Source: Candidatus Dojkabacteria bacterium
GTDB lineage: Bacteria; Patescibacteriota; Dojkabacteria; J137
Direction: 5' to 3'
NCBI GenBank assembly: GCA_025993875.1
Contig: JAMQHH010000001.1
Location: 2,785 to 66,784 of the forward strand
Length of the DNA: 64,000 nt
Part shown: piece by piece, positions 1 to 64,000 of the stretch
Numbering within the stretch: position 1 is the stretch's first letter
How the letters are laid out: each line of letters begins with the position of its first letter
Position numbers and translations under genes: made by a program
Notes under the pieces: generated by a model
Database searches by the model: none
What the model saw: only the letters and a program-made list of their open reading frames with translations
What the model was told of the DNA's origin: nothing

Positions 1-10
1 CAATGTTACT

Positions 11-409
11 GTGTTAATGAAATCTTTACTGACCTTTGTCTCCAATAGAGAATCCGAAAAAATTAAAAAAGAATCTCTAAAACAGTTAACCCCCGAAGAT
101 TTGAAAGGCTTGTACGAGGAAGCGTTCTCAAACTGGAAGGGCAAAATAGAAGAGGCAAAAGATAAAAATGATTTCTATTCTCAATTTATGGCAATTGCAA
201 GCTGCAACAAATTTTATAATGAGATACAAAACAAATATGGAATCGGATTGATTAAAATTTTAGATAAATATAACCCAAAAGAGATAGATAAAAATATAGA
301 GGTATTCGAGTCGGGGTTAAATGAGCTATCAGAAATTTATGCCAAATATGGTCAAAAAATTGTAAGGTACAATAGCTTTGAGGAGCTAGAGAAGGATTAT
401 ATTCTTTAG
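11..409 (+). CDS. hypothetical protein (soluble, Lys/Glu-rich)
   Basis: Complete ORF beginning at the window edge (GTG at 11 or ATG at 17). No recognisable catalytic motif. Confidence 0.35.
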   Translation: MLMKSLLTFVSNRESEKIKKESLKQLTPEDLKGLYEEAFSNWKGKIEEAKDKNDFYSQFMAIASCNKFYNEIQNKYGIGLIKILDKYNPKEIDKNIEVFESGLNELSEIYAKYGQKIVRYNSFEELEKDYIL

Positions 410-486
410 AAAAAGTTCTGCAAACAAGCTAGCGATAAATACATACCTTCTCGTCGCAGATTAAACTATTGTAATTTTTCCGACTT

Positions 487-855
487 TTAAGCAAACTCGA
501 CACCATCTATGCCGTTGTACTCCCCCGGATTATTTGTAAGAACCTTGTGCGAAAAAACCAAAGCTGTTGCCGCAACAAGCGCGGTTGCCATAGTAACTTC
601 ACTTTCCCTAATAATTTCCGCAGCTTTTTCTGCCACTTTTCGGTCAATTTCTTTTATTACAAAATATTTGTCTACAAATTCTTTTACTTCCTGTCCAAGA
701 CTCTCGTCAACAAAAGTCTTGCTCGCAAGTAGTTCTAAAAGAGTAGCAGCCGAAATTACCATCGAAAACTTTTCGTAAGCTCCGGGAAGACTTCCTTTCC
801 CTGTTTTTAAGTATTCTGTTATTACATCGGTATCTACAATAATTGTTGTTTTCAT
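487..855 (-). CDS. PIN-domain ribonuclease, VapC-like toxin
   Basis: N-terminus MKTTIIVDTDVI has the PIN-type acidic residues. About 120 aa. Lies directly downstream of an antitoxin-like gene on the same strand. Confidence 0.7.
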   Translation of the reverse strand: MKTTIIVDTDVITEYLKTGKGSLPGAYEKFSMVISAATLLELLASKTFVDESLGQEVKEFVDKYFVIKEIDRKVAEKAAEIIRESEVTMATALVAATALVFSHKVLTNNPGEYNGIDGVEFA

Positions 856-876
856 ATAAAAATAATAATATTTATT

Positions 877-1326
877 CTAATTTGTAATTAAGGGCATAAG
901 TGCCTTTCTTATAAATTCTTTTTCTTTTTCGTTATGTCTGTCCCAAGGCTGCATTTTTGAAAGTTCATCTTCAATAACATCTGCGGGCTCTTCTGGTTTC
1001 TCTTCAGGCTGGGTAGCTACAGCTACTTCTACCTTAGCAGGCACCGCCACCTCAACCTCGGACTTTTTTATCTCTTCGGCAGGTATTTCGGCTTCTAACT
1101 CTTCCTTTACTTTTGGTTGCACAGCGACTTTAACTTTTTTCTTTGGAGCCTCGGAATCCAGGTCAACAACTTCCTCCATCTCAATTCTTATTACCTTGTA
1201 TCTTGGCCTGTTATAAGAAGTTAGCGTTACTTCTCCAAATTCATCGGCTAACGCTAGGATGTCTCCCGTTTTATTTTTAAGTTCTGTTAACGAAGCAATA
1301 ACCTTGTTGTTTTTTGTTTTATACAT
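877..1326 (-). CDS. Phd/YefM-family antitoxin-like protein with long charged C-terminal extension
   Basis: N-terminal ~70 aa (KVIASLTELKNKTGDILALADEFGEVTLTSYNRPRYKVIRIE) fit a Phd/YefM fold. C-terminal ~75 aa is an E/K/P/V-rich low-complexity tail. Sits 21 nt upstream of the PIN gene. Confidence 0.6.
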   Translation of the reverse strand: MYKTKNNKVIASLTELKNKTGDILALADEFGEVTLTSYNRPRYKVIRIEMEEVVDLDSEAPKKKVKVAVQPKVKEELEAEIPAEEIKKSEVEVAVPAKVEVAVATQPEEKPEEPADVIEDELSKMQPWDRHNEKEKEFIRKALMPLITN

Positions 1327-1389
1327 ATTAGATAATGCAAAAGTAGACTATAAAATTATAGCTAAAATGTTAAATAAGTCAAGGCTGCT

Positions 1390-3111
1390 TTAGGATTTTA
1401 TTAGTGCCGAGGAGAGGAGTTCTGCGGCTGTTTTGGTTTCCGGCCCTTCCAATATTATCAAATCACCTTTTTGCGAATTTTCTCTAATCCAAAACACAAC
1501 ATCGTTTAAATCGTTTAGCATTACACTTTTAAAACTCTCAACACCACTTTTTTTATTTATCAAAAGACTTTCTGTTGTTAAAAGAAAATCAATTTTGTTA
1601 TCTAAAAACTCTTTTAGCTTTAGGTATTCTTTTCGTTTATCCTTCCCAAGCCACAGAAATCCGTCTGTTACGAGGATAACACGATTAAATGTTAAAAAAT
1701 TAATGGCATAGTTTACCCCAGCTTTTAGGTTTTTTATACTGGCAAAATTTTTATATGGATAGAGAATTCTAGTATTGCCATCTCCTTCGATTAAGTTCCA
1801 TTCTAAAACCTCCATATTCAGTTCTGTAAGAATTGATGAAGCTTCTTTATAGGAGAGTTTGAAAAAATTAAACAGCAAATATATAACTGCTGCGACCTCA
1901 TCTTCAATATATTCTCGGGAGGTGTTAAGCAAAAATTTTTTTTCATTGGAATCGTTTTCTTTATATGTAAGCTCGGCTTTTTTCCCTTTTGCTAATTTAA
2001 TATTGGCATATACTGTCGAATCTTCTTTTTTGTCGGATATAGTAACTACACTATTAAAAAGTTTCTCGAAAAGGTGTTTGACCGGAATTTCAGGATTTAG
2101 TAAAACAACTTCTGTGGTTGGCTTAAGCCTTGATGAAATTTTTTCGAAATCTCTATTTTTGCCATATATCAAGATTACCGGATCAATTTCGCTAATTATT
2201 CTTAAAATGTTTCCGGAAAGACTATTGGATAGTATCTTTATAACAACTGTGCCATTTGTATTTGCCACGTTTCTTAATACAGTGTGCCAGTTATTGTTTC
2301 TAAGTTCAAAAAAAGAAGCTTCGGAAAGTTTTGCCGTAGATATTTTAAGTAGCTCCTCCAGTACTGTAATTTCCCAGTCTCCTACCAAAAGAATTATATT
2401 TGGATTCTTTTTTGTTGTTTTTAGCCTTTCTTCAAAAAAAACAAGGGCGATTTGATTATACAATGAGGTAAACCCTCCACTTATTATTACGAGTAATCCT
2501 GTTATTATAGATGAAGCCAGGTCTAAAAAAAGCAAGATACCGATAGAGATACCAATAAATAAAAAAATATCCAAAAGATAAAGAGGAGAACTGGCTGTGA
2601 GTGTAAGCAGGGTAGCTCCGCTACTCGATACTGTCCGTTCGAGTATTAAAAAGGGATAGCTAATAAACCAAAAAAGTATAAGTAAAAAAACAATTAATAT
2701 TCCACTAACAGCTAAGGGTCTGGCATCCAAGACGCGGTAACCTATAAGGTTTTTATACAAAACTCTCTGAAAAAATGCAAAAAGCTCAAATACCCATATA
2801 AAATAAACCAATAATGCCGCCACTAAAGAGACAAGGGGAGATACAAATATGGCCGAAACAAGCCCAAACAGTATAAATTTGATTAGCTGAACAAACCAAA
2901 GCCTATTTGCATGGTTATAATCCCACCTTAAATAGTTATACAGGTTTTCCATACGGTACTCGCTTTTATGCCAGTAGGCAAGATTCCACAGCACGTTTTT
3001 CAGCACTATTAGTATTGGAGGAATCCAGAGTAAAAGTGCAAAAATCAAAAACTCTCTCATAAGTAATTTTATTAATAACCATATTCTTTCAGAAAGTAAG
3101 CTTTTTGGCAA
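1390..3111 (-). CDS. polytopic membrane protein with cytoplasmic C-terminal Mur-ligase-like (MurF-like) domain
   Basis: N-terminal ~280 aa contain many hydrophobic helices. The C-terminal region has a degenerate Mur ligase P-loop-like segment (ANTNGTVV) and a Mur-ligase C-terminal-like end (ILVTDGFLWLGKD ... GDLIILEGPETKTAAELL). Confidence 0.45.
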   Translation of the reverse strand: MPKSLLSERIWLLIKLLMREFLIFALLLWIPPILIVLKNVLWNLAYWHKSEYRMENLYNYLRWDYNHANRLWFVQLIKFILFGLVSAIFVSPLVSLVAALLVYFIWVFELFAFFQRVLYKNLIGYRVLDARPLAVSGILIVFLLILFWFISYPFLILERTVSSSGATLLTLTASSPLYLLDIFLFIGISIGILLFLDLASSIITGLLVIISGGFTSLYNQIALVFFEERLKTTKKNPNIILLVGDWEITVLEELLKISTAKLSEASFFELRNNNWHTVLRNVANTNGTVVIKILSNSLSGNILRIISEIDPVILIYGKNRDFEKISSRLKPTTEVVLLNPEIPVKHLFEKLFNSVVTISDKKEDSTVYANIKLAKGKKAELTYKENDSNEKKFLLNTSREYIEDEVAAVIYLLFNFFKLSYKEASSILTELNMEVLEWNLIEGDGNTRILYPYKNFASIKNLKAGVNYAINFLTFNRVILVTDGFLWLGKDKRKEYLKLKEFLDNKIDFLLTTESLLINKKSGVESFKSVMLNDLNDVVFWIRENSQKGDLIILEGPETKTAAELLSSALIKS

Positions 3112-3176
3112 GAAAAGTTTTCTTGCCTATTTCTTAAAAGATCTTTATACTTATCTGTATATTTAAACAAATTATT

Positions 3177-3485
3177 ATGGATATAAACCAGGTTATTCAG
3201 CTTGTTCTTGCTGTTTCAGTTTCTTTTGCGGTTGTTGCGATCTCTTTACAGATTGCCATTTTAGTAGGAAGTTTATCAGGGATGGTAAAGGATGCCAGAA
3301 AACCTGTTCAAAATGTTGGTGAGTTAAGCGATCTTGCGCTTGAAGATTATAAGACCATAAGAAGGGCCATTTATTCAGTAAAGAATTTATTTAGTGCCTT
3401 TAAGGCTTTATCTAAGCTTTTCCCTGGGAAAAAAGGCGATAAAACATCAACAGACACAAGTGCGAAAGTGGAAAATCCCGCTTGA
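3177..3485 (+). CDS. small membrane protein, hypothetical
   Basis: ORF with an N-terminal hydrophobic helix, directly upstream of rpsO. Confidence 0.35.
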   Translation: MDINQVIQLVLAVSVSFAVVAISLQIAILVGSLSGMVKDARKPVQNVGELSDLALEDYKTIRRAIYSVKNLFSAFKALSKLFPGKKGDKTSTDTSAKVENPA

Positions 3486-3537
3486 AATAGCACTAATTTT
3501 GGAATATAATATATATCTAATAGATATTAATAAAAAT

Positions 3538-3828
3538 ATGGCAAGTAAAAAATCAAAGTTCAATAGAGAGAAGGTTCAAAAAAGAGAGGTAATCAGTAAG
3601 TTTTCAATGCACGAAAAAGATACTGGTTCTCCAAAGGCTCAGGTTGCTATTTTAACCGAAAGGATAAAGTATCTGGCCGATCACTTAAAGACTCACAAAA
3701 AGGACAAACACTCTCGAAAGGGTCTTTTGAAAATTGTAGGTGCAAGGCGCAAACTTATTAAATATATAGAAAAGACCGAAGATAAAGCCTCTGTGTCCAA
3801 ATTTTTAAAGCAGGTAGGCTTAGAATAA
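3538..3828 (+). CDS. rpsO: 30S ribosomal protein S15
   Basis: MASKKSKFNREKVQKREVISKF...ILTERIKYLADHLKTHKKDKHSRKGLLKIVGARRKLIKYI matches S15 over its full length. The internal ATG at 3538 is preferred over the ORF-track start at 3394. Confidence 0.9.
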   Translation: MASKKSKFNREKVQKREVISKFSMHEKDTGSPKAQVAILTERIKYLADHLKTHKKDKHSRKGLLKIVGARRKLIKYIEKTEDKASVSKFLKQVGLE

Positions 3829-3851
3829 AAAATTAACTTTAAAACTTTATA

Positions 3852-3880
3852 AAATCCCAAACTTTGTTTGGGATTTTTGT
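3852..3880 (+). terminator. rho-independent terminator after rpsO
   Basis: 11-bp perfect stem AAATCCCAAAC/GTTTGGGATTT with a 3-nt loop, followed by a T-run. Confidence 0.55.
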
Positions 3881-3894
3881 TATCTTGTTAATGT

Positions 3895-5070
3895 ATGCTA
3901 GGCTTTAAAACTCACAAAAAAAAGAATATATTTAATAAGGCAAAGTCGCGCGGAGATTTACAAATGCGATTTATCCCCACATCTACCGGAGGCAGTAAGG
4001 TGTTGCGTAACTCTAAGGCAGAACCACAGACAGGTATTTTAAGAAAGAGAGTAAAAGGTAATCCCCGTTTAGATGAGATAAAAAAAAGAAGGCGCATTCT
4101 ATTTCGGCAGCAATTAAAAGAGCTATACATTCGTAATCGTTTTAAGCTAGGTATTTTCTTTGTCCTTTCGCTAATCTTTTTGGCAGGCTTTGTTGTTTTT
4201 ATTGTGATTAGGAGTTTTGGAAATACAAAAATCTCACAAATTATTGTAATAGGAGAAACCGAACATATAAATAATCAAATAAAGGATCAGCTATCAATCT
4301 ATAGCTCTAAAAGTCTTTTTGATATTTCAATAGAAAGCCTTAGGTCGGATATCTCTAAGGCGTACAACCTTTCTGGAAAGCAGATAAAGCTTTATAAAAT
4401 AATTCCTGACACTTTGAAAATTGAAATAGTAGAGAACTCGCCAAAGCTTGCAGCTATAAATTTCTTCGGAATATATCTGGTAGATAACTATGGCGCGCTT
4501 ATAAAGCAACTCGATGTATCGGCAACTCCGGTAACTCAGAGTGAAAGAGAATTCTTATCGTTAACTAAAAACCTAGACTCCGAAATGGTAAAGGCAGAGT
4601 ATCTTTCGATAAATAACCTTCCAACAGGTTTTGTTATCAAATGGGATGAAGTAGAGGTAGATAAAAAGGAGGAAGCGTACAATCACCTGGTCGAACGCAT
4701 AAGTTTAAAGCAGGAGGAATTTTATAGAATTGCAACAGAGGAGGTAAGCAAGGGAGATTACAAATATTTACCTCTTATTAAATCGTATTTTGAACTTTTT
4801 TCTGAAGGTGATTTTATTGATAATGACCTTATCGACTTAACACTTTATTTTGCAGAGGAATTAGGAAAATTAGGGATAATTTCTACCGAAAAGTTGTGGC
4901 CTAGTGCTGGCTCAATAGTTATTAAATCAGAATCGCAAAAAGAGTTTTGGTTCTCTAAAAGAAGAGATAAGGACCAGCAACTAATAGACCTTCAAACAAT
5001 GGTTTATGGCGGAAGACTTAACGAAGGCTCAATTTTTGATTTCCGCTCAAATAACTTTTCAATTAGATAG
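3895..5070 (+). CDS. ftsQ: cell division protein FtsQ/DivIB-like
   Basis: Basic cytoplasmic N-terminus, one TM helix (LGIFFVLSLIFLAGFVVFIVI), then a POTRA-like segment (ISQIIVIGETEHINNQIKDQL...KIEIVE). Located immediately upstream of ftsA-ftsZ. The true start may be the internal ATG at ~3961. Confidence 0.55.
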   Translation: MLGFKTHKKKNIFNKAKSRGDLQMRFIPTSTGGSKVLRNSKAEPQTGILRKRVKGNPRLDEIKKRRRILFRQQLKELYIRNRFKLGIFFVLSLIFLAGFVVFIVIRSFGNTKISQIIVIGETEHINNQIKDQLSIYSSKSLFDISIESLRSDISKAYNLSGKQIKLYKIIPDTLKIEIVENSPKLAAINFFGIYLVDNYGALIKQLDVSATPVTQSEREFLSLTKNLDSEMVKAEYLSINNLPTGFVIKWDEVEVDKKEEAYNHLVERISLKQEEFYRIATEEVSKGDYKYLPLIKSYFELFSEGDFIDNDLIDLTLYFAEELGKLGIISTEKLWPSAGSIVIKSESQKEFWFSKRRDKDQQLIDLQTMVYGGRLNEGSIFDFRSNNFSIR

Positions 5071-5212
5071 AAATGTAATACTATATTTATATAGCAAGTA
5101 GATTTGCTGCTTGTAGTGATAATGCTTGAAAATAAAGGCTTTAGATTGTAAACTATGAGCACAGGTAGAATTATATAGCGATTCTTTCTTTAATTAATTA
5201 TTTATAAATATA

Positions 5213-6535
5213 ATGGCTAATATTATTACAGGGATAGATATAGGTTCGCATAAAGTAAGTGTTGTAATTGCAATGGTCGATGAAGATAGCAAAGCAAGGG
5301 TTATCGGAGAAGCATCTTATCCGTCTGTCGGAATAAGAAAAGGAGAGATAACAGGGATAGATGAAGCTATAAACTCTATCGCTTCGGCTTTAAACGGAGC
5401 CGAAAGAATGGCAGGTCTTACTGTTTCTTCTGCATATGTATCAATTAACGGGAAGCAAATAATCTCAAATAACAATAAAGGTGTAGTCGCAATTGCCGAT
5501 TCGGAGATTACCGAAGACGATGTTTTTAGAACAATGGAGCAGGCAAGAACAGTTGCTATTCCTCCTGCTAGAGAGATAATTCATTTAATTCCAAGGGAAT
5601 TTATAGTTGATCAGCAAAGTGGTATTAAGGTTCCAATAGGTATGACTGGTAACAGATTAGAGGTAGATGCACATATTATTTCTTCCCCGGTTACTGCAAT
5701 ACACAATCTGGAAAAATGCATTCAAAGTACAGGCTTAAAAATAGATTCAATTGTATTTACTGGGTGGGCTGCTGCTCAATCAGTTTTAACTCCTACAGAA
5801 AAAGAATTAGGCGTGTTACTACTTGATATTGGCGGTGGAACTGTATCTATTACAACTTTTGTTGAAGATGCCGTAACTTACAGTACCTCCATACCTTTAG
5901 GTGGAAGCAATATTACAAGGGATTTGGCGGCTGGTTTACGACTTTCTTTAGACGATGCAGAAAAGGTAAAGGTTACAGCAAACGACCTTTTAAAAGAAAG
6001 TGAAGAGGTTAAAAAGATTAAGCCGGTAGAAAAAAAGGAGAAAAAAGAAAAGTCAGAGGATCTGGAAGATGAATCTTCTGAAAAAAGAAGCGATATAATT
6101 AATGTAGCGCATTTAGGTATAGAGGGAGTAAAAACAATTTCGAGAAAACTTTTTTCGGAGATTGTTGATGCGCGGGTAGAGGAGATTTTGGAACTGGTAA
6201 AATTAAATATTGAACAATCTGGTAACGAATATAAATTACCTGCAGGAATTGTTTTAACGGGAGGGGCTGCTCAAATTCCCGGGATTACCGCAATAGCTAA
6301 AAAAGTCTTCGGAGCCCCGGCAAGGGTAGGAATTCCTCGCGGTCTCGATGGACTTGTAGAAGGAATTTCCTCTTCCGCCTATTCCGTTGTTTCGGGTTTA
6401 CTTCTTTATGCTTTACACGACGAAGTTACTCGTGGGGATACAAAGTATACACCAAAAGGCGGAATTAAATCCAAAACTCAAGGAGGCTCTATATTTGATC
6501 GGCTTTTGGGAGTAATTAGAAGAGTTCTGCCATAA
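5213..6535 (+). CDS. ftsA: cell division protein FtsA
   Basis: Actin-like ATPase motifs ITGIDIGSHKVSVVIA and LLLDIGGGTVSITTF. Gene order is ftsQ-ftsA-ftsZ. An acidic/lysine-rich insertion (KKEKKEKSEDLEDESSEK) is present. Confidence 0.9.
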   Translation: MANIITGIDIGSHKVSVVIAMVDEDSKARVIGEASYPSVGIRKGEITGIDEAINSIASALNGAERMAGLTVSSAYVSINGKQIISNNNKGVVAIADSEITEDDVFRTMEQARTVAIPPAREIIHLIPREFIVDQQSGIKVPIGMTGNRLEVDAHIISSPVTAIHNLEKCIQSTGLKIDSIVFTGWAAAQSVLTPTEKELGVLLLDIGGGTVSITTFVEDAVTYSTSIPLGGSNITRDLAAGLRLSLDDAEKVKVTANDLLKESEEVKKIKPVEKKEKKEKSEDLEDESSEKRSDIINVAHLGIEGVKTISRKLFSEIVDARVEEILELVKLNIEQSGNEYKLPAGIVLTGGAAQIPGITAIAKKVFGAPARVGIPRGLDGLVEGISSSAYSVVSGLLLYALHDEVTRGDTKYTPKGGIKSKTQGGSIFDRLLGVIRRVLP

Positions 6536-6849
6536 ATTATTCTCACATAACCAACAAAGTTTATTCTAAATTATATTCTCTTGAATGAACTCTGAAAGCC
6601 CAGGGAGGCAAAAAGTATAAATTTTGTACTCTTGTATTTTAAAAAGACAAACACCTAATCACCTTAACCGATAAACTCTCTAGCCCCCGTGAATAAATTT
6701 TTTGTACAAAAATATTCACAAACAGCATAACAATTGCTTGAAAAAATTGTTTCACTAAAGTATTCTGTATAAAGTAAATTGTTGTTACAAATTACAAAAT
6801 ACCATCTGTCGAAAGACTTTGGTAGTTTATAAATATTAGAACTATTAAT

Positions 6850-7989
6850 ATGTTGGTTAAACCGCAAGCAGCTCTTTCAGCTAAAATAAAAGTAGTAGGT
6901 GTAGGTGGAGGTGGAGGTAATGCTTTAAATACAATGGTAACTGATTATAATATTCAGGATGTAGAATTTATTGCAATCAATACAGATGCACAGGCTTTAG
7001 AAAATTCAAAGGCAGATATTAAATTAAGAATAGGTGAACAGATAACTAGAGGTCTAGGAAGCGGAGGAAATCCTATAATAGGGCGAAAAGCCGCAGAAGA
7101 AAGTGTAGAACTTATTCACGAAAATCTTGCTGGAGCTGATATGGTATTTATCACTTCGGGTATGGGCGGAGGAACTGGAACAGGAGCATCACCAATTGTT
7201 GCCGGTATAGCCAAAAATTTAGGCGCTTTGACTGTCGGAGTGGTTACTAAGCCATTCCAATTTGAAATGAAAAAAAGGATGGATTCGGCAATAAAGGGAA
7301 TAGAAGAGCTAAGGGATAAGGTTGATACACTTATAGTAGTTCCCAATCAAAGACTTTTGGAGATTTTGGATAAAAATGTGTCCTTTCTAGACGCAATGAG
7401 AAAAGCCGATGATGTTTTGGCACAGGCAGTAAGAAGCATCTCCAATCTTATTACCCAATCGGGGTTAATAAATGTTGACTTTGCCGATGTAAGAAGCGTA
7501 ATGGATAATGGGGGGGCAGCACTAATGGGTATTGGTCAGGCCGAAGGAGATAATAGAGCTGCTGTTGCTGCAAAGCAAGCAATCGAAAGTCCACTTTTGG
7601 AGATCTCAATCGATGGGGCAAAAGGAGTTTTATTTAATGTTATTGGTGGAAAAAATCTTGGAATGTCAGAGATAAGCGCTGCTGCCGAGATTGTAAAAGA
7701 TAGAATCTCACCCGATGCTACATTTATTTTTGGTGCAAGTATAGACCCATCGTACGAGGACAAACTGGAAGTAACGGTTTTGGCTACTGGGTTTGATGTA
7801 GATTACTTTAACTCCGAAGTTATGGGTGGAAATTTTTTCGATAAGCCAAAAACCCAAGATCGCTCTCAACTTGCCATACAAAGACCTCAGGGAGGTGGTA
7901 GTGCTGCAGGACTAATAAATAGAGGTCAAACTACAATAGATGATGAAGATTTAGACAATCTGCCAAGCTATCTGAGAAAGCAAAAGTAG
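6850..7989 (+). CDS. ftsZ: cell division GTPase FtsZ
   Basis: Tubulin signature GGGTGTG ([16 protein letters not shown]) and NTDAQAL. Length is typical. Confidence 0.95.
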
Positions 7990-8019
7990 TTTAAGTTTTT
8001 TTATTTATAAAAAAACTAT

Positions 8020-8880
8020 TTAATCTACCGGTCTGGCTATTGCAACATACCTCTGCGCATTATTCCCGGCTGGGTAGCATGTAAATAGAGTTAAAGTCCT
8101 CTTACCTTTAGTTCCTGTTAAAATCGAAACATCGGTAGGGCTAACAATTTTGCTTTTTTGCATACGAAATTTGTACGTTCTAGAGTCTATTTCTATAATA
8201 ATTTCATCACCAACTTTTAGGTTGTGTAACAAGCTAAATGCAACCATCGGGTTAGAGGGTGAAGGTGAATATGCCTGGCTAATACTATGACCGTAAATGA
8301 CTATGTTATTTTCAACATTCGAAATTGGGAGACCGGTGCTTTTAAAATGAGCTAAAGAATTATTTAGAATTGGAAGATAATTTTGCTCGTTTGTGCTATC
8401 AACATTTGCGGTAACCGGAAGTCTGTTTATACCAAGAGATTGTATAGTTATATAAAACGTGCCGGAAAACTGTGAGCTTAGATTATCTTCCGCCAAAATA
8501 TTTTCTTCCAGTGCTTTTTCAGTTAGATCTGCAAAGCTTTCGGGTGTAGAGATAAATTGAGCAAAATCAATATACTCTTCGGATACAGGGGAAATAGTCC
8601 CCTGGTCCAAATAACCTTTTTGTAGTGCTATACTTTGTTGAATTTCGGGGTAAATTTGTCGATAAATAAATAGTACCCCTGCAAAAATAAAAATTGATGG
8701 TATAATTATACTTGCAATTCGCGAGGAGCTTGCAGCGTTTTTTATACCTCTGTATAAATCTGCGATTAAGCTTGATAGGGTAACTTTTTTTGGAGTATCC
8801 CATCCTAGCTCTGCAATTGCTATATTTTCGCTAGTTTTTGAATTAAAATCGTTATTTTTGTCGTAAGAGTAAAGTGACAT
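8020..8880 (-). CDS. sortase family transpeptidase
   Basis: N-terminal membrane anchor. Conserved sortase His (IVIYGHS) and catalytic TLxTC cysteine motif (LTLFTCYP), followed by the conserved Arg region. Confidence 0.75.
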   Translation of the reverse strand: MSLYSYDKNNDFNSKTSENIAIAELGWDTPKKVTLSSLIADLYRGIKNAASSSRIASIIIPSIFIFAGVLFIYRQIYPEIQQSIALQKGYLDQGTISPVSEEYIDFAQFISTPESFADLTEKALEENILAEDNLSSQFSGTFYITIQSLGINRLPVTANVDSTNEQNYLPILNNSLAHFKSTGLPISNVENNIVIYGHSISQAYSPSPSNPMVAFSLLHNLKVGDEIIIEIDSRTYKFRMQKSKIVSPTDVSILTGTKGKRTLTLFTCYPAGNNAQRYVAIARPVD

Positions 8881-8936
8881 CTTTGTTTAAATAATTTACT
8901 ACAATAACATCATATAATAATTATTACCATATCTAA

Positions 8937-10214
8937 ATGTCAATCTCGGGAGAAGATAAACAAAAGGTAAAAAATTTAGTAGCCTCTGGGCAGAGACAAG
9001 GTTACATTTCGCACGATGAAATTTTAAATATTTTTCCGGAAGTAGAGGAAAATCTTCAGTTATTAGAATACATTGTATCTTCTTTACAAGATTCTGATAT
9101 CGAAATTATAGATGTTGCCGAAGGAGATGGAGTTGCTTTAAGCGAAACTACACAGTCCAAAATGACTTTTGAGGAAAAAATAAAAATATTAAAACAAATA
9201 AAGTCGCATATAAGTACCGATCCAATAAGAGCATATCTCCATGAAATAGGCAAAATTCCTCTTTTAAATGCCGAGGAGGAGGTGTATTTTGCAAAAAGAA
9301 TTGAAGATGCCGAAAAAGAGTTTTCTAAAGTTATAAAAGAGCTTGGCTCCAAAAAAATTGACGAGGTTTATATAAAGGCTGCAAAGGCGTTGGAAAAAGG
9401 TAATAAAAAGAGTGTATATGTGGATTCGGCAAAAAAAAGAATATCAGAAAAAGATAGAAAGTTTTGCACCAAGGTTTTGAAGGATGGAATAGAGGCAAAG
9501 CATCTTTTAACTACGGCTAATTTAAGACTTGTGGTTTCTATTGCTAAAAACTATGTAAAAAGAGGTTTAGACCTGTTAGATTTAATTCAGGAAGGAAACC
9601 TGGGTTTAATGAGGGCAGTTGATAAATTTGAATATAGAAAAGGATTTAAGTTTTCTACCTATGCCACCTGGTGGATTAGGCAGGCCATAACCAGAGCTAT
9701 CGCCGATCAGGCTAGAACTATACGGGTTCCTGTTCACATGATCGAGACAATAAACAAATTAAGCAAGGTATCTTCCCAAATTGCATCTAAATTGGGTCGA
9801 AAACCAAGCCCAAAAGAGATAGCCCGCGAACTTGGAATCTCAGAGGAAAAAGTTCACGAAATTATTAAAATAGCTCAGAAGCCACAATCGCTGGAAGCTC
9901 CAATAGGTGATGATCCCGAAAGCAGTAATTTATCGGATATTATTCCGGACGAATTTACAGCTCCACCTTCCGAAATGGCTCAATGGTCTTATTTAAAAAA
10001 ACAGATAAACGAAATACTTGCAACTTTGTCTGACAGAGAAAGAAAAGTTTTAGAATTAAGATTTGGGCTTAGGGATGGCGTTGCCCGAACATTGGAAGAG
10101 GTTGGACACGAATTTAATGTTACAAGAGAAAGAATTAGGCAAATTGAATCCAAAGCACTAAGAAGAATGAAGAGCGACGAAATTGCCCAAGCTTTAAAAG
10201 ATTATTTAGTATAA
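8937..10214 (+). CDS. rpoD: RNA polymerase sigma-70 factor, primary (RpoD/SigA)
   Basis: Region 2 ([54 protein letters not shown]). Region 4 ([26 protein letters not shown]). Confidence 0.9.
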
Positions 10215-10220
10215 AAAAAT

Positions 10221-11018
10221 ATGTCTTCAGCAAAAACACGTTTTTTAATTTGGCTTACCCAAGCCAAGTTTGATTTAGATGCGGCTCAAAATTCTTTTAA
10301 CAATAAATTTTTTGAATGGACCTGTTATCAGTCAGTTCAGGCTGCCGAAAAAGTGTTAAAAGCAGTGTTAATTCATGCTGGTTCCAGGCCACCAAAAATC
10401 CATAAACTTGGTGTTCTTTTAAGTATGTGTAACCATGCAAACCCAGAGTTTAAAGTTGTTAGACTTAATTATAGAAAGTTGGAAACTTTTACATTTATTT
10501 CCAGATATCCATTTATTTTGCCGGGTACTTATAGCACAGTACCGCACGATCTAATTACCAAAGATGATGCTATAGCATGTATAAATATTGCCAGGGAGGT
10601 AATACAACAAGTTGAAGAGTTTTTGGGACAAAAAGAAGCATCAGATCAAGAAGCAATGGATATGGAAATTGTGTATTATACAAAAGAAGAGATAGATTCG
10701 AGAATAAATTCGTTAAAAGAACTTTTATCTTCAGATATTACACTGAATGCCAAAAAGATAATTTTATTCGGGAGTTTTGCCCGCGAAATTACAAGGCCAA
10801 GAACTTCGACAATGGATATTTTAATTATTGCGGATACTAAACTGCCTTTTATAGAAAGAATAAGTTATTTAAGAGAATTAACTAGAAATGAAGAGCCCAT
10901 TATTGAACCGCTTATTTATACCCCGGACGAATTTGATCTGATGATAAAAGAAGAAGGAGAAGGCTTTTTGGAGAGTGCAATAGACGAGGGCAGGGTGATT
11001 TGGGAAAAATCCGCATAA
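10221..11018 (+). CDS. fused HEPN - minimal nucleotidyltransferase (MNT) protein
   Basis: N-terminal half is HEPN-like (AAEKVLKAVLIHAGSRPPKIHKL, R-x4-H-like). C-terminal half has an NTase GS...D..D motif (KIILFGSFAREITRPRTSTMDILIIAD) with a KNTase-like helical tail. Confidence 0.6.
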   Translation: MSSAKTRFLIWLTQAKFDLDAAQNSFNNKFFEWTCYQSVQAAEKVLKAVLIHAGSRPPKIHKLGVLLSMCNHANPEFKVVRLNYRKLETFTFISRYPFILPGTYSTVPHDLITKDDAIACINIAREVIQQVEEFLGQKEASDQEAMDMEIVYYTKEEIDSRINSLKELLSSDITLNAKKIILFGSFAREITRPRTSTMDILIIADTKLPFIERISYLRELTRNEEPIIEPLIYTPDEFDLMIKEEGEGFLESAIDEGRVIWEKSA

Positions 11019-11094
11019 TAAACAAGCTTATTGTTTCATTTCTGCAAAAACTCCGCCTGTGTCTACCTTTTTTTCGGATAAGGGCTGGTAGTTT

Positions 11095-12669
11095 TTATTT
11101 TGCCTCGTCGTTTGCCCTAAATTCTCTTATTACATTTACTTTGATTACACCCGGGTAGCTTTGAGTTTCTTCTATTTCTTTGGCTACTTTGTATGCAATT
11201 GTTTTAGCATCTTCGTCGGAAGATTCTTCGGGTTTAAGAATAACTCTAACCTCTCTCCCGGCATGTATTGCAAAAGCTTCCTTAACGCCTTTGTGCTTGG
11301 TCGCTATCTCTTCCAGGGCTCTAACTCTTTTTACATATTCCTCATAGCTGTCTCGCCTTGCTCCTGGTCTTGCTCCCGAAATTGCATCGGCAATTCTAAC
11401 AATTTCGGCCTCAATGCATTTTGCTTCTTTATCAAAATGATGAGCTTCTATAGCGTTAATTAGCTTTTCGTCTTTATAGAACTTTTTAGCTATTTCGGCC
11501 GAAATATGGTGGTGCTGTTTTCCTTCTTCTGGTGCTACCTTACCGATATCGTGTAATAAACATGCAAGTTTAGAAACATTTACATCGGCACCAAGTTCTC
11601 TAGCTAAAAATTCACCAATCTTTACCATCTCTAGTGTATGTTTTACAAGATTCTGACCATAACTAAATCGGTATTTAAATCTTCCCAAAAGCATTACAAT
11701 TTCGTTGGGGAGATCGTTAAAGCCTGCTTGATATGCAATCTCTTCCCCAGTTTTTTTAATCTCTCTAAGAATATCTTTTTTTACTTTCTCAATTGTTTCT
11801 TCAATTGCTCCGGGATGTACACGCCCATCTCCTAGCAGTTTTCGCAAAGCTAGCGATGCTACCTCCCTTCTAATTGGATCAAAACTGGATATTGTTACCT
11901 GATTTGGAGCTTCGTCTATTATTAAATCTACACCTGTTAATTTTTCAAAGGTTCTAATATTTCGCCCATCTTTCCCGATTATTTTGCCCTTTAAGCTTTC
12001 ATCTTCGATTGTTAATGTGGTGGTGGTAGTTTCTGCAACATAATCTGTTGCAGCACTAAGCATAGACTCAACCAGTACCTGTTTTCCAAGCTCATCCGCT
12101 TTAAATTTTATCTCTGATTCAGCTTCTCTAATTTTCTTTGCTGCCCAGCCCGAAAGCTCTTTCTCGGTTTCCTCTTTTAAGGCGTTGGCAGCTTCCTGCC
12201 TGGTCATCTGAGCAATTTCTTCCAGTTTTTTATTTATCTTTTCTCGCGATTGGTTTAACTGGTTTTTTGTATTTTCAATTGATTTTTCCTTTTGCTCCAA
12301 AACATCATACCTTTTTTCCAGAGATTCCGTTCTTTCTAAAAGCTTTTTTTCTCTTTCGTTTAGAGATCTTTCCTGGTCCTTAAATTGGTCTCTCGATTTT
12401 CTAAGATTTTCCTGAATTTGTCCTTCAATCTCTAAAGCTTTTTTTTCGGCTTCCAAAATTATGTTTCTGGCAATTTGGCTTGCCTTTTCTACTGCTTCTT
12501 TTTCCGATAATGCTTTAAATTCGGTGCTTTTTCTAATTGCGTCTTCTATTATTGTTTTATTCTCGGCTTTAATCTTTTTAAGCTGAGCATTTTGGCTGTT
12601 TATAAAAAAACCTGCCCCTGCAATAAGCCCAACAAAAGCCAATATCACAAGTAGTGTTAAGATATCCAT
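11095..12669 (-). CDS. rny: ribonuclease Y
   Basis: N-terminal TM helix, a coiled-coil region, a KH domain (KIIGKDGRNIRTFEKLTGVDLIID) and an HD domain (LLHDIGK). Confidence 0.9.
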   Translation of the reverse strand: MDILTLLVILAFVGLIAGAGFFINSQNAQLKKIKAENKTIIEDAIRKSTEFKALSEKEAVEKASQIARNIILEAEKKALEIEGQIQENLRKSRDQFKDQERSLNEREKKLLERTESLEKRYDVLEQKEKSIENTKNQLNQSREKINKKLEEIAQMTRQEAANALKEETEKELSGWAAKKIREAESEIKFKADELGKQVLVESMLSAATDYVAETTTTTLTIEDESLKGKIIGKDGRNIRTFEKLTGVDLIIDEAPNQVTISSFDPIRREVASLALRKLLGDGRVHPGAIEETIEKVKKDILREIKKTGEEIAYQAGFNDLPNEIVMLLGRFKYRFSYGQNLVKHTLEMVKIGEFLARELGADVNVSKLACLLHDIGKVAPEEGKQHHHISAEIAKKFYKDEKLINAIEAHHFDKEAKCIEAEIVRIADAISGARPGARRDSYEEYVKRVRALEEIATKHKGVKEAFAIHAGREVRVILKPEESSDEDAKTIAYKVAKEIEETQSYPGVIKVNVIREFRANDEAK

Positions 12670-12892
12670 AGCTTTAATCTAAAATGTAATCTGAGAATGT
12701 TTTTACAAAGTTACGCAAGAAGAATATAAAAAGTTACAAACTTTACTTTATATTTTTATATCAGTTTTGTTTATTAATATTAAGTTTAATCCGATATAGC
12801 TCTTTTAAATCAATCTATTCTCCAACACGCTTTGCTTATAAAAAAACACTCTGCTAGATTATACCTTAAAAATTAAGATCTAGTCGAGCCGA

Positions 12893-14113
12893 TTATATCT
12901 TAAAAATTTTAATTAGGAGATCGACAATGCCACCTCTTTTTGGAGGTAATATAGCCGATGAGGGCTGATTTTTTTCTTTTTTCCCGTTATTTAAGGTATC
13001 TACTGACTGCCCCTTTGGTATAACTCCCTTTTGGGCAAGCAGAGTAGAGAGCTTTTTTATCTCTTCGTCCTTAAATTTTTGCGCTGAAGCCATATTTTGA
13101 GTTGTTCTCTCGGCGTCAAGTGCTGTTTGCTTGGAAGAATCAAGCTCGGATCTTAATCGTTTTATTTCTGTTTCCATTCCATCAAATTTCTGAGCTTTTT
13201 CAACCATTTTTTTAAACTCATCGCCATCTAAAAGTTTTTTTGTAAGGTCGGCTTCGGTTACTGCAGTGTTAAGATTAGTATTCATCTCTTGGGTTGTAGG
13301 TTCCCTCCCAAGAATTTTTAGGTATGTTGCTTTTATTACAGCCTTTCTTTGCTCTCGATCCATTGGCATTGGAGGGTTACTCCCACCGACTGTGTTTTTT
13401 GGTACAAAAGTCGACGGCTGTGGATTATATGTAGGAGAAGGAAGAGCACTACCAGAATTGAATCCAAAAGGATCGTTATTGGTCATTGTCCCAAAAGGAT
13501 CAAAGGCGGGTTTTTTTGACGGAATAATTTTGTTATTAGCCTGGGGATTAGCTTTTACCTCTTTTAGATACTCATCAATAGATTCCGCTAACGCTTTACC
13601 AATATTTTCCAGCCTGGAATCATCTTTTAAAATTACAATATCGGAAGGATTATCAATGTATAAAATCTCTATTGCTGTAGAAATTGTATTAGTTTGATTC
13701 AAAATAAGAAGGCTTGTCATTTCGTGGTCGTATTCACTTCTTGCGCCGTTATTAATAAAGCCGGTTTTGGTGCAAAGATGTTTTAATACAGATTCTGCAA
13801 GTCTTTGTGAATCGTTATCAACTGTAGAATTACCTCTAAACCACGATTCTACGCCGGTTTTTCCGCCATCGTTTACATGTATTTCTACAAAAATATCTCC
13901 ACTATCTTTAGAAAACCCTGAGTTATTAATCCAGCTAATTCTATCTGTTAAAGGTAAATCGAGAGGTACATCTTTATACTGGATATTTAGCCTGGCTAAG
14001 TGAGGTAAGGTTTTTGTTAGTATTTTTCTTGTAAGATCAGCTTCCCGCAGGTCACCGTAAACCTCTCCCGGATTTTCCAGCGTATGTGCTGCACCTATTA
14101 ATACTCTTGCCAT
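12893..14113 (-). CDS. N-acetylmuramoyl-L-alanine amidase (Amidase_3-like) with C-terminal coiled-coil/DUF4214-like region
   Basis: Amidase_3-like blocks (VLIGAAHTLENPG; FVEIHVND; SLLILNQTNTISTAIEILYIDNPSD). The N-terminus begins directly with the catalytic domain and shows no obvious signal peptide. Confidence 0.55.
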   Translation of the reverse strand: MARVLIGAAHTLENPGEVYGDLREADLTRKILTKTLPHLARLNIQYKDVPLDLPLTDRISWINNSGFSKDSGDIFVEIHVNDGGKTGVESWFRGNSTVDNDSQRLAESVLKHLCTKTGFINNGARSEYDHEMTSLLILNQTNTISTAIEILYIDNPSDIVILKDDSRLENIGKALAESIDEYLKEVKANPQANNKIIPSKKPAFDPFGTMTNNDPFGFNSGSALPSPTYNPQPSTFVPKNTVGGSNPPMPMDREQRKAVIKATYLKILGREPTTQEMNTNLNTAVTEADLTKKLLDGDEFKKMVEKAQKFDGMETEIKRLRSELDSSKQTALDAERTTQNMASAQKFKDEEIKKLSTLLAQKGVIPKGQSVDTLNNGKKEKNQPSSAILPPKRGGIVDLLIKIFKI

Positions 14114-14174
14114 ATAACGAAAAACTATAAGTAATTATACAAAATTTGAGAAAATTATGCAGAAGAATAGTACA

Positions 14175-15041
14175 CTAAAGAATACCAAGTTTGCTCATAA
14201 CGTTTTCGAGTTCTTTGTCACTGCTAAACGCAATCACTATTTTTCCTCCTTTTCGGGTTCTCGAGAGGGTTGTTTTTTGTCCAAAGCTGTCCTTGAGCTT
14301 ATTTTCGAGTTCTGTTGTGCGCTCGTCCACAATTCTCATGTTTCTTCTTTCCAGGGGCTTTTTCCCTTTGTTAAGCCTTCGAACAAGCTCTTCTACTGCT
14401 CTTACCGAGAGATTATCTCGAATTATTGTTTTATAGGCAGCAATTATGGTATCTTTCGAGTTTAACCCTAAAAGCGCCCTGGCATGCCCTTCTGTTACTT
14501 TTTCCTCCAGTAAAGCTCTTTTTAATTCATCCGGAAGCATTAAAAGCCTAATTTTGTTTGCAATAGCCGGCCTAGAAAGACCAATGCGTTTTGAAATCTG
14601 TTCAGGGGTTAAATTAAAAGTTTTTGTAAGCTGTTCAAACGCAAGCGCTTCTTCCAAAGGATTTAAATCTGCTCTTTGAACATTTTCTACTATTGCAAGT
14701 TCCAACATCTCTTGGGGAGAGGATTCTTTTACAACAACAGGCACATTTACTATTCCAGCCATTGTTGCAGCTCGCCACCTTCTTTCTCCGGCAATAAGTT
14801 CGTATTTCCCAGTTTTTTTATTCTTCGTAACCAATAAGGGTTCAATTACTCCGTGCTCCTTAATTGATCGAGCTAATTCTTCGAGCTTTTCTCTTTTTAT
14901 TTCTATTCTTGGTTGGTATGGGTTTGGAACAATATCTTTTGAGGATAAGTTTGGAATATAACCGGATTCGCTGCCTTCCGTAAACTCGGGTTTCCCAATT
15001 AATGCCGATAAACCTTTTCCTAATCCAGAGTTTTTTGCCAT
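14175..15041 (-). CDS. parB: chromosome partitioning protein ParB/Spo0J
   Basis: GLGKGLSALI, IVPNPYQPR and the LIAGERRWRAA ParB box. An HTH region is present. Confidence 0.9.
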   Translation of the reverse strand: MAKNSGLGKGLSALIGKPEFTEGSESGYIPNLSSKDIVPNPYQPRIEIKREKLEELARSIKEHGVIEPLLVTKNKKTGKYELIAGERRWRAATMAGIVNVPVVVKESSPQEMLELAIVENVQRADLNPLEEALAFEQLTKTFNLTPEQISKRIGLSRPAIANKIRLLMLPDELKRALLEEKVTEGHARALLGLNSKDTIIAAYKTIIRDNLSVRAVEELVRRLNKGKKPLERRNMRIVDERTTELENKLKDSFGQKTTLSRTRKGGKIVIAFSSDKELENVMSKLGIL

Positions 15042-15059
15042 ATTAAAAATAATATATTA

Positions 15060-15857
15060 TTAATCTTTTTTGTGCAAACCAGGGCGTTTTAGCGCCGGAG
15101 CACTTCCAAATTTTTCAATTATCTCTTGGGCTAATAATCTATAAGAAACAGCCCCCACCGACGATGGCGCATATTCGTGTATTGTTAGTCCTCTAGATGG
15201 GGCTTCTGATAATTTAACGTTTCTGGGAATCATTGTTTTAAACATTCTATCTTTAAAAAACTCTTCAATTTCTTTTCCAACATCTTTACTCAAATTGGTG
15301 CGGCCGTCGAACATTGTTATAATCACTCCACCTATATCGAGCTCGATGTTCAGGTTAGATTTTATAAGTCTAATTGTATTTACAAGTTGCCCAAGTCCTT
15401 CGAGCGCAAAATATTCTGCCTGCACAGGGATTAATACTCTATCGGCCGATACTAAACCATTAACAGTTAATAATCCAAGTGAAGGAGGGCAGTCTATTAA
15501 AATATAATCGTAATCTTTATAGACTTTTTCCAAACCTCTTTTTAATATTGTTTCGCGGGATAAAGTGTTTACCAATTCGACCTCAGCGCCTGCTAATTCA
15601 ATACTTGCCGGTATAATATCGAGATTATTTACCCGAGTTTTTAGCACTGTTTCGGATAGTTCTGAGTCTCCAGTTAAAAAACTATATATCGATCCATTTT
15701 CATTCTGAGAAAACCCAAGCCCGGAGGTCAAATTTGATTGCGGGTCAATATCTACAAGTAAAACTTTACTTCCACCCAATGCAATATACGTGCCGATATT
15801 TATAACGCTTGTTGTTTTTCCCACACCTCCCTTTTGATTAGTTATTGCAATTATCAA
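15060..15857 (-). CDS. parA: chromosome partitioning ATPase ParA/Soj
   Basis: Deviant Walker A IAITNQKGGVGKTT. Adjacent to parB. Confidence 0.9.
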   Translation of the reverse strand: MIIAITNQKGGVGKTTSVINIGTYIALGGSKVLLVDIDPQSNLTSGLGFSQNENGSIYSFLTGDSELSETVLKTRVNNLDIIPASIELAGAEVELVNTLSRETILKRGLEKVYKDYDYILIDCPPSLGLLTVNGLVSADRVLIPVQAEYFALEGLGQLVNTIRLIKSNLNIELDIGGVIITMFDGRTNLSKDVGKEIEEFFKDRMFKTMIPRNVKLSEAPSRGLTIHEYAPSSVGAVSYRLLAQEIIEKFGSAPALKRPGLHKKD

Positions 15858-16456
15858 TTGTATTCGGGGGTAACAATTAGTGAAATTTTGTTTAAAGGCC
15901 AGTATCTTAAAAGAGCTTTACCTTTTATCCAGCCTTTTTCTATAAAACCTATATCGGTGTATCTAGAATCGTGGCTGTTATTACGGTTATCACCCATTAC
16001 AAAATAATCACCTTCGGGAATTGTTTTTTCTACCCCCTCTTCTAAAAATGACCCTCCATTTGTTTTAATTTCAGAAGAGATATAATCTTCGGTAATCAGA
16101 TTTTCGTTTATATAGACTTTTCCATTTCTAAGCATTATAGTTTCACCCGGCAGTCCAATTATCCTTTTTATAAGATCTTTATATCCCGGTTTTTGAAAAA
16201 CTATTACGTCGCCCCTGTTATATCCCAGCCCAATAGATTTGCCAAACAAAGTGTCGCCCAGCCATAAAGATATTTTATTGGTTAAGATTATTTGACCGTT
16301 TTCGAAAGTCGGATTCATCGAAATCCCGTCTATCTGGTTAGGTGTAGCAATAAAAATATATACAAAAACACAAATGGCAATAGCTACAACAACAGATTGC
16401 AGAAACTCTACAAAGGGATTAATTTTTTTTGTTGTCGCGTCCGAGCTTGTATTCAT
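15854..16456 (-). CDS. lepB: signal peptidase I
   Basis: GISMNPTF (catalytic Ser), RIIGLPGE, and the GDNRNNSHDSRY box. N-terminal TM anchor. Confidence 0.85.
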   Translation of the reverse strand: MNTSSDATTKKINPFVEFLQSVVVAIAICVFVYIFIATPNQIDGISMNPTFENGQIILTNKISLWLGDTLFGKSIGLGYNRGDVIVFQKPGYKDLIKRIIGLPGETIMLRNGKVYINENLITEDYISSEIKTNGGSFLEEGVEKTIPEGDYFVMGDNRNNSHDSRYTDIGFIEKGWIKGKALLRYWPLNKISLIVTPEYN

Positions 16457-19431
16457 TAAGTTCTGTTAAGTTTTAGTTTAATACCGCTATTGCCTAGTTT
16501 GGCTTCCGAGATATCGCTATCAAAGCTCTGCATTATCTTTAGATCGATTAGTCCTGTTTTCTCTTTTATTTCATTCTCAAACTTTATTATTGCAGCCCTT
16601 ATCATTTCATCCTCTGTAAAATATTCTGCAATAACAGATTCACCCTGAATAAATTTTCTATTTTTTCTCTCCGCTTGGATTACCCTTATTATCTCTCTTA
16701 AAAGCCCCTTTTCGGCTAATTCCTGGGTAATTTCGATGTTTAATCCAACTTTGATTTTTTGAGCCAAATCTTCTGCTACTTCCAGTTTATCACCCTTTAA
16801 TATATTTTGAGAATTGGCTACCGTTAAAACGTTTAATTCTTTGGAAATCAGCTCTTCCATCCACGGTGCCAGAGCAGGGAGATTAGGATTAGTGCTTTCA
16901 ACCAATAGCTCCGACAATGGTTGCCTTACTTTTAATTGCTTTTGCGTTCGTATAGAATGGCCCAATTCGCAAATACTTTGTATAACTTTCATTTCAGCTT
17001 CCATATTGGAATACTGGTCTAAAAATTTTGCATCGAATTTTGGATAATCGCAAAGGTGGATAGATATTGGGATGTTTGTACCGTGCTTTCCCGCAAGCTC
17101 GCCATAAATATATTCGGTTATAAATGGAACAAAGGGAGCTGCAAGCTTTAAAATCTCTATAATTACATAATACAGTGTTGATAGTGCATCTATATCTCCC
17201 TCTGCAAATCTATCTCGGGATCTTCGAATATACCATTTCGATAAACTGTCTAAAAATTCTTTGATTGTTCTTCCTGCTCTGGGAATCTCAAAATTTTCCA
17301 TATACAGGGAGCACTCCTTTATTGTTTTTTGCAGCATTACTAAAATCCATGCATCAAGCTCATCATCGATATCATCAAAAGGTATGTGGTCCCATGGATG
17401 ATCATCGGAGTTCTTTCGTGCGTTTCCAGCTAACGATTCGTCGAATTCAAAATTATGTAAGTTAGCATATGTTACAAAAAATGAATAAATATTCCAAAGA
17501 GGAATCATAAACTCCTGAGCATAAATTTTTAGGCTTTTAGTACTTACTGTTGCATCCTCTCCACCCGCAATCGGGGATAAAAAGAAGTTTAAACGAACTG
17601 TGTCGGCGCCAAATTCCTTTATTAAAATCTCTGGCTCAACGTAGTTTTTTTTGCTTTTGCTTAACTTTGCCCCATCGTCTGCTAAAATTGTCCCGTTTAC
17701 TACAACGTTTTTGTATGGTTCTTTGTTAAATAAAGCAGTAGAAATTGCTAAAAGAGAGTAGAACCAGCCTCGGGTTTGATCCACACCTTCGGCAATGTAT
17801 TCGGCAGGAAATTTTTTTTCGAACTTCTCTTTGTTTTCAAAGGGATAGTGAAACCTAGCAAATGGCATTGCTCCCGAATCGTACCATACATCTATAACAT
17901 CTGGAACACGAGAGTAAAATTCACCATCGTGCTCAAAAGTAATATCATCTACATAAGGTTTGTGTGGATCGGTAATCTCTTTTCCTGAATAACCTTTAAG
18001 TTCCTCAAATGAACCAATTACAATTACCTTGCCGCTTTGAGATTTCCATATAGGTAAGGGCGTACCCCAGTATCTGGACCTGGAAATCCCCCAATCTTTT
18101 ATTTCGGCAAGCCAGTTACCAAATCTACCTTCTTTTATATGTTTGGGAGACCAATTAATTCTGGAATTATTTTCTACTAATTGGCTTCGTAGACTACTCA
18201 TTTTAATGTACCAGGATGTTATTGGCTTATAAATAAGTGGAGTGTTTGTTCTCCAGCACATAGGCATATCGTGAGTATAGTCTTCGTGTTTAAATAATCT
18301 TCCTATGTTTTTTAAATCTTCAATAATCTTTGAATTTGCCTCTCTATAATTCAATCCATGGTATGCTGGTATTTTTACGGTAAAATCTCCCTGATCGTCC
18401 AATACATCTATGGAAACAATACCAATCTCTTTAAATATTTCGTTATCCTCTTCCCCATATGGAGCCAAATGAACAATCCCTGTGCCATTTTCGGTGTTAA
18501 CATGAAATCCTTCTACAATTACAAAGCAATTTTTTTTGCCTTCAAAAAAATTAAATAATGGAATGTATTTTTTTCCGATTAATTCAGAAATATTGATATT
18601 TCTTTCTATTGAATAATCATGACCTGAAAAAATTTGTTCTACCAGTTTACTTGCAACAATATATTTTTTTCCTGTAGTTTTTTCTAAAACTACAACATAT
18701 TCAATCTCTTTCCCCAATGCTAGGGCAAAATTAGTTGGCAGTGTCCATGGAGTAGTGGTCCAGGCTAAAAGCGATGTGCTTGGATCGTCTGCTAAAGGAA
18801 ACTCTACAGTAACGCCGGGATCGGTAAAACTCTTATATCCGCCCAGTGCCACTTCGGCATTAGATAGGGTTGTTCCGGCTCTTGTAGAGTAGGGCACCAC
18901 TTTAAAACCCTCGTATAAAAGACCTTTACTGTAAATTTCCTTTAAAGACCACCAAATTGACTCTATGTAATTTTTATCCATGGTGGCGTATTCCTCTTCG
19001 CTATTTGTTAGCCTGCCAATTAACTCCTCAAGTTCAACAATTTTTCCTCTTCTTTCTATAACCAATTCTTTGCACATTTGATTAAATTTTTCGACCCCAA
19101 GTTCTTCTATATCCCTTTTTTCTTTAAATCCAAGATTTTTTTCAATTTCGTATTCGACCGGCAAGCCCTGGCAGTCCCATCCTAAACTTCGTGAAACTTT
19201 ATAGCCCTGCATTGTCCAAAATCGAGGGTAAAGATCTTTCATCGAAAAGGTTAGAGCATGGCCAATATGAGGGTCACCATTTGCAGTTATTGGACCATCG
19301 TAAAATGTCTTGGTGTTTTCTCCGCTACGGTTTTCAATAGATTTTTTGAGAATAGTGTTTTCTTTCCACCATTTTAGTATCTCACTTTCGAGTTCAGAAA
19401 ATTTTGGTTGAGCTACAGGCTTTGTGAACAT
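16456..19431 (-). CDS. ileS: isoleucyl-tRNA synthetase
   Basis: HIGH motif PITANGDPHIGHALT and WDCQGLPVE. KMSKS-like KLSKSKKN. About 990 aa. The start is taken at MFTKPVAQPKF; the ORF-track N-terminal extension is rejected. Confidence 0.85.
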   Translation of the reverse strand: MFTKPVAQPKFSELESEILKWWKENTILKKSIENRSGENTKTFYDGPITANGDPHIGHALTFSMKDLYPRFWTMQGYKVSRSLGWDCQGLPVEYEIEKNLGFKEKRDIEELGVEKFNQMCKELVIERRGKIVELEELIGRLTNSEEEYATMDKNYIESIWWSLKEIYSKGLLYEGFKVVPYSTRAGTTLSNAEVALGGYKSFTDPGVTVEFPLADDPSTSLLAWTTTPWTLPTNFALALGKEIEYVVVLEKTTGKKYIVASKLVEQIFSGHDYSIERNINISELIGKKYIPLFNFFEGKKNCFVIVEGFHVNTENGTGIVHLAPYGEEDNEIFKEIGIVSIDVLDDQGDFTVKIPAYHGLNYREANSKIIEDLKNIGRLFKHEDYTHDMPMCWRTNTPLIYKPITSWYIKMSSLRSQLVENNSRINWSPKHIKEGRFGNWLAEIKDWGISRSRYWGTPLPIWKSQSGKVIVIGSFEELKGYSGKEITDPHKPYVDDITFEHDGEFYSRVPDVIDVWYDSGAMPFARFHYPFENKEKFEKKFPAEYIAEGVDQTRGWFYSLLAISTALFNKEPYKNVVVNGTILADDGAKLSKSKKNYVEPEILIKEFGADTVRLNFFLSPIAGGEDATVSTKSLKIYAQEFMIPLWNIYSFFVTYANLHNFEFDESLAGNARKNSDDHPWDHIPFDDIDDELDAWILVMLQKTIKECSLYMENFEIPRAGRTIKEFLDSLSKWYIRRSRDRFAEGDIDALSTLYYVIIEILKLAAPFVPFITEYIYGELAGKHGTNIPISIHLCDYPKFDAKFLDQYSNMEAEMKVIQSICELGHSIRTQKQLKVRQPLSELLVESTNPNLPALAPWMEELISKELNVLTVANSQNILKGDKLEVAEDLAQKIKVGLNIEITQELAEKGLLREIIRVIQAERKNRKFIQGESVIAEYFTEDEMIRAAIIKFENEIKEKTGLIDLKIMQSFDSDISEAKLGNSGIKLKLNRT

Positions 19432-19514
19432 AAATATGGTATTAAAATTTATCAATACTAAGGATTTTACATTGTATTTATTAAATTTAAAACAGCTTTG
19501 AGTTAAAATTAAGT

Positions 19515-20462
19515 GTGGAAGAAAGAAAATACAAAACAATTTTTATAGGAACAGGTGAATTTGCTGTAGCTCCGCTAAAAAAATTATTGGAGCTACCTTT
19601 TATCGAGCTTTTAGGTGTAATAACTCAACCCGATAAGCCTGCAGGCAGGAAAATGGTTTTGCAACCATCTCCTGTTAAAAAATTTTTCTTAACTCTTTCT
19701 CATTCTTCCTCGATTAGAATTTTACAGCCGGAACATATTTTAGAAATCAAAAATAGTGATTTTATTATTAATAAAGATATGGATCTTTTTATAGTTGCAT
19801 CTTACGGGCAGATAATTCCTGATGATATTTTAAAAATCCCCAAATTCCCGGCACTTAATTTGCATGGGTCTTTATTGCCTGTTTTAAGAGGGGCTGTTCC
19901 AGTTAATAAAGCAATATTAGAAGGTCTTTCGGAAACGGGAGTAACACTTCAAATTATGTCGAGTAAGATGGATGCAGGCGATATTATAAGCCAAAAAAAA
20001 GTAGAGCTTAAGGGAACAGAAAGAACCCCCGAACTTATGGCGACTTTATCCCAAAAAGCAGCAGAAATTTTACAGGAGGATCTGCTTAAATTTTTAGAAG
20101 GTAAATTAACTCCGGTCGCGCAAGACAGTTTTAAGGCAACATTTTGCTTTAAAACCGATATTGAAAAAGAAAAATCAGAAGTAAAATTTGATACGTCCGT
20201 TACTACCGCCGAAAGAATGGTTAGAGCTTTACTTAACTGGCCGGTTGCCAGAATAAAACTAAAAGATGGAAAGATTTTAAAAATTTATAATGCTGAGATT
20301 GAAAAATCTAATAGTACTAATACAGATTTTAAAATATATAGGGCCGGCTCAAAACTTTTATTGGATCTATTTGATGGAACGTTAAATCTTTTAGAAGTTC
20401 AACTGGAAGGCAAAAGAAAAGATGTTGCAAAAAATTATTATTTTCTTGATGGAATGCTTTAG
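19515..20462 (+). CDS. fmt: methionyl-tRNA formyltransferase
   Basis: N-terminal formyltransferase fold (IFIGTGEFAVAPLKKL; NLHGSLLPVLRGAVPVNKAILEG) plus a C-terminal Fmt domain. Divergent from ileS. Confidence 0.8.
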   Translation: MEERKYKTIFIGTGEFAVAPLKKLLELPFIELLGVITQPDKPAGRKMVLQPSPVKKFFLTLSHSSSIRILQPEHILEIKNSDFIINKDMDLFIVASYGQIIPDDILKIPKFPALNLHGSLLPVLRGAVPVNKAILEGLSETGVTLQIMSSKMDAGDIISQKKVELKGTERTPELMATLSQKAAEILQEDLLKFLEGKLTPVAQDSFKATFCFKTDIEKEKSEVKFDTSVTTAERMVRALLNWPVARIKLKDGKILKIYNAEIEKSNSTNTDFKIYRAGSKLLLDLFDGTLNLLEVQLEGKRKDVAKNYYFLDGML

Positions 20463-21622
20463 CTAATCTCTGTGTTTAGAGCTTTTCGTTTTTTTTTAGG
20501 CTCCTTTTCGATTAGCGGAATTTGAGATTTATCTTCCAGATATTCTTCGTCGGGAGATTCAGTAAGGTATTTTGCTCTATATACAGCCAGAGTGGTGTGT
20601 AAAAACACCATTATTAATGGTCCATAAAGTATTCCTAAAATACCAAAGTAACTTATGCCTCCAAGTACAGATAAGATCGTAACCAGCGGATGTAAATTTA
20701 CAGTATCTTTCATGAGCCTTGGCCTAAAGGTTGTATCAATAACATTTATTATTATTGCGCTATAAACAATTAATCCGATCCCTAATACAACTTGTGCCGT
20801 GTTTCCTGTACTTGCACCGCTTAATATCATCGCTATTCCTACAGGTGCCCACACCAACCCCGATCCTACAGGTATTAAAGAAAGAACAACCATAATAATC
20901 CAAAGTAAAACAGGTGCTCCAATTTGCATAAAGATCATGGGAATTAAAACAGCTGTTGCCTGTAGTATTGCTACAACAAAGCTCCCTCTTATTACACCCT
21001 TTGTTGTTTCTTTAAATTTTCTAAATAAAAGTAGATCCAGTTTATCATCTAAAGGTGAAAGCTTAGAAAATTTTTCGGCAAGGGTTTCGTAATCGGGAAA
21101 GATAAATATTAAACAGATTATTAATACAAAAAGTGTAAATAATACACCTGTAAATTGTTGCACAATAGGTAGTAATTGGTCTCTAAGCCCTGCTATTAAG
21201 TTTATAAACAGATCTGCCAGATTAATATTTGTAAGTTCAATTCCTGCTTTAAAACTTCCTAAAAATTCGTTGATTTTAAAAATTCCTTCATTTATGGCAT
21301 TCTCCAGGCTCGAAATAATATCGAAAATGTTGTTGGACTGGGTTATATTTTGAATCTCGCTTATTGTTAGGATAATTAAGATTGATACTGGAATAATAAA
21401 AAATAGAAGAGTTATTATTATAGATAAAAGGGTAGAAAGTGACTTGCTTTTAGTTTTTCTTAAAAACCATTTGTAATACGGATGGAAAAGTTGAACAAGA
21501 ATAAGAGAAAAAATCAAAATATTTAAAAACGGAGAGATAATCTGAAAAGCCCCTGCTATTACCAAAAGCATTAAAAGCAAAAAGAACAGATATTTTATTT
21601 CCAGATTCTGCAGATATTTCAT
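20459..21622 (-). CDS. AI-2E family transporter-like membrane protein
   Basis: ~8 predicted TM helices. A conserved C-terminal block (GSFVVAILQATAVLIPMIFMQIGAPVLLWIIMVVLSLIPVGSGLVWAPVG) is typical of PerM/AI-2E permeases. Confidence 0.5.
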   Translation of the reverse strand: MKYLQNLEIKYLFFLLLMLLVIAGAFQIISPFLNILIFSLILVQLFHPYYKWFLRKTKSKSLSTLLSIIITLLFFIIPVSILIILTISEIQNITQSNNIFDIISSLENAINEGIFKINEFLGSFKAGIELTNINLADLFINLIAGLRDQLLPIVQQFTGVLFTLFVLIICLIFIFPDYETLAEKFSKLSPLDDKLDLLLFRKFKETTKGVIRGSFVVAILQATAVLIPMIFMQIGAPVLLWIIMVVLSLIPVGSGLVWAPVGIAMILSGASTGNTAQVVLGIGLIVYSAIIINVIDTTFRPRLMKDTVNLHPLVTILSVLGGISYFGILGILYGPLIMVFLHTTLAVYRAKYLTESPDEEYLEDKSQIPLIEKEPKKKRKALNTEIS

Positions 21623-21727
21623 ATCAAAATATTTTGTATTATGTATAGGATATCTTAAAAAAAGAAAACTATCAATTGTTATTGTGGATTAAAAGAATTA
21701 TTTGGTTTATAATACCCATGCATTTAT

Positions 21728-21799
21728 TCCGCCTTAGCTCAATGGTAGAGCAACCGGCTGTTAACCGGTTTGTTGCAGGTTCGAGCCCTGCAGGCGGAG
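21728..21799 (+). tRNA. tRNA-Asn (anticodon GUU)
   Basis: Cloverleaf folded by hand. Acceptor TCCGCCT/AGGCGGA, D-stem GCTC/GAGC, anticodon stem ACCGG/CCGGT with loop CTGTTAA, T-arm GCAGG-TTCGAGC-CCTGC. 72 nt with no encoded CCA. Confidence 0.85.
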
Positions 21800-21907
21800 A
21801 ACATAATACCCTTCGAAAAGCTACACCTGAGTAACTTTAATAGCTTAGTGTTTATAGTCTTTATAACATAGCCATACGCTAACCCAGTTTAAAGATATTG
21901 CACATTC

Positions 21908-23410
21908 CTATTCGTATCTTAACGCATCTAAAGCCGAAATCTTGCTTGCTCTTCTGCCCGGGTAAATTCCAGTTGTCATTCCTGTTAGTATTGCAATTAT
22001 ACAAATAAGGAGAAATAGCTCGCTATTTATGTATGTAACGTCAATAAATTCTTTTGAAGGTGATATATTCGAAATCAATCCGCTTGCTACTTTCCCCGCA
22101 AAATATCCTAGCGCCGTTCCGGCAATAGCGCCTATAAAACTCATTATCATAGATTCGGTTAAAAAAAGCCTTTTTACCTCTTTATTTTTCATACCTATTG
22201 CTTTCATTAAGCCTACTTCTTTTGTTTTTTCCAAAAGCGATACGGTTACAGTATTAAACATACCCAAAGTACCAACAAAAAGAGCCATTAACCCAAAAAT
22301 AAATGATACAGTTCTAACAATCGAAAAAATACTATCAATTTCCCCTAGAGTATCTAAAACCGAAGTTGTTGCGTATCCCATCGAAGCGATTTTTTCTCTG
22401 ATTTCTTTTACTGCCACCTCGTTCTCCACTTTAACCTTAAGCTGAGAATAATATGTTATTCCGATTGAACGTAGATCTACAAAGGGAACATAAAAAAACG
22501 GATTATCCTGTTCATCTACAATGCCCACTATCTTATATGTTTCCCACAACGATTCTATTTTAGAATTTTCATCTTCTAAAAGATTTGGAAGAACAACAAA
22601 CTTTGCCGATAATTCCTGGGTTTCAAAACTAGCCTCATCCAGCGCTAAAATTGCAGCCATAGCCTTATTGATTACCGCTTCTTTGGGTGTGGTTGAATTT
22701 ATTTTTAATTGTGTCAGTTCACTCTCGGGGTTTACTAAAAGTTCTTCCAACGTAACAGTTTCCAGCCCTTTAATCTCTTGGACCGGAAAAGGCATTGGTT
22801 CAACCGCGGTAAGGTTATTATCAAAAATTTTACCTGTAATTTTCCCGAGTTTTTTAGATGTTTCTTTTATTAAATCGCCCTGAACACCATAAGCCACTAC
22901 ATCAATTTCGGCATTTTTAAATTTTACTTTGCCCGCAACCGCAATAATCGGCATTACTTTTTCCACACCTTTTATCTCTTTTATACTTGAAATCGATTCA
23001 TCCGAAATCTTTTGCAGCCCTCCTGCCTGTGGATATATTTCTATAAGTGTTGTTTCTTGAACGGAGGAAATCCGATCAACAATAAGATTTTGCAAACCAA
23101 ATCCTATAGAAATTAAAAAAACAATGACAGCAAACGCAATACTTAAACCTGTAATAGTAACAAGAACCCGCGATTTTCTACTCGAAAGATTTTTAGCGCT
23201 TAAATTTATTAAATTTACCCAGGTAATTGTACCGTAACTTTTTCTACTTAAAAGATTTTCCCTAATACCCGAAATTTTCTCCCCTTTTTGTGGAGAAAAA
23301 AAGAATAGAGCAGATAAAGATATTGTAATTATAAAATAAATCAAAATAAGAAAAGAGAGGAGAATCGAGTCTATAAAGAAATAAATTGTATTAAATATGC
23401 TTCTGAACAT
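21908..23410 (-). CDS. ABC transporter permease, FtsX/MacB-like with large extracytoplasmic domain
   Basis: N-terminal TM helix, ~250-aa extracytoplasmic domain, and a C-terminal FtsX-type 3-TM bundle. Forms an operon with the ABC ATPase. Confidence 0.7.
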   Translation of the reverse strand: MFRSIFNTIYFFIDSILLSFLILIYFIITISLSALFFFSPQKGEKISGIRENLLSRKSYGTITWVNLINLSAKNLSSRKSRVLVTITGLSIAFAVIVFLISIGFGLQNLIVDRISSVQETTLIEIYPQAGGLQKISDESISSIKEIKGVEKVMPIIAVAGKVKFKNAEIDVVAYGVQGDLIKETSKKLGKITGKIFDNNLTAVEPMPFPVQEIKGLETVTLEELLVNPESELTQLKINSTTPKEAVINKAMAAILALDEASFETQELSAKFVVLPNLLEDENSKIESLWETYKIVGIVDEQDNPFFYVPFVDLRSIGITYYSQLKVKVENEVAVKEIREKIASMGYATTSVLDTLGEIDSIFSIVRTVSFIFGLMALFVGTLGMFNTVTVSLLEKTKEVGLMKAIGMKNKEVKRLFLTESMIMSFIGAIAGTALGYFAGKVASGLISNISPSKEFIDVTYINSELFLLICIIAILTGMTTGIYPGRRASKISALDALRYE

Positions 23411-23417
23411 TTTGGTT

Positions 23418-24164
23418 TTATTTTAGTAATATCTTTTTTATTCCACCCTTTTTTAAAGTGTCTATAAGCTGGTCTCTTTGCTCACCTTTAAATATCCCGC
23501 TAATTCTTCCGTTAAACATTTTTATAACGGTGCTTGCGTAAGTTAAATACTCTAGATCGTGAGTTACCATAACAACTGTTTGTCCTTTTTTGTTTAGTTC
23601 TTTTAAATGCTCCATTAGTTTTTCGCCCGATAAAAAATCCATATTTCCTGTTGGTTCATCTGCAACTAATATTTGCGGTGAATTAACTAAAGCTCTTCCC
23701 AATGCAATAATTTGCTGTTGCCCCGAACTTAATTCTACCGGTAAATAATCTTTCCAGTTAGTCATACCTACCGCTTTTAACTGAGTTTCGGCAAGTATCT
23801 TTCCTTCCTTTAACGGCTTACCTAACAAAAGTGTGGGGAAAGCTACATTTTCTAAAACCGATACGGCTTTTATCCAGGACGGCTGCTGGTATACCATGCC
23901 AATATATTCTTTTCTTAAAAGTGATCTTTCATCGTCGGAAAGATCATTCCAAACATCGTGTCCCATAATTTTTACTACTCCTTTAGTAGGTTTTTCAAGA
24001 CCCAAGATCGAATGCAATAATGTGGACTTCCCACACCCCGAAGGACCATAAATAATAACAAATTCCCCCCTTTCTATTGTAAATGAGATATCAAAAAGTA
24101 CACCTATCTCCTGTGTAGGTGTTAAAAATGATTTCGATATGTTTTTTACTTCAATAATATTCAT
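23418..24164 (-). CDS. ABC transporter ATP-binding protein (MacB/LolD-type)
   Basis: Walker A GPSGCGKST, signature LSGGQQQ, Walker B ILVADEPTGN, H-loop. Confidence 0.9.
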   Translation of the reverse strand: MNIIEVKNISKSFLTPTQEIGVLFDISFTIERGEFVIIYGPSGCGKSTLLHSILGLEKPTKGVVKIMGHDVWNDLSDDERSLLRKEYIGMVYQQPSWIKAVSVLENVAFPTLLLGKPLKEGKILAETQLKAVGMTNWKDYLPVELSSGQQQIIALGRALVNSPQILVADEPTGNMDFLSGEKLMEHLKELNKKGQTVVMVTHDLEYLTYASTVIKMFNGRISGIFKGEQRDQLIDTLKKGGIKKILLK

Positions 24165-24201
24165 CTATGACAACAATATTTAGATTTTTCATTAAAAATT
24201 T

Positions 24202-25332
24202 TTACCTAATTCCTGATCCTACAGCATCAGAAATATTTTTAAACCCATCTATTTTAAGGAAATTCGATATCCCATAATTAATTTCCGATACAAGAGTTGG
24301 CCCTTCAAAAATTACTCCAGTTACAACCTGAACTAAAGATGCTCCTAGTTTGATTTTCTTGTATGCATCTTCTGCCGAAAAAATTCCCCCCACGCCTATC
24401 ACTATCAGTTTATCACCAAAATTTTTATAGGTATATTTTATTAGTTCATCGGAGAGTTTTTGTGTGGGTTTTCCACTTATAAAACCTTTTATATGGTTTG
24501 GAATTGTATCGTGTATTAGCAGTGGATCGCGTACTTTTGTAAGGTTCCCTATTACAACACCTGTAACTTTATGCTGAACAATAATTTTTAAAAGAGCATC
24601 TAATTCTAAAACAGAAAGGTTTATTGGCATTTTTATAAAAACCGGTTTGGAAACATTTTGTTTATCAAGTTCCACAAGAAGGCTTTTTAATAGTTGAGGG
24701 TTTGTAAAAGGCTCTCCACCAAAAGTATTTGGACAGGAGATATTAATAGTTAAAAACTGTACTTTTTTATTAGGTGCGAGTATCTTTACACTTTCTAGAT
24801 AATCAAAAACTCCTCCGGCTTCCGAAACGGTTTTTACCGAGTTCGTTTTTCCTATAGATGCTCCAATAACAAACTTTTTACTTCTATGCTTTAAAAGTCT
24901 TTTCGAAATTACATTAACGCCATTGTTTTTTAATCCGTAATTTACAACAATACCCCGGCTTTTTTTTAGCCTAAAAAGTCTAGGTGGAACATTTCCTTTA
25001 TAAGGCTCAAAAGTTATTGATCCAATCTCGGCAAAAGAAAATCCTACTTTATCTAAAATATTTATTAAATTTCCTTCTTTGTCGTATCCTGCACCAAGCC
25101 CTACCGGGTTTTTAAATGTTAGACCTGCTATTTGTTGCTTAAGATGTGGGTTTTGAAAATTAAACAGAAAGCCGGTTAAACTTCTTGTTAAAAAATTTGT
25201 GCCTAAAAATCTTCCCACAAACAAAAAGCAATTATGAACATATTCGGGAGGAAAAGAAAACAGCACAGGTCTTAAGATCAATTTATAAATTTTTTTTATT
25301 ATTCGGGATTTTAGTGAAATTAGGGTGTTCAT
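24202..25332 (-). CDS. pyrD: dihydroorotate dehydrogenase (membrane-associated type 2-like)
   Basis: GLGAGYDKEGN, NISCPNT and the C-terminal FMN-binding GVGGIFSAEDAYKKIKLGASLVQVVTG. N-terminal hydrophobic extension. Confidence 0.85.
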   Translation of the reverse strand: MNTLISLKSRIIKKIYKLILRPVLFSFPPEYVHNCFLFVGRFLGTNFLTRSLTGFLFNFQNPHLKQQIAGLTFKNPVGLGAGYDKEGNLINILDKVGFSFAEIGSITFEPYKGNVPPRLFRLKKSRGIVVNYGLKNNGVNVISKRLLKHRSKKFVIGASIGKTNSVKTVSEAGGVFDYLESVKILAPNKKVQFLTINISCPNTFGGEPFTNPQLLKSLLVELDKQNVSKPVFIKMPINLSVLELDALLKIIVQHKVTGVVIGNLTKVRDPLLIHDTIPNHIKGFISGKPTQKLSDELIKYTYKNFGDKLIVIGVGGIFSAEDAYKKIKLGASLVQVVTGVIFEGPTLVSEINYGISNFLKIDGFKNISDAVGSGIR

Positions 25333-25363
25333 TGTTATAATTTTTTAATTAATAAAAAATAAT

Positions 25364-25762
25364 ATGTCTAATATAACGATACCTCTATTTTTTGAATCTG
25401 TAAAAGCCGGCTTTCCTTCTCCTGCAGACAATTATTCCGAAAAAGTGCTGGATTTACACTCCTTTATGGTAAATCGGCCCGAAGCTACCTTTTTTTTACG
25501 GGTAGGGGGCTTTTCCATGAAAAACGCAGGAATTTTCCCGGGCGATATTATTGTGGTAGATAGATCTATCGAGGTTAAAGACAATTTCATAATTGTAGCT
25601 GCTTTAAACGGCGATCTAACGGTTAAGAGGCTTAAGATATTAAAGAATAAAAAGGTTAAATTGGTTCCCGAAAATCCCGAATACAAGGAGATAAATATAT
25701 CCGAAAGCGACGAATTCGTTATCTGGGGAGTAGTTACAGGTGTTGTAAGAAAAATTATTTAA
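25364..25762 (+). CDS. umuD: UmuD-like S24 peptidase (LexA C-terminal-domain homolog)
   Basis: Ser-Lys dyad context FFLRVGGFSMKNAGI and LTVKRLK. 132 aa with no DNA-binding domain. Immediately upstream of the umuC-like gene. Confidence 0.75.
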   Translation: MSNITIPLFFESVKAGFPSPADNYSEKVLDLHSFMVNRPEATFFLRVGGFSMKNAGIFPGDIIVVDRSIEVKDNFIIVAALNGDLTVKRLKILKNKKVKLVPENPEYKEINISESDEFVIWGVVTGVVRKII

Positions 25763-25774
25763 TAAATTCAGAAT

Positions 25775-27040
25775 ATGAGTCTAAAGTTATTTGCTTTAAT
25801 TGACTGCAACAATTTTTTTGTTTCCTGCGAAAGAATTTTTAGACCCGATTTAAATTTAAGACCAGTTATTGTACTTTCCAATAACGACGGTTGTGTTGTT
25901 TCGAGATCCAACGAAGCCAAGACGCTCGGAATTCCAATGGGAATACCTTTGTTTGATTGTAAAGATATAGTAGAAAGATTTAACATAACTGTTTTTTCGA
26001 GTAATTTTGCACTCTATGGGGATATTTCTGCCCGAGTTATGAAAATTTTAAGTTACTTTGCGGAAGATATTGAAATTTATTCGATAGACGAAGCATTTTT
26101 ATCTCTGGAAAAAACTCTAATGGAAGATCCGCTGGTTTATGCAAAAAAAATTAAAGAGACAATTTTAAAATATACAGGAGTTCCGGTTTCGATAGGGCTT
26201 GGGCGTACTAAAACTTTAGCCAAAGCAGCAAGTAAGATAGCCAAAAAACAAACAGACGGAACCTTTTTTATTACCGAAGAAAATAAAAAAAATTATCTTT
26301 CTAAGTTTTCGGCAATAGATATTTGGGGAATAGGGTATAAAAGCAGTAACAAATTAAAGCAGATTGGAATTTTTACTGCAGCAGATTTTTTGAACGCAGA
26401 AAAAAACATAATAAAAAAGATTATGGGCGTAACTGGAGAAAGAATCTGGCTGGAAATTAGTGGAATCTCTTCCATCCCCATCTCTTTCCAGCAAAAAACT
26501 AAGCACGGCATATTAAATTCAAGAAGTTTCGGAACTCCCGTAACTTCATTTGCCGAACTTTCGGAGGCTGTTTCCCTTTTTACCGAAAATGCAGCAGTTT
26601 CGTTACGAAAAGAAAATGCAGCAGCATCTGTAGTTGGGGTATTTGTAAGATCTTCGAAACATTCTCCCGAGCAGTATAAAAATTTTTCCTATTGTACTTT
26701 AAGTTCACCTACATTTTTTACGCCTCACTTAATTGGTGCTGCAATAACAACATTAAAACAGATTTATAAACCCAGAATTAAATATAAAAAATGCGGAGTT
26801 TTTTTTACCGGAATAGCTCCAAAAGGAGAGGAGCAGATTGGAATATTTTCCTCAGATCAAATCAGTTCAGAATATGAAAAACATAAAAATTTAATGGACT
26901 CTATCGATAAAATTAATATGAAAACCGGTAATAGAATTTTTTTTGCGGCACAGGGAGTAAAAAAAAGATGGAAGCCAAATAGAAAAAATTTGTCTCCGCT
27001 TTATACAACAAACTGGGAGGAAATTCCTGTTATAAGTTAG
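25775..27040 (+). CDS. umuC: Y-family translesion DNA polymerase, UmuC-like
   Basis: N-terminus FALIDCNNFFVSCERIFRPDLNLRPVIVLSNNDGCVVSRSNEAKTLGIPMG is close to the E. coli UmuC N-terminus. Confidence 0.85.
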   Translation: MSLKLFALIDCNNFFVSCERIFRPDLNLRPVIVLSNNDGCVVSRSNEAKTLGIPMGIPLFDCKDIVERFNITVFSSNFALYGDISARVMKILSYFAEDIEIYSIDEAFLSLEKTLMEDPLVYAKKIKETILKYTGVPVSIGLGRTKTLAKAASKIAKKQTDGTFFITEENKKNYLSKFSAIDIWGIGYKSSNKLKQIGIFTAADFLNAEKNIIKKIMGVTGERIWLEISGISSIPISFQQKTKHGILNSRSFGTPVTSFAELSEAVSLFTENAAVSLRKENAAASVVGVFVRSSKHSPEQYKNFSYCTLSSPTFFTPHLIGAAITTLKQIYKPRIKYKKCGVFFTGIAPKGEEQIGIFSSDQISSEYEKHKNLMDSIDKINMKTGNRIFFAAQGVKKRWKPNRKNLSPLYTTNWEEIPVIS

Positions 27041-27426
27041 TTATGTTTGGAGCTTCTTTTACTTTTAAACCGCCTATTGTCAATTAAAAGAAAAATTATA
27101 ACGATTGAGCCTATTCCGATAAAAATTATCCCTGCAATAAAAAAAAGTCCGGGCTGGTTATTTAAATCTATCTCTAAAGTAATTTGAGGAAAATATCCCT
27201 TTTCAATCGATGTGTTTATGCCTGCAACTTTTCCGCCCGAAGGAGCTTTAGAACTCTCAATTAAAATCACAGGAGCTATAAAAAAAAGTCCGACAAAAAG
27301 AATTAGCGCCATAACTTTGGCCGGCGAAAGTTCAAAGCTCTGTTTAACATTGGATACTTTATGCAGCCTAGAATATTTCATACTAACAATATACAACAGA
27401 AGCATGTTTCTTTCAAAAATTTGCAA
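27037..27426 (-). CDS. small membrane protein, hypothetical
   Basis: ORF with two hydrophobic helices and a basic C-terminus. Confidence 0.35.
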   Translation of the reverse strand: MQIFERNMLLLYIVSMKYSRLHKVSNVKQSFELSPAKVMALILFVGLFFIAPVILIESSKAPSGGKVAGINTSIEKGYFPQITLEIDLNNQPGLFFIAGIIFIGIGSIVIIFLLIDNRRFKSKRSSKHN

Positions 27427-27434
27427 ACAAACTT

Positions 27435-28643
27435 TTACATATAAAGATCTAGTTTTTGGTTATGCTCATAGTAGGTTACCGAATAGTGGGTATTACCGGA
27501 GCTATCGTGAAAGAAAAAATAGTAATCAGTTTGCTTTGGATAAAAAGCAACTTTAATTGATGCAATGCCCGGATTATTTATTGGACCGGGCGGAAGTCCG
27601 GTATATTTATAGGTGTTAAAAGGCGAATCTATTTGAGTGTCGGCAATTTCTACTCCAGGGTCGTTTTTTCCTGTTATATAGTTTATTGTTGCATCAGATT
27701 GCAATAGATAGCTATCGGTTAACCTATTATGTAAAACTCCCGAAATAAGTTCTTTATCGTCTGTCCCACTGGCTTCTTTTTCTACAATGGAGCCTAAAAT
27801 TATAGCCTGATATATGTTTTGCACATTATTTTGCGAAAGGTTTAGCGATTCCAGGTTAATCTCCTGGCCTAATTTTAGGGAAAAATTTTGAACCATTTTT
27901 TCAACTATCTCTTTAGTGGTTAGGTTGGCGTTTAAAAAGTAAGTGTCGGGAAATAAAAATCCTTCCAAAGATGCTTTAACAGGTTTATGCCTTTGCAAAA
28001 ATTCTTTGACTTCTCCCGAAAAATCTACATTATCCGGATTAGAAGTAATAGAATTAAATTCTGTAATCGAAAATTTACTTTCTGAAGGAAGGGCATTTTT
28101 TATAACATCTCCTATTTGAGAGATTCTAAGACCCTCTTTTATTGTTAGCTTAGTATCAGGAGAAGATACTCCCTTTTCTAACATTTCAATAAGTTCAATC
28201 GCATTAACGTTTTCAGAAATAGTATATTGTCCAAACTTAATATTGGGAGAGATGTTGTTAAGTCTGAGGTAAATTCTAAAAGCCTCTTCATTTTTTATTA
28301 AACCGCTTTGCATTAAAGATGGAATAATCGAGATAAGCGTCTCACCTTCTAAAACCTCTATCTGGATTGATTTTCCATGCAAATCGACTTTAGTATAAAT
28401 AGAATCGTTATAGAAATTCCAAAGAAAGATTCCAGCTCCAAACACAACAAATAGCACAAGTAATATTACGGTAAAACACCCGCCAATTCGCTTTTTCTTT
28501 TTTTTATCGTTGACTTTAGACACTCCAAACACGTCTTTTTTAAATAACTTTGGCTTCTCCATTTTTATAATCCAAATATTCTTGTAAAATAATTCTTGCC
28601 GATTCGCTATCAATATCTTTAGTAACTTTTTGTTGTTTAGCAA
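27435..28643 (-). CDS. mltG: endolytic murein transglycosylase MltG/YceG-like
   Basis: N-terminal TM anchor. YceG-type blocks (IKEGLRISQIGDVI; AIILGSIVEKEASG; C-terminal YYFFFHDSSGNTHYS...YEHN). The start may be the internal ATG at ~28562. Confidence 0.7.
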   Translation of the reverse strand: MLNNKKLLKILIANRQELFYKNIWIIKMEKPKLFKKDVFGVSKVNDKKKKKRIGGCFTVILLVLFVVFGAGIFLWNFYNDSIYTKVDLHGKSIQIEVLEGETLISIIPSLMQSGLIKNEEAFRIYLRLNNISPNIKFGQYTISENVNAIELIEMLEKGVSSPDTKLTIKEGLRISQIGDVIKNALPSESKFSITEFNSITSNPDNVDFSGEVKEFLQRHKPVKASLEGFLFPDTYFLNANLTTKEIVEKMVQNFSLKLGQEINLESLNLSQNNVQNIYQAIILGSIVEKEASGTDDKELISGVLHNRLTDSYLLQSDATINYITGKNDPGVEIADTQIDSPFNTYKYTGLPPGPINNPGIASIKVAFYPKQTDYYFFFHDSSGNTHYSVTYYEHNQKLDLYM

Positions 28644-28938
28644 TGTTCGAAGACATTATCTCGTTCCAGTATTTTACAGGTAAATTGCTAATGAGGGCAA
28701 TTTTTTCCCCAACTGTCCTTATTTTTTTACTCATCTGAGTCTCCTTATCGTCTAGACCAAGTGGCTCGCCAACTATAACTTCTTTTGGCTTAAGCTTTTT
28801 TAAAAGAGAAACTATTAGTCCCAGCATCTCTTGTTTGTGGCGTAATTTTAATGCCTTATGCCTAAAAGCAATCTGCTCGCCGTCGTCCGAGATGGCTACT
28901 CCTGTTCTTTTTTCTCCATAATCAAGGGCAATTATCAT
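28540..28938 (-). CDS. ruvX: Holliday-junction resolvase-like nuclease RuvX/YqgF
   Basis: MIIALDYGEKRTGVAISD catalytic N-terminus. ~130 aa. Confidence 0.85.
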   Translation of the reverse strand: MIIALDYGEKRTGVAISDDGEQIAFRHKALKLRHKQEMLGLIVSLLKKLKPKEVIVGEPLGLDDKETQMSKKIRTVGEKIALISNLPVKYWNEIMSSNIAKQQKVTKDIDSESARIILQEYLDYKNGEAKVI

Positions 28939-29035
28939 AATTTCTGACTAAATAATTTATACCTATAAAAATAACAGAGAAGTTCTTGTTTTGCAAAGAG
29001 ATCTGATATAATAACGAGCCCCATCTTTATTTACC

Positions 29036-29713
29036 ATGAATCATTTTATAAATTTTATCTTTCCCAAAACTTGTGTAGTTTGTGCTAGGAAGGGAGAATA
29101 TCTATGTTCCATCTGCCTAAAAAAATATACCCGTCCAAATATGGTTACAATCTGCAGTGTTTGTGGCCGAGAGAGCAGGATAGGTTTTAATCATAAAGAA
29201 TGTAATAACCTAACATTTCTTGATGGCCATATCTATGCTTTTGCTTACGAGGGAATAATAAAATCGTTAATAATGGATGTTAAGTTTAAATATCAATTCG
29301 CAGTTATCGAGACTTTTTCAAAAATTTTGTCGGATTACCTCACTTTTTACAGATTTGATGATAGCTGGACAATTTCTTTTGTGCCAATGAGCGGTAAAAG
29401 GTTTTTGGAAAGAGGTTTTAACCAGGGAGAACTGCTGGCAAAACAGATTGCCAATTTACAGCTAAAAAAATGCTGTGGTTTTTTAAAAAAAATCAATAGA
29501 ACTCACAGCCAGGTAGGACTTGGCGGAAACGATCGAAGACTTAATCTACTAAATGCGTTTATTGCAAAACCTAAAATGCATATTCCCGAAAATATAATAT
29601 TAGTGGACGATGTGTTTACAACAGGAACAACGTTAAACGAATGTGCAAAAGTATTAAAAGAAAATGGGGCAAAAAAGGTAGTAGGACTAACTATTGCAAG
29701 GTCGATCAAATGA
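29036..29713 (+). CDS. comF: competence protein ComF (PRTase-domain)
   Basis: N-terminal Cys4 zinc ribbon (CVVCARKGEYLCSICL...CSVCG) and C-terminal phosphoribosyltransferase motif ILVDDVFTTGTTL. Confidence 0.8.
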   Translation: MNHFINFIFPKTCVVCARKGEYLCSICLKKYTRPNMVTICSVCGRESRIGFNHKECNNLTFLDGHIYAFAYEGIIKSLIMDVKFKYQFAVIETFSKILSDYLTFYRFDDSWTISFVPMSGKRFLERGFNQGELLAKQIANLQLKKCCGFLKKINRTHSQVGLGGNDRRLNLLNAFIAKPKMHIPENIILVDDVFTTGTTLNECAKVLKENGAKKVVGLTIARSIK

Positions 29714-29965
29714 TAGGCTAAAATTGCAACTCCCAGGTGTCTCTAAAGATGGTAATAATTAGCCTCTAACAGGGAAAATTGAAATTGAGGCACTTCCGAA
29801 AGTGTTGTACAGAGGGGATGTTATTCTCCTCGAAGATGCAAAAGAACAGATAATTCCGATTTAGGCAGTTTCTTTGGAACCACTTGTGGACGTCTGGATT
29901 AGATCCTTAAAAAAATAAATCACAGATAATTAATATGGTTTAAATCGAGATCTACTCTTTACAAT

Positions 29966-29995
29966 TTACCAAAATCAGCTCTTCTGTGCTATAAT
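29966..29995 (+). promoter_or_regulatory. candidate sigma-70 promoter for ssrA (extended -10 TGcTATAAT; -35 TTACCA, 18-nt spacer)
   Basis: TGCTATAAT at 29987-29995, about 45 nt upstream of the tmRNA 5' end, consistent with a processed precursor. Confidence 0.35.
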
Positions 29996-30040
29996 TTCTT
30001 AGCGGCAAAACCTTCCCGGTAAGCCAAAATAAGGTTTTCC

Positions 30041-30475
30041 GGGGATGTTTTTCGACGGTTTCCAATTGCTCTTTAAAACAAGCCGGGAATTTAATTGCTT
30101 GTCCCGTAAAAATAAGTAATTACTTTGACTAAACGTCAATCCAATTACCAAGGTATTTAACAGCGCAGTTAATGCTGTTGCAAATTTATTTGCAAAACCA
30201 GCTTTAGCTTTTGCTTAAGTTAAATGCTGCAGCCCGAAAAAAAAGTAGAGCTGCCGTTGTATAACTTTTTTCTCTGCGAAGGTTTTACGGCGAAATATAG
30301 CAGAGGTGCTTTATCTAATTTTTAATTTCTTTTATTTAGGTAAAAAAGACTATAAAGGAAACAAGATAGAGTTTTTGTAGATTTTTATTCTACCTTGTAA
30401 ATAAATCTAATAAGCTTGTAATAATTTTATCGGCAAAAGTTTTCCGGACATCCCGTATAGGGATCATCTCCACCA
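30041..30475 (+). ncRNA. ssrA: tmRNA (SsrA), one-piece
   Basis: 5' GGGGATGTTTTTCGACGG resembles the E. coli tmRNA 5' end GGGGCUGAUUCUGGAUUCGACGG. The 3' ...CATCTCCACCA pairs with the 5' end to give a 7-bp acceptor stem with encoded CCA. The internal frame GCA AAT TTA TTT GCA AAA CCA GCT TTA GCT TTT GCT TAA (ANLFAKPALAFA*) looks like a degradation tag. Confidence 0.75.
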
Positions 30476-30557
30476 AAAGACTCCACATATGTGGGGTTTT
30501 TTGTTTATACTTTAATCGTTGTGGGATTTTATATAAAAATTTGTTAATATAAACCCT

Positions 30558-31391
30558 ATGGATATATTTGGAATTTTGTTCTATCAGCCGGTTTATAACC
30601 TTTTGGTTATTTTTTATAGAGCGTTTTCGGAAAACCTTGGACTTTCTATTATACTAATTGCTTTAATTTCTAGGCTTATTTCGCTTCCCTTTACGCTAAA
30701 ACAGGCAAAGCTAATGGAATCGAGTAAAGAGATGAACGAAAGAATAAAAAAAATTAAGGAAAAGTACAAAAACGATAAGCAAAAACAGCAGGAAGAAATG
30801 GTAAAAATTCAGTCGGAATATTTACCCGCGCAGCTTTCGGGATGCCTGCCTTTAATAATTCAGTTTATCCTTTTAATTAATATTTATCACGTTATAAGCG
30901 ATATAATTTTAAAAGGTGTAACCAGCTTTAACAATGTAGCATACGGGTTTGTTCCCACTTTCAGCGAAGGATTTACATTAAACACAAAGTTTTTAAATAT
31001 TTTGGATTTAACAAAAACACCGGGGAACTCGGGATTAACTGGAATTGATGTTTTGCCTTATGTAGTAGTAATAGCTCTTGTTGCATTAACTCAGTTTTAT
31101 TCGATGAGGCTTTCCATGCCAAAATCGGCACCCGTAAAGAAAAAAGATGCAAACGAAAAGAGTATAAAGAATAAGGAGAACCCCGCAACTGAGGATTTTT
31201 CCGAGATTATGCAACAAACAAGCAAGAATATGGCAATAATGTTTCCGGTAATGATTGGGTTGTTATCTTTAAATTTTCCGGTTGGATTAAGTTTGTACTG
31301 GATTGCGCAAAGCACATTTGTTATAATTCAACAGCTTATTTTAAAGCGTAACAGAGATAGAAATTTATCTCCCGGTTTAGGTATTAAATAA
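30558..31391 (+). CDS. yidC: membrane protein insertase YidC (short Gram-positive/Oxa1-like form)
   Basis: ~277 aa with 5 TM helices and a conserved first helix (NLGLSIILIALISRLISLPFTLKQ). A charged loop is followed by a basic C-terminal tail. Confidence 0.8.
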   Translation: MDIFGILFYQPVYNLLVIFYRAFSENLGLSIILIALISRLISLPFTLKQAKLMESSKEMNERIKKIKEKYKNDKQKQQEEMVKIQSEYLPAQLSGCLPLIIQFILLINIYHVISDIILKGVTSFNNVAYGFVPTFSEGFTLNTKFLNILDLTKTPGNSGLTGIDVLPYVVVIALVALTQFYSMRLSMPKSAPVKKKDANEKSIKNKENPATEDFSEIMQQTSKNMAIMFPVMIGLLSLNFPVGLSLYWIAQSTFVIIQQLILKRNRDRNLSPGLGIK

Positions 31392-31404
31392 TTACAATAA
31401 ATCT

Positions 31405-32058
31405 ATGAAACTTTTAGCAAAAAAAAGAAATATAAAAGGAAAACAGGTTAGCGCATTAAGAAGGTCTTTAATTGTTCCGGCTTCGGTTTTTGGGCCCAAG
31501 AGAGAACCCGAGAATTTGGAGGTAGACGAAAAAGCCCTATACGCAATTTTTAAGGAAGCAGGATACAACAGGTTTTTTGACTTAGAGATAGAGGGAGCGG
31601 AAAAATCAAAAGTTTTAATAAAGGAGCTTCAAAGAAATCCTGTAACGGATAAAATTTTAAGTGTGGCTTTTTACCAGATTGCAGAAGATAGAAAAATTAC
31701 TGTTGAGGTTCCTATTCGATTTATTGGTGAATCTTTAGCAGTAAAACAGAACTTAGGATTTTTAATTGCACAGTACGATACAATAAAATTAAATTGTTTA
31801 CCTAAAGACTTGCCTTCCGAACTAGTAGTAGATTTAGCACCGCTCGAAAAACCAACAGATACAATTTTAGTATCCTCAATAACTCTTCCGGCAGAGGTTA
31901 CGCTCGATAGCAGCGTAGATCCGGAATCTGCTGTAGCATACATTGGTACAGCTCAAAAGGAAGAGGCATTGGAGGCTAAAGCTACCGAGGCAGCAACAGC
32001 TGCAGCAGAAGCAGCTCCGGCTGGAACAGATGAGGCAGCTGCCGAGAAAAAAGAGTAG
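31405..32058 (+). CDS. rplY: 50S ribosomal protein L25/general stress protein Ctc with Ala/Glu-rich tail
   Basis: The L25 N-terminal beta-barrel region is conserved, with a C-terminal Ctc-like extension. Confidence 0.75.
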   Translation: MKLLAKKRNIKGKQVSALRRSLIVPASVFGPKREPENLEVDEKALYAIFKEAGYNRFFDLEIEGAEKSKVLIKELQRNPVTDKILSVAFYQIAEDRKITVEVPIRFIGESLAVKQNLGFLIAQYDTIKLNCLPKDLPSELVVDLAPLEKPTDTILVSSITLPAEVTLDSSVDPESAVAYIGTAQKEEALEAKATEAATAAAEAAPAGTDEAAAEKKE

Positions 32059-32301
32059 AGTTTCAAAGATTTATAGGGCATTAATCTTAAAGCTAGTTAA
32101 TACTTCTCTGCTTGAGTGTGCAAGTTTATTGGGCAAAAACCACTATACGGCATAAATCATTTAACTTTGTAACCCAGCTATCCTATAACGCAGCGGATTA
32201 TAAATCTGTGCAAAACGTTAAATTATGCAGGTATAAGTGATCGAAACCACCTAAAAATTATCTTAATTCCCATTCTAAATAAAATAATATACAATAAGTA
32301 T

Positions 32302-33498
32302 ATGGATCCAACAGATAAAAATTCTGCGCAGGCAAATAAAAGCTTAAATATCTCCCCACTTGGTGCGGGGTACGATTCAACTTTGGAAATTGCCGAGTTA
32401 AGTGAAAGGGTAAAAAATTCAAATATTCCGGTTGATCTTAGAAGCAGAGCGGAAGCTATGATAATGCGCCTTGTTAAAATGACTCATCAAGGCAATTACT
32501 CTTCAGAATTTGAACCTGTTTCCGAATATATAAATTGGATAACGCAAATACCCTGGGAATTTGAATCCGAGGAAAATATAGATATCGAAAAAACAAAAGA
32601 GGAACTTGAACGGTATCATTACGGTTTAGAACCGGTAAAAACAAGATTATTGGAGTATCTTGCCGTATTAAAGCTTCAAAAGGAGATGCAGGTTCAAACA
32701 GCCGAAAAAGTGGCATCTGCTTCTACCGGATCTGCCGAGATGTCAAGGCTGCAGGGAAGTTCATCTCATGCGCCAATTCTATGTTTTGTGGGAATTCAGG
32801 GTGTAGGTAAAACTTCTATGGCAAAGTCAATCGCCAATGCTTTAAACCGTAAATTTGTCCGAATTGCTCTTGGAGGTTTAAGTTCGGCAACAGAACTTAG
32901 AGGTATACCAAAAGGAACAATAGGAGTTGCAGAACCTGGTCAAATAGTTAAATCACTTATAAGAACTAAGTCTATGAATCCTTTAATTTTACTCGATGAA
33001 ATAGATAAGGTAAGTAGCCAAACAGGTTTAAGAGCAGATGTAATGGCTGCCCTCCTGGAAATATTAGACCCCGAACAAAATTCCACCTTTATGGATAAAT
33101 ATATAGATTACCCAATAGATTTATCAAAATGCATGTTTATAACTACTGCAAATAATCTTGGCGGAATCTCCGCAGCACTTTTGGACAGACTGGAGGTTAT
33201 AAGGTTTGGGAGTTATACTGATAACGATAAAGTGATGATTGCTAAAAATTATTTGTTACCAAAAGTTAGAGAAGCAACAGGGATAACAAAAGAGCAATTG
33301 GATTTTGAAGACGATGTATGGCCACTGGTAATAAGACCTCTAGGTTTTGATGCTGGGGTAAGACAGCTCGAAAGAACACTAACTGAACTTGCAAGAAAGG
33401 TAGCATTACAGATAGTGAGGGGTGTTTTAAAAAGTGTTAAAATTACCAAAGATAATTTTAGACAATATATTCCGGAGGATATTGGAATATATAGTTAA
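32302..33498 (+). CDS. Lon-like AAA+ ATPase lacking LAN N-domain and S16 protease domain
   Basis: Aligns by eye to the E. coli Lon segment from the helical N-region (YINWITQIPWEF ~ YIDWMVQVPW; YHYGLEPVKTRLLEYLAV) through the whole AAA+ module (ILCFVGIQGVGKTSMAKSIA; LLDEIDK; ITTANN; LLDRLEVI). It stops before the protease domain, and the next gene is on the opposite strand. Confidence 0.7.
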   Translation: MDPTDKNSAQANKSLNISPLGAGYDSTLEIAELSERVKNSNIPVDLRSRAEAMIMRLVKMTHQGNYSSEFEPVSEYINWITQIPWEFESEENIDIEKTKEELERYHYGLEPVKTRLLEYLAVLKLQKEMQVQTAEKVASASTGSAEMSRLQGSSSHAPILCFVGIQGVGKTSMAKSIANALNRKFVRIALGGLSSATELRGIPKGTIGVAEPGQIVKSLIRTKSMNPLILLDEIDKVSSQTGLRADVMAALLEILDPEQNSTFMDKYIDYPIDLSKCMFITTANNLGGISAALLDRLEVIRFGSYTDNDKVMIAKNYLLPKVREATGITKEQLDFEDDVWPLVIRPLGFDAGVRQLERTLTELARKVALQIVRGVLKSVKITKDNFRQYIPEDIGIYS

Positions 33499-33512
33499 AG
33501 AGAAAATAACAC

Positions 33513-34064
33513 CTATTCCCCTCTAAACTCCTTATAATCTTTATCTTTTTTAATAAGCTGCTCAATTGCACCTCGTACAATCTGTGCTTTATGCATTCTT
33601 TTATGCTGGGAAGACCAGTCTAAATATCTTTCCATCTCTGCAGGTAATATTAAAATAAACTTGGAATCAAGCTTAGATGTAGCAACCTTTAATGCCTCTA
33701 AAATTTTTGCCTCGAGATTTTTTGTGGTATATAGAACCGAAACAACATTTTTGTTGCCACTAAATTGATTTGGAATCGAACTACTGTCTATTTTTTCGAG
33801 GGAAAATAGCACAACAATCTTTTTTTCGTCTAAAGCTCTTGCAATTTCAAATCCCGACTTAAAATCCGAAATTGAACACTCGACCACTAAAATATCCGTT
33901 TCCTTTATTAATTTTTCAATTTTATCGTGAGACTTAGCAGAGGGCTTTTCGATAGCTGTGTCGTTTAAATTGTGCCCAACCTTTTTTAATAAAGAAAATT
34001 TTTCAACAAATTTTTTGAAACTTTGGTCTTTGCTGTTTAATGGGGAAGAGATTAGAATCTTCAT
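33513..34064 (-). CDS. hypothetical protein; possible nucleoside-2-deoxyribosyltransferase/LOG-like Rossmann domain fused to C-terminal ribbon-helix-helix
   Basis: ILVVECSISDFKSGFEIARALDEKKIVVLF resembles the NDT-family D.GT.FE.G.A...KP block. The C-terminal FILILPAEMERYLDWSSQHKRMHKAQIVRGAIEQLI has an RHH-like beta-alpha-alpha pattern. Weak evidence. Confidence 0.35.
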   Translation of the reverse strand: MKILISSPLNSKDQSFKKFVEKFSLLKKVGHNLNDTAIEKPSAKSHDKIEKLIKETDILVVECSISDFKSGFEIARALDEKKIVVLFSLEKIDSSSIPNQFSGNKNVVSVLYTTKNLEAKILEALKVATSKLDSKFILILPAEMERYLDWSSQHKRMHKAQIVRGAIEQLIKKDKDYKEFRGE

Positions 34065-34194
34065 AGGACAAAAAAATTTAAATATTTATATACGGATTAT
34101 ATCATTCACCTTTATGCCCCGCAAATTACTAAAAAACTGGATATACCCCGAGATTTTTTGTATATTAAATTAGTCAATATAAATTAATACCCTT

Positions 34195-35424
34195 ATGCTT
34201 AATTTTTTTAAAAAGAAAAATTTTCCTCTTCCGGTATCTGCAGAGGAATTATTTTTGGCAATAGATATTGGTACAGAGTATGTAAAGGTAGCTGTTTATA
34301 GGCTGGATGGAATGGAAGTTGAAGTTATAGGCTACGCCAGAAGAAAACAGATGGAGAGCACAATGTATGCTGCATATATTGTAAATTTAAAGGAGGCCAA
34401 AGATACAGTAGATAAATGCATAGGAGATGCAGTTTTAATGGCAAGAGAGGTTGTTTCAGAAGATAATTTTAGTTTGCCAAAACAGGCAATTATCGGAATC
34501 GCCGGTGAACTTGTTCAGGGAGTTACAGTGGTTGTTAATCTCGAAAGAAACGCTCCCGATACTCCTATTAATCAATCAGAGATAGATTCGATTATCGCAA
34601 AACTTAAAAAACAGACTTTCGAAAGTACAAAAGAAGAGATATCTCAAGAAATAGGACTTAAGCCTAATCAAATTGACGAAATTGATACTTATATCAATAG
34701 CGTATATGTCGACGGAGTTAGAGTCTTAAATCCTCTGGGATATGTAGGAAGCGAGATGGTTTATAATATGTATTCCACCTTTGCACCAAAACTGCATATA
34801 AATAGTGTAAAGCAGCTTGCAGAACAGCTTAATTTATCTATTTTAAAGCTGGTAGTAGAGCCTTATGCTTTATCCCTTGCTTTAAAAGATATTAGAGACA
34901 AAAATGCGAGCTCAATTCTTTTAGATATAGGAGGCGGCACAACTGATGTTGCACTTGTTCATAACGGTGATTTGGCAGGTACAAAAATGTTTGCTATTGG
35001 AGGAAGGGTATTTACAAAAAGCATTCAAAAATATTTAAATCTCGATTTTGATCAGGCCGAACAGATAAAATTAGATTATTCAAACAATAAAGTTGATTCA
35101 GAAAGAAAAAGAGAGGTTTCTACAATAATCGGAAACTCCACAAAGATCTGGCTGGATGGTGTTGAGATAGCGTTATCCGACTTTGACGATGTTACAACTT
35201 TCCCTGCAAAATTTTTGGTTTGTGGAGGGGGTGCATTATTACCCGATATTCAAGAGGGGCTAATTTCTTATCCATGGCAAAACTATCTGCCTTTTCCTAA
35301 ACATCCGAAAGTAGATTTTATTTTTCCTAATCATATAACTAAATTAACCGATAAAACCAGAACTGCAACATTGCCTATGGATGTAACACCATTGGCTTTG
35401 GCTCGAATGCATCTGGAAATTTAA
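34195..35424 (+). CDS. actin-like ATPase of the FtsA/PilM family (second copy; PilM-like)
   Basis: LFLAIDIGTEYVKVAVY phosphate-1 and ILLDIGGGTTDVALV phosphate-2 motifs. The short basic N-terminal leader resembles PilM. Distinct from the ftsA at 5213. Confidence 0.65.
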   Translation: MLNFFKKKNFPLPVSAEELFLAIDIGTEYVKVAVYRLDGMEVEVIGYARRKQMESTMYAAYIVNLKEAKDTVDKCIGDAVLMAREVVSEDNFSLPKQAIIGIAGELVQGVTVVVNLERNAPDTPINQSEIDSIIAKLKKQTFESTKEEISQEIGLKPNQIDEIDTYINSVYVDGVRVLNPLGYVGSEMVYNMYSTFAPKLHINSVKQLAEQLNLSILKLVVEPYALSLALKDIRDKNASSILLDIGGGTTDVALVHNGDLAGTKMFAIGGRVFTKSIQKYLNLDFDQAEQIKLDYSNNKVDSERKREVSTIIGNSTKIWLDGVEIALSDFDDVTTFPAKFLVCGGGALLPDIQEGLISYPWQNYLPFPKHPKVDFIFPNHITKLTDKTRTATLPMDVTPLALARMHLEI

Positions 35425-35429
35425 AACAT

Positions 35430-37406
35430 ATGTCAGTAGTTTTAACAGATAAAATATTTGTAGACCCAAACGATGAAGTTCTTTTTGTAATTGATGCCGT
35501 AAATTCGAAAGAACGGGATAAAGTAATAATTATTATTCCGGAGAACGCATTAATTTTAAGCAGTTTTATAACTTTAAAAATTCTTTATAGAGAAATTATC
35601 AGGTCCAAAAAGATTGTTATAGTGGTAACTGAAGACTCGTTTGGGTTGAATATTGCTCAAAAAGCTGGCTTTGTCGCAGTGCAAAAAGTTTCTCAAATAA
35701 CCGAAGAGCTTTGGGATATAGCGTTTAGTAAAAAAATTAAGGCGCAGGATTTTTTAAGAAACAAAAATAAAAATATCGGTACACCTAGCGAAGACCCTAA
35801 CCTAAAAGAGACACAAGATCGATCTTTTGTTTCGTTACCCACAGAAAAAACCGAAGAGTTGCCACAAGAGATAACAAAACAAGTGAAAGATGAGCAAGAA
35901 GTATCGGATACTAATAAATTTAAGGTCCTACCTAAAAAAATTATAAATATAAATGGGATAGAAGTAATGGTGGGAGGAGATATCGCTTTGTTATCAAATT
36001 CTGCCGAACATGATAAAATAGAGAAAGAGTACGTCGACAGAAATTTTATGAACAAACAGGAGACTGATAAAGTAAGCTCTGGTAAGTTTACCGGGAGGGA
36101 TTTTACAAAAATCGTTAAAAAAGAAAACTTTTGGACAAGATTAAAAAAAGGAAGAAGACCAAATAGAGCAGCTATTTTGGATCCGGATGCTTTGTTTAAC
36201 AAAAGGCAGCAGCGCCAAAAAATATTAAGTAGAATAGGAATAATCTTGGTGGTTGTGTTGGGCGGCGTTTTTACTGCCTGGTTTTTAATTGATAACTATT
36301 CTTCAGTAGATATTCATGCTACCGTAAAGCCTGAAGGTGTAAAAGAGCTTGCTCCGGTGCAAATAACAGGAAGTATATTCGAAACACAACTAAATTTAGA
36401 AGAAAAAATAATACCTGTTGTTGAATATACAGTCGAAAACGTAAGTGCTTCTCGTACAGGTGATGCAACCGGGCAGGGCACAAGAGGCACAAAAGCTCGT
36501 GGTCTTGTTACTATTTATAATACATATACAGAACCAGATCCACAGCCGATTTCTTTACCTGCTGGCACTAAAATAACTAATATCGGCTCTAATTTGGTGT
36601 TTGTTTTATTATCTGATCTTGTGCTGGATGCTCCGGTAAAAGACGGATCGGGTATTTACAACACTCCGTTAATTGAAGATATCGAGGTAGAGGCTTTTGA
36701 AATTGGAGAAAAGTACAATCTTCTTGGAGAAGGTGCATCAAATAACTTTTTGGTAGATGGCTACGAATCTTCTAAAATTAGGGTAACTAAATTTACCCCA
36801 TTTGCAGGAGGAACTTCCGAAAGCTTTGTCTCTGTTTCTAAAGAAAATATCGACAATTTAAAGAAAACTTTTTACGAGGACTTAAAAAAACAAGCTGAAT
36901 CTAGAATCGTTAATCTTATCCCACAGGGTTTTACTTTGTTGGAAGGAAGTATTTTAATAAGCGATGAAAAAATTGAATCCTCCCCAAAGGAGTCAGAGGA
37001 GGCTCCCGATAAGACTTTTAACTTAAACCTTTCGCTAAAAGCCAGAGGATATGCCGTAAGAACAGACTATATAAATTCTATGGCAAGATCTTTACTACTC
37101 TTAACGAAAAGTGATAAAGATAATATCGATATCGAAGAGATAAAAGAAGCAAATATTACTTTTGTCTCAGAAGCTGATAACAAGATTTTAATCTCACTGG
37201 CTTCTAAGGGATCTTTTAAAAACATTGTTGATAAAGATATGCTAAAAAATTCGATTGTTAACAAGTCTTTTGAAGAGGCTAAAGCGATTTTAAAGGGGAA
37301 CCCAGATTTATCGGATGTTAGAATCATATATACGCCATTCTTTGTACCTCAGTTTCTTCAACGTATTCCCTGGTCGGTAAATAGAATTACGGTTACATTA
37401 AACTAA
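35430..37406 (+). CDS. bitopic membrane protein (cytoplasmic N-domain, one TM, ~370-aa extracytoplasmic domain), hypothetical
   Basis: Lies 5 nt downstream of the PilM-like gene. Has a single hydrophobic helix (IGIILVVVLGGVFTAWFLI) around residue 265. Confidence 0.5.
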   Translation: MSVVLTDKIFVDPNDEVLFVIDAVNSKERDKVIIIIPENALILSSFITLKILYREIIRSKKIVIVVTEDSFGLNIAQKAGFVAVQKVSQITEELWDIAFSKKIKAQDFLRNKNKNIGTPSEDPNLKETQDRSFVSLPTEKTEELPQEITKQVKDEQEVSDTNKFKVLPKKIININGIEVMVGGDIALLSNSAEHDKIEKEYVDRNFMNKQETDKVSSGKFTGRDFTKIVKKENFWTRLKKGRRPNRAAILDPDALFNKRQQRQKILSRIGIILVVVLGGVFTAWFLIDNYSSVDIHATVKPEGVKELAPVQITGSIFETQLNLEEKIIPVVEYTVENVSASRTGDATGQGTRGTKARGLVTIYNTYTEPDPQPISLPAGTKITNIGSNLVFVLLSDLVLDAPVKDGSGIYNTPLIEDIEVEAFEIGEKYNLLGEGASNNFLVDGYESSKIRVTKFTPFAGGTSESFVSVSKENIDNLKKTFYEDLKKQAESRIVNLIPQGFTLLEGSILISDEKIESSPKESEEAPDKTFNLNLSLKARGYAVRTDYINSMARSLLLLTKSDKDNIDIEEIKEANITFVSEADNKILISLASKGSFKNIVDKDMLKNSIVNKSFEEAKAILKGNPDLSDVRIIYTPFFVPQFLQRIPWSVNRITVTLN

Positions 37407-37498
37407 CACTACTTGACAATAAATTTCTCAAACTGATAATATTAGCAACAGCAACTACTAGCTGCTAATTTTTACATTATTTTATTATTTTTAAGCTT

Positions 37499-37813
37499 AT
37501 GGCAAAGCAATCGTTAAAGCTAAAACCAGTAGGTGAATATATTCTGGTAAAGCCTCTGGAACAAGAGGAAAAGACAGCCTCGGGCTTAATTCTGCAAACT
37601 TCGGGTAAGGGAGAAAGACCTCAAAAAGGTGAAATAGTAGCACTAGGTACGGGGAAGAAAGACGACAATGGAAAAGTTATCCCATTTAGCGAGGGGATTA
37701 ACCCTGGTACAAAAATAATATTTAAAAAGTACTCTCCCGAGGAGATAGAGATAGATAGTCAAAAATATCTTTTAATGAAGGAGACAGACATTTTAGCCGT
37801 CTTGGCAGATTAA
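37499..37813 (+). CDS. groES: co-chaperonin GroES
   Basis: LKPVGEYILVKP...TASGLIL...GEIVALGTG. ~100 aa, upstream of groEL. Confidence 0.9.
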   Translation: MAKQSLKLKPVGEYILVKPLEQEEKTASGLILQTSGKGERPQKGEIVALGTGKKDDNGKVIPFSEGINPGTKIIFKKYSPEEIEIDSQKYLLMKETDILAVLAD

Positions 37814-39478
<1,665 letters not shown>

Positions 39479-39498
39479 AAAATTGCTCAAAAGAGTGT

Positions 39499-39530
39499 AA
39501 AAATCCCGCCTTTGGCGGGATTTTTATTTT
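39499..39530 (+). terminator. rho-independent terminator after groEL
   Basis: Stem AAAAATCCCGCC / GGCGGGATTTTT with a TTTG loop, followed by a T-run. Confidence 0.7.
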
Positions 39531-39570
39531 GTTCTTTAAATATATTGTGTATACTTTTTTTATCTAAGGA

Positions 39571-39933
39571 TTGCACAAAAAATTTATGAGAATAATAATA
39601 GTAAACTATTTTACCTGGTGGTATTTGTTTGTTGTAAAAAAAGCTTTTACAACTTTAGTTTTTAACCCCTTTGTTTTTTCACTCTATAAAACGAAGACAT
39701 TGCCTATGCTTAAAAATTTTTCTGTCCCTTTATTTAGAAGTACAGAGTGGGGTGGAAAATATTTTAGCTTTTTTATTAGGTCTTGTTGGATAATTTTGGG
39801 AACCGCCATTTCATTTTTAAAAGTTATTCCGGGGTTATTTTTTTGGCTGGCAATAACTTTCGTTCCAGTTTTGATCTGGTTGCAGGTTATAAATTTTTTG
39901 ATTATTAATATCAATGGAGCTACTAAAAGATAA
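39571..39933 (+). CDS. small multi-TM membrane protein, hypothetical
   Basis: 120-aa ORF with ~3 hydrophobic helices. Overlaps the start of the Clp ATPase gene. Confidence 0.35.
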   Translation: MHKKFMRIIIVNYFTWWYLFVVKKAFTTLVFNPFVFSLYKTKTLPMLKNFSVPLFRSTEWGGKYFSFFIRSCWIILGTAISFLKVIPGLFFWLAITFVPVLIWLQVINFLIININGATKR

Positions 39934-42496
39934 AGAAAAAATAGGAGAGTATGGTGCTTATTCAATTTATTTAAATTATAAGAGCCTTTTAGGTGCCCGA
40001 GGCCTTAGAAAGCAGATATCTTTCACCGAAAAATTGCTGGGTAGGGTTTTACTGATTATTGGGTCGATCTCTTTTGGAGCTTGGATATATCTTTACTTAA
40101 TGGCAGGCAAATTTAACTGGGCTACTTTAATTCTTCCGCAAAATTTTCCGGATTTTTTTATTACAATCTCTCTTTTTCTTTTTACACTAGGAAGTTTTTT
40201 GTTAAGAAATAAGTCGGTGTTTGATCGTGATATTGGGCTTGTTAATATTGATGAAATTAATAGCCTAACTAAAAAAGGCAGATTATTTTTAGATAAAAAT
40301 TTAAGCGAAAAAATTCTTAATTCTATCGATTATTTTTATTACATAGATTATTCCCATTTTTTTCAGAATTTCTTTTTATTTATTTTTAAGCAAAAAAAGA
40401 TAGATAAACTAATCAACCAGAGGCTTGGGTTGTCTTTTTCACAGATAAGTTTGGCAGTAAAAAATTTTTCAACAAAAAAAAATCCTGAATTTAAAAAGAT
40501 CTTTCCCGAACTTATGCTTTTGGCATTTGATCTGGCTGTAAAAAACAGGTTAAAAATAATTGACGAGGTTGTGCTGGCGACTACAATTCTTAAATATTAC
40601 ATTAAAAGTTTTTTACTAGAGTTTGATGTGACCGATCTAGAAATTGAAAGCCTAAAACAGTGGGTGTTCGATTCGATAAAATTAAGGGAATTTAAAAAAA
40701 GATGGAAAGTTATTTCCAAGTTAAAGCCTGTCGGAGCAATCAACTCTGCATTTACTTCCAAAGCTACCCCGATTTTAGATAAATACTCAACAGATTTAAC
40801 AAAACAGGTTGCTTTAGGGGAGTTCGGCACTGCACTTGGCAGAGAAGGTGCTATCTTAAATATTTTAAAGTATCTGGAATCTTATCAAAGTACTTCGGTT
40901 TTACTTTTGGGAGATCCGGGCGTAGGTAAAACAAGGGTATTTTTAGAGCTGGCAACAAGGATGGTTATAGAAGATGTCCCTAAATCCATTTTAGATTCAA
41001 GATTGATATCAATAGATATATCAGAACTTTCCGCAAAGCTAGAAAATAAAGAGGAGATCGAACAGGTAATAATAAAAATGATGGAAGAGGTGCTTGGTTC
41101 AGGAAATATTGTATTGGTAATTGATCATCTTGCGCAGATATGGGATATTTCGGGAGGTGCAGCAGGTGAACTGGTAGATTTACTGGCGTCTTTTGTAAAA
41201 AAATCAAAAATAAAATTAATAGCTTCATCTAATTATTCAGACTATATTAAATTTATTAAACCTCAGCCTTTATTGGCCTCACTTTTTACTGTGGTCGACC
41301 TACCCGAGCCGCAGCCTTTTTTAGCAATGCAAATACTTTTAGACGAAAGTGTTTTATTAGAAAAAAAATTTCAGGTAAAAGTTGAAACTTCAGCTATAAA
41401 AAGAATCATAGAGTTTGCGAACAAATTTGATACTCATAAAAAAATGCCTGCCAAAGGGCTGGAACTTTTAAACGAGGTTATTTTGGAGGTAAAAAATAAG
41501 GGTGAAAATCATATAAATTCGAGAAGTGTGGAGGAACTTCTAGGAAAAAAATTAGGAGTAAGTGTAGGGTTTATTTCTCAAACCGAAGCTGAAAAACTTT
41601 TACACCTAGAAAGTGTATTGGGACAAAGAGTAATTGGGCAACTGGAGGCTATCAGTTCTGTTTGTAACGCTATTCGGAGAACAAGAACCCGAGTTTCTTA
41701 CTCCAAAAAACCAGTAGCGTCGTTTTTGTTTTACGGACCTACAGGGGTAGGGAAAACAGAAGTTGCAAAAGCGCTTGCCCAAGTTTATTACGGAAGTGAT
41801 CAGAAAATAATCAGGTTAGATATGTCGGAATATAATGAGGAGGAAAATCTTTACAGATTAATCGGCAAAACTGACAAAGATGGAAATTTTGAAGGAGGAT
41901 ATTTAACCGAGTCGGTAAGAGCAGCGCCATTTTCGCTTATACTTTTAGATGAACTTGAAAAATGTAATAAAAAGGTGCTGGATCTTTTTTTGCAGGTACT
42001 CGATGAAGGTTCGTTAACCGATGGCATAGGTCGCAAAATTGATTTTTCCAGTTGCATTATTATTGCAACCTCAAATGCCGGAACTCAGGCTATTACTGAA
42101 CTTATAGAAAAAACAGATAATTATAAAGAGGTCGAAATAGCATCCAGATCCGAACTGGAAAAAGTCTATAGAATAGAATTTTTAAACAGATTCGATAAAG
42201 TAATTATGTTTAGACCTTTAACAAAATCAGAGGTAAAATTAATAATTGAAAAATTTTTAAATATTTTAGCCAAAAGATTGCTGGAGCAAAGTATAGTTTT
42301 AAAATGGGACGATAAAACTATAGAAAGTTTATTATTAAAAGGGTATAGTTATAAGTACGGAGCTAGAGAAATTTTAAGAACAATAACCGAGGAAGTAGAG
42401 GATAAAATAGCAAATTTAATAATCGAAAAAAAAGCAAAACCAGGTTCGATAATAACTTTTGCAGGTCTAACTCCCGAAGTTAGTATTAGCAGTTAA
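39914..42496 (+). CDS. ClpA/ClpB/ClpC-family double-AAA+ ATPase with N-terminal transmembrane domain
   Basis: NBD1 Walker A LLGDPGVGKTRV and NBD2 Walker A FYGPTGVGKTEVAKALA. RLDMSEYNEE...GGYLTE and LLDELEKCNKKVLDLFLQVLDEGSLTDGIGRKIDFSSCIIIATSN are ClpA/B signatures. The first ~280 aa contain 2-3 hydrophobic helices in place of Clp_N repeats. Confidence 0.8.
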   Translation: MELLKDKEKIGEYGAYSIYLNYKSLLGARGLRKQISFTEKLLGRVLLIIGSISFGAWIYLYLMAGKFNWATLILPQNFPDFFITISLFLFTLGSFLLRNKSVFDRDIGLVNIDEINSLTKKGRLFLDKNLSEKILNSIDYFYYIDYSHFFQNFFLFIFKQKKIDKLINQRLGLSFSQISLAVKNFSTKKNPEFKKIFPELMLLAFDLAVKNRLKIIDEVVLATTILKYYIKSFLLEFDVTDLEIESLKQWVFDSIKLREFKKRWKVISKLKPVGAINSAFTSKATPILDKYSTDLTKQVALGEFGTALGREGAILNILKYLESYQSTSVLLLGDPGVGKTRVFLELATRMVIEDVPKSILDSRLISIDISELSAKLENKEEIEQVIIKMMEEVLGSGNIVLVIDHLAQIWDISGGAAGELVDLLASFVKKSKIKLIASSNYSDYIKFIKPQPLLASLFTVVDLPEPQPFLAMQILLDESVLLEKKFQVKVETSAIKRIIEFANKFDTHKKMPAKGLELLNEVILEVKNKGENHINSRSVEELLGKKLGVSVGFISQTEAEKLLHLESVLGQRVIGQLEAISSVCNAIRRTRTRVSYSKKPVASFLFYGPTGVGKTEVAKALAQVYYGSDQKIIRLDMSEYNEEENLYRLIGKTDKDGNFEGGYLTESVRAAPFSLILLDELEKCNKKVLDLFLQVLDEGSLTDGIGRKIDFSSCIIIATSNAGTQAITELIEKTDNYKEVEIASRSELEKVYRIEFLNRFDKVIMFRPLTKSEVKLIIEKFLNILAKRLLEQSIVLKWDDKTIESLLLKGYSYKYGAREILRTITEEVEDKIANLIIEKKAKPGSIITFAGLTPEVSISS

Positions 42497-42505
42497 AAAC
42501 AATTT

Positions 42506-42925
42506 ATGAAAAAAAATATTGTATCACTAGGATTTTCGGTTTTGATTTGTGGAGTATTATTATTTTCCCCGACGCAATATGTATCGGCTCAACAGCCGTC
42601 TGTCACTACAACAATAGCTGCAGGATTGGATAATTTAAATTATAAAATTCCTTGCCCAACAGTTTTTTGTTCGCTGGAAGATGTAGTAAATGCTGCAGCC
42701 AATTTGATAAGGCCAATATTCGTACTAACTTTTATTGCTATGTTAATTTATGGAGCATGGCTATGGCTTACATCACAAGGGGACGATAAAAAGCTCGGTA
42801 CGGCAAAAAAAGTAATTATTGCTGCAATTATAGGTTTTGCACTGGCTGTTTTTGCACCTACAATAGCACAGTTTATTGGCGGGCTTTTAGGGGTAAGTAA
42901 TGTATTTTCGTTACCAACAACATAA
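42506..42925 (+). CDS. secreted two-helix membrane protein, VirB2/TrbC pilin-like (paralog 1)
   Basis: Sec signal peptide ending VSA|QQ. Cys pair CPTVFC. TM1, loop SQGDDKKLGTAKK, then TM2. Confidence 0.6.
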   Translation: MKKNIVSLGFSVLICGVLLFSPTQYVSAQQPSVTTTIAAGLDNLNYKIPCPTVFCSLEDVVNAAANLIRPIFVLTFIAMLIYGAWLWLTSQGDDKKLGTAKKVIIAAIIGFALAVFAPTIAQFIGGLLGVSNVFSLPTT

Positions 42926-42927
42926 AT

Positions 42928-43581
42928 ATGTTTAAAAAAATAACTGCTACAATTACAATGCTCATTACTGCAATATTTTTGGTCACTTCTTTGGAGGTAT
43001 ATGCTCAGCCGGCAAACACTAATCAAACAGGCCAAGGCTCATGCGAGGGTGATCCCTATAAAATACCTGCACAATGCGAGGATAATTTTGTAATTGATCA
43101 GGAATGCCAGACAATTAAAATTTTAAGCCCGCAAAGTGAACAGGCAAGAACCTGCTGCCTTCATAAGTGTAAAGATGAACAGACTTCCGTAACAGGAAAT
43201 ACCGATAATATTTTAGATCAAAAGGATCTTTCTTTCTTAAATGTTTTTGGAGTAAGGCTTGGACTGGATTTTTCGGAGTCCGGCCGAACAAAAACAATTA
43301 CCACGTTAATTAATCTTGTTATTACAACAATTCTTGGAATATTTTCTATGTATGCACTTTTTAGAGGAGTTTACCTTGTGGCAATACAAAGGCCTGTTTT
43401 AATAAAACCCGAAGATATTTCTAAGTTAAACAAACAATTTACAAGTTTAATTGTAGGGTTTGTTTTGGCCTGGGGTATAATTTTTATAATTCAGGTAGTG
43501 TTTGCATTTTTGGGGCTAGGCAGCTTAACAGACTTTAATTTCGAAAACGCAGCAAACGGTATAACAATAACTATTAAGTAA
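42928..43581 (+). CDS. secreted Cys-rich ectodomain + two-helix pilin-like protein (paralog 2)
   Basis: Signal peptide ending VYA|QP. A 7-Cys N-terminal module followed by two TM helices. Confidence 0.55.
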   Translation: MFKKITATITMLITAIFLVTSLEVYAQPANTNQTGQGSCEGDPYKIPAQCEDNFVIDQECQTIKILSPQSEQARTCCLHKCKDEQTSVTGNTDNILDQKDLSFLNVFGVRLGLDFSESGRTKTITTLINLVITTILGIFSMYALFRGVYLVAIQRPVLIKPEDISKLNKQFTSLIVGFVLAWGIIFIIQVVFAFLGLGSLTDFNFENAANGITITIK

Positions 43582-43593
43582 GTAATTATTAAA

Positions 43594-44196
43594 ATGAAAA
43601 AACATTTACTTTCTATATTGTTTTTTATTTTGGCTGCCTTAGCTGCAGGAGCTTTTCCCATTGCTTATGCGCAATCAACAGAAAATAATATTGATATTGG
43701 TTTGCCCGAAGTTGCAATAAGTCCGATTACAATCCCTCTTTTTGGCGCACCAATCGATTTAGGAAATTTTTCAATATACTCCTGGGCAGTATTTTTGGGA
43801 GGAATTATCTTTGCCCTAATTATTGCTTATTGGATATTTTTGTTTTTAAGAGCAGGGGTAGAGGCAATGCAAAGTAATGGAAAACCCGAAGTTTTAGCCG
43901 ATGCAGGCAAAAAGGCAAGATCAATTTTAATTTCGGCTGCATTAACTTTTTTAGTGCCAATTATTTTAAGTGTAATTGGAGCTATTATGGGTATAGGCAA
44001 CGTTTTGGCATGGCCAAAGATGTTTAGTTTGTGCAACACCAAGGTTAGGCAATATATTGATGAAAATGGAGATCTCTCAACCGTATTCGATTCTCCTGCA
44101 GGCAAGAGTTTCTATTTTCAATATTATATTGAAAATCCAGATACTGCCGATTCAAATTGTTTTGCAGATTTAGGTAATAAATCTATTTATAGATAA
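43594..44196 (+). CDS. secreted two-helix pilin-like protein with C-terminal Cys-containing tail (paralog 3)
   Basis: Signal peptide ending AYA|QS. TM1, loop RAGVEAMQSNGKPEVLADAGKK, then TM2. C-terminal ~60 aa carry 2 Cys. Confidence 0.55.
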   Translation: MKKHLLSILFFILAALAAGAFPIAYAQSTENNIDIGLPEVAISPITIPLFGAPIDLGNFSIYSWAVFLGGIIFALIIAYWIFLFLRAGVEAMQSNGKPEVLADAGKKARSILISAALTFLVPIILSVIGAIMGIGNVLAWPKMFSLCNTKVRQYIDENGDLSTVFDSPAGKSFYFQYYIENPDTADSNCFADLGNKSIYR

Positions 44197-44209
44197 ATAA
44201 TTCGTATTT

Positions 44210-44656
44210 ATGAATAATATTGAAGTATTAAAAAGAATAAAAATAACTTGCATTTTTCTTTTGATGCTTATTACCCCTTTAACTTTGTCAACAGCTGTAT
44301 ATGCTCAAACCGATTCCACCTCTTTATGTGGGCTTTTCCCATGCGATCAATACACCCAGGACAGCAAAAATATAGATGTTGGATCTTTAATTAAATTTGG
44401 TTTAAGTGCTGTATTTGTTGCAATTATAATTATTGGAATTTTTTCGGTAATTAGAGCTGCTTTAAAAATAATTCAAAGTGAGGGAGACCCTAAAAAACTG
44501 GAGGAGGGAACAAATGTTTTAAAGGGAGTATGGTTTGGGCTGGTTATTATCTTTTTGGGGGTATTTGGGATAATTTTTATATTAATATTTTTTAATGCCC
44601 AGGGGGCAGCAGATCCAAATACAAACCTGCCACCTGGAGTTTTAACAAATCCGTAA
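44210..44656 (+). CDS. secreted two-helix pilin-like protein (paralog 4)
   Basis: Signal peptide ending VYA|QT. LCGLFPC Cys pair. TM1, loop IQSEGDPKKLEEG, then TM2. Confidence 0.6.
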   Translation: MNNIEVLKRIKITCIFLLMLITPLTLSTAVYAQTDSTSLCGLFPCDQYTQDSKNIDVGSLIKFGLSAVFVAIIIIGIFSVIRAALKIIQSEGDPKKLEEGTNVLKGVWFGLVIIFLGVFGIIFILIFFNAQGAADPNTNLPPGVLTNP

Positions 44657-44733
44657 TTTAAGTTAAACTATTGACTGTAGTAATTTATAATGATAAATTC
44701 AGAGGAGAATATATATAAATATTTAAAATTAGT

Positions 44734-45204
44734 ATGAAAAAAATTGCTCTTTCGGTGTTATTTCTTGCCATTTCGTTTTTTTCTATGCCTTTCCCTGTTT
44801 CTGCTGCAGGTACAAATAATCTTGTCTGCCAAATCTTTCCATTCTTAAGTTCAGTAGATGCATTTGGCATAAACTCTCTTTGCAGTGGTGTTACTGATCC
44901 TTCTGCGGCAACAAGTTTTATAAGATTTTTACTATCAGCAGTATTTGTTGGGATAATAATTATCTCAATCTATGTAGTAATCAAATCGGCATTAAAATAC
45001 ATACAAAGCGAAGGGGATGATAAAAAAATAGGAGAAGCAAGCAAAGCAATAAAAGCAGTGTTTATAGGTATAGCAGCTCTTTTTGTAGGAGTAATAGGAA
45101 TAATAATAGTGCTGGCATTTTTTAAGGCAACAGGGGCTTTAAAAACGGAAGATACACCAGACATAATTGATAACCTGCTAAGTACACCTTCACAATCGAA
45201 ATAA
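44734..45204 (+). CDS. secreted two-helix pilin-like protein (paralog 5)
   Basis: Signal peptide ending VSA|AG. VCQIFPF...LCSG Cys pair. TM1, loop IQSEGDDKKIGEASK, then TM2. Confidence 0.6.
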   Translation: MKKIALSVLFLAISFFSMPFPVSAAGTNNLVCQIFPFLSSVDAFGINSLCSGVTDPSAATSFIRFLLSAVFVGIIIISIYVVIKSALKYIQSEGDDKKIGEASKAIKAVFIGIAALFVGVIGIIIVLAFFKATGALKTEDTPDIIDNLLSTPSQSK

Positions 45205-45270
45205 GCACAGAGGTGATTCTGAGCCTTTTAAAACTTTTTTGAGGGCACTAAATAAGTATACAAAGATAAA

Positions 45271-46128
45271 TTGAAAAGAACTTTGCTGAAAACAATAAAA
45301 ACCGTTCCTTTTTCCCAATGGACAGGATTTAAGAAAAATTTTTTATTGCTACTTCTTTCTCTCTTATGTTTTATAAACTTTACGCAAACAGTTTCGGCCC
45401 AGTTTAGCAGCTCAGTTTTATCGGGTAACGATCCGGCCAGTTACGTTTGCCCGGGTGAAGATCCAGGCCTTCCGGTTAAAAGTGCAGACGATACTTGTAG
45501 TGCAGCAGACGGTAAATGTCGCACCCTGCCTTATTTGGATTCCACTTCTGGTTATTATGTTTGTAAATCAGACACCGGCATTGTAAGAGCAACACTAAAA
45601 GCTCCGCCATTGCAGCAACTTGAACTTTGGTTTAGAAGAATTTTGTATGCCATATGGGCAATTGTAGGATCTTTTTCTTTTGTTATGCTTATATACCTTG
45701 GTTATCAGTATATGATTCGCGGAGGAACAAGCGATCAGGAACTGGTAAAACTAAGAAAAGCGATTATTAATTACGTAGTTGGTTTTGCTTTAGTTTTTCT
45801 TTCTATTCCAATTTTAACTACCTTTTTTACAGTACTGGGAATAAATAAAAATGTAACTTGTTACGATGTGGCAATGCCTGGTTTTCAATTTTTCTTTTCG
45901 GAACTTTGCACTGATCCAAAGTATATACTTGTAAACGACCCATGCACATATTACGATAAAGCTGAGGGATATGCGTGCCCAGAAGTGGGAGAGACAGGTG
46001 TGAGGTGTATTATTAATCCTACGATTAACCCAACAGAGATACAATACAAATGTATATCAATAGAAGGATCATCTTCTGGCGCTGGAATTTGGAAACTAAT
46101 CGAAAGTGGAGTTCATGAAGAGTTTTAA
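45271..46128 (+). CDS. secreted Cys-rich two-helix pilin-like protein with Cys-rich C-terminal domain (paralog 6)
   Basis: Signal peptide ending VSA|QF. A 5-Cys N-module. TM1, loop RGGTSDQELVKLRK, then TM2. The ~95-aa C-terminal domain has 7 Cys. Confidence 0.55.
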   Translation: MKRTLLKTIKTVPFSQWTGFKKNFLLLLLSLLCFINFTQTVSAQFSSSVLSGNDPASYVCPGEDPGLPVKSADDTCSAADGKCRTLPYLDSTSGYYVCKSDTGIVRATLKAPPLQQLELWFRRILYAIWAIVGSFSFVMLIYLGYQYMIRGGTSDQELVKLRKAIINYVVGFALVFLSIPILTTFFTVLGINKNVTCYDVAMPGFQFFFSELCTDPKYILVNDPCTYYDKAEGYACPEVGETGVRCIINPTINPTEIQYKCISIEGSSSGAGIWKLIESGVHEEF

Positions 46129-46201
46129 GTTAAATTCAATTTATCTTGAACAATTTCCTTATCTGGCATAGAATAAAAGTAGCACTTAATTCTTTTTTGC
46201 T

Positions 46202-47806
46202 ATGCCTGTTTTAACCATAAAAAACTACAAAATAACCGATATTTTAGATAAAAGCCTCTTTACTACCAATTTTAGTTCTCCCATAAAATTAAAGCAGGAT
46301 GTTTTTTCTATACTTCAAAACGATCTTATATTTGTTTCTAATTTAAATCTTAATTTTTCAGTTAAAACATATTTAACTTTAGGTATAAATTTAGAAAATT
46401 CCGAAACAGAAATACAAATAGCTAAAAATTATAAAGAGAAGTCCTTTAAAATTACTCAAAACAATCAAGCTTTAGATACCGATCTTTTTAGCTTTCTGGA
46501 GCAAAAACTGGGTATAAAGTTTAAAGAGAAAAAACTTATCACTAAAATTTTTGATATATCGCATGAGGTTTTTAAGTCCAAAGAAGATGTGGCTAATTTT
46601 CTAAGTAAGTGTAAACCTAATTTGTTGGTGTTGAAAAACTATTCTGACACAAAAAATATTGATGACTTACTAAGTTCAGTTACCGAAGATAAAAAAGAAA
46701 AACTAAAAAAGGATGCCGAAAGTCTTGCCGATATTGAAGATCGCCAAATTAAAATCGAGAAAGGAATTGATCTTTATCAAAATGGTAAAAAGATTATCGA
46801 AACAAAAAATAAAGAAAAACAAACTCTTCAAAACGAGTTGGATGTATTAAGACAAAAGTTTTTATCAGTCGAGCATTTTGAGAAAAGACGCGCAGAGCTC
46901 GAACAAAGCATAAAAAGAATTGAAGTTGTTGGATCTGTCGAAAAGGTAGCAATCCTAAAAAAAGAGAGGTTAAATAAAATTATCGGATTTCTTAAGAATA
47001 TAAAATCTCGAGAACCTACCGCAGGCCCAAAATTTGATTGGGAAGATGAAATAGATAAAAGTTTTAGATCGATTAATGTACAAATTGCAGTTTTTGGTAT
47101 TTTACTTATAATTCAAATCATCTTTGGAATATTAACTTTAATCTTAAGTAGAGATGTAAAATCGTGGTTTTTTAGCCTTGCAATTTTTTTGTCCCTAATA
47201 ATCTTACTTATTATTTATAACTTATTAGGTCCCAAAACCTCTAAAAGAGTATTATTAAACTCCTTCGACGCAGGTTCCCAGGCTAAAATTCCCCAAGTTT
47301 CCTTTCTAACACAGGAAGATAAGATATTTGTAAACAATGCATATTTAAATGCTTACAGATCAGAATTAGAAACGATAAACAAAAGTATGCAAAAGGCTTT
47401 AGGGACAGATGGTTCTTTTATAGATCTAAAAGCTATGGTGCAAAGTACTGAAGGTAAATTAGTACAACTGGAAAATGAAATTAGTAAAATTAACCACGAT
47501 ATGTATACAACGGATGAATACTATAAGAAAAGACGAGAGCTTGATATACTAAAAATAGAAAAAGAAAATCTCGAATTTAGCTGGGGCAAGGAGGATCAGC
47601 CGTATCTTTCCCGGTTAAAAAGTGCCTTTAAAGAAACAAACGTGGGGCTAACTCTGTCCGAGCAGGGCACTCGTGTTTGGGAAGGATACCCGGTAGTAAT
47701 TACTGGGTGGCTAAGACTCTCTGATGGGTCTTTGCAAATTTTAAACGATTCAATAACCGAACTAAAAAACAAAGCTCAAATTTTACAACTTGATGTAGCA
47801 ATATAA
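46202..47806 (+). CDS. coiled-coil membrane protein (two central TM helices), hypothetical
   Basis: Extended heptad-like K/E-rich segments flank IAVFGILLIIQIIFGILTLIL and FFSLAIFLSLIILLIIYNLL. Confidence 0.5.
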   Translation: MPVLTIKNYKITDILDKSLFTTNFSSPIKLKQDVFSILQNDLIFVSNLNLNFSVKTYLTLGINLENSETEIQIAKNYKEKSFKITQNNQALDTDLFSFLEQKLGIKFKEKKLITKIFDISHEVFKSKEDVANFLSKCKPNLLVLKNYSDTKNIDDLLSSVTEDKKEKLKKDAESLADIEDRQIKIEKGIDLYQNGKKIIETKNKEKQTLQNELDVLRQKFLSVEHFEKRRAELEQSIKRIEVVGSVEKVAILKKERLNKIIGFLKNIKSREPTAGPKFDWEDEIDKSFRSINVQIAVFGILLIIQIIFGILTLILSRDVKSWFFSLAIFLSLIILLIIYNLLGPKTSKRVLLNSFDAGSQAKIPQVSFLTQEDKIFVNNAYLNAYRSELETINKSMQKALGTDGSFIDLKAMVQSTEGKLVQLENEISKINHDMYTTDEYYKKRRELDILKIEKENLEFSWGKEDQPYLSRLKSAFKETNVGLTLSEQGTRVWEGYPVVITGWLRLSDGSLQILNDSITELKNKAQILQLDVAI

Positions 47807-47807
47807 A

Positions 47808-49586
47808 ATGAACAGTGCTATAAAAAAACAAAATCTATCTAACTTAGTTATCTTTCTTCTTGTCGGACTTCTTTTTTTAAATCCGATAAATAACGTTATT
47901 GCTTTAACTTCCTCCGAAATTGTCGAAGAAAAAAGAAAACAGGAAGAAAAACTTGCTCAAACAGAATCTGAGATAGCAAGGCTAAATAGCGAAATTGCCG
48001 GTTATTCGTCGGACGTGAATATTGCACAGGCATCCATCCCCGAACTGGAAAATCAAATTAAAAAGATAGAAGCCCTGATTGAAGTAAATAAGCTCGAAAT
48101 TGAACAGACCCAAAGAAAAAAAGAGCTAACAAAATTAAAAAAAGAAGAAACAGAGCTTTTAAGACGAGAAAGTGTTAAAAGTTCGTACTTTGACTGGAGA
48201 ATTGATGTAGCCGAAATATCAACTCTATTTGTTTCCGAATTCGATAATAAAATGTCCGAATTCTTTTCTACTGCGGTTGTCAATAAAACAAGTAAGGATA
48301 TTATAGAATTAGCTCAAACAATAGACAATTTGGAAAGTGACATACAAAAATACAATAAAGAGAACGAAGATTTAAAAAAACAAAATTCAGATTTGGAGTA
48401 TAAAAAAAACGAAGTAATGGCGAGAATTGCATACCTTAATTCAATTATTGCAGGTAACAATTCTTCTATAGGTAACCTGCAGTCGGAAGTAAAAACTCTG
48501 CAATCCAATATCTCTTTTTTAAGTGAACAGCAAAGAGTTGCCGAAGAGAGGGAAAGACAACTCCTCGAAAATGATGATGGTGGTGAAAGCGGTCCAGGAA
48601 ATTCTTTCGATACTTCTGATGGTACAGTTCCATTTGCTATATTTGGAAGAGGAAGAGATCTTTATCAGGGGCACGGTGTTGGTTTAAGCCAGTGGGGAGC
48701 TCATGGGTTTGCTCTAAATGGCTTCGATTACAACTATATTTTAAGGTTCTACTATACAGGTGTAGATTTATCGGGCGGGTATGAAGGTGCCACAGTAAAT
48801 GTAGATGGGTACGGAGCGATTAACATAGAAGATTATGTGGCGGGACAGGAAGAAATAGCAGGACGAGCATGTGGTTCGGCGGAGCAGGCTCTAGCCAGAC
48901 CCGATAAATATGTTGTCGATAACCCTAACAGTATGTGGGATTGTTGGCCGGAGGAAGCAATAAAGGCTTTTGCAATAACATATAGAACTTACGGATATTT
49001 TTATAGAGGGTTTTTGTATAGGGATGGGCGTTCGCAGGTTTATAATGGAACGGGATATACAAGGTGGGCAGCCGATGAAACACGGGGGATTGTTATAACA
49101 TATGGCGGTGCTCCTATCGAAGCCTTATATTCTTCCGATAATAACCAAGGTTTTGGTACAGCAAATAACGATACCAGATTTCAGTCGTACAGTGGAGCCG
49201 GCACACCATATCCTTATTTAAGATCGGTAAACGACAACTCTATGGCGACAAGAACAGCATATACAGATTTTACTTACCGTACAGGAAACTACGATATCTC
49301 ACATATAAACAGCATGATAGATTTTGGTGTATCCAGGCCTGATATTGTCGGAGGATTATCGGGGTACTTAGCAGGTTTAAAAAATACAATAGGTAATCAG
49401 GCTGCATCCTTTATTGTAGAAAGGGATCCATCAAATAGAGCCGACAGAGTTAAATTTATGGGGTATAATGGATCTACAGCATATTTGGGGGGGTACTGGT
49501 TTAAATATCTGTGGAATGAATGGAGCTATGCTATTGGTGCAAACGACTATTTATATAGCCAAACATATTTTTTTCAATCTATATAG
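47808..49586 (+). CDS. membrane-anchored coiled-coil protein with C-terminal SpoIID/LytB-like domain (cell-wall remodelling)
   Basis: N-terminal anchor followed by ~230 aa of coiled coil. The SpoIID/LytB hallmark GHGVGLSQWGAHGFALNGFDYNYILRFYYTGVDL is present. Confidence 0.65.
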   Translation: MNSAIKKQNLSNLVIFLLVGLLFLNPINNVIALTSSEIVEEKRKQEEKLAQTESEIARLNSEIAGYSSDVNIAQASIPELENQIKKIEALIEVNKLEIEQTQRKKELTKLKKEETELLRRESVKSSYFDWRIDVAEISTLFVSEFDNKMSEFFSTAVVNKTSKDIIELAQTIDNLESDIQKYNKENEDLKKQNSDLEYKKNEVMARIAYLNSIIAGNNSSIGNLQSEVKTLQSNISFLSEQQRVAEERERQLLENDDGGESGPGNSFDTSDGTVPFAIFGRGRDLYQGHGVGLSQWGAHGFALNGFDYNYILRFYYTGVDLSGGYEGATVNVDGYGAINIEDYVAGQEEIAGRACGSAEQALARPDKYVVDNPNSMWDCWPEEAIKAFAITYRTYGYFYRGFLYRDGRSQVYNGTGYTRWAADETRGIVITYGGAPIEALYSSDNNQGFGTANNDTRFQSYSGAGTPYPYLRSVNDNSMATRTAYTDFTYRTGNYDISHINSMIDFGVSRPDIVGGLSGYLAGLKNTIGNQAASFIVERDPSNRADRVKFMGYNGSTAYLGGYWFKYLWNEWSYAIGANDYLYSQTYFFQSI

Positions 49587-49595
49587 GGTTTTTAT

Positions 49596-50339
49596 ATGAA
49601 TCCAGGGACACAAAAAAAACCGAATAATTTTTCCAATAATTCAAATAGCAGCCCTTCCGGTTCTTATCCTGCTGCACAACGATATACTCCTGAGCAGATT
49701 GCTTATATTCAAAGAAGAATGTATGTGCAGGAAATGGAAAAGGCAATTCCTCCAAAGTCCTCTAGCATATTGGGAACAATAGTTATAAGACCCAAAGGCA
49801 CCACATTTGGAACTCAAAATCCCGGGGAAAAGGTGTTTGTGCTGGTTAGAAGGCACTGGATAGCCAATGTTGGCTGGATATTTAGAAGTACATTATATCT
49901 ATTTATTCCATTTATAGTGGCTGCATTACTACCATTATTAGTAGACATTATAAATATAACAAATAACCCTGTGCCTTCGAGGATATGGATAATCATAATT
50001 GTTTCATATTATTCGGTAGTGCTAACTTTAACAATAAGAAATTTTGTAGAATGGTTTTACGATCTTTTAATTGTAACCAACCAAAGAATCTTGGATTACG
50101 AATTTAGCCCTTTTACAGGATATAATATAAAAGAGGCAGCTTTAGAAAATATTGAAGATATAAAGGAGGTTTCAAAAGATTTTTGGGGTGGTATATTTAG
50201 ATATGGAGATATCGAAGCGACAACTGCATCCAGCGAGGGAAAATTGAATTTCGATCAGGTACCTCATGTAACACTGGTCAGGGATATATTATCAGACTTA
50301 GCTAACATAGCCAAAAAATATAAGAAAAATGGAGATTAA
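49596..50339 (+). CDS. bPH_2/YdbT-like (DUF304-type) membrane protein
   Basis: Low-complexity N-terminus, two adjacent TM helices, then a PH-like beta domain (LIVTNQRILDY ... GDIEATTASSEGKLNFDQVPHV). Confidence 0.45.
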   Translation: MNPGTQKKPNNFSNNSNSSPSGSYPAAQRYTPEQIAYIQRRMYVQEMEKAIPPKSSSILGTIVIRPKGTTFGTQNPGEKVFVLVRRHWIANVGWIFRSTLYLFIPFIVAALLPLLVDIINITNNPVPSRIWIIIIVSYYSVVLTLTIRNFVEWFYDLLIVTNQRILDYEFSPFTGYNIKEAALENIEDIKEVSKDFWGGIFRYGDIEATTASSEGKLNFDQVPHVTLVRDILSDLANIAKKYKKNGD

Positions 50340-50544
50340 TTTATCGAAAGAAATATTAGAATTTTTAAAACTAGCCGCAATTTTATTTGGGCTTTTTCAT
50401 GTTTTGTTTGGATTTGTCTTATTTGTTAGAACCAATAGAATAAATAGCATTTTAAGAACAAGTAGTTCCTGGATAATTTCGATTATTGGAATTTTTTACA
50501 TTACTTTATTAATATTTGTCGTTTTATTACTTATATCGATTTAA
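50329..50544 (+). CDS. small two-TM membrane protein, hypothetical
   Basis: 71-aa ORF with two hydrophobic helices. Confidence 0.3.
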   Translation: MEINLSKEILEFLKLAAILFGLFHVLFGFVLFVRTNRINSILRTSSSWIISIIGIFYITLLIFVVLLLISI

Positions 50545-50545
50545 T

Positions 50546-53032
50546 ATGAAGTTAAGAGTAGAGTTTTTAAAAGGAGAAAATCGGGATAACGAATGGAAGG
50601 GAGCATTCTGGTTTCAGTCTGATACCGAAGATTTTCAAATATATTCTGTTATAAGAATAGCCTCCGAGGCTAACGTAAACCTGGAAATTATCGCCAAAAC
50701 TTTCTGGAACGATTTGCAGGACTCGTTTATTGACCTTGCAAAGAAACATTCCGATATGGCTTTAAGACTGGAGGATGCTGTGTGGAAAATGAAAGCAAAA
50801 ACCGAAGCTTTATTATCGAGAGATAGTGTAATAATGGAAAAAGGGATAGATATGGAGATGGGAATTCTAGTCTTTTGTGAAAATGTTGCCTATTGCGCTG
50901 TGATTGGGGAAAGTAAGATATTAATTTATAGAAATGAAAGGATGTCGGATATTAGCCAGGCGCTTATAGATTCTAACTTAACAGGATTTGTTAAGTTTGG
51001 AAGTTTTAAATTAGAACCCGAAGATAGAATACTTTTGGTAATTTCAAAAAACCTATCATTAAATTTTGCTGATTTAACAAATGCTGCCAAAGAACTCAAT
51101 ATTAACCTTTTAAATAATAACATTACTAAAAACCTTGATTGTGTTTTGTTTTTAGGAAGTGAAATATTAGATTGGTATCAAGAGATTGCTAAAACTACGG
51201 ATATCGAAGAGATAACTCCAAATCAAAACAATCCCGGTTTAGAAAATGAATCCGAATTTCCCGAGGAGAGCAATTTTGAAAAACAGCCGAAAGATATCAA
51301 AAAAGAAAGTGCAGAGGAAATTTTTCCTGATAAAGAGTATAGCTTTCCCTACCAAGAGCCGAAAAGAACTAATGGTTTTTTGGGTAGCATTAAATCTAGA
51401 TTTAAATTTAGCAACAGAGCTACCGATTCTATAATTACCAACAATGAAGCTGACTTAAAGAAGAGAGTTGCAAAGGAAGATGGAATGTTTAAGAAAGAAG
51501 AACATATTGATTTAGAACCAAAACGGAGAATAAGAATAAAACTAGATTTAAATATAGTTAAGTTAGCTGTAAAAAAAGCTTTAACTTTTCTCGTATCTAT
51601 ACCTGCGAAACTCTCAAATTATCTTAAAAATAATAAAAGTACCTACCTGCACATAATAAAGAATTTATTTGGTGGTATAAAGAAGTTTCTAAATTATTTA
51701 TGGCAGCTTTTTCAAAGAGAGATTATTGGTACTTCTGATAGAAGAGATTTCTTTATAAAGAGTAAGAGGAGAAGCCGAAATAGAAAAATCTTAGCTATAA
51801 TATTGACTATAATAGTCGTGTTTTTATTCTTTAGTTTTAGAGATGCCGAAAATAAAAGGATGGAGCAAGAGTACAAGGATAAGATTTTAACAACAATAAA
51901 GCAACTGGAAGTAAGCCAAACTGAAGTTTTAAACCAAAGTGGTTTAGATTCTTCTAAATCTGAACCGCTAAAAACTGAGCTTGCCAATAAACTTAACCAG
52001 CTTACTGTTGATGCTCAAAAAGAGATAAAAAGAATAACCGGTGTATCCGAAAACGAAAAAAAATATGCGACATATATAGCTAACTTAAACAAGATTATTC
52101 AAAAAAATCAAGAGATTTTAGACAAACTCAATAATGTTTTTACAGTTAATAACTCTAATATTAAAATTATTGCAGATCTCGAAAAATTATTTCCTGGTTC
52201 AGACATTAAAGACATTGAATTCTCTGGGGGAAATATTTACGCAGCAGATTCGGGAAATAATGCAATTTATAAAATTCCAATAAATTCCGGAGAAGAAACA
52301 AGAATGATAGTGCAAGATTTGGAATCCCCATCACTACTGGCCAAAAGCGTCGATGGAGATATAATTGTCTATGATAACAGTAATAGTGGGGCAATTGGTA
52401 AAATTTATACAAAAGAATCGGACAGGTTTGAAAGATTTGCAACACTAATTTATTCCTCTATTGGAAATGTAAAAGCAGTTGATATATATTCTGGAAACGA
52501 TGCATTATACGAGCTAAGAACATTCCCCAATCCATATATTTTTAAAAGAGAAAGAGAAGGAGCAGGATATGCTCCTGGAGGCGCTAATTATATTACGATT
52601 AATCCACCTAACTGGAGGGAAGATTCTGATTTTTCTAAAGGGCTTGATATTGCGGCTCCATATGAACTATATGTACTAATAGAGGGATCCGGTATAAAAA
52701 GGTATTTATCTGGTGGAGAAAATACACTAACACCCGACTTATACAAAAATTTTTCTACCGAGGATATAACTTCACTATCTAATGCAAGGGCGATAGATGC
52801 AAGAGGCAGTTATATGGCTGTATCTGATCCGGAAAATAAGAGGGTACTTCTTTTTAACATTGAATCGAATGAATCAAAAAGCCTTTTATTTATTGGACAA
52901 TATATATATAGGGGAGAGGAAGAAGTGTTAGAAACCCAGAAAGAAATTCTTATAAACGAGCTTTCGGCAAACAATTTGGAAATATATGTATTGGATCAAA
53001 ATCGCGTTATAGGCTTAAGCTTCCAGAACTAA
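50546..53032 (+). CDS. large single-pass membrane protein: cytoplasmic N-domain (possible degenerate PP2C-like fold), TM, extracytoplasmic beta-propeller-like domain
   Basis: MGILVFCENVAYCAVIGESKILIYRNE resembles the PP2C strand-GDSR region with the catalytic residues altered. TM helix ILAIILTIIVVFLFFSF at ~residue 420. C-terminal repeats (NIYAADSGNNAIYKI; DGDIIVYDNSNSG) are NHL/YVTN-like. Start taken at MKLRVEF. Confidence 0.45.
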   Translation: MKLRVEFLKGENRDNEWKGAFWFQSDTEDFQIYSVIRIASEANVNLEIIAKTFWNDLQDSFIDLAKKHSDMALRLEDAVWKMKAKTEALLSRDSVIMEKGIDMEMGILVFCENVAYCAVIGESKILIYRNERMSDISQALIDSNLTGFVKFGSFKLEPEDRILLVISKNLSLNFADLTNAAKELNINLLNNNITKNLDCVLFLGSEILDWYQEIAKTTDIEEITPNQNNPGLENESEFPEESNFEKQPKDIKKESAEEIFPDKEYSFPYQEPKRTNGFLGSIKSRFKFSNRATDSIITNNEADLKKRVAKEDGMFKKEEHIDLEPKRRIRIKLDLNIVKLAVKKALTFLVSIPAKLSNYLKNNKSTYLHIIKNLFGGIKKFLNYLWQLFQREIIGTSDRRDFFIKSKRRSRNRKILAIILTIIVVFLFFSFRDAENKRMEQEYKDKILTTIKQLEVSQTEVLNQSGLDSSKSEPLKTELANKLNQLTVDAQKEIKRITGVSENEKKYATYIANLNKIIQKNQEILDKLNNVFTVNNSNIKIIADLEKLFPGSDIKDIEFSGGNIYAADSGNNAIYKIPINSGEETRMIVQDLESPSLLAKSVDGDIIVYDNSNSGAIGKIYTKESDRFERFATLIYSSIGNVKAVDIYSGNDALYELRTFPNPYIFKREREGAGYAPGGANYITINPPNWREDSDFSKGLDIAAPYELYVLIEGSGIKRYLSGGENTLTPDLYKNFSTEDITSLSNARAIDARGSYMAVSDPENKRVLLFNIESNESKSLLFIGQYIYRGEEEVLETQKEILINELSANNLEIYVLDQNRVIGLSFQN

Positions 53033-53046
53033 TAATCTGTGTAAAT

Positions 53047-53505
53047 ATGAAAAAAGTATTAGCAAGCAATAAAAGCATAGGTTTCAATTACGAAATTTTA
53101 GAAAAACTTGAAGCAGGAGTAGTTCTTCTAGGCTGGGAGGTAAAAGCAATAAAAAACAGAAGAACAAACATGGAAAATGCTTATGTCATTATAAGAAGCA
53201 ACCAGGTTTTGTTAAAAAATCTTGTGTTGCCATTAAATTCCGATACAAAATTTTCGGATAAAAGCTTGCAAAATCGAGACAAAAAGTTATTATTAAACAA
53301 AAGAGAGATTGTTAAAATAAATCAAGCGGTAAAAATTCCTGGAAATAGTTGTGTACCCTTAAATATACACTTAAACGAGGGTAATCTTATTAAAATAGAA
53401 ATCGCAGTGGTTCGTGGAAGAAAAAAGTTTGATAAAAGAAATCTTTTAAAGAAAAGAGATATTCAAAAGCAGATAAATACAGAGAGAAAAAAATATAATT
53501 TTTAG
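53047..53505 (+). CDS. smpB: SsrA-binding protein SmpB
   Basis: NKSIGFNYEILEKLEAGVVLLGWEVKAI...LLLNKREI...CVPLNIHLNEGNLIKIEIAVVRGRKKFDKR matches SmpB over its full length, including the basic C-terminal tail. Confidence 0.85.
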   Translation: MKKVLASNKSIGFNYEILEKLEAGVVLLGWEVKAIKNRRTNMENAYVIIRSNQVLLKNLVLPLNSDTKFSDKSLQNRDKKLLLNKREIVKINQAVKIPGNSCVPLNIHLNEGNLIKIEIAVVRGRKKFDKRNLLKKRDIQKQINTERKKYNF

Positions 53506-53507
53506 AT

Positions 53508-54080
53508 ATGTCTACTAATATTTCAAATAAACAACTTCAAGACTTACTTAAAGCGCTAGAGCGTTTTGGGTTTAAGTTTTACGGCTATAACGAATCTCGG
53601 GAACCTTTAGTGCTAGCTCCAAATGGACAAATAACCTCAGTTTTGGTTGCATATAATTTTGTAAAAGATCAAATCGCAAAGCAAAAAATGCAAAATGCTA
53701 CCGGCTCTGGCTTGGGCTCACTCGAAAGCATAAACTTTTCCGATATTACTCCCGAAAAAATAGAAACGAATTTAGAAAACAATGTAGAAAAATCAATAGA
53801 AAAATCGCAGGAAACAACTTATAAGAAGGATGGATCGAATATGGGCTCATCGGTTTATCCGAGTAGTAAACAATCTAATGATGAAAAAAAAGGAAGTAGT
53901 AAAGTCGGGGAGATTCCAGTTCCATTCAGTTTTGGATTTTCACCAAAAAACTTCAATCCTACATCTGTGCAAGAAACATTAGACTTTATAAAGACCGCGA
54001 AAGTTGAAGATATAACCAGCTCCTCCAAGTGGCTCTCGGTGCAATTTCAAAAGTGGCTGGAAGAGTATCAAAAAAGATAG
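53508..54080 (+). CDS. hypothetical soluble protein
   Basis: ORF tightly packed between smpB and the coupling-protein-like gene. No recognisable motif. Confidence 0.4.
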   Translation: MSTNISNKQLQDLLKALERFGFKFYGYNESREPLVLAPNGQITSVLVAYNFVKDQIAKQKMQNATGSGLGSLESINFSDITPEKIETNLENNVEKSIEKSQETTYKKDGSNMGSSVYPSSKQSNDEKKGSSKVGEIPVPFSFGFSPKNFNPTSVQETLDFIKTAKVEDITSSSKWLSVQFQKWLEEYQKR

Positions 54081-54092
54081 GATAATGAAATT

Positions 54093-56546
54093 ATGCAGGG
54101 AATAAATATTTTGTTTAGTAGCGATATTTTAGCAAGATTGGGGCTTATAATAGGCCTTGTTTTTTTATTCCTGCTAATTATTTACTTGATTATAAGGGTA
54201 GCGATAAACTATGTAAAAGAAGCTGTTTTAAAGAAAAAATCTTTAAACCTCTCTTTTTTCGAAATTAAGGTTCCTCAAAGTAATGACGTAGAAATAAAAG
54301 CTGCAGAGCAAATGTATTCCGGTTTATCTACAATTACCGATAAGCTTAAAGGAATAGCAAAATACATTGGGGCAAACACATTTGTAAGCTTTGAAGTTAT
54401 TGCATTTAAGGAAAGTATAAGATTTTTTGTTGTTTGTCCAAAAAAAATTGCTGCAATAGTTGATAGACAAATAAATGGAACTTATCCTGTTGCCGAAATT
54501 GATTCTATTAAGGAATACAACTTGTTTAAAGACGAAGGAAGTGTTGCTTTTGGTGTTTTAGAACTCGATAAAGAGTCAAAAATTCCTATCCAGACATTTG
54601 AGGAGCTTCCGGTCGATACAATTGCTACCTTAACCGATACCTTAAGCAAGCTAGAAGAGGGAGAATCGGCAGCTTTTCAGATGGTTATATCCCCCGTATC
54701 TAGTGAATGGAGGTCTAAAGTAAAGCAATATCTTAAAAAAAATAGAGAAAAACCAGCAGATGAAGGGGATAAAGATAAGCCAAAACCTTCAAGCCCCAAA
54801 ATAGACGAAGAGGCCTTAAACATGGTAGATAAAAAGATTAGTAAGCCCAATTTTTATACAGATGTCCGAGTTATTGTAGTATCCGAAGATAAACAATTAG
54901 GAGAATCTCATCTTAATAACATTCTAAGTACATTTAATCCGTTTGCCAAAGAGGGCGGAAATCGGTTTAAAAAATCGAAAGATAAAAAATTAACAAAAAA
55001 TGTAATTACAGATTTTATTTATAGAATATCAAGGCAGGCAATGGTACTAAATACTGCCGAGCTTGCAACTCTTTTTCATTTGCCTAATAAAAATATAAAA
55101 ACACCTCATATTAAGTGGCTTTTATCTAAAACAGCTCCATCTCCCGATTTTGTTACCTCAAAATTTGATGATGATTATATGTATGTTGGTAAAAATTCGC
55201 ATCGAGGCTCAGCTAAAGAGATCTTTATAAAGCCCGACGATCGACTGAGACATTTTTATGTAATAGGTCAAACAGGTACGGGAAAGTCTAAATTTATGGC
55301 AGGAATGATGATAAGAGATATGAAGCTGGGCCATGGGTGCGCGTGGATAGAACCGCACGGAACTGATGCAGAGCTTATTTTACAGCAGGTGCCGCCTGAA
55401 AGAATTGATGATGTAATCTTTTTTGATCCCTCTGATATAGAGAGGCCTATAGGTTTAAACATGCTGGAATTTTCAAACGACGCACAAAGAACCATGGTTA
55501 CAAACGAAATGCTTAATATTTTTGATACTCTTTTTGACTTAAGAACAACGGGAGGTCCAATTTTCGAACAGTATTTTAGGTTTGGGATTATGTTATTAAC
55601 TGAAGATCCCGAATCTGGCTGCACCCTAATGGAGGTACCAAAAATTTTTGCAGATGATGGGTATAGGGAGTATAAACTTTCGAAAACGAAAAATCAGGAA
55701 GTAATAGACTTTTGGCGAAAACAGGCAGAAAAAGCCGGTGGGGAAGCTTCGTTAAAAAATATTGTGCCATATATTGTTTCAAAACTGGCGCCTTTTCTTA
55801 CCAATGCGTATATAAGGCCAATTATCTCGCAGCAAACTTCGGCAATTAATTTTAGAAAAATTATGGACGAAGGCAAAATTTTAATAGTAAAACTTTCTAA
55901 AGGTAAAATTGGTGACTATAATGCAAATCTTTTAGGAATGATTATTATTGGAAAGTTGCTGGTTGGTGCATTGGAAAGAGAGGATTTGGATGAAAAGTTA
56001 AGAAGACCATTTTATTTGTATATTGACGAGTTCCAAAACTTTTTGACTGATGGAATTAATATTATACTTTCTGAGGCCAGAAAATATAAACTGGCGCTAA
56101 CAATGGGACATCAATTTCTAGGACAGCTTACCAGAGCTAACAACAATACAAAAATCAGGGATGCTGTTTTTGGAAATGTAGGTAATAAAGCCATAATGAG
56201 AGTAGGAGAAGACGATGCTGCCTTTTTAAAGAAAGTTGTTGAAGGTCCTTTCGAAGAGAGCGATTTACAGCAACTGCCTAATGTTACGGCAGTAATAAAG
56301 CTCTTAGTCGAAGGAAAACCAACGCCTCCATTTACAGTCAGGTCTTTTTACGGGGAGTCTCCTTATGATTTAATTTCTCCATATAATAAAGAGCTTGCAA
56401 ACACAATAAAGCAGATCTCAAGACTAAAGTATGGAAGAGACATAAACATTGTAGAAAATGAAATAAAGCAAAGAGGAACCTTTATTAAGGAAAAAAAGGA
56501 CGAAAATAAAGGAGGAGGGCTGGGAGATTTTGGATTTGGTTTCTAA
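54093..56546 (+). CDS. type IV coupling protein-like ATPase (VirD4/TraG/TrwB family) with N-terminal TM helix and ~350-aa N-terminal extension
   Basis: Walker A HFYVIGQTGTGKSKF. AWIEPHGTDAEL and VIFFDPSDIERPIGLNMLEF fit the TrwB/TraG block (iivDpkGd ... v.v.dP.d..s...NpL). A ~240-aa all-alpha-like insertion precedes Walker B FYLYIDEFQNFL. This is followed by the arginine/glutamine sensor-like SEARKYKLALTMGHQFLGQL. Confidence 0.65.
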   Translation: MQGINILFSSDILARLGLIIGLVFLFLLIIYLIIRVAINYVKEAVLKKKSLNLSFFEIKVPQSNDVEIKAAEQMYSGLSTITDKLKGIAKYIGANTFVSFEVIAFKESIRFFVVCPKKIAAIVDRQINGTYPVAEIDSIKEYNLFKDEGSVAFGVLELDKESKIPIQTFEELPVDTIATLTDTLSKLEEGESAAFQMVISPVSSEWRSKVKQYLKKNREKPADEGDKDKPKPSSPKIDEEALNMVDKKISKPNFYTDVRVIVVSEDKQLGESHLNNILSTFNPFAKEGGNRFKKSKDKKLTKNVITDFIYRISRQAMVLNTAELATLFHLPNKNIKTPHIKWLLSKTAPSPDFVTSKFDDDYMYVGKNSHRGSAKEIFIKPDDRLRHFYVIGQTGTGKSKFMAGMMIRDMKLGHGCAWIEPHGTDAELILQQVPPERIDDVIFFDPSDIERPIGLNMLEFSNDAQRTMVTNEMLNIFDTLFDLRTTGGPIFEQYFRFGIMLLTEDPESGCTLMEVPKIFADDGYREYKLSKTKNQEVIDFWRKQAEKAGGEASLKNIVPYIVSKLAPFLTNAYIRPIISQQTSAINFRKIMDEGKILIVKLSKGKIGDYNANLLGMIIIGKLLVGALEREDLDEKLRRPFYLYIDEFQNFLTDGINIILSEARKYKLALTMGHQFLGQLTRANNNTKIRDAVFGNVGNKAIMRVGEDDAAFLKKVVEGPFEESDLQQLPNVTAVIKLLVEGKPTPPFTVRSFYGESPYDLISPYNKELANTIKQISRLKYGRDINIVENEIKQRGTFIKEKKDENKGGGLGDFGFGF

Positions 56547-56606
56547 GCATGACTAACCACCCTTTTTTTGTTATACTACTTGCAAAATTTATGTAGAAGG
56601 TTAAAC

Positions 56607-56680
56607 AGGCTCGTAGCTCAGTTGGTTAGAGCACGGTTCTTATAAAGCCGGGGTCCGCAGTTCGAATCTGCGCGAGCCTA
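56607..56680 (+). tRNA. tRNA-Ile (anticodon UAU)
   Basis: Hand-folded cloverleaf. Acceptor AGGCTCG/CGAGCCT, D-stem GCTC/GAGC, anticodon stem CGGTT/AGCCG with loop CTTATAA, T-arm CGCAG-TTCGAAT-CTGCG. Body resembles bacterial tRNA-Ile. Confidence 0.75.
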
Positions 56681-56749
56681 TTTAGCCTTTTTTCTTAGTA
56701 TCTCTTTTCGTACTTGCGAATTTTATTAAGGTTAGCCAAGAAGTTAGTT

Positions 56750-57595
56750 TCATTCAGGAAAAATTTTTGGGATTAAAAATTTTTCTGTTCTTTGGTGTCT
56801 GTTTGAATTTGTAAGGTATTTTTTAGTAGTAATTATATTTTTATGGCCAACCAATTTACTTACTGTTTTTAGTTCCATGCCCGAAGCAAGCTGAAATACT
56901 ATAAAAGTATTGCGTAAGTCGTTTACACATAAATTTTTTACTTTAGCCTTCTCAAATATTCTATCTAGACCGCTACGTATATTTCTTACTTCTATAGACT
57001 TCCCGGTGTTAGTAGAAAAAATAGGATAATCGGGTAGAGATCTTTTTCCAGCTAATTTTAAGTATTGATCTAATAGCTGATGTATCTTTGAGTTTAGCGG
57101 TACCTGCCTGCTTGCAACTGTTATAAATTTGAAATTCTTATCTAAATCTTTTATTTTAAGTGCACTAAGCTCAGAAATCTTTAGACCGGTCTGAAGAAAA
57201 CACTCAAATATTGTTAGCAACTTAATATTTTCAACACTCCCCAAAATTATTGAATTATATTCATTTTTTGTTAAAACTCGTAAGGTTTTTACCCTATATT
57301 TAGGATGCGAGATTGCTTTTGCAGGATTTATTTTAATAACTTCTACACTAACCAGATAATCAAAAAATTTTTTTAGACTGTTTATTTTTCTTGAAACAGA
57401 TTGTGGAGAAAGTTTGTATCTATATTTTAGAGTGGTTAGCAATTGCAAAAGATCTTTGGTTGAAACTTTTGGCAAGCTATCTCCTGAAATTGCAATTATT
57501 TGATTTAAATCGTTCGTATATGCATGTATCGTTGACTCTGTTCTGCTATTATGTTTAAGATAGGTTGTAAATTTGGATAGGTAATCTTGTATCAT
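56750..57595 (-). CDS. tyrosine recombinase, XerC/XerD-like (phage-integrase family)
   Basis: N-terminal SAM-like core-binding domain (TIHAYTNDLNQ...FFDYL). C-terminal catalytic motifs LRNTFIVFQLASGMELKTVSKLVGHKNIITTKKYL (R, HxxR, catalytic Y). 281 aa. Confidence 0.8.
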   Translation of the reverse strand: MIQDYLSKFTTYLKHNSRTESTIHAYTNDLNQIIAISGDSLPKVSTKDLLQLLTTLKYRYKLSPQSVSRKINSLKKFFDYLVSVEVIKINPAKAISHPKYRVKTLRVLTKNEYNSIILGSVENIKLLTIFECFLQTGLKISELSALKIKDLDKNFKFITVASRQVPLNSKIHQLLDQYLKLAGKRSLPDYPIFSTNTGKSIEVRNIRSGLDRIFEKAKVKNLCVNDLRNTFIVFQLASGMELKTVSKLVGHKNIITTKKYLTNSNRHQRTEKFLIPKIFPE

Positions 57596-57664
57596 TTTAG
57601 TTTAGAATCTGGTGTTGATATTATCATGCAAAATATTATAGGGTCAATTTCTTAAAAAAGATTT

Positions 57665-58072
57665 ATGGGTAATGTCAGGAAGATTATAAAAAATACTCGG
57701 CTTTTTTTTAAAGAAACTGTAGTAGAGGGAGGACTATTAACAGTTATTTTAGTTGTTAGTTTATTATTGCTTTTATCTAATATATTTAGGGTAATTTCTA
57801 CAGGAAAAAGTAATTTTGATGTATATGTGTACGAACAGGAGAGTTTAAACGCGTTAAAGGAAAAAAATAAAGAGCTTTCTTTGGACAAGACTTATTATCA
57901 ATCGGAAGAATACAAGCTTCTTTCTCTGAGAGATACAGAACTAATGGCTAAGCCGGGTGAGAGTATTTATACAACCCGTGATAAAACGGAATATTTTGAT
58001 CAGCCAAAAGCACTGCTCGATGTTTCCTACAAAGAAAATTATGCCGATTGGTGGGTAAAACTCTTCTTTTAA
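57665..58072 (+). CDS. single-TM protein, hypothetical
   Basis: 135-aa ORF with one hydrophobic helix (LLTVILVVSLLLLLSNIF). Divergent from the recombinase. Confidence 0.4.
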   Translation: MGNVRKIIKNTRLFFKETVVEGGLLTVILVVSLLLLLSNIFRVISTGKSNFDVYVYEQESLNALKEKNKELSLDKTYYQSEEYKLLSLRDTELMAKPGESIYTTRDKTEYFDQPKALLDVSYKENYADWWVKLFF

Positions 58073-58116
58073 CTGCTTTTTTATAGTATAATCTCATCAC
58101 TATTATAGAAATTGTT

Positions 58117-58188
58117 CGCGGGGTAGAGCAGTGGCAGCTCGCAAGGCTCATAACCTTGAGGTCGTACGTTCGAGTCGTACCCCCGCAA
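58117..58188 (+). tRNA. initiator tRNA-fMet (anticodon CAU)
   Basis: CGCGGGGTAGAGCAGTGGCAGCTCGCAAGGCTCATAACCTTGAGGTCGTACGTTCGAGTCGTACCCCCGCAA. Has a C1:A72 mismatch and is close to E. coli tRNA-fMet (CGCGGGG...CCCCCGCAACCA). Confidence 0.85.
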
Positions 58189-58285
58189 AGTTTTCTAAGT
58201 TAGATAACAAAACAGGAAAACTGATTTGTTATCTGCATTAGAAATAAAGCAGATAAAAGCCCCTACACGTTTGTCGGGGCTTTTT

Positions 58286-59077
58286 TTATTGTTCTTGATG
58301 CTTAGCTTTTATTATTCTGATAAATTCTTTAAGTAAAATTTGCTGTGCTTTATAGGCTACAGTTTGAATAGAAAGAGAATCTTGCGCAAATCTAAGAAAT
58401 TGTTGATAATTTGCCCCTTCACATTTTAAAGTTATAGTTAGGCAAAAACATAGCTCCGCTATTTGAACAAATTTTTTGGCAGGACAGGCAAAATAATTAC
58501 CATTCTCACTACCTTTTGTAAAAAACACTGATTCATCTTGAGTCGATGTTAATATAATACCAATGTCTTCAGGTTTGTAATTAAAATTTGCATCGGGATT
58601 AAGAAGAGTAGCTTGGCGTGCAATAAGCTTAGCTGCAAGGCTATTAGATAAAGATAATCTAACAACTTGCTTTGCAAGAAGGATTATTAACGGTTCAAGT
58701 ATTCCACCTTCCGATAATATTACTGTTAGCCCTGGATTTTCGGGTAAGGGATTTATTGAGATAAATAACTTGTAATCGGTTGTTCTTAACTTTTTAATTT
58801 CAAATCTACGCAACCTTTGTGGAGAAATCTGTGTAAGTCTTGTCAGTACTTTCTTTGCGATTTTTAAAACTAACCTTGAAAAATATTCTTCTTCGTCAAC
58901 TGTATTATATCCGCTTCTGACAATTTTTATTCTTGATAAAATGGAATTTAATTTATTTGATTCTAATAATTCAGCGCTTAGAGCAAAAAAAAATGCAAAA
59001 AAATTCTGACTTATCCATTCTATTGCTTTAGCTCTTATATTATCTGGACGTGACGGATACCTTGAAATTCTTGGCAT
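58286..59077 (-). CDS. hypothetical protein
   Basis: 263-aa ORF located between two tRNA genes. No recognisable motif. Confidence 0.45.
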   Translation of the reverse strand: MPRISRYPSRPDNIRAKAIEWISQNFFAFFFALSAELLESNKLNSILSRIKIVRSGYNTVDEEEYFSRLVLKIAKKVLTRLTQISPQRLRRFEIKKLRTTDYKLFISINPLPENPGLTVILSEGGILEPLIILLAKQVVRLSLSNSLAAKLIARQATLLNPDANFNYKPEDIGIILTSTQDESVFFTKGSENGNYFACPAKKFVQIAELCFCLTITLKCEGANYQQFLRFAQDSLSIQTVAYKAQQILLKEFIRIIKAKHQEQ

Positions 59078-59192
59078 AGATTAACTTTTACCATTTTGCT
59101 AAAATTCTTAGCCGATTTTAAAGCTTTTTTTGGTAAAATTACAGTAGGCAGGTGTTAGACTCAAGTTATTTCGTCTGATAAAAGTTATTAAT

Positions 59193-59266
59193 AGCAGGAT
59201 AGCTCAGAAGGTTAGAGCACAGGATTCATAAACCTGAGGTCGGGAGTTCGATTCTCCCTCCTGCTA
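59193..59266 (+). tRNA. tRNA-Met (anticodon CAU; elongator or possibly Ile2/lysidine type)
   Basis: Acceptor AGCAGGA/TCCTGCT, D-arm GCTC-AGAAGGTTA-GAGC, anticodon loop TTCATAA, T-arm GGGAG-TTCGATT-CTCCC. The 31:39 pair is an A-A mismatch. Confidence 0.75.
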
Positions 59267-59310
59267 ATTAGTTAAAGACGTTTTTAGTATTTTAAACATA
59301 ACAAAAATTT

Positions 59311-61662
59311 ATGGATAATAAAAAACCATTAGATCGAGAAAAGAAAATCAAACCCGAATTATCGGAGGAATTGTTAAAGCGCATTGGAGCTACCAAGGGG
59401 AGAAGAAGAACAGTTTTTATTAGGATTAACCCATTAATTCCTCTTGTTGTAGTTATCTTAATAACTTTTCTTATTCTGGGCTTATTTAGAACAGATATCT
59501 ATACAGCAAAACTTTCGTTAGACGAACTGATAAGAGGGATAAAAGAAGATAGATTTTCCGAGGTAATAATTCAAAATGATGGCAGGATTTTAGCAAACGG
59601 GAAAGAGTTTGTGGAATTTGAAGGGGTTCTGCCTGTAAATTCCGATCCCAAAAGCGGTAATGAAGATTTAAATAGCGAAATTGTTGACTTTGAAGTAATG
59701 AATCTAGACGATCTTATAAATTTATTGACCAGTCAGGACCTGGTATCCCAGCTTAGATCTCTTTTAAATAGGGAAAATAATTCTTTGGAAAGCATTTTAT
59801 TAGGAACTGATTTTATCATTGGCACTAAGTCCGGTCAAAATTCCAAGGATATTTTAATAAGTAACCGCGGTGAAGAAGATTTTTACAAAAGGCTCGAAGA
59901 ACTAAATGTAAATCCTTCCTCAATTTCTACCCCTATTAAGAAATTAAGGACAAAGTCCTTTTCTACCTCGCAAGAATCTTTTTTAGAAAGAATAAATTCC
60001 GGGCAGTTTAGTGAAGTTTATATCCTTGGAGAAACATTTATAGGAAAAATTAACACAGATTTAATCCAACGATACTATATCGACTGGACTCCCAACATAA
60101 ATACTTTTGTATCTTCACTGCAGCAGGAAGGAATTTCTTTAACAGCCGATAATTACGAACTAATTTCTCAAAACATTCCTGCAGGATTAACTTTATCCGA
60201 TCTATTTACAATACTAACACTGGCAGGATTTGTTATTTTAGGAATAGTTATATTCAGAGGCGCCCAGTCATCAGGAATGGGTATAAGTCAGTTTGGACAG
60301 TCTAAAGCAAAATTATTTTTTGGTTCTAAAACTGATACAACTTTTAAAGACGTTGCAGGTATCGACGAAGCAAGGGAGGAACTTAACGAAATAGTTGACT
60401 TTTTAAAAACTCCAAATAAATTTAGAAAATTAGGAGCAAGAATACCTAAGGGAGTATTAATGGTCGGTCCTCCAGGTACCGGAAAAACTCTTTTGGCAAG
60501 AGCAATCGCCGGAGAAGCTGGTGTTCCGTTTTTTCATACATCTGGATCGGAATTCGAAGAGATGCTTGTAGGTGCTGGAGCTTCCAGAGTTAGAGATCTA
60601 TTTGTAAAAGCTAAAAAGACTGCACCATCACTTATTTTTATCGATGAAATTGATGCAGTAGCGAGAAAAAGAGGTACAAAGATTCAATCCGGAACCACAG
60701 AGCAAACATTAAACCAAATTCTTGTAGAAATGGATGGGTTTGAAAAGAATACAAATGTTATAGTTTTGGCAGCTACTAATAGACCGGATGTGTTAGATCC
60801 TGCAATTTTAAGACCTGGAAGGTTTGATAGACAAATAAGAATCGATCTTCCCGATATGGAGGGAAGAAAGCAAATTCTGGATGTTCATGGGAAAAATAAG
60901 CCTTTTGCGAAAGAAGTTAACCTGGAAAAAATTGCTAAAAGAACAGTTGGTTTTACCGGTGCTGATTTAGAAAATATATTAAACGAAGGGGCAATAATAG
61001 CCGCAAAAGACGGAGCTAAGGAGATCTCTATGAGTCATATTGAAGAGGCAGTATCTAAGGTTGTGTTAGGACCGGCAAAAAGATCTCGAAAAAGAACAGA
61101 AAAAGAACTTAAGTTGGTTGCTTATCACGAAGCAGGGCATGCGGTTGTTGCAAAATATATCGCTGATGCAACACCTGTCGATAAAATTTCGATAATTTCG
61201 AGAGGCAGCACAGGAGGAGTAACTATGTTTTTACCCGAAAAAGATGAATACATAATCTCCAAAAGAAAGCTTATAGCCGATATTATAGTTAGTTTGGGAG
61301 GAAGAGCGGCAGAAGAGATAGCTTTGGACGATGTTTCAACAGGAGCTTCGAACGACATCGAAAAAGCGACAGCTGTAGCTAGAAGAATGATTCAAAAGTT
61401 TGGCATGAGTTCAAAACTCGGACTTGTGCAATATGGCAATTTTGAAGAAAATGAATATTTGGGATATGCATATAATTCTTCCAAAGATTATTCCGATAAA
61501 ACCGCAGAAGAGATAGATAAAGAGGTAAAAGAAATGATTGCAGAATCGTACAAAAAAGCACTGGAAATTCTCAACACCAATCGAGACAAACTGGATAGGG
61601 TGGCAGAGGCTCTCTTAGAAAAAGAGGTCTTAAGTAAAGAAGAGTTTGATGAACTATTCTAG
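59311..61662 (+). CDS. ftsH: ATP-dependent zinc metalloprotease FtsH (with unusually long ~300-aa extracytoplasmic N-domain)
   Basis: Walker [27 protein letters not shown] region. Zn-binding HEAGHAVV. Two TM helices flank a long N-terminal ectodomain. Confidence 0.9.
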
Positions 61663-62009
61663 TATAGTGTGTTAGATATATTTCGTACTTACGCACGGCC
61701 TTGGACTCGCAAACAATCAGGGATTTTTAGTACTCTTTAGTTGAGGAAAGTTGATTGGAGTTTTCCCGGTTAAATCTACTGACTTTATTCTTTTCCGGTT
61801 TGGCTCTATAAAAACTTATGTCTTATTTAATTGTGTTACTTTTATCTGTTTTGGCTTTAGTTAAAACGGGTAGGGGAAACCTCCAAATGCTGCAATAAGA
61901 AAGAAGCCTTAGATCACTAAAATATATCACAGGAAGGGCGATACCGATTGATTAATGACATTAACTATTATACTATATACGTCTTCAAATTTTTTATTTA
62001 TAATCACTT

Positions 62010-64000
62010 ATGGTCAAAGATAAAAAAACCTTGCTGTTAATAGATTCTTTTGCACTTATCTTTAGGGCCTATTATGCTTTTCCTGCATCTTTAAGGTCTC
62101 CAAATGGAGAGCCTACAAATGCAGTTTACGGATTTACCAGCATACTTCTGGATGTTATAACTAAATTTAAGCCCCATAATGTTATAGCTGTTTTTGATTC
62201 GGCTGGACCAACTTTTCGAAAAACCGAGCATTCTTTTTACAAGGCCAATAGAGAAGAGGCTGATGATTTACTTAAAGCGCAAATCCCAATGGTACGCAGC
62301 TTGCTGGAAAGCTTTTCTATACCAGTTTTAAGTGTAGAAGGTTATGAGGCAGACGATATAATAGCTACAATAGATAAAAGGCATTCTGGAGAATGGGCTC
62401 AAACTATTATCGTTACGGGAGATCAGGACATTTTTCAGCTGGTTGATAATGATACTTCGGTATATCTTTCGGGTAAAAGATTTGCTGATTCAAAGTTATA
62501 TGGTGAACAGGAGATCAAGGAAAAGCTTGGCATATATCCTAGTCAGGTAATAGATTTTAAGGCTTTAAAGGGTGACCCATCAGATAACATACCGGGTGTA
62601 AAAGGAATAGGAGGCAAAACAGCAGTGGAACTTTTAGAAAAATATGGAAGTTTTGATCAGATTTATTCCAATATCGATGCTGTTTCTGGATCACTAAAAG
62701 ATAAATTGGTAAATGGATATCAAATGGGGATTACTTCCAAAAAATTAGCCACTATACAATCCGAGGTTCCTATTTCGTTCGATTTTTCTTTATCTATTTT
62801 TGGTGGTCAAGCTATTACAGAATCTCTTGCAAAAGTTAGGAGCTTTGGATTTAAATCTCTCGAAAACAAGCTTCTGACCTTGTTTAAAGAGTATAAGGTT
62901 CAAATAAATTCTAATACTTCCGATTCTCAGCTTACTTTCGATGTATTGCCTAAGTCGACCGACGCTAATAAATTAAGTAATGAAGAGTTTTTAAAATATC
63001 TTGGTAAAGCAACAGATGTTTATCTCTTGTCGGAAATATCAAATCAGGAAAAAAGCCCAATCCACTATAGTTTACAAAGTCTAACGCTTTTTATTGAAAA
63101 AGGTTTTGTCTGGACAGAATTTAGAGTTAGCTTCGAGCAAGCTTTAGAGGCTATCGAGGGAAAAAATGTAAAAATACTAGAAGTTAAGCCGTTTCTACAT
63201 GCAATAATTAATACAGGTTTACATTTTAAACCAAATAGCATTTTGGATCTAACAATAGGGGCCTTTGTAGAGTCGGGAGGAGTTACAAAAAAGGCTCTAG
63301 ATACGCTATTAGCGCATTACAGTATACCTAAGCTGGCACCAGCAGTAGCCTCGCTCCCTGTGTTGGAAAAAATTATAACTCAGGGGATTGAAAAAAAAGA
63401 ACAGAATGGGATATTGGAAATCGAACGCAGATGCTTATCCACAATTGTTAAAATGGAACAAACAGGTATCACGTTTGATAACGCTCAGATAGAGGAAATT
63501 AAAAGAACACTGGAATCTAAAAAGGAAGAACTTAAAGAGTCTATATACAAAACAGCAGGTTTGGAGTTTAATATCAATTCGCCTTCACAGGTTGCAGATA
63601 TACTCTTTAATAAAATGCAATTGAATTCTTTCCTAAAGACTAAAAAAGGATCTTTTAGTACTAGCGAGCTAGTTCTAAAAAAGATAACTGATAACCCAAT
63701 TGGAAGTTTAATTCTGGAATATAGAGAGATAGAGAAGTTACTTTCAACTTATGTTCGTGCAATCCCCGAATATGTGGATAAAGATAAAAAAATCAGATCT
63801 GTTTTTGATCAAATTGGTGCGGTTTCGGGAAGATTCTCTTCAAAAAACCCGAATCTTCAAAACATACCAAAAGATCCGGTTCAAGATGTAAATTTTCGTA
63901 ACTTATTTGTTGCTCAAAAAAATAAAGTTTTGGTCTCTTTCGATTATTCTCAACAAGAACTACGTATTTTAGCTGCAATGGCAAAAGAGGAGGAACTGGT
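62010..64000 (+). CDS. polA: DNA polymerase I (5' part; continues beyond window end)
   Basis: Open frame from ATG 62010 to the window end with no stop. 5'-3' exonuclease motifs (LLLIDSFALIFRAYYAF; EGYEADDIIAT; GVKGIGGKTAVELL). QELRILAAMAKEE near the end. TATAAT at 61999-62004 lies just upstream. Confidence 0.85.
   Translation, partial: MVKDKKTLLLIDSFALIFRAYYAFPASLRSPNGEPTNAVYGFTSILLDVITKFKPHNVIAVFDSAGPTFRKTEHSFYKANREEADDLLKAQIPMVRSLLESFSIPVLSVEGYEADDIIATIDKRHSGEWAQTIIVTGDQDIFQLVDNDTSVYLSGKRFADSKLYGEQEIKEKLGIYPSQVIDFKALKGDPSDNIPGVKGIGGKTAVELLEKYGSFDQIYSNIDAVSGSLKDKLVNGYQMGITSKKLATIQSEVPISFDFSLSIFGGQAITESLAKVRSFGFKSLENKLLTLFKEYKVQINSNTSDSQLTFDVLPKSTDANKLSNEEFLKYLGKATDVYLLSEISNQEKSPIHYSLQSLTLFIEKGFVWTEFRVSFEQALEAIEGKNVKILEVKPFLHAIINTGLHFKPNSILDLTIGAFVESGGVTKKALDTLLAHYSIPKLAPAVASLPVLEKIITQGIEKKEQNGILEIERRCLSTIVKMEQTGITFDNAQIEEIKRTLESKKEELKESIYKTAGLEFNINSPSQVADILFNKMQLNSFLKTKKGSFSTSELVLKKITDNPIGSLILEYREIEKLLSTYVRAIPEYVDKDKKIRSVFDQIGAVSGRFSSKNPNLQNIPKDPVQDVNFRNLFVAQKNKVLVSFDYSQQELRILAAMAKEEEL

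Follow-up and report, generated by a model that had tools for sequence, protein, structure and literature searches.

A family of LonA-derived AAA+ ATPases lacking the protease domain in the Patescibacteria

The stretch of Dojkabacteria DNA analysed here (64 kb, hereafter the window) encodes a Lon-like AAA+ ATPase that has neither a LAN domain nor an S16 protease domain, and which belongs to a conserved family of such proteins found in the Patescibacteria. The gene is complete (32302..33498, + strand; 398 aa plus stop, with an ATG start in the ORF listing). We define the family as proteins of ~320–450 aa that end at the Lon lid, form a clade apart from LonA, and carry the Walker A motif G[ILV][QAV]G.GKT as well as [AS]EPG after pore-loop 1; all of these features are present in the 398-aa protein. 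With moderate confidence, we regard the gene as a functional LonA-derived member of this family, whose product is most likely a ring-forming, ATP-hydrolysing remodeller that would act without proteolysis. By itself, the 398-aa protein presumably cannot degrade anything. A full-text search of the literature on Lon in Dojkabacteria, CPR or Patescibacteria, or on Lon without a protease domain, which was incomplete in its coverage, yielded no earlier description.

A reading of the sequence alone had described the gene as a Lon fragment consisting of the pre-AAA helices and a complete AAA+ module, and Pfam, NCBIfam and PDB alignments all confirm this description. The ORF covers LonA from its pre-AAA helical neck through the whole AAA+ lid, with Pfam matches to AAA (residues 160–301) and Lon_lid (324–375), and no Pfam match in the protein to LON_substr_bdg (PF02190) or Lon_C (PF05362). 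The NCBIfam model TIGR00763 (lon) aligns at positions 244–571 of its 795 only, and the score of 363 bits lies below the equivalog cut-off of 608. Among PDB sequences, the protein matches human LONP1 and bacterial LonA (phmmer E ~1e-74, ~40% identity) in alignments that reach residue 392 of 398. They end where the LonA protease domain begins, just as the sequence-only reading had placed the terminus, and the C-terminus of the protein falls at the linker leading into the LonA S16 domain (the A/P boundary).

In place of the LAN domain stands an N-terminal tail of approximately 25 residues (32302..32376, +), which is predicted to be disordered (pLDDT below 50 at residues 1–20). Its length and sequence vary among aligned orthologues, and some relatives carry Q/P-rich N-terminal extensions of up to ~300 aa. 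The helical neck that follows (residues 26–140; 32377..32721, +) is the homologue of the final stretch of the pre-AAA helices in LonA, a three-helix bundle plus a long helix, as delimited by the TIGR00763 alignment from model position 244 and the LONP1 alignment over residues 33–127. It contains conserved PW and HYG motifs, and the AF2 model places its helices at residues 26–39, 44–63, 67–82, 95–105 and 110–140. Alignment also reveals a 30-residue insertion relative to most LonA (residues 128–157; 32683..32772, +), located before the AAA+ core and terminating in a conserved LQGSSSHAP; its distal part (141–157) is modelled with low confidence (pLDDT 58–73 at residues 141–160). The Lon-type AAA+ lid, or small alpha subdomain, occupies residues 304–398 (33211..33495, +), as indicated by the Lon_lid match and the LonA alignment, and a conserved LGF tripeptide (347–349) can be observed in its sensor-2 loop. 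Overall, the AF2 model has a pLDDT of 88.7 and a pTM of 0.84. Its best Foldseek matches in the PDB are LONP1 and bacterial LonA (TM 0.72–0.77 over ~370 columns), and the comparison with the E. coli Lon AAA+ fragment 6N2I, a chain of 338 modelled residues, gives a TMt of 0.87.

The Walker A (GIQGVGKTS), Walker B (LLDEIDK) and sensor (ITTANN) motifs quoted in the earlier reading are all found in the protein. Motif reading and alignment place Walker A at residues 164–172 (32791..32817, +), where the family signature is G[ILV]QG[VI]GKT[ST] as opposed to the GPPGVGKTS of LonA, while the aligned Walker B, ILLDEIDK, spans residues 229–236 and includes D232 and E233 (32986..33009, +). Sensor-1 (ITTANN, 280–285, with N284) and the trans-acting Arg finger (LLDRLEV, 293–299, with R296) are encoded at 33139..33198 (+), and the EcLonA counterparts of N284 and R296 are N473 and R484 (PMC9569914). 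Sensor-2 R354 lies within the lid in PLGFDAGVRQLER, as part of GVRQLER (352–358). Across 80 family sequences, the Walker A residues G164, G167, G169, K170 and T171 are invariant, as are D232, E233, N284, D295, R296 and R354; judged by these alignments, the nucleotide-binding and hydrolysis residues of the family are intact. Since the trans-acting Arg finger is invariant, a Lon-like ring capable of ATP hydrolysis most likely still assembles, and from the conserved residues we infer both ring formation and ATPase activity. Isolated LonA AAA+ fragments hexamerise poorly without the protease domain, which makes stable ring assembly less certain.

The family also departs from LonA in its pore loops. 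The pore-loop 1 region, ELRGIPKGTIGVAEPGQ (32893..32943, +), has lost its aromatic residue and reads IPKGTIGV-AEPG, with the acidic AEPG conserved, whereas LonA has HRRTY[IV]G-A[LM]PG. The pore-loop-1 Tyr is found in 200 of 200 LonA sequences, whereas the equivalent position is aromatic in only 51 of 249 family members, where the residues are E (63), S (45), N (31), F (28), Y (23) and others. In the pore-loop 2 region, VSSQTGLRADVMA (33010..33048, +), the aromatic residue preceding the LonA RGDP is gone and GDP has become ADV, so that the sequence reads QTGLRADV; an aromatic residue occupies this position in 175 of 200 LonA, but in just 3 of 260 family members. The acidic D-AEPG motif present in the family is likewise new relative to LonA pore-loop 1. 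The LonA-invariant columns altered in the family fall into clusters at Walker A (both GPPG prolines), pore-loop 1 (H, R, Y and G), pore-loop 2 (G and P) and the loop before sensor-2. In MtaLonA, Tyr397 and Trp431 touch the substrate and are needed for degradation (PMC8503904). Since the residues with which LonA grips and pulls polypeptides are replaced in both pore loops (the Tyr of the first, the aromatic residue of the second), classical substrate threading is probably absent. This cannot be generalised to the whole family, since ~20% of its members retain Phe or Tyr at the pore-loop-1 Tyr position and polypeptide translocation may thus persist in some lineages.

The idea of a hidden or frameshifted copy of either missing domain is rejected for the 64-kb window and for six orthologous loci, where six-frame HMM searches with LonA S16 and LAN models returned nothing better than E=1. 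No S16 domain was found in the available flanks of the 129 loci that carry the family gene, no peptidase gene is a conserved neighbour across these loci, and the window contains no ClpP-like ORF. Immediately downstream, a convergent ORF of 183 aa (33513..34064, − strand) leaves 14 nt between the stop codons of both genes; there is therefore no co-directional protease gene directly downstream, and the earlier statement that the missing domain had not simply been split off next door is borne out. The convergent ORF had no family matches in Pfam, NCBIfam or PADLOC searches, it is conserved in Dojkabacteria (orthologues of 171–195 aa, dN/dS 0.058), and it is not demonstrably part of the Lon-like system.

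The absence of the two terminal domains is the only feature in favour of a decaying pseudogene or an assembly artefact of a full-length lon, both of which had been raised from the sequence alone, and both are refuted. At least 24 contigs, assembled from independent samples, encode the identical 398-aa protein, which is incompatible with a sequencing or assembly error. Hundreds of intact orthologues (34–94% identity, ~320–450 aa) stop at the same point: more than 120 clusters at 56–94% identity are mostly 375–415 aa long with Lon_C absent, and representatives at 42–57% identity share the same C-terminal end. The gene is also under strong purifying selection. Its dN/dS is 0.036 at a dS of 0.82 (0.036–0.06 overall), which is comparable to or lower than the values for its housekeeping neighbours in the same comparison (rplY 0.047, the ftsA-like gene 0.048 and yidC 0.071), and the catalytic residues are invariant. 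Two of the checks proposed in the sequence-only reading, a conserved truncation among relatives and purifying selection, thus gave clear answers, and decay is practically excluded.

When examining the origin of the family, it is evident that it separates cleanly from LonA, with the split recovered in 50 of 50 NJ bootstraps and with a mean identity of 0.57 within the family as compared to 0.40 between the family and LonA. As judged from these sequences, it is monophyletic, derived from LonA, and so far seen in the Patescibacteria (CPR) only; of LonA it kept the neck, the AAA+ core and the lid, whereas the LAN and S16 domains were lost once, at an early stage. A profile search returned 1079 matches, among which the names listed are Dojkabacteria, Nomurabacteria and “Patescibacteria group”. 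Canonical LonA exists in other CPR lineages, with Gottesmanbacteria and Microgenomates among the matches listed. In Gottesmanbacteria, canonical lonA resides in a suf-PFOR-lonA-greA context that is unlinked to pnp-rnj, and the in-situ truncation of a canonical lonA locus is therefore unsupported, although one divergent family member (L009) is located near suf genes.

In the Patescibacteria (CPR), the family gene belongs to the chromosomal core, and in 129 loci it is part of a housekeeping string that is inherited vertically. In most lineages, the order is rpsO-pnp-[Lon-like gene]-(udg)-rnj-ftsK. Among the 66 loci with enough flanking sequence, 46 have PNPase, at a gap of ≤300 bp in 31; in 59 of 59 loci having pnp, this is the immediate upstream neighbour, and on the same strand. 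RNase J is found downstream on the same strand in 47 of 47 loci, no more than 300 bp away in 24, and the pnp/rnj neighbourhood persists across family members that are only 34–50% identical to each other. In the Dojkabacteria lineage, the gene has been relocated away from both pnp and rnj. The order in the window is instead tmRNA-yidC-rplY-[Lon-like gene]...ftsA-like-groES/EL, in which the tmRNA (30041–30475, +; Rfam RF00023, 57.7 bits), yidC (30558–31391, +) and rplY/L25 (31405–32058, +) all precede the gene, the last two with Pfam labels taken from the identical locus L001. The yidC-rplY pair upstream is conserved among related Dojkabacteria-lineage loci.

This context invites a more specific form of the remodeller idea, for example the remodelling of RNA-protein complexes, in which the Lon-derived motor would have been recruited to PNPase and RNase J, to ribosomal proteins or to the products of trans-translation. 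The stripped motor would then be a core CPR-specific housekeeping machine operating with the RNA-decay or ribosome-rescue apparatus, and basic ribosomal or RNA-binding proteins might be extracted or remodelled via its acidic pore. The strict order and shared strand of pnp and rnj, its maintenance among such divergent members, and the tmRNA and L25 genes of the window are all consistent with this scenario, and, if true, it would constitute a new AAA+ functional class and not a chaperone version of Lon. However, the orders nusA-infB-rpsO-pnp and pnp...rnj...ftsK are old and conserved in other bacteria as well (B. subtilis pnpA...rnjB-tepA-spoIIIE), so that the adjacency may reflect inherited synteny and not shared function. 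In Dojkabacteria the gene has left the neighbourhood of pnp and rnj, the acidic pore lining (the D and E of D-AEPG) is unfavourable to RNA threading, and Pfam detected no RNA-binding domain in the 398-aa protein, so that we consider this scenario tentative and rather unlikely. It is also improbable, and distinctly so, that the protein represents one half of a split Lon, docking on an S16 protease, or some other peptidase ring, encoded elsewhere in the genome to power proteolysis in trans. Its end coincides with the A/P domain boundary, its ATPase machinery is intact, and stand-alone Lon_C-type proteins occur in bacteria generally. Nevertheless, the window and family-locus searches described above uncovered neither the missing domains nor a conserved neighbouring peptidase gene, and the Dojkabacteria lineage has lost the pore-loop residues for translocation into a protease chamber (cf. 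PMC8503904).

Two further alternatives presuppose a regulatory or accessory role. A truncated subunit could co-assemble with or cap a full-length LonA encoded elsewhere and thereby tune its activity, which would agree with the presence of canonical LonA in some CPR lineages and with the retention of the Arg finger and ring-interface motifs. Identity to LonA is only 40%, though, and the canonical lonA context is both different and unlinked; among the matches listed, no lineage is common to those named for canonical LonA and those named for the family, which argues weakly in the same direction. Such a modulator seems very unlikely. The sequence-only reading had proposed a protease-less Lon-like ATPase serving as an adaptor or regulator in defence systems, the first part of which is supported, while the second is not. 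The best PADLOC match is DolB (E 3e-12), a weak and generic AAA+ similarity of 44.5 bits as compared to 363 bits for the lon model, and the other matches are generic as well. Lon-like domains do occur in BrxL of BREX systems. Against an anti-phage function, the neighbours are either yidC, rplY, the ftsA-like gene and groES/EL or pnp, rnj and ftsK, with no defence genes among them, the synteny and vertical inheritance are stable over deep divergence, and the family-specific motif had no match in 2.9 million viral contigs. A defence component is accordingly a highly improbable explanation.

With LonA (endopeptidase La, MEROPS S16; E. coli Lon, B. subtilis LonA and LONP1), the protein shares the neck bundle, AAA+ core and lid as well as sensor-1, Arg finger and sensor-2, whereas it differs in the absence of the LAN domain and the S16 Ser-Lys protease domain, in Walker A (GIQG, not GPPG), in both pore loops as described, and in the change of YTRE to LGFD before sensor-2. 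The Walker A Lys and Walker B Asp are separated by 60 residues in LonA and 82 in LonBA (PMC9569914). Here, the gap between K170 and D232 is 61 residues owing to an extra residue in pore-loop 1, and unlike LonB/LonBA, the family protein thus has LonA-like spacing, no membrane-anchor insertion or enlarged pore-loop 1, and no S16 domain. Fragment 6N2I (E. coli Lon 235–584) is identical in domain content, but it was engineered in the laboratory and its pore loops are canonical, whereas the family protein is natural, selected and altered in these loops. LonC of Meiothermus taiwanensis, a Lon-like protease, has no ATPase activity (PMC3391209, PMC13069640) and, as a Lon relative that dropped one of two coupled activities, it demonstrates that Lon modules are able to work uncoupled. 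The family is its mirror image: LonC combines a protease with a dead ATPase, while the family has intact ATPase motifs and no protease. As a working analogy for function, ClpB/Hsp104 D2 and ClpX without ClpP (HCLR clade) are ring ATPases that remodel without degradation. These, however, thread polypeptides via aromatic pore-loop residues that the 398-aa protein lacks, and it has neither the middle domain of ClpB nor a ClpP-docking loop at the ClpX position, its LGF (347–349) being located elsewhere. BREX BrxL and PADLOC DolB are likewise cases in which an AAA+ module, Lon-related or generic, serves a purpose other than classical proteolysis, but the family differs from both in its housekeeping location, the absence of a defence neighbourhood, and the lack of any significant family-level match.

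Based upon these features, the preferred model is one in which the LonA-derived protein would assemble into a Lon-like ring and hydrolyse ATP using its intact Walker A and B motifs, sensors and trans-acting Arg finger. In the Dojkabacteria lineage, the pore loops are non-aromatic and acidic (D/G-AEPG), and substrates would probably not be threaded in the classical manner. In a housekeeping process, it would then most likely serve as a remodeller, chaperone or adaptor that is driven by ATP and carries out no proteolysis.

Reviews portray Lon as a single chain always joining ATPase to protease (PMC9569914), a definition from which this family departs as an ancient, naturally occurring exception under strong selection. 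The database label “ATP-dependent Lon protease” is wrong for its members, and “AAA family ATPase” is uninformative. The family indicates that the LonA motor can be retained for a job besides feeding a protease, with its pore loops rebuilt upon protease loss. At least two named lineages of the reduced-genome Patescibacteria (Dojkabacteria and Nomurabacteria) have it in their core genome, and it offers biochemists and cryo-EM groups a defined target in organisms with poorly known machineries of proteostasis and RNA turnover.

The Lon-like gene occupies 32302-33498 on the forward strand, exactly where the sequence-only reading had placed it, and encodes 398 codons from an ATG start. Pfam recognizes an AAA domain at residues 160-301 and a Lon-type lid at residues 324-375, and it finds neither the N-terminal substrate-binding domain of LonA (LAN) nor the C-terminal S16 protease domain (Lon_C). 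For TIGR00763, the lon equivalog of NCBIfam, only model positions 244-571 of 795 align, and the score is 363 bits where the cut-off is 608; the top PDB sequence matches, human LONP1 and bacterial LonA (E ~1e-74), align as far as residue 392 of 398, where the ATPase module ends. The convergent gene downstream has its stop codon 14 nt past that of the Lon-like gene. Using S16 and LAN HMMs built from 9 canonical LonA proteins, we searched all reading frames of the 64-kb window and of 6 orthologous loci and obtained no match better than E=1; the absent domains are concealed neither by a frameshift nor in an adjoining ORF. The earlier description of a protein lacking LAN and S16, stopping where the protease should start and not simply split from its missing domain is borne out by these results, and its quoted motifs are all present: Walker A (GIQGVGKTS, 164-172), Walker B (ILLDEIDK, 229-236) and sensor (ITTANN, 280-285).

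At least 24 contigs, which stem from independent samples, encode the same protein at 100% identity. A search among 5.8 billion proteins returned over 120 clusters that share 56-94% identity with it, almost all of 375-415 aa and none with Lon_C, the named ones being "AAA family ATPase [Candidatus Dojkabacteria bacterium]". Representatives clustered at 50% identity, searched exhaustively, added more distant members at 42-57% identity, whose C-termini fall at most a few residues from that of the window protein. A profile made from these members matched 1079 proteins; among those with names are Dojkabacteria, Candidatus Nomurabacteria and "Patescibacteria group". Codon alignments with 2 close orthologues gave dN/dS values of 0.036 (dS 0.82) and 0.059; the same genome pair yielded values of 0.047 (rplY), 0.048 (ftsA-like gene), 0.071 (yidC) and 0.058 (convergent ORF). 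Purifying selection on the Lon-like gene is similar to, or stronger than, that on its housekeeping neighbors. A decaying pseudogene, as once proposed, is refuted by this low dN/dS and by a truncated length that is conserved in relatives at 42-94% identity, and a sequencing or assembly error is ruled out by the identical copies in independent samples.

These orthologues form a family of protease-less Lon-like ATPases among the Patescibacteria (CPR). In a neighbor-joining analysis of the shared neck and AAA+ region from 57 family members and 40 canonical LonA, the two groups separated in 50/50 bootstraps, and mean identity was 0.57 inside the family versus 0.40 (maximum 0.48) between family and LonA. 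Due to this clean split and these identities, the sequences point to a single ancient loss rather than repeated decay. Throughout an 80-sequence family alignment, K170 and T171 of Walker A, D232 and E233 of Walker B, N284 (sensor-1), R296 (arginine finger) and R354 (sensor-2) are invariant; the last three are equivalent to N473, R484 and R542 in E. coli LonA, where the Walker motifs have counterparts too (PMC9569914). Columns at least 90% conserved in LonA, yet replaced in the family, cluster in the Walker A GPPG (both prolines replaced, giving [ILV]Q), in pore-loop 1 (His, Arg, Tyr and Gly), in pore-loop 2 (Gly and Pro) and in the YTRE loop ahead of sensor-2, which becomes LGFD. The pore-loop-1 Tyr, present in 200/200 canonical LonA, is replaced in the family (n=249) by E (63), S (45), N (31), F (28), Q (17), T (10) or others and retained in 23. 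The following motif, A[LM]PG in canonical LonA, is AEPG in 202 family members and SEPG in 29, whereas the pore-loop-2 aromatic falls from 175/200 to 3/260. The loops of the window protein, IPKGTIGV-AEPG and QTGLRADV, contain no aromatics. In Meiothermus LonA, Tyr397 of pore-loop 1 and Trp431 of pore-loop 2 touch the translocating substrate, and degradation needs both (PMC8503904). Based upon the invariant ATPase residues, the pore-loop counts and these contacts, the ATP-burning parts of the motor have been kept and the polypeptide-gripping parts rebuilt into acidic loops with few aromatics, along with loss of the protease.

An AlphaFold2 model on the family alignment is confident (mean pLDDT 88.7, pTM 0.84). 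In it, a disordered tail (residues 1-24) leads into the helical neck (26-140); residues ~141-157, the distal part of an insertion at 128-157, are poorly defined, and the alpha/beta AAA+ core (159-301) and helical lid (307-396) follow. Its top Foldseek matches in the PDB are all LonA (LONP1, yeast Pim1, Yersinia, E. coli, Thermus and Meiothermus), with TM-scores of 0.72-0.77 over ~360-378 columns. The match to 6N2I, an engineered AAA+ fragment of E. coli Lon with 338 modelled residues, reaches a target-normalised TM of 0.87; this laboratory truncation has the same domain content as the natural protein.

Full-length LonA with LAN, GPPGVGKTS, HRRTYVG and PKDGPSAG occurs in Candidatus Gottesmanbacteria (locus L036, 2705-5122), and canonical LonA is widespread in Gottesmanbacteria and Microgenomates, in a context unlike that of the family: suf operon - PFOR - lonA - greA ... 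secA. CPR as a whole therefore holds both Lon types; among the matches listed, canonical and family proteins with names belong to different lineages. The L036 LonA carries a ~20-residue insertion at the junction of neck helix and first AAA+ strand, where the protease-less family has its 30-residue insertion (window 32683-32772); this may hint at common CPR ancestry of both forms. Six further loci (L013-L018) encode family members with a GL[VA]GTGKTT Walker A and no S16 within 6 kb. Their neighbors are mostly Patescibacteria-like (pnp, rnj and/or ftsK, with groES/EL in L018), and the records of all except L017 ('bacterium') bear the title 'uncultured Gammaproteobacteria' or 'uncultured Pseudomonadales bacterium'. 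Either these labels look doubtful, or else the family reaches past CPR.

Within Dojkabacteria the gene order is stable: yidC - rplY (L25) - the Lon-like gene - 0-2 small ORFs - a convergent ORF of 171-195 aa - an ftsA-like gene - a ~700-aa ORF, followed by groES - groEL - a ClpB/ClpC-like ATPase in 3/4 lineages examined, including that of the window, where FtsH lies 26 kb downstream. The convergent ORF, here of 183 aa (33513-34064, reverse strand), has no match in Pfam, NCBIfam or PADLOC and is itself subject to purifying selection (dN/dS 0.058). The FtsA/PilM-like actin-fold gene (409 aa) and a 658-aa ORF without domain match (34195-37406, forward) are kept as a pair in Dojkabacteria and, in shortened form, in the distant relative L008, where the FtsA-like gene begins 91 bp past the Lon-like gene. 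A tmRNA gene (30041-30475, forward) lies upstream, 1.8 kb from the Lon-like gene, with a comF-like gene on one side and yidC on the other. Its match to Rfam RF00023 is full-length (model 1-374) and scores 57.7 bits, above the gathering score of 47; ARAGORN made no call there, and the tmRNA may be atypical. In one Dojkabacteria genome, groEL and the ClpB/ClpC-like ATPase gene flank a divergent CLP_protease-family gene (L005, 15989-16588); its positional counterpart in the window is a 120-aa ORF (39571-39933), and the 64 kb contain no ClpP-like ORF. Farther along, a co-directional run (42506-56546, forward) of T4SS-pilin-like small ORFs, 838-aa and 534-aa ORFs without domain match and a TraG/VirB4-like 817-aa ORF looks like a type-IV-secretion or pilus-like cluster; in 12 other family loci, the Lon-like gene and a TraG P-loop ATPase gene are convergent. 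Next comes a tRNA-Ile whose anticodon is TAT (UAU) (56607-56680, forward), with two tRNA-Met (CAT) nearby (58116-58189 and 59192-59267). Such a tRNA-Ile is an uncommon means of decoding AUA among bacteria.

A DNA pattern encoding the D-AEPGQI[IV]K motif, which is specific to the family, was scanned against metagenome contigs and brought the total, with earlier loci, to 129 family loci (pairwise identity median 0.50, minimum 0.34), and none encodes an S16 domain. PNPase is encoded upstream on the same strand in 59 loci (46/66 of those whose flank is long enough; within 300 bp in 31), and downstream, likewise co-directional, are RNase J in 47 (29/59; 24) and FtsK in 37 (24/43; 19). A family-4 uracil-DNA glycosylase gene (udg) often separates the family gene from rnj, and genes with the Pfam labels rpsO, infB and nusA lie farther upstream. 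The usual arrangement is nusA-infB-x-rpsO-pnp-[gene]-(udg)-rnj-ftsK, from which that of Dojkabacteria is derived. These neighborhoods are core chromosomal, not defence islands. PADLOC gave only a weak generic match for the protein (DolB, 44.5 bits), and the family motif had 0 matches across 2.9 million viral contigs. The sequence-only proposal of a functional protease-less Lon-like ATPase is supported by its conservation, selection and invariant ATPase residues, but the suggested role as a defence adaptor or regulator is unsupported.

As to the function of this protease-less Lon-derived ATPase, we infer that it would form a Lon-like ring hydrolysing ATP, since an arginine finger is only of use at a subunit interface. 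It would not degrade proteins, and in the lineage of the window, threading by the usual aromatic paddles would be absent; presumably, it would serve as a non-proteolytic remodeller, chaperone or ATP-dependent adaptor. Uncoupled Lon modules have precedent, as yeast Lon (Pim1) with an inactive protease still supports membrane-complex assembly. The opposite uncoupling is seen in LonC, in which the protease is active and the ATPase dead (PMC3391209, PMC13069640). The main alternative, a split Lon whose ATPase feeds a separately encoded S16 protease, is disfavored, since the translocating residues are lost and family loci have no linked peptidase gene. Because pnp and rnj are linked to the gene so closely and across deep divergence, a narrower and more novel reading would have the ATPase working with RNA-decay or ribosome machinery. 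However, we consider this unlikely, as an acidic pore is unfavorable for RNA threading and the gene order may be mere ancient synteny, given that B. subtilis also carries pnpA...rnjB-tepA-spoIIIE.

Although built from LonA ATPase parts, the protein lacks the S16, LAN and pore-loop Tyr that define LonA and scores below the equivalog cut-off; by their own membership tests, LonB/LonBA, LonC and defence Lon-like proteins likewise do not include it. Public annotations are inconsistent ("ATP-dependent Lon protease", "Lon protease 1", "AAA family ATPase"). According to a review of Lon, every Lon protease contains an ATPase domain and then a protease domain (PMC9569914). Neither a naturally protease-less Lon clade nor Lon in Patescibacteria is described in the literature searched, whose coverage is incomplete, so that this is absence of evidence. 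A separate set of database proteins from outside the window (P0122, P0124, P0126 and P0139) has 2-3 tandem Lon-type modules, each AAA plus Lon_lid, before a single S16 domain, and P0139 (Candidatus Babeliales) has N-terminal ankyrin repeats as well. We know of no such multi-ring Lon architecture from the literature. Domain loss by itself is not unusual in reduced genomes. The family is a Lon-derived ATPase that lacks the protease, is conserved CPR-wide and has remodelled pore loops; for Lon and AAA+ specialists it would be both a clear surprise and a tractable target.

Follow-up and report, generated by a model that had tools for sequence, protein, structure and literature searches.

The Dojkabacteria locus

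The window considered here, the whole 64,000-nt stretch of a Candidatus Dojkabacteria (WS6-type) contig that was analysed, holds a gene for an 860-aa protein of the Clp/Hsp100 family with a predicted membrane anchor, preceded by a small membrane-protein gene and followed by six tandem VirB2/TrbC-like pilin genes (Table 1). The Clp reading frame is genuine (i.e., it runs from ATG to stop, and the public protein P0001, also of 860 aa, is essentially identical to its product), and its start codon is supported by orthologues of ~40% identity that align from residue 1. The first-pass annotation had allowed for a mis-called start; the first 100 residues are conserved in both sequence and hydropathy, so the start stands.

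The Clp gene lies 436 nt downstream of groEL, an arrangement conserved in Dojkabacteria, with an intrinsic terminator separating groESL from the unit formed by the small gene, the Clp gene and the pilin array; a CIRCE-like repeat precedes groES only. At the other end of the Clp gene, 9 nt separate its stop codon from the first pilin-like gene, which has the same orientation, and no terminator was called at this junction in the window. The Clp gene thus does sit directly before, and co-oriented with, the pilin-like array as first described, and from the short gap and the lack of a called terminator we infer that the six pilin genes are probably co-transcribed with it. PF18895 matches pilin genes 1 and 6, and an HMM built from the pilin-like neighbours of distant family members matches genes 1, 3, 4, 5 and 6. 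The order small gene, Clp gene, pilin array recurs in 20/20 Dojkabacteria-type loci with enough downstream sequence; as synteny in Dojkabacteria runs for >20 kb over unrelated genes, the shared order says little by itself about whether Clp protein and pilins are linked in function.

The description of the downstream genes as a “T4SS-like cluster” has to be narrowed. What is recognisable are the VirB2-like pilins and a VirD4-like gene 11.6 kb downstream; the scan of window ORFs recognised no VirB4, VirB6 or VirB3. The Clp protein itself matches no T4SS family, and the main text of a survey of T4SS neighbourhoods in Patescibacteria mentions no Clp-type ATPase (PMC12102498).

Table 1. Features of the locus, with window coordinates, strand and the evidence for each.
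Feature	Coordinates	Strand	Evidence
Intrinsic terminator downstream of groEL	39497..39527	+	13-14 bp perfect stem, 6 G-C pairs, 3-nt loop, T-run
Small membrane-protein gene, 115 aa from ATG	39586..39933	+	ORF; P0121 in public collection
Membrane-anchored (predicted) Clp/Hsp100-family ATPase, 860 aa	39914..42496	+	ATG-to-stop ORF
N-terminal beta-hairpin, aa 7-21	39932..39976	+	AlphaFold2 strands 7-13 and 16-21
Predicted transmembrane hairpin, TM1 aa 32-64 and TM2 aa 80-96	40007..40201	+	Hydropathy, AlphaFold2 helices
Divergent Clp_N (double-repeat helical), aa ~112-268	40247..40717	+	hhalign, Foldseek
Linker motif KPxGxxN..(Y/F)T..ATPxLDx(Y/F)SxDLT, aa 270-296	40721..40801	+	Family alignment
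D1 AAA+ module, degenerate, aa ~300-555	40811..41578	+	ClpC alignment, family motif table, weak Pfam matches
D2 AAA+ module, catalytically complete by motifs, aa ~556-768	41579..42217	+	Pfam, alignments
D2-small (ClpB_D2-small), sensor-2 GAR 816-818	42218..42457	+	Pfam PF10431, aa 769-848, E 2e-17
Six tandem VirB2/TrbC-like (T4SS_pilin) genes	42506..46128	+	PF18895, pilin HMM

A membrane hairpin ahead of a divergent Clp_N domain

The domain order of the protein is zinc-ribbon remnant, transmembrane (TM) hairpin, divergent Clp_N, D1, D2 and D2-small. Specifically, the beta-hairpin at the N-terminus is what remains of a zinc ribbon, CxxCxGxG...CxxC, that most distant family members possess (cysteines were seen in P0013, P0017, P0024 and L028–L033); none of these cysteines occurs in the window protein or anywhere in the Dojkabacteria clade, where the beta-hairpin alone persists. 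Since the loss is clade-wide, it gives no reason to exclude the window protein from the subfamily proposed below.

Two hydrophobic segments follow at aa 45–63 and 79–97 (Kyte–Doolittle peaks of 2.0 and 1.76), for which AlphaFold2 models the two helices at a pLDDT of 87.6, joined by a short outer loop of ~14 residues. The distribution of lysine and arginine (9 ahead of TM1, 1 in the loop, 6 past TM2) fits the positive-inside pattern, and the predicted topology is N-in/C-in. By hydropathy the hairpin is present in all Patescibacteria relatives examined (P0001–P0043) and missing from a canonical ClpB control. Tethering to the membrane, as initially predicted, is therefore upheld by hydropathy, structure prediction and conservation. 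The “2–3 hydrophobic helices” of the first-pass annotation are two, and they lie in ~100 prepended residues rather than in a ~280-residue segment replacing Clp_N.

Clp_N has not been replaced at all, and a divergent copy is retained behind the TM hairpin. While a direct Pfam scan of the window protein gave no Clp_N match, hhalign aligned its N-domain with Clp_N domains from more distant members of the family (probability 98.6%, E 1.4e-15), which in turn match the canonical Clp_N HMM over positions 4–141. The Foldseek search with the N-terminal model pointed the same way, the best match being the N-domain of PfHSP101 (target-normalised TM-score 0.66, prob 1.00) and other top matches the N-domains of Hsp104, ClpD and a Leishmania Hsp100. 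The Clp_N is joined to D1 through a family-specific linker motif preceded by a nearly invariant W250; invariant or near-invariant columns in this region are W250, T281, T285, D294 and T296.

One degenerate and one complete ATPase ring

Tandem D1-type and D2-type AAA+ modules, a D2-small domain and the double-repeat Clp_N place the protein among the class-I Clp/Hsp100 ATPases. Its D1 aligns with the D1 of ClpC and ClpA, and over D1 and D2 its model fits the protomers of ClpC, ClpB and ClpA at target-normalised TM-scores of 0.85–0.88 (Foldseek; E 1e-50 to 1e-39 against ClpA/ClpC structures), being collinear with ClpA residues 165–732. The two modules are not equivalent, and the earlier statement that both nucleotide-binding domains are intact does not survive the motif comparison. 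In D1, Walker A is retained (GDPGVGKT, aa 333–340), Walker B reads VLVID-H with glutamate changed to histidine at the second position (D404-H405), ASLFT aligns with ERRFQ so that both arginine fingers are lost, and non-aromatic residues align with the KYR pore loop of Staphylococcus aureus ClpC, the pore tyrosine being lost. By these motifs D1 probably forms a nucleotide-binding, non-hydrolysing ring.

The full motif set is found in D2 alone (Walker A 608–615, Walker B D679-E680, sensor-1 N721, arginine finger R759), which Pfam AAA_2 matches at aa 599–762 (E 8e-47). The RLDMSEY...GGYLTE and LLDELEK signatures singled out earlier are present, yet both belong to D2. The combination of a degenerate D1 and an intact D2 holds for 42 relatives and likewise for 22 Dojkabacteria sequences; across the 42 relatives no change occurs in Walker A, Walker B, sensor-1, arginine finger or sensor-2 of D2, and the sensor-2 residues G816, A817 and R818 are invariant in the family.

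The pore loops depart further from those of known unfoldases. The D1 loop is lost in all family members. In D2 of the window protein the loop is non-canonical (G651-KTDKDGNF-EGG662, where the ClpB type would read APPGYVGY), with no tyrosine at the canonical position and F659 as its aromatic residue. The D2 loop is shortened and has no aromatic in most of the family, and ~29/39 distant members lack the tyrosine altogether, whereas 21/22 Dojkabacteria sequences keep an aromatic in the form GN[F/Y] and one clade retains a canonical APPGYxG. ClpB, ClpA and ClpC cannot thread without the tyrosine of this loop. Its loss or absence in much of the family suggests that classical polypeptide threading may not be the mechanism there.

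The assignment to a “ClpB/ClpC type” also fails on the structures that define those proteins. The spacing between the Walker A motifs of D1 and D2 is 275 aa in the window protein (269–280 aa across the family) vs 399 in ClpB and 337 in a ClpC-like protein, and neither the spacing nor the model revealed an inserted M-domain or long coiled coil in the window protein. The ClpP-binding IGF/LGF loop, which would lie between sensor-1 and the D2 arginine finger and was left unverified at first, is not present: the tripeptide [LIVM]G[FLM] is absent from 109/110 family sequences (segment of 25–30 aa) and was found in ClpC-type controls in the same comparison, and the window protein is gapped where S. 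aureus ClpC has FAGFG. Lacking both M-domain and ClpP-docking loop, the protein is not ClpB, ClpC or ClpA. In line with this, every score against the NCBIfam Clp models was far under the cut-off (408 bits vs 1232 for ClpB, TIGR03346; 375 vs 993 for ClpA; 361 vs 885 for ClpV/TssH). Of the original label, then, the predicted membrane anchor and the Hsp100-type double AAA+ architecture remain.

A small membrane protein as obligate partner

The small gene, for which a TTG at 39571 is an alternative start, ends 20 nt inside the Clp gene. Its product, called at 115 aa as P0121 in the public collection, carries an aromatic WWY motif in its N-terminal part, a core in which P48...G57...R65 is conserved and, by hydropathy, a ~45-residue hydrophobic stretch at the C-terminus; it is described as a two-TM protein and has no Pfam or PADLOC family. 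In every family member examined, a homologous ORF of 105–130 aa sits immediately upstream of the Clp gene. These partners share the pattern WWY ... P-[LM]-[FY] ... G ... SF.xR ... TM region, and W11, P48, G57, R65 and P94 are conserved between the window protein and distant partners.

The pairing is nearly invariable in both directions. Starting from the Clp gene, the small homologous ORF lay directly upstream in 32/32 loci having upstream sequence. Starting from the small protein alone, which retrieved at least 536 confirmed matches, a Clp ORF of ~911 aa came next on the same strand in 48 of the 49 loci having ≥3 kb downstream, with a median gap of 3 nt. The small membrane protein, which the first-pass annotation had passed over, is the obligate partner of the Clp gene and its only universal neighbour, a pairing across Patescibacteria (CPR) that has apparently not yet been studied, and the two proteins most likely form one membrane complex.

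We propose a subfamily marked by a TM hairpin ahead of Clp_N, a degenerate D1 with invariant D2 catalytic motifs, the lack of an M-domain, the linker motif and a co-oriented upstream gene for a membrane protein of 105–130 aa; the window protein and its neighbour show all of these.

Distribution and gene neighbourhoods

A survey of the N-terminal architecture found it spread across Patescibacteria, in 209 clusters at 50% identity (E ≤ 1e-30) or 618 (E ≤ 1e-10), and the family reaches far beyond its linkage to pilins. Among 39 dereplicated metagenome loci, 31 have no pilin-like gene within ~6 kb and 8 (~20%) have VirB2-like pilins, always downstream of the Clp gene (8/129 downstream vs 0/244 upstream; Fisher p = 1.8e-4, uncorrected for relatedness). 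Such genes lie within three genes downstream in at least three clades outside Dojkabacteria. At L002/L017 a VirD4-like coupling-protein gene is directly upstream of the pair. YidC adjoins in 8/39 loci, all confined to one clade, and a MraY/WecA-like transferase occurs in 7/39, plus one apparent fusion (P0158). These recurrent neighbours are integral membrane proteins; most recurrent neighbours are housekeeping genes. The D2 region also matches DolB of the Dodola defence system, in which ClpB-like DolB goes with DolA, a candidate that we rejected: the match covers D2 alone (E 2e-33), no neighbour has a PADLOC match, and the location in conserved core-genome synteny disfavours it as well.

A probable orthologous pair, judged from length, Pfam coordinates and gene arrangement rather than from sequence, is SEML1_0701/0700 of Southlakia epibionticum, with a 22-nt overlap and a Clp protein of the same 860 aa. 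In Tn-seq both genes alike scored non-essential/non-essential/growth-defect (NE/NE/GD), and the T4SS pilin array of this organism is essential (PMC10633639, Table S1). Canonical ClpB/C co-resides in Southlakia (SEML1_0512) and in the genome of locus L008.

Weighing the explanations

We favour, somewhat above even chances, a joint reading in which the window gene belongs to a Patescibacteria-wide, hitherto uncharacterised class-I Clp/Hsp100 subfamily and encodes a ClpP-independent, D2-driven, membrane-proximal remodelling machine that works with its small partner, with the pilins as candidate clients in Dojkabacteria. Clp and small protein would be made together from overlapping genes and probably act jointly. 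The Clp protein would form a hexamer in which D1 binds nucleotide, probably without hydrolysing it, and the D2 ring drives the work; having neither M-domain nor ClpP-docking loop, it most likely works without M-domain coupling to Hsp70 and without ClpP. In solved Hsp100 hexamers the N-domain/D1 side is the substrate-entry face. An anchor on this side would keep the entry face at the cytoplasmic surface of the membrane, a geometry suited to taking proteins out of the membrane and not to feeding unfolded cargo into a secretion pore, and ATP hydrolysis could thereby remodel or extract membrane-embedded or membrane-emerging proteins. In Dojkabacteria the pair would head an operon that includes six genes for VirB2-like hairpin pilins, the prime candidate clients there; its proposed role would be to control the quality of the pilins in the membrane, turn them over or otherwise handle their pool. 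The integral membrane proteins among the recurrent neighbours speak for this reading, whereas the lack of a D2 pore tyrosine at its canonical position, the housekeeping nature of most recurrent neighbours and the confinement of YidC adjacency to one clade count against it.

The first-pass annotation had instead raised an unfoldase dedicated to substrate delivery or quality control of the T4SS-like apparatus. In this rival explanation the protein would unfold substrates or hand them over, or VirB2-like pilins would need it, as unfoldase or chaperone, for their assembly. The linkage behind this idea is real: the pilin array begins 9 nt away with no terminator between, the order holds in every Dojkabacteria-type locus with enough sequence, pilin-like neighbours in other clades are homologous to those of the window and never upstream, and a VirD4-like gene precedes the pair in L002/L017. 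Yet pilin-like genes are missing from the surroundings of most family loci, VirB4, VirB6 and VirB3 were not recognised in the scanned window ORFs, and the main text of the T4SS survey is silent on Clp-type ATPases. The entry face, not the exit face, would be at the membrane and the probable Southlakia pair is non-essential while T4SS and pilins are essential, which together argue against a dedicated secretion unfoldase, and we consider it unlikely. Still less likely, in our estimate, is that the protein regulates or gates a membrane complex with the small partner without threading, ATP hydrolysis by D2 driving conformational change of the membrane part broadly as in Bcs1 or Torsin-type AAA+ proteins. 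Invariant D2 catalytic residues beside a shortened, non-aromatic D2 loop in most of the family and a lost D1 loop in all of it would fit such a gate, as would the strict, translationally overlapping pairing with a two-TM protein; but the window clade keeps its D2 aromatic, one clade keeps APPGYxG, and Clp_N, in other Hsp100s a substrate- or adaptor-binding module, is retained.

Proximity to groEL, conserved in Dojkabacteria, and a D2 most similar to that of ClpB or ClpC might suggest an ordinary ClpB-type stress disaggregase tethered by chance and expressed with the neighbouring groESL. We regard this as very improbable: ClpB needs its M-domain for DnaK coupling and none is present, D1 is inactive as judged by its motifs, a strong terminator follows groEL and the CIRCE-like repeat precedes groES only, and a canonical ClpB/C is encoded besides in at least some of the genomes. 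A ClpP-dependent protease ATPase of the ClpA/ClpC kind, or a mis-called start that lends a standard protein a spurious hydrophobic N-terminus, is scarcely credible; the ClpA-like spacing of the Walker A motifs speaks for the former, but the docking tripeptide is absent family-wide, and the N-terminal 100 residues are conserved at 40% overall identity and modelled at high confidence by AlphaFold2.

Few protein machines have been studied as thoroughly as the Hsp100/Clp proteins, and almost every member characterised so far is soluble. The remodelling machine favoured here would add a new layout, in which the protein is fused to the membrane, one ring is silenced, M-domain and ClpP loop are dropped and an obligate small membrane partner is gained, and the subfamily points to an unexplored way of handling proteins near the membrane, in a large and poorly understood group of bacteria whose chaperone sets are minimal. 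In one class the pair heads an operon of VirB2-like pilins, and such pilins are essential to epibiotic growth in the Patescibacterium studied by Tn-seq; SEML1_0700/0701 offer a probable pair in a genetically tractable host that tolerates transposon insertions in them. A bolder version, which we hold as tentative and on balance doubtful, is a near-universal, undescribed two-component membrane machine of Patescibacteria in which a hexameric Hsp100 with a structural D1 pseudo-ATPase ring and a D2 motor, docked by its TM hairpins and the small two-TM partner, would extract, recycle or quality-control small hairpin membrane proteins such as VirB2-type pilins. If true, bacteria would have in it a ClpP-independent counterpart of membrane-protein dislocases such as Msp1, whose activity would shape the surface appendages on which these epibionts depend.

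Comparison with known systems

Closest overall in sequence and structure are ClpA (Escherichia coli) and ClpC (S. aureus, Bacillus subtilis, Mycobacterium tuberculosis ClpC1), with ClpA collinear and nothing inserted between D1 and D2. Unlike them, the window protein lacks the IGL/VGF ClpP-docking loop and the M-domain or UVR motif of ClpC, and has a degenerate D1, a membrane hairpin and an obligate small partner. With ClpB/Hsp104 it shares the two-ring class-I Hsp100 plan, Clp_N, D2-small and a D2 without the ClpP loop whose corresponding segment is of ClpB-like length, and its D2 is ~42–46% identical to that of bacterial ClpB. It differs in having a membrane anchor and no M-domain coiled coil; nor were the two competent rings with tyrosine pore loops of ClpB found, D1 lacking the Walker B glutamate (D-H), arginine fingers and pore tyrosine (no KYR) and the D2 loop reading KTDKDGNF rather than GYVG.

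Plasmodium HSP101 (PTEX) and ClpV/TssH (T6SS) are Hsp100s recruited to a membrane apparatus, and the N-domain of PfHSP101 is the best structural match to the modelled N-domain. HSP101 has no TM anchor of its own, and its D2 exit feeds cargo into the EXP2 pore, whereas the window protein would be anchored N-terminally, on the side opposite to this coupling. The ClpV model scores below its cut-off, and T6SS genes are absent. In FtsH and Msp1/ATAD1, both membrane-anchored AAA+ extractors, an N-terminal anchor holds the entry face of the hexamer at the cytoplasmic membrane side, a likeness that we draw as an analogy: they belong to the classical single-ring AAA clade, and the window protein is a two-ring Hsp100 without a protease domain. 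Like the window protein, the precursor of human CLPB/Skd3 has a hydrophobic N-terminal stretch; unlike it, Skd3 is released in soluble form after cleavage and carries ankyrin repeats instead of Clp_N and D1. What it would further share with the Dojkabacteria protein is function through a single D2-type ATPase ring, reached in the latter, to judge from its motifs, with a complete but inactive-looking D1 still in place.

The Clp gene, its start and its membrane anchor

The Clp gene and its start are real: a public-collection protein of 860 aa (P0001) is essentially identical to the window protein, and alignment with 10 full-length relatives (38–42% identity) runs from the first residues onward. 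This conservation from residue 1 rules out a mis-called start, which the first-pass annotation had named as a reason to abandon membrane anchoring. Hydropathy marks two hydrophobic segments (aa 45–63 and 79–97), and AlphaFold2, run twice with agreeing layouts (full length, pLDDT 87.6; aa 1–298, pLDDT 80.6), models both as helices (aa 31–64 and 78–96), with a beta-hairpin at aa 7–21 and a compact helical domain at aa 112–268. The claim of a hydrophobic, membrane-spanning N-terminal region is thus borne out for two of the proposed two to three helices; the third, at about aa 148–160, falls under the hydropathy threshold and is placed by the model inside the Clp_N-like helical domain. The lysines and arginines around the transmembrane (TM) hairpin—nine ahead of TM1, one in the loop and six beyond TM2—fit a predicted N-in/C-in topology.

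The helical domain behind the hairpin is a divergent Clp_N. Direct Pfam and HMM searches of the window protein detected no Clp_N, and direct comparison of its N-domain with canonical Clp_N by hhalign was weak (27% probability). Distant members of the family (i.e., the Patescibacteria-wide relatives of the Clp protein) carry a full Clp_N after the hairpin (canonical HMM positions 4–141, E down to 1e-15), and a transitive profile comparison with hhalign matches aa 119–274 of the window clade, the Dojkabacteria members, to the Clp_N of these distant members (98.6% probability, E 1.4e-15). The top Foldseek matches of the N-terminal model are likewise Hsp100 N-domains (PfHSP101, Hsp104, ClpD, Leishmania Hsp100), that of PfHSP101 having a target-normalised TM-score of 0.66 and probability 1.00 with a weak E-value of 0.16. 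Contrary to the first proposal, Clp_N has therefore not been replaced; instead, a standard N-domain has gained about 100 residues in front of it. In distant members the protein opens with a zinc ribbon (CxxCxGxG...CxxC); in the Dojkabacteria clade its cysteines are gone and only the beta-hairpin is left.

Two unequal AAA+ rings

Judged by its motifs, D2 is a textbook Clp D2, with Pfam AAA_2 at aa 599–762 (E 8e-47), ClpB_D2-small at aa 769–848, and Walker A (GPTGVGKT), Walker B (LLDE), sensor-1 (TSN), arginine finger (FLNR) and sensor-2 (GAR) invariant across 42 relatives. D1 was aligned residue by residue with S. aureus ClpC, a Pseudomonas ClpB and a ClpC-like protein as references. It retains Walker A (GDPGVGKT, aa 333–340); its Walker B reads VLVID-H, not D-E, its pore loop (AKLENKEEIE, opposite AGAKYRGEFE of the reference) has no aromatic residue, and ASLFT stands opposite the ERRFQ arginine-finger motif. 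This degeneration is family-wide, Walker B being EE, ED, EN, DN, NN or PD, and in distant members the Walker A lysine is replaced by arginine. The motif losses, in the window protein and across the family, indicate that D1 is a pseudo-ATPase, so that the earlier reading of both nucleotide-binding domains as intact holds for D2 alone; in the window clade, the intact P-loop suggests that D1 probably still binds nucleotide.

Relation to known Clp classes

The ClpP-docking IGF/LGF loop and the M-domain had been left to alignment, and both are absent. The two Walker A motifs lie 275 aa apart in the Clp protein and 269–280 aa apart family-wide, against 399 aa in ClpB and 337 aa in a ClpC-like protein; together with collinearity with E. 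coli ClpA residues 165–732, this spacing places no M-domain in the Clp protein. Where ClpC has FAGFG, the Clp protein has an alignment gap, and in 109 of 110 family sequences the stretch from sensor-1 to the arginine finger (25–30 aa) has no [LIVM]G[FLM] tripeptide; in ClpC-type controls this stretch reaches up to 41 aa and contains LGF or VGF. As every curated Clp model also scores the protein far under its cut-off, it is not a ClpB, ClpC, ClpA or ClpV, and the label "ClpB/ClpC-type" is not retained. A defence-system reading was dropped, the match being to a generic DolB D2 only.

Searched with a profile of the N-terminal architecture, 1.84 billion representatives of 50% identity clusters yield 209 clusters at E ≤ 1e-30 and 618 at E ≤ 1e-10, with full-length members of 850–940 aa; a word-indexed search with the N-terminal profile gave one match, and a locus scan using a 16-sequence family alignment gave no conserved stretch. 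Cluster names are mostly missing, and deposited relatives carry generic ones ("AAA family ATPase" or "ClpC"). The searchable literature, of incomplete coverage and thus leaving absence unproven, yielded no description of a membrane-anchored Patescibacteria Clp/Hsp100, nor of the anchor, the inactive D1 or the partner. We regard the family as a finding at the level of a subfamily, one whose hypothesis can be tested directly, and do not rank it as a new class of machine.

A near-obligate two-gene module

Directly upstream of the Clp gene lies a small membrane-protein gene (hereafter the small partner). The public collection lists its product at 115 aa (P0121), neither Pfam nor PADLOC assigns it to a family, and a word-indexed protein search returned two close relatives. 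A homologous ORF of 105–130 aa is directly upstream on the same strand in all Clp-anchored loci having upstream sequence (32/32), even where Clp family identity is only about 30%, and residues W11, P48, G57, R65 and P94 are shared between the window copy and even the most distant ones. Reciprocally, a metagenome scan using the conserved peptides of the small partner alone confirmed at least 536 loci; among the best 80 of these, 49 had 3 kb or more of sequence downstream, and in 48 of the 49 a co-oriented Clp-like ORF follows as the next gene (median length 911 aa, median gap 3 nt); in the single exception the Clp gene lies about 5 kb beyond. The two tests together establish a near-obligate two-gene module, and the small partner is the sole universal neighbor of the Clp gene. 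An apparent fusion of the two genes in one relative (L076, 999 aa) was dismissed as an out-of-frame ORF extension.

Genomic context

Features of the window around the Clp unit (window positions)
Feature	Position	Strand	Remarks
"Lon"	32302-33498	+	398 aa; Lon AAA+ module and lid only, no N-domain, no protease domain
FtsA/PilM-like gene and 658-aa gene	34195-37406	+	actin-fold ATPase (409 aa), 5 nt, then family-less membrane protein
groES promoter	37413-37472	+	sigma-70-like, TTGACA-16-GATAAT, 11/12 matches; upstream of groES
Terminator after groEL	39497-39527	+	strong; separates groESL from Clp unit
Small partner	39586-39933	+	115 aa from ATG; stop 20 nt inside Clp ORF
Clp ORF	39914-42496	+	ATG to stop, 860 aa
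592-aa protein	47808-49586	+	N-terminal coiled coil, SpoIID/LytB peptidoglycan-lytic domain
838-aa protein	50516-53032	+	NHL-type beta-propeller; matches designed Pizza propellers, PknD sensor domain
VirD4/TraD-like coupling-protein homologue	54093-56546	+	weak family matches; after smpB
tRNA-Ile	56607-56680	+	anticodon TAT (UAU)
Tyrosine recombinase/integrase	56750-57595	-	adjoins tRNA-Ile
tRNA-Met (two genes)	58116, 59192		after integrase

The window has a G+C of 31–38% and housekeeping genes throughout. Its nearest relatives at the genome level are MAGs carrying the labels Candidatus Dojkabacteria, WS6 or Patescibacteria, which makes the source a Dojkabacteria-type member of the Patescibacteria (CPR). 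The terminator after groEL, together with the promoter of groES and a CIRCE-like repeat, places the Clp unit outside the groESL transcript. This inverted repeat (TTAGCA-N15-TGCTAA) overlaps the groES promoter and has CIRCE spacing and a degenerate core; no match to CIRCE within three mismatches occurs across the whole window. Heat-shock co-regulation of Clp with groESL was rejected on the terminator and on the lack of any CIRCE in the window beyond the degenerate groES repeat.

Downstream, the first of six VirB2-like pilin genes begins 9 nt past the Clp stop, and no terminator was called in between; PF18895 matches two of the six, and an HMM built from pilin-like neighbors of distant family members matches five. 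The first-pass placement of the gene directly before a co-oriented T4SS-like cluster therefore stands for the pilin array; none of the window ORFs scanned was recognised as a VirB4. The 838-aa ORF was considered as a VirB4 and rejected on its NHL-type repeats; relatives, too, have it downstream of their pilin clusters. The 592-aa protein could have a VirB1-like wall-opening function. In the relative L002/L017, a VirD4-like gene (L002 4714–7056) is directly upstream of the pair of small partner and Clp.

In each of the 20 distinct Dojkabacteria loci whose downstream sequence is long enough, the small gene is followed in order by Clp, the pilin array, a ~500-aa protein, p247 and an NHL-repeat protein, and in most the SpoIID-like 592-aa gene is syntenic with the array, between the ~500-aa protein and p247. 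Upstream, too, the synteny continues across groESL and further unrelated genes, which makes gene order by itself weak evidence of function. Outside Dojkabacteria (39 dereplicated loci), VirB2-like pilins occur in 8 loci, spread over three or more separate clades and in every case no further than three genes downstream; pilin-like genes account for 0/244 upstream versus 8/129 downstream genes (Fisher p 1.8e-4, uncorrected for relatedness). The pilin link is thus recurrent yet a minority feature. YidC with RnpA and YidD lies upstream in 8/39 loci, all of them in one clade, an MraY/WecA-like transferase is the immediate downstream neighbor in 7/39, and the remaining loci have housekeeping genes without pattern. 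In that one clade (L028, L029, L031, L032 and eight metagenome loci, e.g., L034, L038, L044), the pair is appended to a conserved rnpA-yidD-yidC with gaps of a few nucleotides, and so seems to form one operon with the gene for the YidC membrane insertase. An apparent transferase fusion was also seen: in P0158 (1231 aa; NCBI contig of 21 kb) the family ORF runs on into an MraY/WecA-like (Glycos_transf_4-type) polytopic membrane domain, which may be a true fusion or a lost stop codon.

Elsewhere in the window, the reduced "Lon" matches TIGR00763 positions 244–571 of 795 and is conserved at the same position across Dojkabacteria loci (65–73% identity), and the FtsA/PilM-like and 658-aa gene pair is kept upstream of groESL throughout Dojkabacteria. 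A tRNA-Ile(UAU) is an uncommon way of reading AUA.

A probable family member in Southlakia epibionticum

Published Tn-seq data (Wang et al., 2023, Tables S1/S2; PMC10633639) include a probable member of the family, SEML1_0700, an "AAA family ATPase" of 2583 bp (860 aa) with AAA_2 at 544–706, D2-small at 713–792, weak D1 matches and no Clp_N match. Immediately upstream, with a 22-nt overlap, is the 384-bp hypothetical gene SEML1_0701, whose structural neighbors are membrane proteins. Both genes are scored NE/NE/GD over T0 to T2, their normalised reads going from 4124 to 2517 to 1638 (SEML1_0700) and from 258 to 157 to 51 (SEML1_0701). In the same data, canonical ClpC (SEML1_0512, with Clp_N and UVR) and ClpP (SEML1_0493) are non-essential, and the T4SS pilin array (SEML1_0014–0019) is essential. 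If SEML1_0700 does belong to the family, the pair would be one unit with a mild fitness role that co-exists with normal ClpC/ClpP and on which the essential T4SS and pilins do not strictly depend.

Mechanism and comparison with known machines

Beyond the architecture, motif states, partner gene and operon structure, which are observed, we infer a hexamer, as for Hsp100 proteins, whose ring would be held at the membrane by the N-in/C-in hairpins and probably by the TM region of the partner. Lacking a ClpP loop and an M-domain, such a machine would act alone or pass its clients to other factors; in the window, the hairpin pilins, probably co-transcribed with Clp, would be the obvious candidate clients.

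The D2 pore loop is unusual in the Clp protein (GKTDKDGNFEGG in place of GAPPGYVGYEEGG). In Dojkabacteria it follows the pattern [YF]xDxxG[NEK][FY]xG, with the aromatic residue kept in 21/22 sequences; among 39 dereplicated distant members, the canonical APPGYxG is present in only about 7, and in about 29 the loop is short and without an aromatic residue. This widespread loss keeps a rival explanation in play, namely that the machine works by a non-threading, conformational mechanism.

For the membrane-held hexamer proposed here, orientation is suggested by the linker between TM2 and Clp_N, of only about 15–20 residues. As solved Hsp100 structures have Clp_N on the entry face of D1, so short a linker would turn the entry face toward the membrane. 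Such a geometry would resemble that of FtsH and Msp1, which take proteins from the membrane, and would differ from that of HSP101 in PTEX, where cargo is pushed from the exit face into a pore.

Follow-up and report, generated by a model that had tools for sequence, protein, structure and literature searches.

The gene at 54093..56546 of the window (the whole 64-kb stretch of DNA that was analysed) is genuine, and its product very likely belongs to a little-described subtype of the type IV coupling proteins (T4CPs) of monoderms and archaea. [quoted passage not shown] T4CPs determine which cargo type IV secretion systems export. Since the same design is also carried by Gram-positive conjugative-type plasmids and by archaeal plasmids, the protein is a little-described variant of one already known and not a new system. 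The bacterium that encodes it is a tiny, probably host-dependent member of the CPR/Dojkabacteria. Relatives in the databases include one protein with 100% identity, one with 88% and, at 36-70%, thousands that are full-length. The AF2 model of the full-length protein had a pLDDT of 88.4 and a pTM of 0.78; a PDB search with the single 817-aa sequence returned noise only, and scans for promoters and terminators flanking the operon gave no improvement over shuffled sequence. The gene and its parts are:

54093..56546, + strand: whole gene, 817 aa, ATG to TAA; TM anchor, DUF8128 domain and T4CP-type ATPase
54138..54194, + strand: single N-terminal TM helix, aa 16-34; Kyte-Doolittle 3.23 over 19 residues
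54240..55127, + strand: DUF8128 (PF26449) alpha/beta domain, aa ~50-345; fold predicted to be like that of the VirB4 N-terminal domain
54750..54812, + strand: Lys/Asp/Pro-rich low-complexity loop KPADEGDKDKPKPSSPKIDEE inside DUF8128, aa 220-240; pLDDT about 50
55050..55085, + strand: junction motif NTAELATLFHLP at the end of the N-terminal domain, aa 320-331
55179..56372, + strand: TrwB/VirD4-type P-loop ATPase domain, aa ~363-760, assigned by hhalign, Foldseek and PDB profile search
55266..55289, + strand: Walker A GQTGTGKS, aa 392-399, aligned with the TrwB P-loop
aa 419-423, 443-448 and 452-460: IEPHG, FFDPSD and PIGLNMLEF, respectively (exact motif positions)
55479..55868, + strand: all-helical insertion between Walker A and Walker B, aa 463-592; eight helices in the AF2 model
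56022..56033, + strand: Walker B IDEF, aa 644-647; D645/E646 correspond to TrwB D356/E357
56076..56129, + strand: ARKYKL (aa 662-667) and GHQFLGQL (aa 672-679) block
56418..56441, + strand: conserved C-terminal helix motif SRLKYGRD, aa 776-783, kept in nearly all family members
56511..56543, + strand: Gly/Phe-rich disordered tail GGGLGDFGFGF, aa 807-817; pLDDT below 50

The original prediction had listed the motifs from Walker A to R...Q...QL and had placed the motor with TrwB/TraG/VirD4 rather than with VirB4 or FtsK. All the motifs were found, in the order given, and the family assignment was borne out. The family profile matched TrwB by hhalign with 92.6% probability (E 4.4e-7, 264 columns), while its match to the VirB4 proteins TrwK and PrgJ was trivial. 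In this alignment the arginine finger R663 was in register with TrwB R375, and Q674 and Q678 with Q386 and Q390, so that the sensor residues agreed with TrwB as did Walker B. Among 45 homologues G392, G395, G397 and K398 of Walker A were invariant, as were D645/E646, R663, K664, Q674 and Q678. The PDB profile search was led by DotL and TrwB and VirB4 was absent from its matches; with TrwB as the query, phmmer picked up the gene at 62 of the 85 related loci, which it did not with PrgJ or TrwK. Foldseek with the full-length model returned TrwB, Cag-beta and DotL at TM (target) 0.57-0.66. The predicted helical insertion appears to sit where T4CPs have their all-alpha domain, the TrwB alignment spanning this region with low column confidence. 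Judged by its sequence, the motor half is T4CP-like and not VirB4- or FtsK-like. Like TrwB (R388), VirD4, TraD and DotL the protein is a membrane-anchored P-loop ATPase, and its Walker A and B, arginine finger and Q...QL match TrwB residue for residue.

Matches in the Pfam and NCBIfam scans were all to T4CP or HerA-type models, and PF03135, the model of the VirB4 N-terminal domain, gave no Pfam match; each match was sub-threshold, with bit scores of 21.1 for TraG-D_C (cutoff 22), 16.1 for TrwB_AAD_bind (20.5) and 18.2 for DUF87/HerA (23.2), and with the NCBIfam T4CP models (TraD/VirD4) far under their cutoffs. PF10412, PF12696 or PF02534 is precomputed on many homologues. The DUF87/HerA score, the Foldseek matches of the full-length model to HerA (E 1.8e-12) and DndH-C (TM target 0.71) and a PADLOC mad8 match (E 2e-9) would fit a HerA/DndH/MADS-type defence or repair ATPase with no secretion role. 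We regard this as highly improbable. Such similarities are generic to the FtsK/HerA superfamily; the alignment to TrwB extends further and takes in the catalytic residues; the protein is membrane-anchored; and nearly all CPR carry the gene as part of their core set, in contrast to the patchy occurrence of defence islands. The defence reading was rejected because partner genes were lacking: PADLOC gave no match in the two upstream genes and the flanking genes had no NurA, mad or dnd Pfam match.

The N-terminal anchor of a T4CP typically consists of two TM helices. The CPR protein differs from TrwB/VirD4 T4CPs in having one, conserved across the family, and about 300 extra residues (DUF8128) before the motor. 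The Lys/Arg-rich stretch behind the helix suggests, by the positive-inside rule, an N-out orientation with the remainder cytoplasmic. The helix and the P-loop are about 350 residues apart, in agreement with the original prediction; its description of these residues as being of unknown function has to be revised, the region being DUF8128, predicted to be VirB4-like. PF26449.1 is precomputed for almost every homologue, the protein with 100% identity (P0001) included, and the domain profile found 4,658 clusters at 50% identity; our local Pfam scan of the 817-aa protein left PF26449 unreported. A model of DUF8128 alone (pLDDT 85.6, pTM 0.85) was searched against the PDB by Foldseek, and the top 14 matches were all TrwK/VirB4 (E 6e-8 to 4e-5, TMq 0.44-0.51), so that DUF8128 is predicted, at moderate TM, to share the fold of the VirB4 N-terminal domain. 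Profile comparisons of DUF8128 (A2) showed no sequence similarity to the CPR VirB4 profile and were negative with the probable TrsD of locus L063; a broadened DUF8128 profile was negative when compared with the N-termini of five VirB4 proteins and with VirB4s at full length. The junction motif NTAELATLFHLP, in which N320, E323, H329 and P331 are invariant, was paired with DTTSLAMTFPF in a comparison with the CPR VirB4 profile; this match, which starts at the motif, is weak (40% probability, E 3e-4). The Lys/Asp/Pro-rich loop and the GGGLGDFGFGF tail singled out from the sequence both exist, but they are lineage-specific: the loop varies from 23 to 67 aa in the family and is unconserved, and the tail is confined to a Dojkabacteria-like subset and poorly conserved.

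As in VirB4 (TrwK of R388), a RecA-like motor comes after an N-terminal domain in this protein, and the best Foldseek E-values of the full-length model went to VirB4/TrwK, then to HerA and then to TrwB. This ranking, with VirB4 as the best structural match, is formally the outcome that the original prediction had named as refuting it; it arises because the N-terminal 350 residues are DUF8128 with its predicted VirB4-like fold; the motor sequence stays T4CP-like. It could also be read as the mark of a VirB4-type assembly ATPase, since the N-terminal domain alone matched VirB4 only, and a TM helix joined to a VirB4-like head resembles the VirB3-VirB4 fusions known from other systems (PMC12102498). 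The protein would then in effect be such a fusion, extracting and polymerising VirB2-like pilins encoded upstream. Genes of the neighbourhood are:

42506..46128, + strand: six VirB2-like T4SS pilin genes (PF18895), 8-11.5 kb upstream of 54093..56546 and co-directional with it
53508..54080, + strand: 190-aa gene just upstream, 12-nt gap to 54093..56546; product mostly disordered, with a PFSFGF motif
56750-57595, strand opposite to 54093..56546: XerC/D/A-like recombinase, with a tRNA between

Each of the six pilins has a signal peptide and two TM helices; PF18895 scored 38.6 and 37.6 bits on two and was weak on the other four. Genes for a SpoIID-like peptidoglycan hydrolase and membrane proteins lie between the pilins and 54093..56546, in the same direction, and could complete a minimal pilus system. 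The arrangement of pilin array and T4CP-like gene recurs in about 10 Dojkabacteria-like loci, and the window holds no other VirB4 candidate, 54093..56546 being its only FtsK/HerA/VirB4/VirD4-type P-loop gene. Nevertheless we consider an assembly ATPase rather improbable. Its motor is T4CP-like, and it lacks PF03135, PF19044 and PF12846, all three of which are present in the separate canonical VirB4 of CPR (~585 aa). This VirB4 and the DUF8128 gene occurred together in four of the five genomes common to our set and the published dataset, and Dojkabacteria assemblies are VirB4-positive in Table S1 of PMC12102498. Linkage to pilins is limited to one lineage, the tables of that paper placing pilin arrays of other CPR lineages beside virB4 and trsD, and on plasmids the homologue has a separate VirB4 beside it in one operon. 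The pilin array is genomic context of the T4CP-like gene, and a functional link between them is putative.

Homologues outside the CPR argue for a T4CP. They are encoded on a Bacillus subtilis plasmid (NZ_CP154917.1; 885 aa, tblastn covering query residues 97-786), on Staphylococcus aureus pWBG707 (863 aa, residues 111-742) and on a Haladaptatus plasmid (NZ_CP085341.1; 1193 aa, residues 47-805). Identity to the CPR protein is 21-25%, and the two-domain architecture is common to all: the DUF8128 profile matched the N-terminus of the Bacillus protein with 98.7% probability (E 2e-16) and that of the haloarchaeal protein with 97.4% (E 1e-11). The N-terminal architecture, flagged from the sequence as unusual, therefore departs from textbook T4CPs but is that of a subtype common to Bacillus, Staphylococcus and haloarchaeal plasmid proteins. 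The Bacillus gene directly adjoins Replic_Relax, TcpC and AAA_10 VirB4 genes, pWBG707 has the same gene order, and the haloarchaeal gene lies immediately behind a VirB4-like ATPase gene. The plasmid homologues occupy the coupling-protein slot, beside a replication-relaxation protein and/or VirB4, which lends further support to the T4CP assignment. These genes are on plasmids and adjoin genes for a replication-relaxation protein, TcpC, VirB4 and a CHAP hydrolase; their CPR counterpart is on the chromosome amid housekeeping genes. The T4CP of pLS20 itself is a classical two-TM VirD4, indicating that the homologues on Bacillus plasmids are of another conjugation type. The DUF8128 subtype was also seen on Clostridium plasmids.

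Within the CPR, the design of one TM helix, DUF8128 and a T4CP motor was found in at least 598 species genomes. Nearly all CPR carry the gene, with one copy in the locus, and its identity follows taxonomy, which suggests vertical inheritance. Unlike genes of TrwB/VirD4 T4CPs it has no surrounding relaxase or T4SS operon: Pfam found no VirB4, VirB3, VirB6, TrsD or relaxase in the 64-kb window, and linkage to a relaxase/Dtr module or T4SS operon was missing in the window and in most of the 85 related loci. The recurrent neighbours in those loci were housekeeping genes with no T4SS genes among them. That the window holds a lone coupling protein without VirB4, as first described, is correct as to VirB4, but six pilin genes are nearby and the situation is not unusual for the phylum. 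Quinonero-Coronel et al. (2025; PMC12102498) give an orphan T4CP distant from virB4 as the rule in Patescibacteria, with 5,713 T4CP homologues in 2,918 genomes and 148 of these near virB4; in their tables VirB4 adjoins TrsD, VirB3 and VirB2, and the T4CP is placed elsewhere. They report relaxases as missing from most Patescibacteria and relate the T4SS of the phylum to the monoderm/archaeal MPF-FATA class. Their t4cp1 category comes from the same phylum, is usually present once per genome (in part of Table S3) and is almost never near virB4, and the DUF8128 family very probably corresponds to it, judged by these traits and not by accession. In the sections and by the terms searched, that paper makes no mention of DUF8128 or of a VirB4-like fold for it.

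The same distribution could reflect an exapted housekeeping translocase, a membrane-anchored DNA or protein pump acting, for example, in chromosome segregation or dimer resolution at division in the manner of FtsK with Xer. A near-universal, single and apparently vertically inherited gene is consistent with this, as are its neighbours, among which a Xer-like recombinase occurred in 20 of the 85 loci (window included), a DivIC-like gene in 19 and DnaX in 12, with FtsH, RNR and SmpB also recurring. T4CP homologues are more widely spread than VirB4 (96% vs 80% of Patescibacteria genomes; PMC12102498), one Levybacteria genome with the DUF8128 gene is listed as VirB4-negative, exaptation was raised by the authors of PMC12102498, and t4cp1 without the TcpA/FtsK-like t4cp2 is listed for several Woesebacteria genomes in part of their Table S3. 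Gene order among housekeeping genes proves no functional link, however, and the Xer gene of the window is on the opposite strand beyond a tRNA. The Pfam and NCBIfam scans gave no FtsK match (FtsK_SpoIIIE motor signature or gamma domain), FtsK structures were missing among the top 50 Foldseek matches of the full-length model, and plasmid genes annotated as FtsK were marginal tblastn matches (28% coverage, E 5e-4). Many CPR genomes in the same part of Table S3 have separate FtsK-like (t4cp2) matches, and the nearest non-CPR relatives lie within conjugation modules. A housekeeping translocase is unlikely.

In the preferred reading, service to the CPR T4SS, the single N-terminal TM helix would hold the protein in the membrane, most of it lying in the cytoplasm, and by analogy with TrwB the protein would form a membrane-anchored, ATP-driven hexamer that passes a substrate, DNA or protein, to the type IV secretion channel. 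The N-terminal domain of R388 VirB4 mediates VirB4-VirB4 dimerisation and VirB3 binding (PMC9259494), and DUF8128 may likewise be a docking module by which the motor attaches to an inner-membrane platform of the VirB4/VirB3 type or self-associates. In CPR the gene, found on nearly all chromosomes and apparently passed on vertically, lies apart from virB4 and relaxase genes; its product would serve the CPR T4SS (VirB4/TrsD/VirB3 and VirB2-like pilins), which is thought to target the host cell. The co-directional pilin genes, the coexistence with VirB4 in CPR and the published T4CP homologues (96% of Patescibacteria genomes) and MPF-FATA kinship of the T4SS were counted for this role; the T4SS genes and relaxase missing from the window and the housekeeping neighbours in the 85 loci were counted against it. 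Whether the protein actually couples to the CPR T4SS we judge to be an even matter. Also placed on the negative side were the VirB4-negative Levybacteria genome, the sub-threshold T4CP models, the moderate TM of the predicted VirB4-like fold with its negative sequence profiles, the lack of relaxases in most Patescibacteria and S. epibionticum, in which the T4CP homologue is reported as non-essential and T4SS genes as essential (PMC12102498); Wang et al. (2023) describe the T4SS of that organism as having no recognisable coupling protein.

A bolder proposal, which we hold as speculative and doubtful, is that DUF8128 coupling proteins split off early as a branch of their own within the VirB4/T4CP clade and retain a VirB4-type docking domain on a T4CP-type motor; they could be an evolutionary intermediate between the two T4SS ATPases, or else the motor could plug into the VirB4 'outside' position through NTD-NTD dimerisation. 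In CPR such a protein would have been domesticated as a near-universal, non-conjugative core gene, for host delivery through the essential T4SS or for an FtsK-like role next to Xer.

Orphan T4CPs in CPR are already published, and this protein is one among thousands alike. The T4SS of Patescibacteria is essential for epibiotic growth, and if the near-universal orphan is its missing coupling protein, it offers a tangible starting point for learning what these parasites inject into their hosts or acquire from them. The cryo-EM structure of the R388 system is without TrwB/VirD4 (PMC9259494); a VirB4-like head, if real, suggests how a T4CP docks on the VirB4 platform and bears on the divergence of the two T4SS motors. 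The presence of the subtype on Staphylococcus, Bacillus and Clostridium plasmids may make it relevant to Gram-positive gene spread.

Among the remaining genes of the window, the 190-aa gene just upstream is a possible, weakly conserved partner of the T4CP-like gene: a small gene has the same position in loci L001, L003, L004 and L005, with 17-37% identity. As a conserved partner it was rejected for this weak conservation, its mostly disordered product and its having no family match (Pfam, PADLOC). The gene at 39914-42496, first suspected of being VirB4 for its size, is ClpB, and a 135-aa ORF behind the recombinase, considered as DivIC-like, had no detectable similarity to the DivIC-like gene of other loci. 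The ORF running past the window end is DNA polymerase I.

Starting with ATG and ending with TAA, the ORF at 54093-56546 (+) codes for a protein of 817 residues, in which each motif listed in the original prediction was located.

Motifs of the 817-residue protein (residue numbers)
220-240, Lys/Asp/Pro-rich stretch
392-399, Walker A, GQTGTGKS
419-423, IEPHG
443-448, FFDPSD
452-460, PIGLNMLEF
644-647, Walker B, IDEF
662-679, ARKYKL...GHQFLGQL
807-817, tail, GGGLGDFGFGF

The gene is clearly real; one database protein is 100% identical, another 88%, and full-length relatives number in the thousands, the named ones coming mostly from Candidatus Dojkabacteria and the rest from several other lineages of the CPR (Patescibacteria). 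The GC content of the window is ~35%. Since a basic segment follows the one strong hydrophobic helix (residues 16-34), the positive-inside rule predicts that the bulk of the protein lies in the cytoplasm. Conserved throughout the family are this single transmembrane (TM) helix and, in the C-terminal part, an SRLKYGRD helix; the Gly/Phe tail is confined to a Dojkabacteria-like subset.

The motor domain was compared with TrwB, the type IV coupling protein (T4CP) of R388, and with the VirB4 proteins TrwK (R388) and PrgJ (pCF10). Curated models (TraG-D_C, DUF87, TrwB_AAD_bind and TraD/VirD4-like models of NCBIfam) all matched below threshold. A profile built from 45 homologues aligned with TrwB over 264 columns (probability 92.6%, E 4.4e-7), from upstream of Walker A, across the helical insertion, up to the Q...QL block, and gave trivial matches to TrwK and PrgJ. 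Residues D645/E646 aligned with TrwB D356/E357, R663 with R375 and Q674/Q678 with Q386/Q390, so that Walker B and the arginine finger are in register with TrwB; all five residues are invariant in the family profile. Against PDB sequences the profile ranked DotL and TrwB first and HerA weakly, with VirB4 not among the matches. A phmmer search with TrwB alone picked up the family in 62 of the 85 related loci; VirB4 references did not detect it there. Since TrwB was matched by both profile and phmmer and VirB4 references trivially or not at all, the proposed T4CP assignment of the motor holds. A HerA-type or defence ATPase is highly improbable: the mad8 match is generic, and no partner genes were found by PADLOC in the two upstream genes scanned or by Pfam in the flanking genes.

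The N-terminal region, described in the original prediction as of unknown function, is recognizable as Pfam DUF8128 (PF26449), although the departure from textbook T4CPs noted there was borne out. The Lys/Asp/Pro-rich "linker" is a low-confidence loop within this domain, unconserved and 23 to 67 residues long across the family. The confident AF2 model of the full-length protein (pLDDT 88.4, pTM 0.78) had, ranked by E-value, as best Foldseek matches in the PDB full-length VirB4/TrwK chains (E 5e-16, ~890 aligned columns, high rmsd), followed by HerA and then by TrwB, DotL and Cag-beta, the last three covering the C-terminal 430-550 columns only. When residues 46-362 were modelled alone (pLDDT 85.6, pTM 0.85), the top 14 matches were TrwK/VirB4 chains (E 6e-8 to 4e-5, query TM 0.44-0.51), and below them came unrelated folds with TM ~0.3. 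DUF8128 thus resembles, by prediction, the head of VirB4. The N-terminal domain of R388 VirB4 (residues 15-400) is the sole maker of the central/outside VirB4 dimer and is wrapped by VirB3 (PMC9259494). The literature searched under the names DUF8128 and PF26449 contained no mention of the domain.

Homologues were also found outside the CPR. A tblastn search of 72,556 plasmids returned 416 records from Bacillus, Staphylococcus, Clostridium and haloarchaea, and also from Streptomyces (47 records) and Sulfolobus (11); among the matches listed the Streptomyces alignments were shorter and Sulfolobus did not appear. Query coverage differed between records within residues 47-805 (haloarchaea 91-793, Bacillus 97-786, Staphylococcus 111-742 and Clostridium 98-675, for instance), so that most of DUF8128 was included, and the DUF8128 profile matched the N-terminus of a B. 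subtilis plasmid protein (98.7% probability, E 2e-16) and a Haladaptatus plasmid protein (97.4%, E 1e-11). On the Bacillus plasmid the homologue is directly followed by Replic_Relax, then TcpC (VirB8-like), an AAA_10 VirB4 and more conjugal transfer genes; the order is identical on S. aureus pWBG707, with a CHAP hydrolase at the end, and on a haloarchaeal plasmid the homologue directly follows a VirB4-like ATPase gene. The plasmid homologues occupy the coupling-protein slot. Because the T4CP of pLS20 is a classical two-TM VirD4, the DUF8128 plasmids represent another monoderm conjugation type. DUF8128 defines a wider plasmid-borne T4CP subtype not confined to the CPR. Its spread over Firmicutes, Actinobacteria and Archaea matches the kinship of Patescibacteria type IV secretion systems (T4SS) with the MPF-FATA class concluded in PMC12102498.

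We consider the protein a chromosomal CPR member of this monoderm/archaeal T4CP subtype, with a probability of about 0.85; that it also functions as a coupling protein has roughly an even chance. In such a role the single-pass anchor would hold it in the membrane, the VirB4-like N-terminal domain would be a docking module, and the TrwB-type motor, its catalytic residues intact, would be hexameric and plausibly pass a DNA or protein substrate on to the T4SS of the CPR. By analogy with the R388 structure, the N-terminal domain might attach the protein to a VirB4/VirB3-type platform or self-associate. The main interest lies in a T4CP motor that is predicted to carry a VirB4-like head, and in the role of a near-universal orphan T4CP in the CPR.

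Upstream and on the same strand lie, in order, GroES, GroEL, ClpB, six pilin genes and the further genes below.

Features of the window around the gene
30041-30475, tmRNA
42506-46128 (+), directly after ClpB, six tandem VirB2-like T4SS pilin genes (PF18895; two exceed its cutoff), each product with a signal peptide and two TM helices
next (+), 534-residue coiled-coil membrane protein
next (+), SpoIID-like hydrolase
next (+), bPH-domain membrane protein
50516-53032 (+), 838-residue single-pass protein, cytoplasmic N-terminal domain, TM helix at residues 425-443
53047-53505 (+), smpB, between the membrane-protein genes and the T4CP-like gene, intergenic gaps 2-14 nt
53508-54080 (+), 190-residue disordered protein, directly 5' of the T4CP-like gene
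56607-56680 (+), tRNA-Ile(TAT), immediately downstream
56750-57595 (-), XerC/XerD/XerA-like tyrosine recombinase
58116-58189 and 59192-59267, two tRNA genes with CAT anticodon (tRNA-Met)
after these, FtsH and PolA

The T4CP-like gene is the sole FtsK/HerA/VirB4/VirD4-type P-loop gene in the 64-kb window, where relaxase, VirB3 and VirB6 gave no match. A VirB4-like pilus-assembly ATPase serving the adjacent pilin array is a doubtful reading. The arrangement from array to T4CP-like gene recurs in ~10 Dojkabacteria-like loci and nowhere else among the 85. No VirB4, TrsD or VirB3 lies around the array within the window, whereas Woesebacteria arrays in rows of Table S3 of PMC12102498 adjoin virB4, and VirB4 in such rows adjoins TrsD and VirB2 arrays. 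The genuine CPR VirB4 is a distinct protein of ~585 residues carrying PF19044, PF12846 and PF03135 (for example at 11480-13234 (-) of related locus L063). It is >80% identical throughout the top 120 database clusters (P0269-P0388), from many species, against only 36-45% for the T4CP-like family when CPR classes are compared; the rates of evolution of the two ATPases differ greatly. The two proteins occur together in four of the five genomes shared with the PMC12102498 dataset, in which Dojkabacteria assemblies are listed as VirB4-positive. The fifth, Levybacteria RIFCSPLOWO2_12_FULL_41_12 (GCA_001784155.1, locus L033), carries the DUF8128 gene and is VirB4-negative in Table S1; either the gene can be retained in the absence of a T4SS or this is an incomplete assembly.

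The recurring neighbours in the 85 loci are housekeeping genes: Xer recombinase (20), DivIC-like (19), SmpB (15), DnaX (12), FtsH (11) and ribonucleotide reductase (10). The Xer loci belong to Dojka-, Levy-, Davies- and Woesebacteria, usually with the DivIC-like gene also present. An exapted housekeeping translocase, possibly FtsK-like and acting next to Xer, is unlikely, though less so than the pilus ATPase; exaptation was raised by the authors of PMC12102498 themselves. According to that study (Quinonero-Coronel et al. 2025), 2,918 of 3,035 Patescibacteria genomes hold 5,713 VirD4-type T4CP homologues, only 148 of them close to virB4, with hardly any relaxases; a lone coupling protein, which the original prediction called unusual, is therefore the known norm in this phylum. 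In S. epibionticum the T4CP homologue is non-essential and the T4SS genes are essential (PMC12102498); Wang et al. (2023) described this essential T4SS as without a recognisable coupling protein. Table S3 rows usually hold one t4cp1 match per genome, apart from virB4, and we infer that the DUF8128 family is this t4cp1 class.

At 50% identity the DUF8128 profile matched 4,658 clusters; in nearly all of the proteins the domain starts 35-60 residues from the N-terminus, and the modal protein length is ~800-860 residues. Species-representative genomes hold at least 598 full-length relatives, some on closed chromosomes; the matches listed include Dojka-, Uhr-, Falkow-, Moran-, Levy-, Davies-, Woese-, Curtiss-, Roizman-, Nomura- and Vogelbacteria. 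Many species-representative MAG records holding this gene, which is typical of the CPR, bear the title "uncultured Gammaproteobacteria", "Bdellovibrionales" or "Bathyarchaeia" (loci L010, L019, L020, L030, L031, L049 and others); probably these titles are wrong or the contigs mis-binned.

The 838-residue protein had no family match in Pfam, NCBIfam or PADLOC; its gene is kept just 5' of smpB in ~10 Dojkabacteria-like loci, and from its sequence its C-terminal region may, at a guess, be a repeat or propeller domain. The 190-residue protein carries a PFSFGF motif, and the tail of the T4CP-like protein (56511-56543, +) closes with GDFGFGF; this could be either a short linear motif common to both or mere low complexity. 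Two FtsA/PilM-like actin-fold genes lie at 5213-6535 (+) and 34195-35424 (+), the second followed by a 658-residue protein (35430-37406) for which TM segments are predicted and neither Pfam nor NCBIfam gave a match. A tRNA-Ile with anticodon TAT is an uncommon route to reading AUA in bacteria. The window contains the tmRNA as well as smpB, its partner gene, at a distance of 23 kb.
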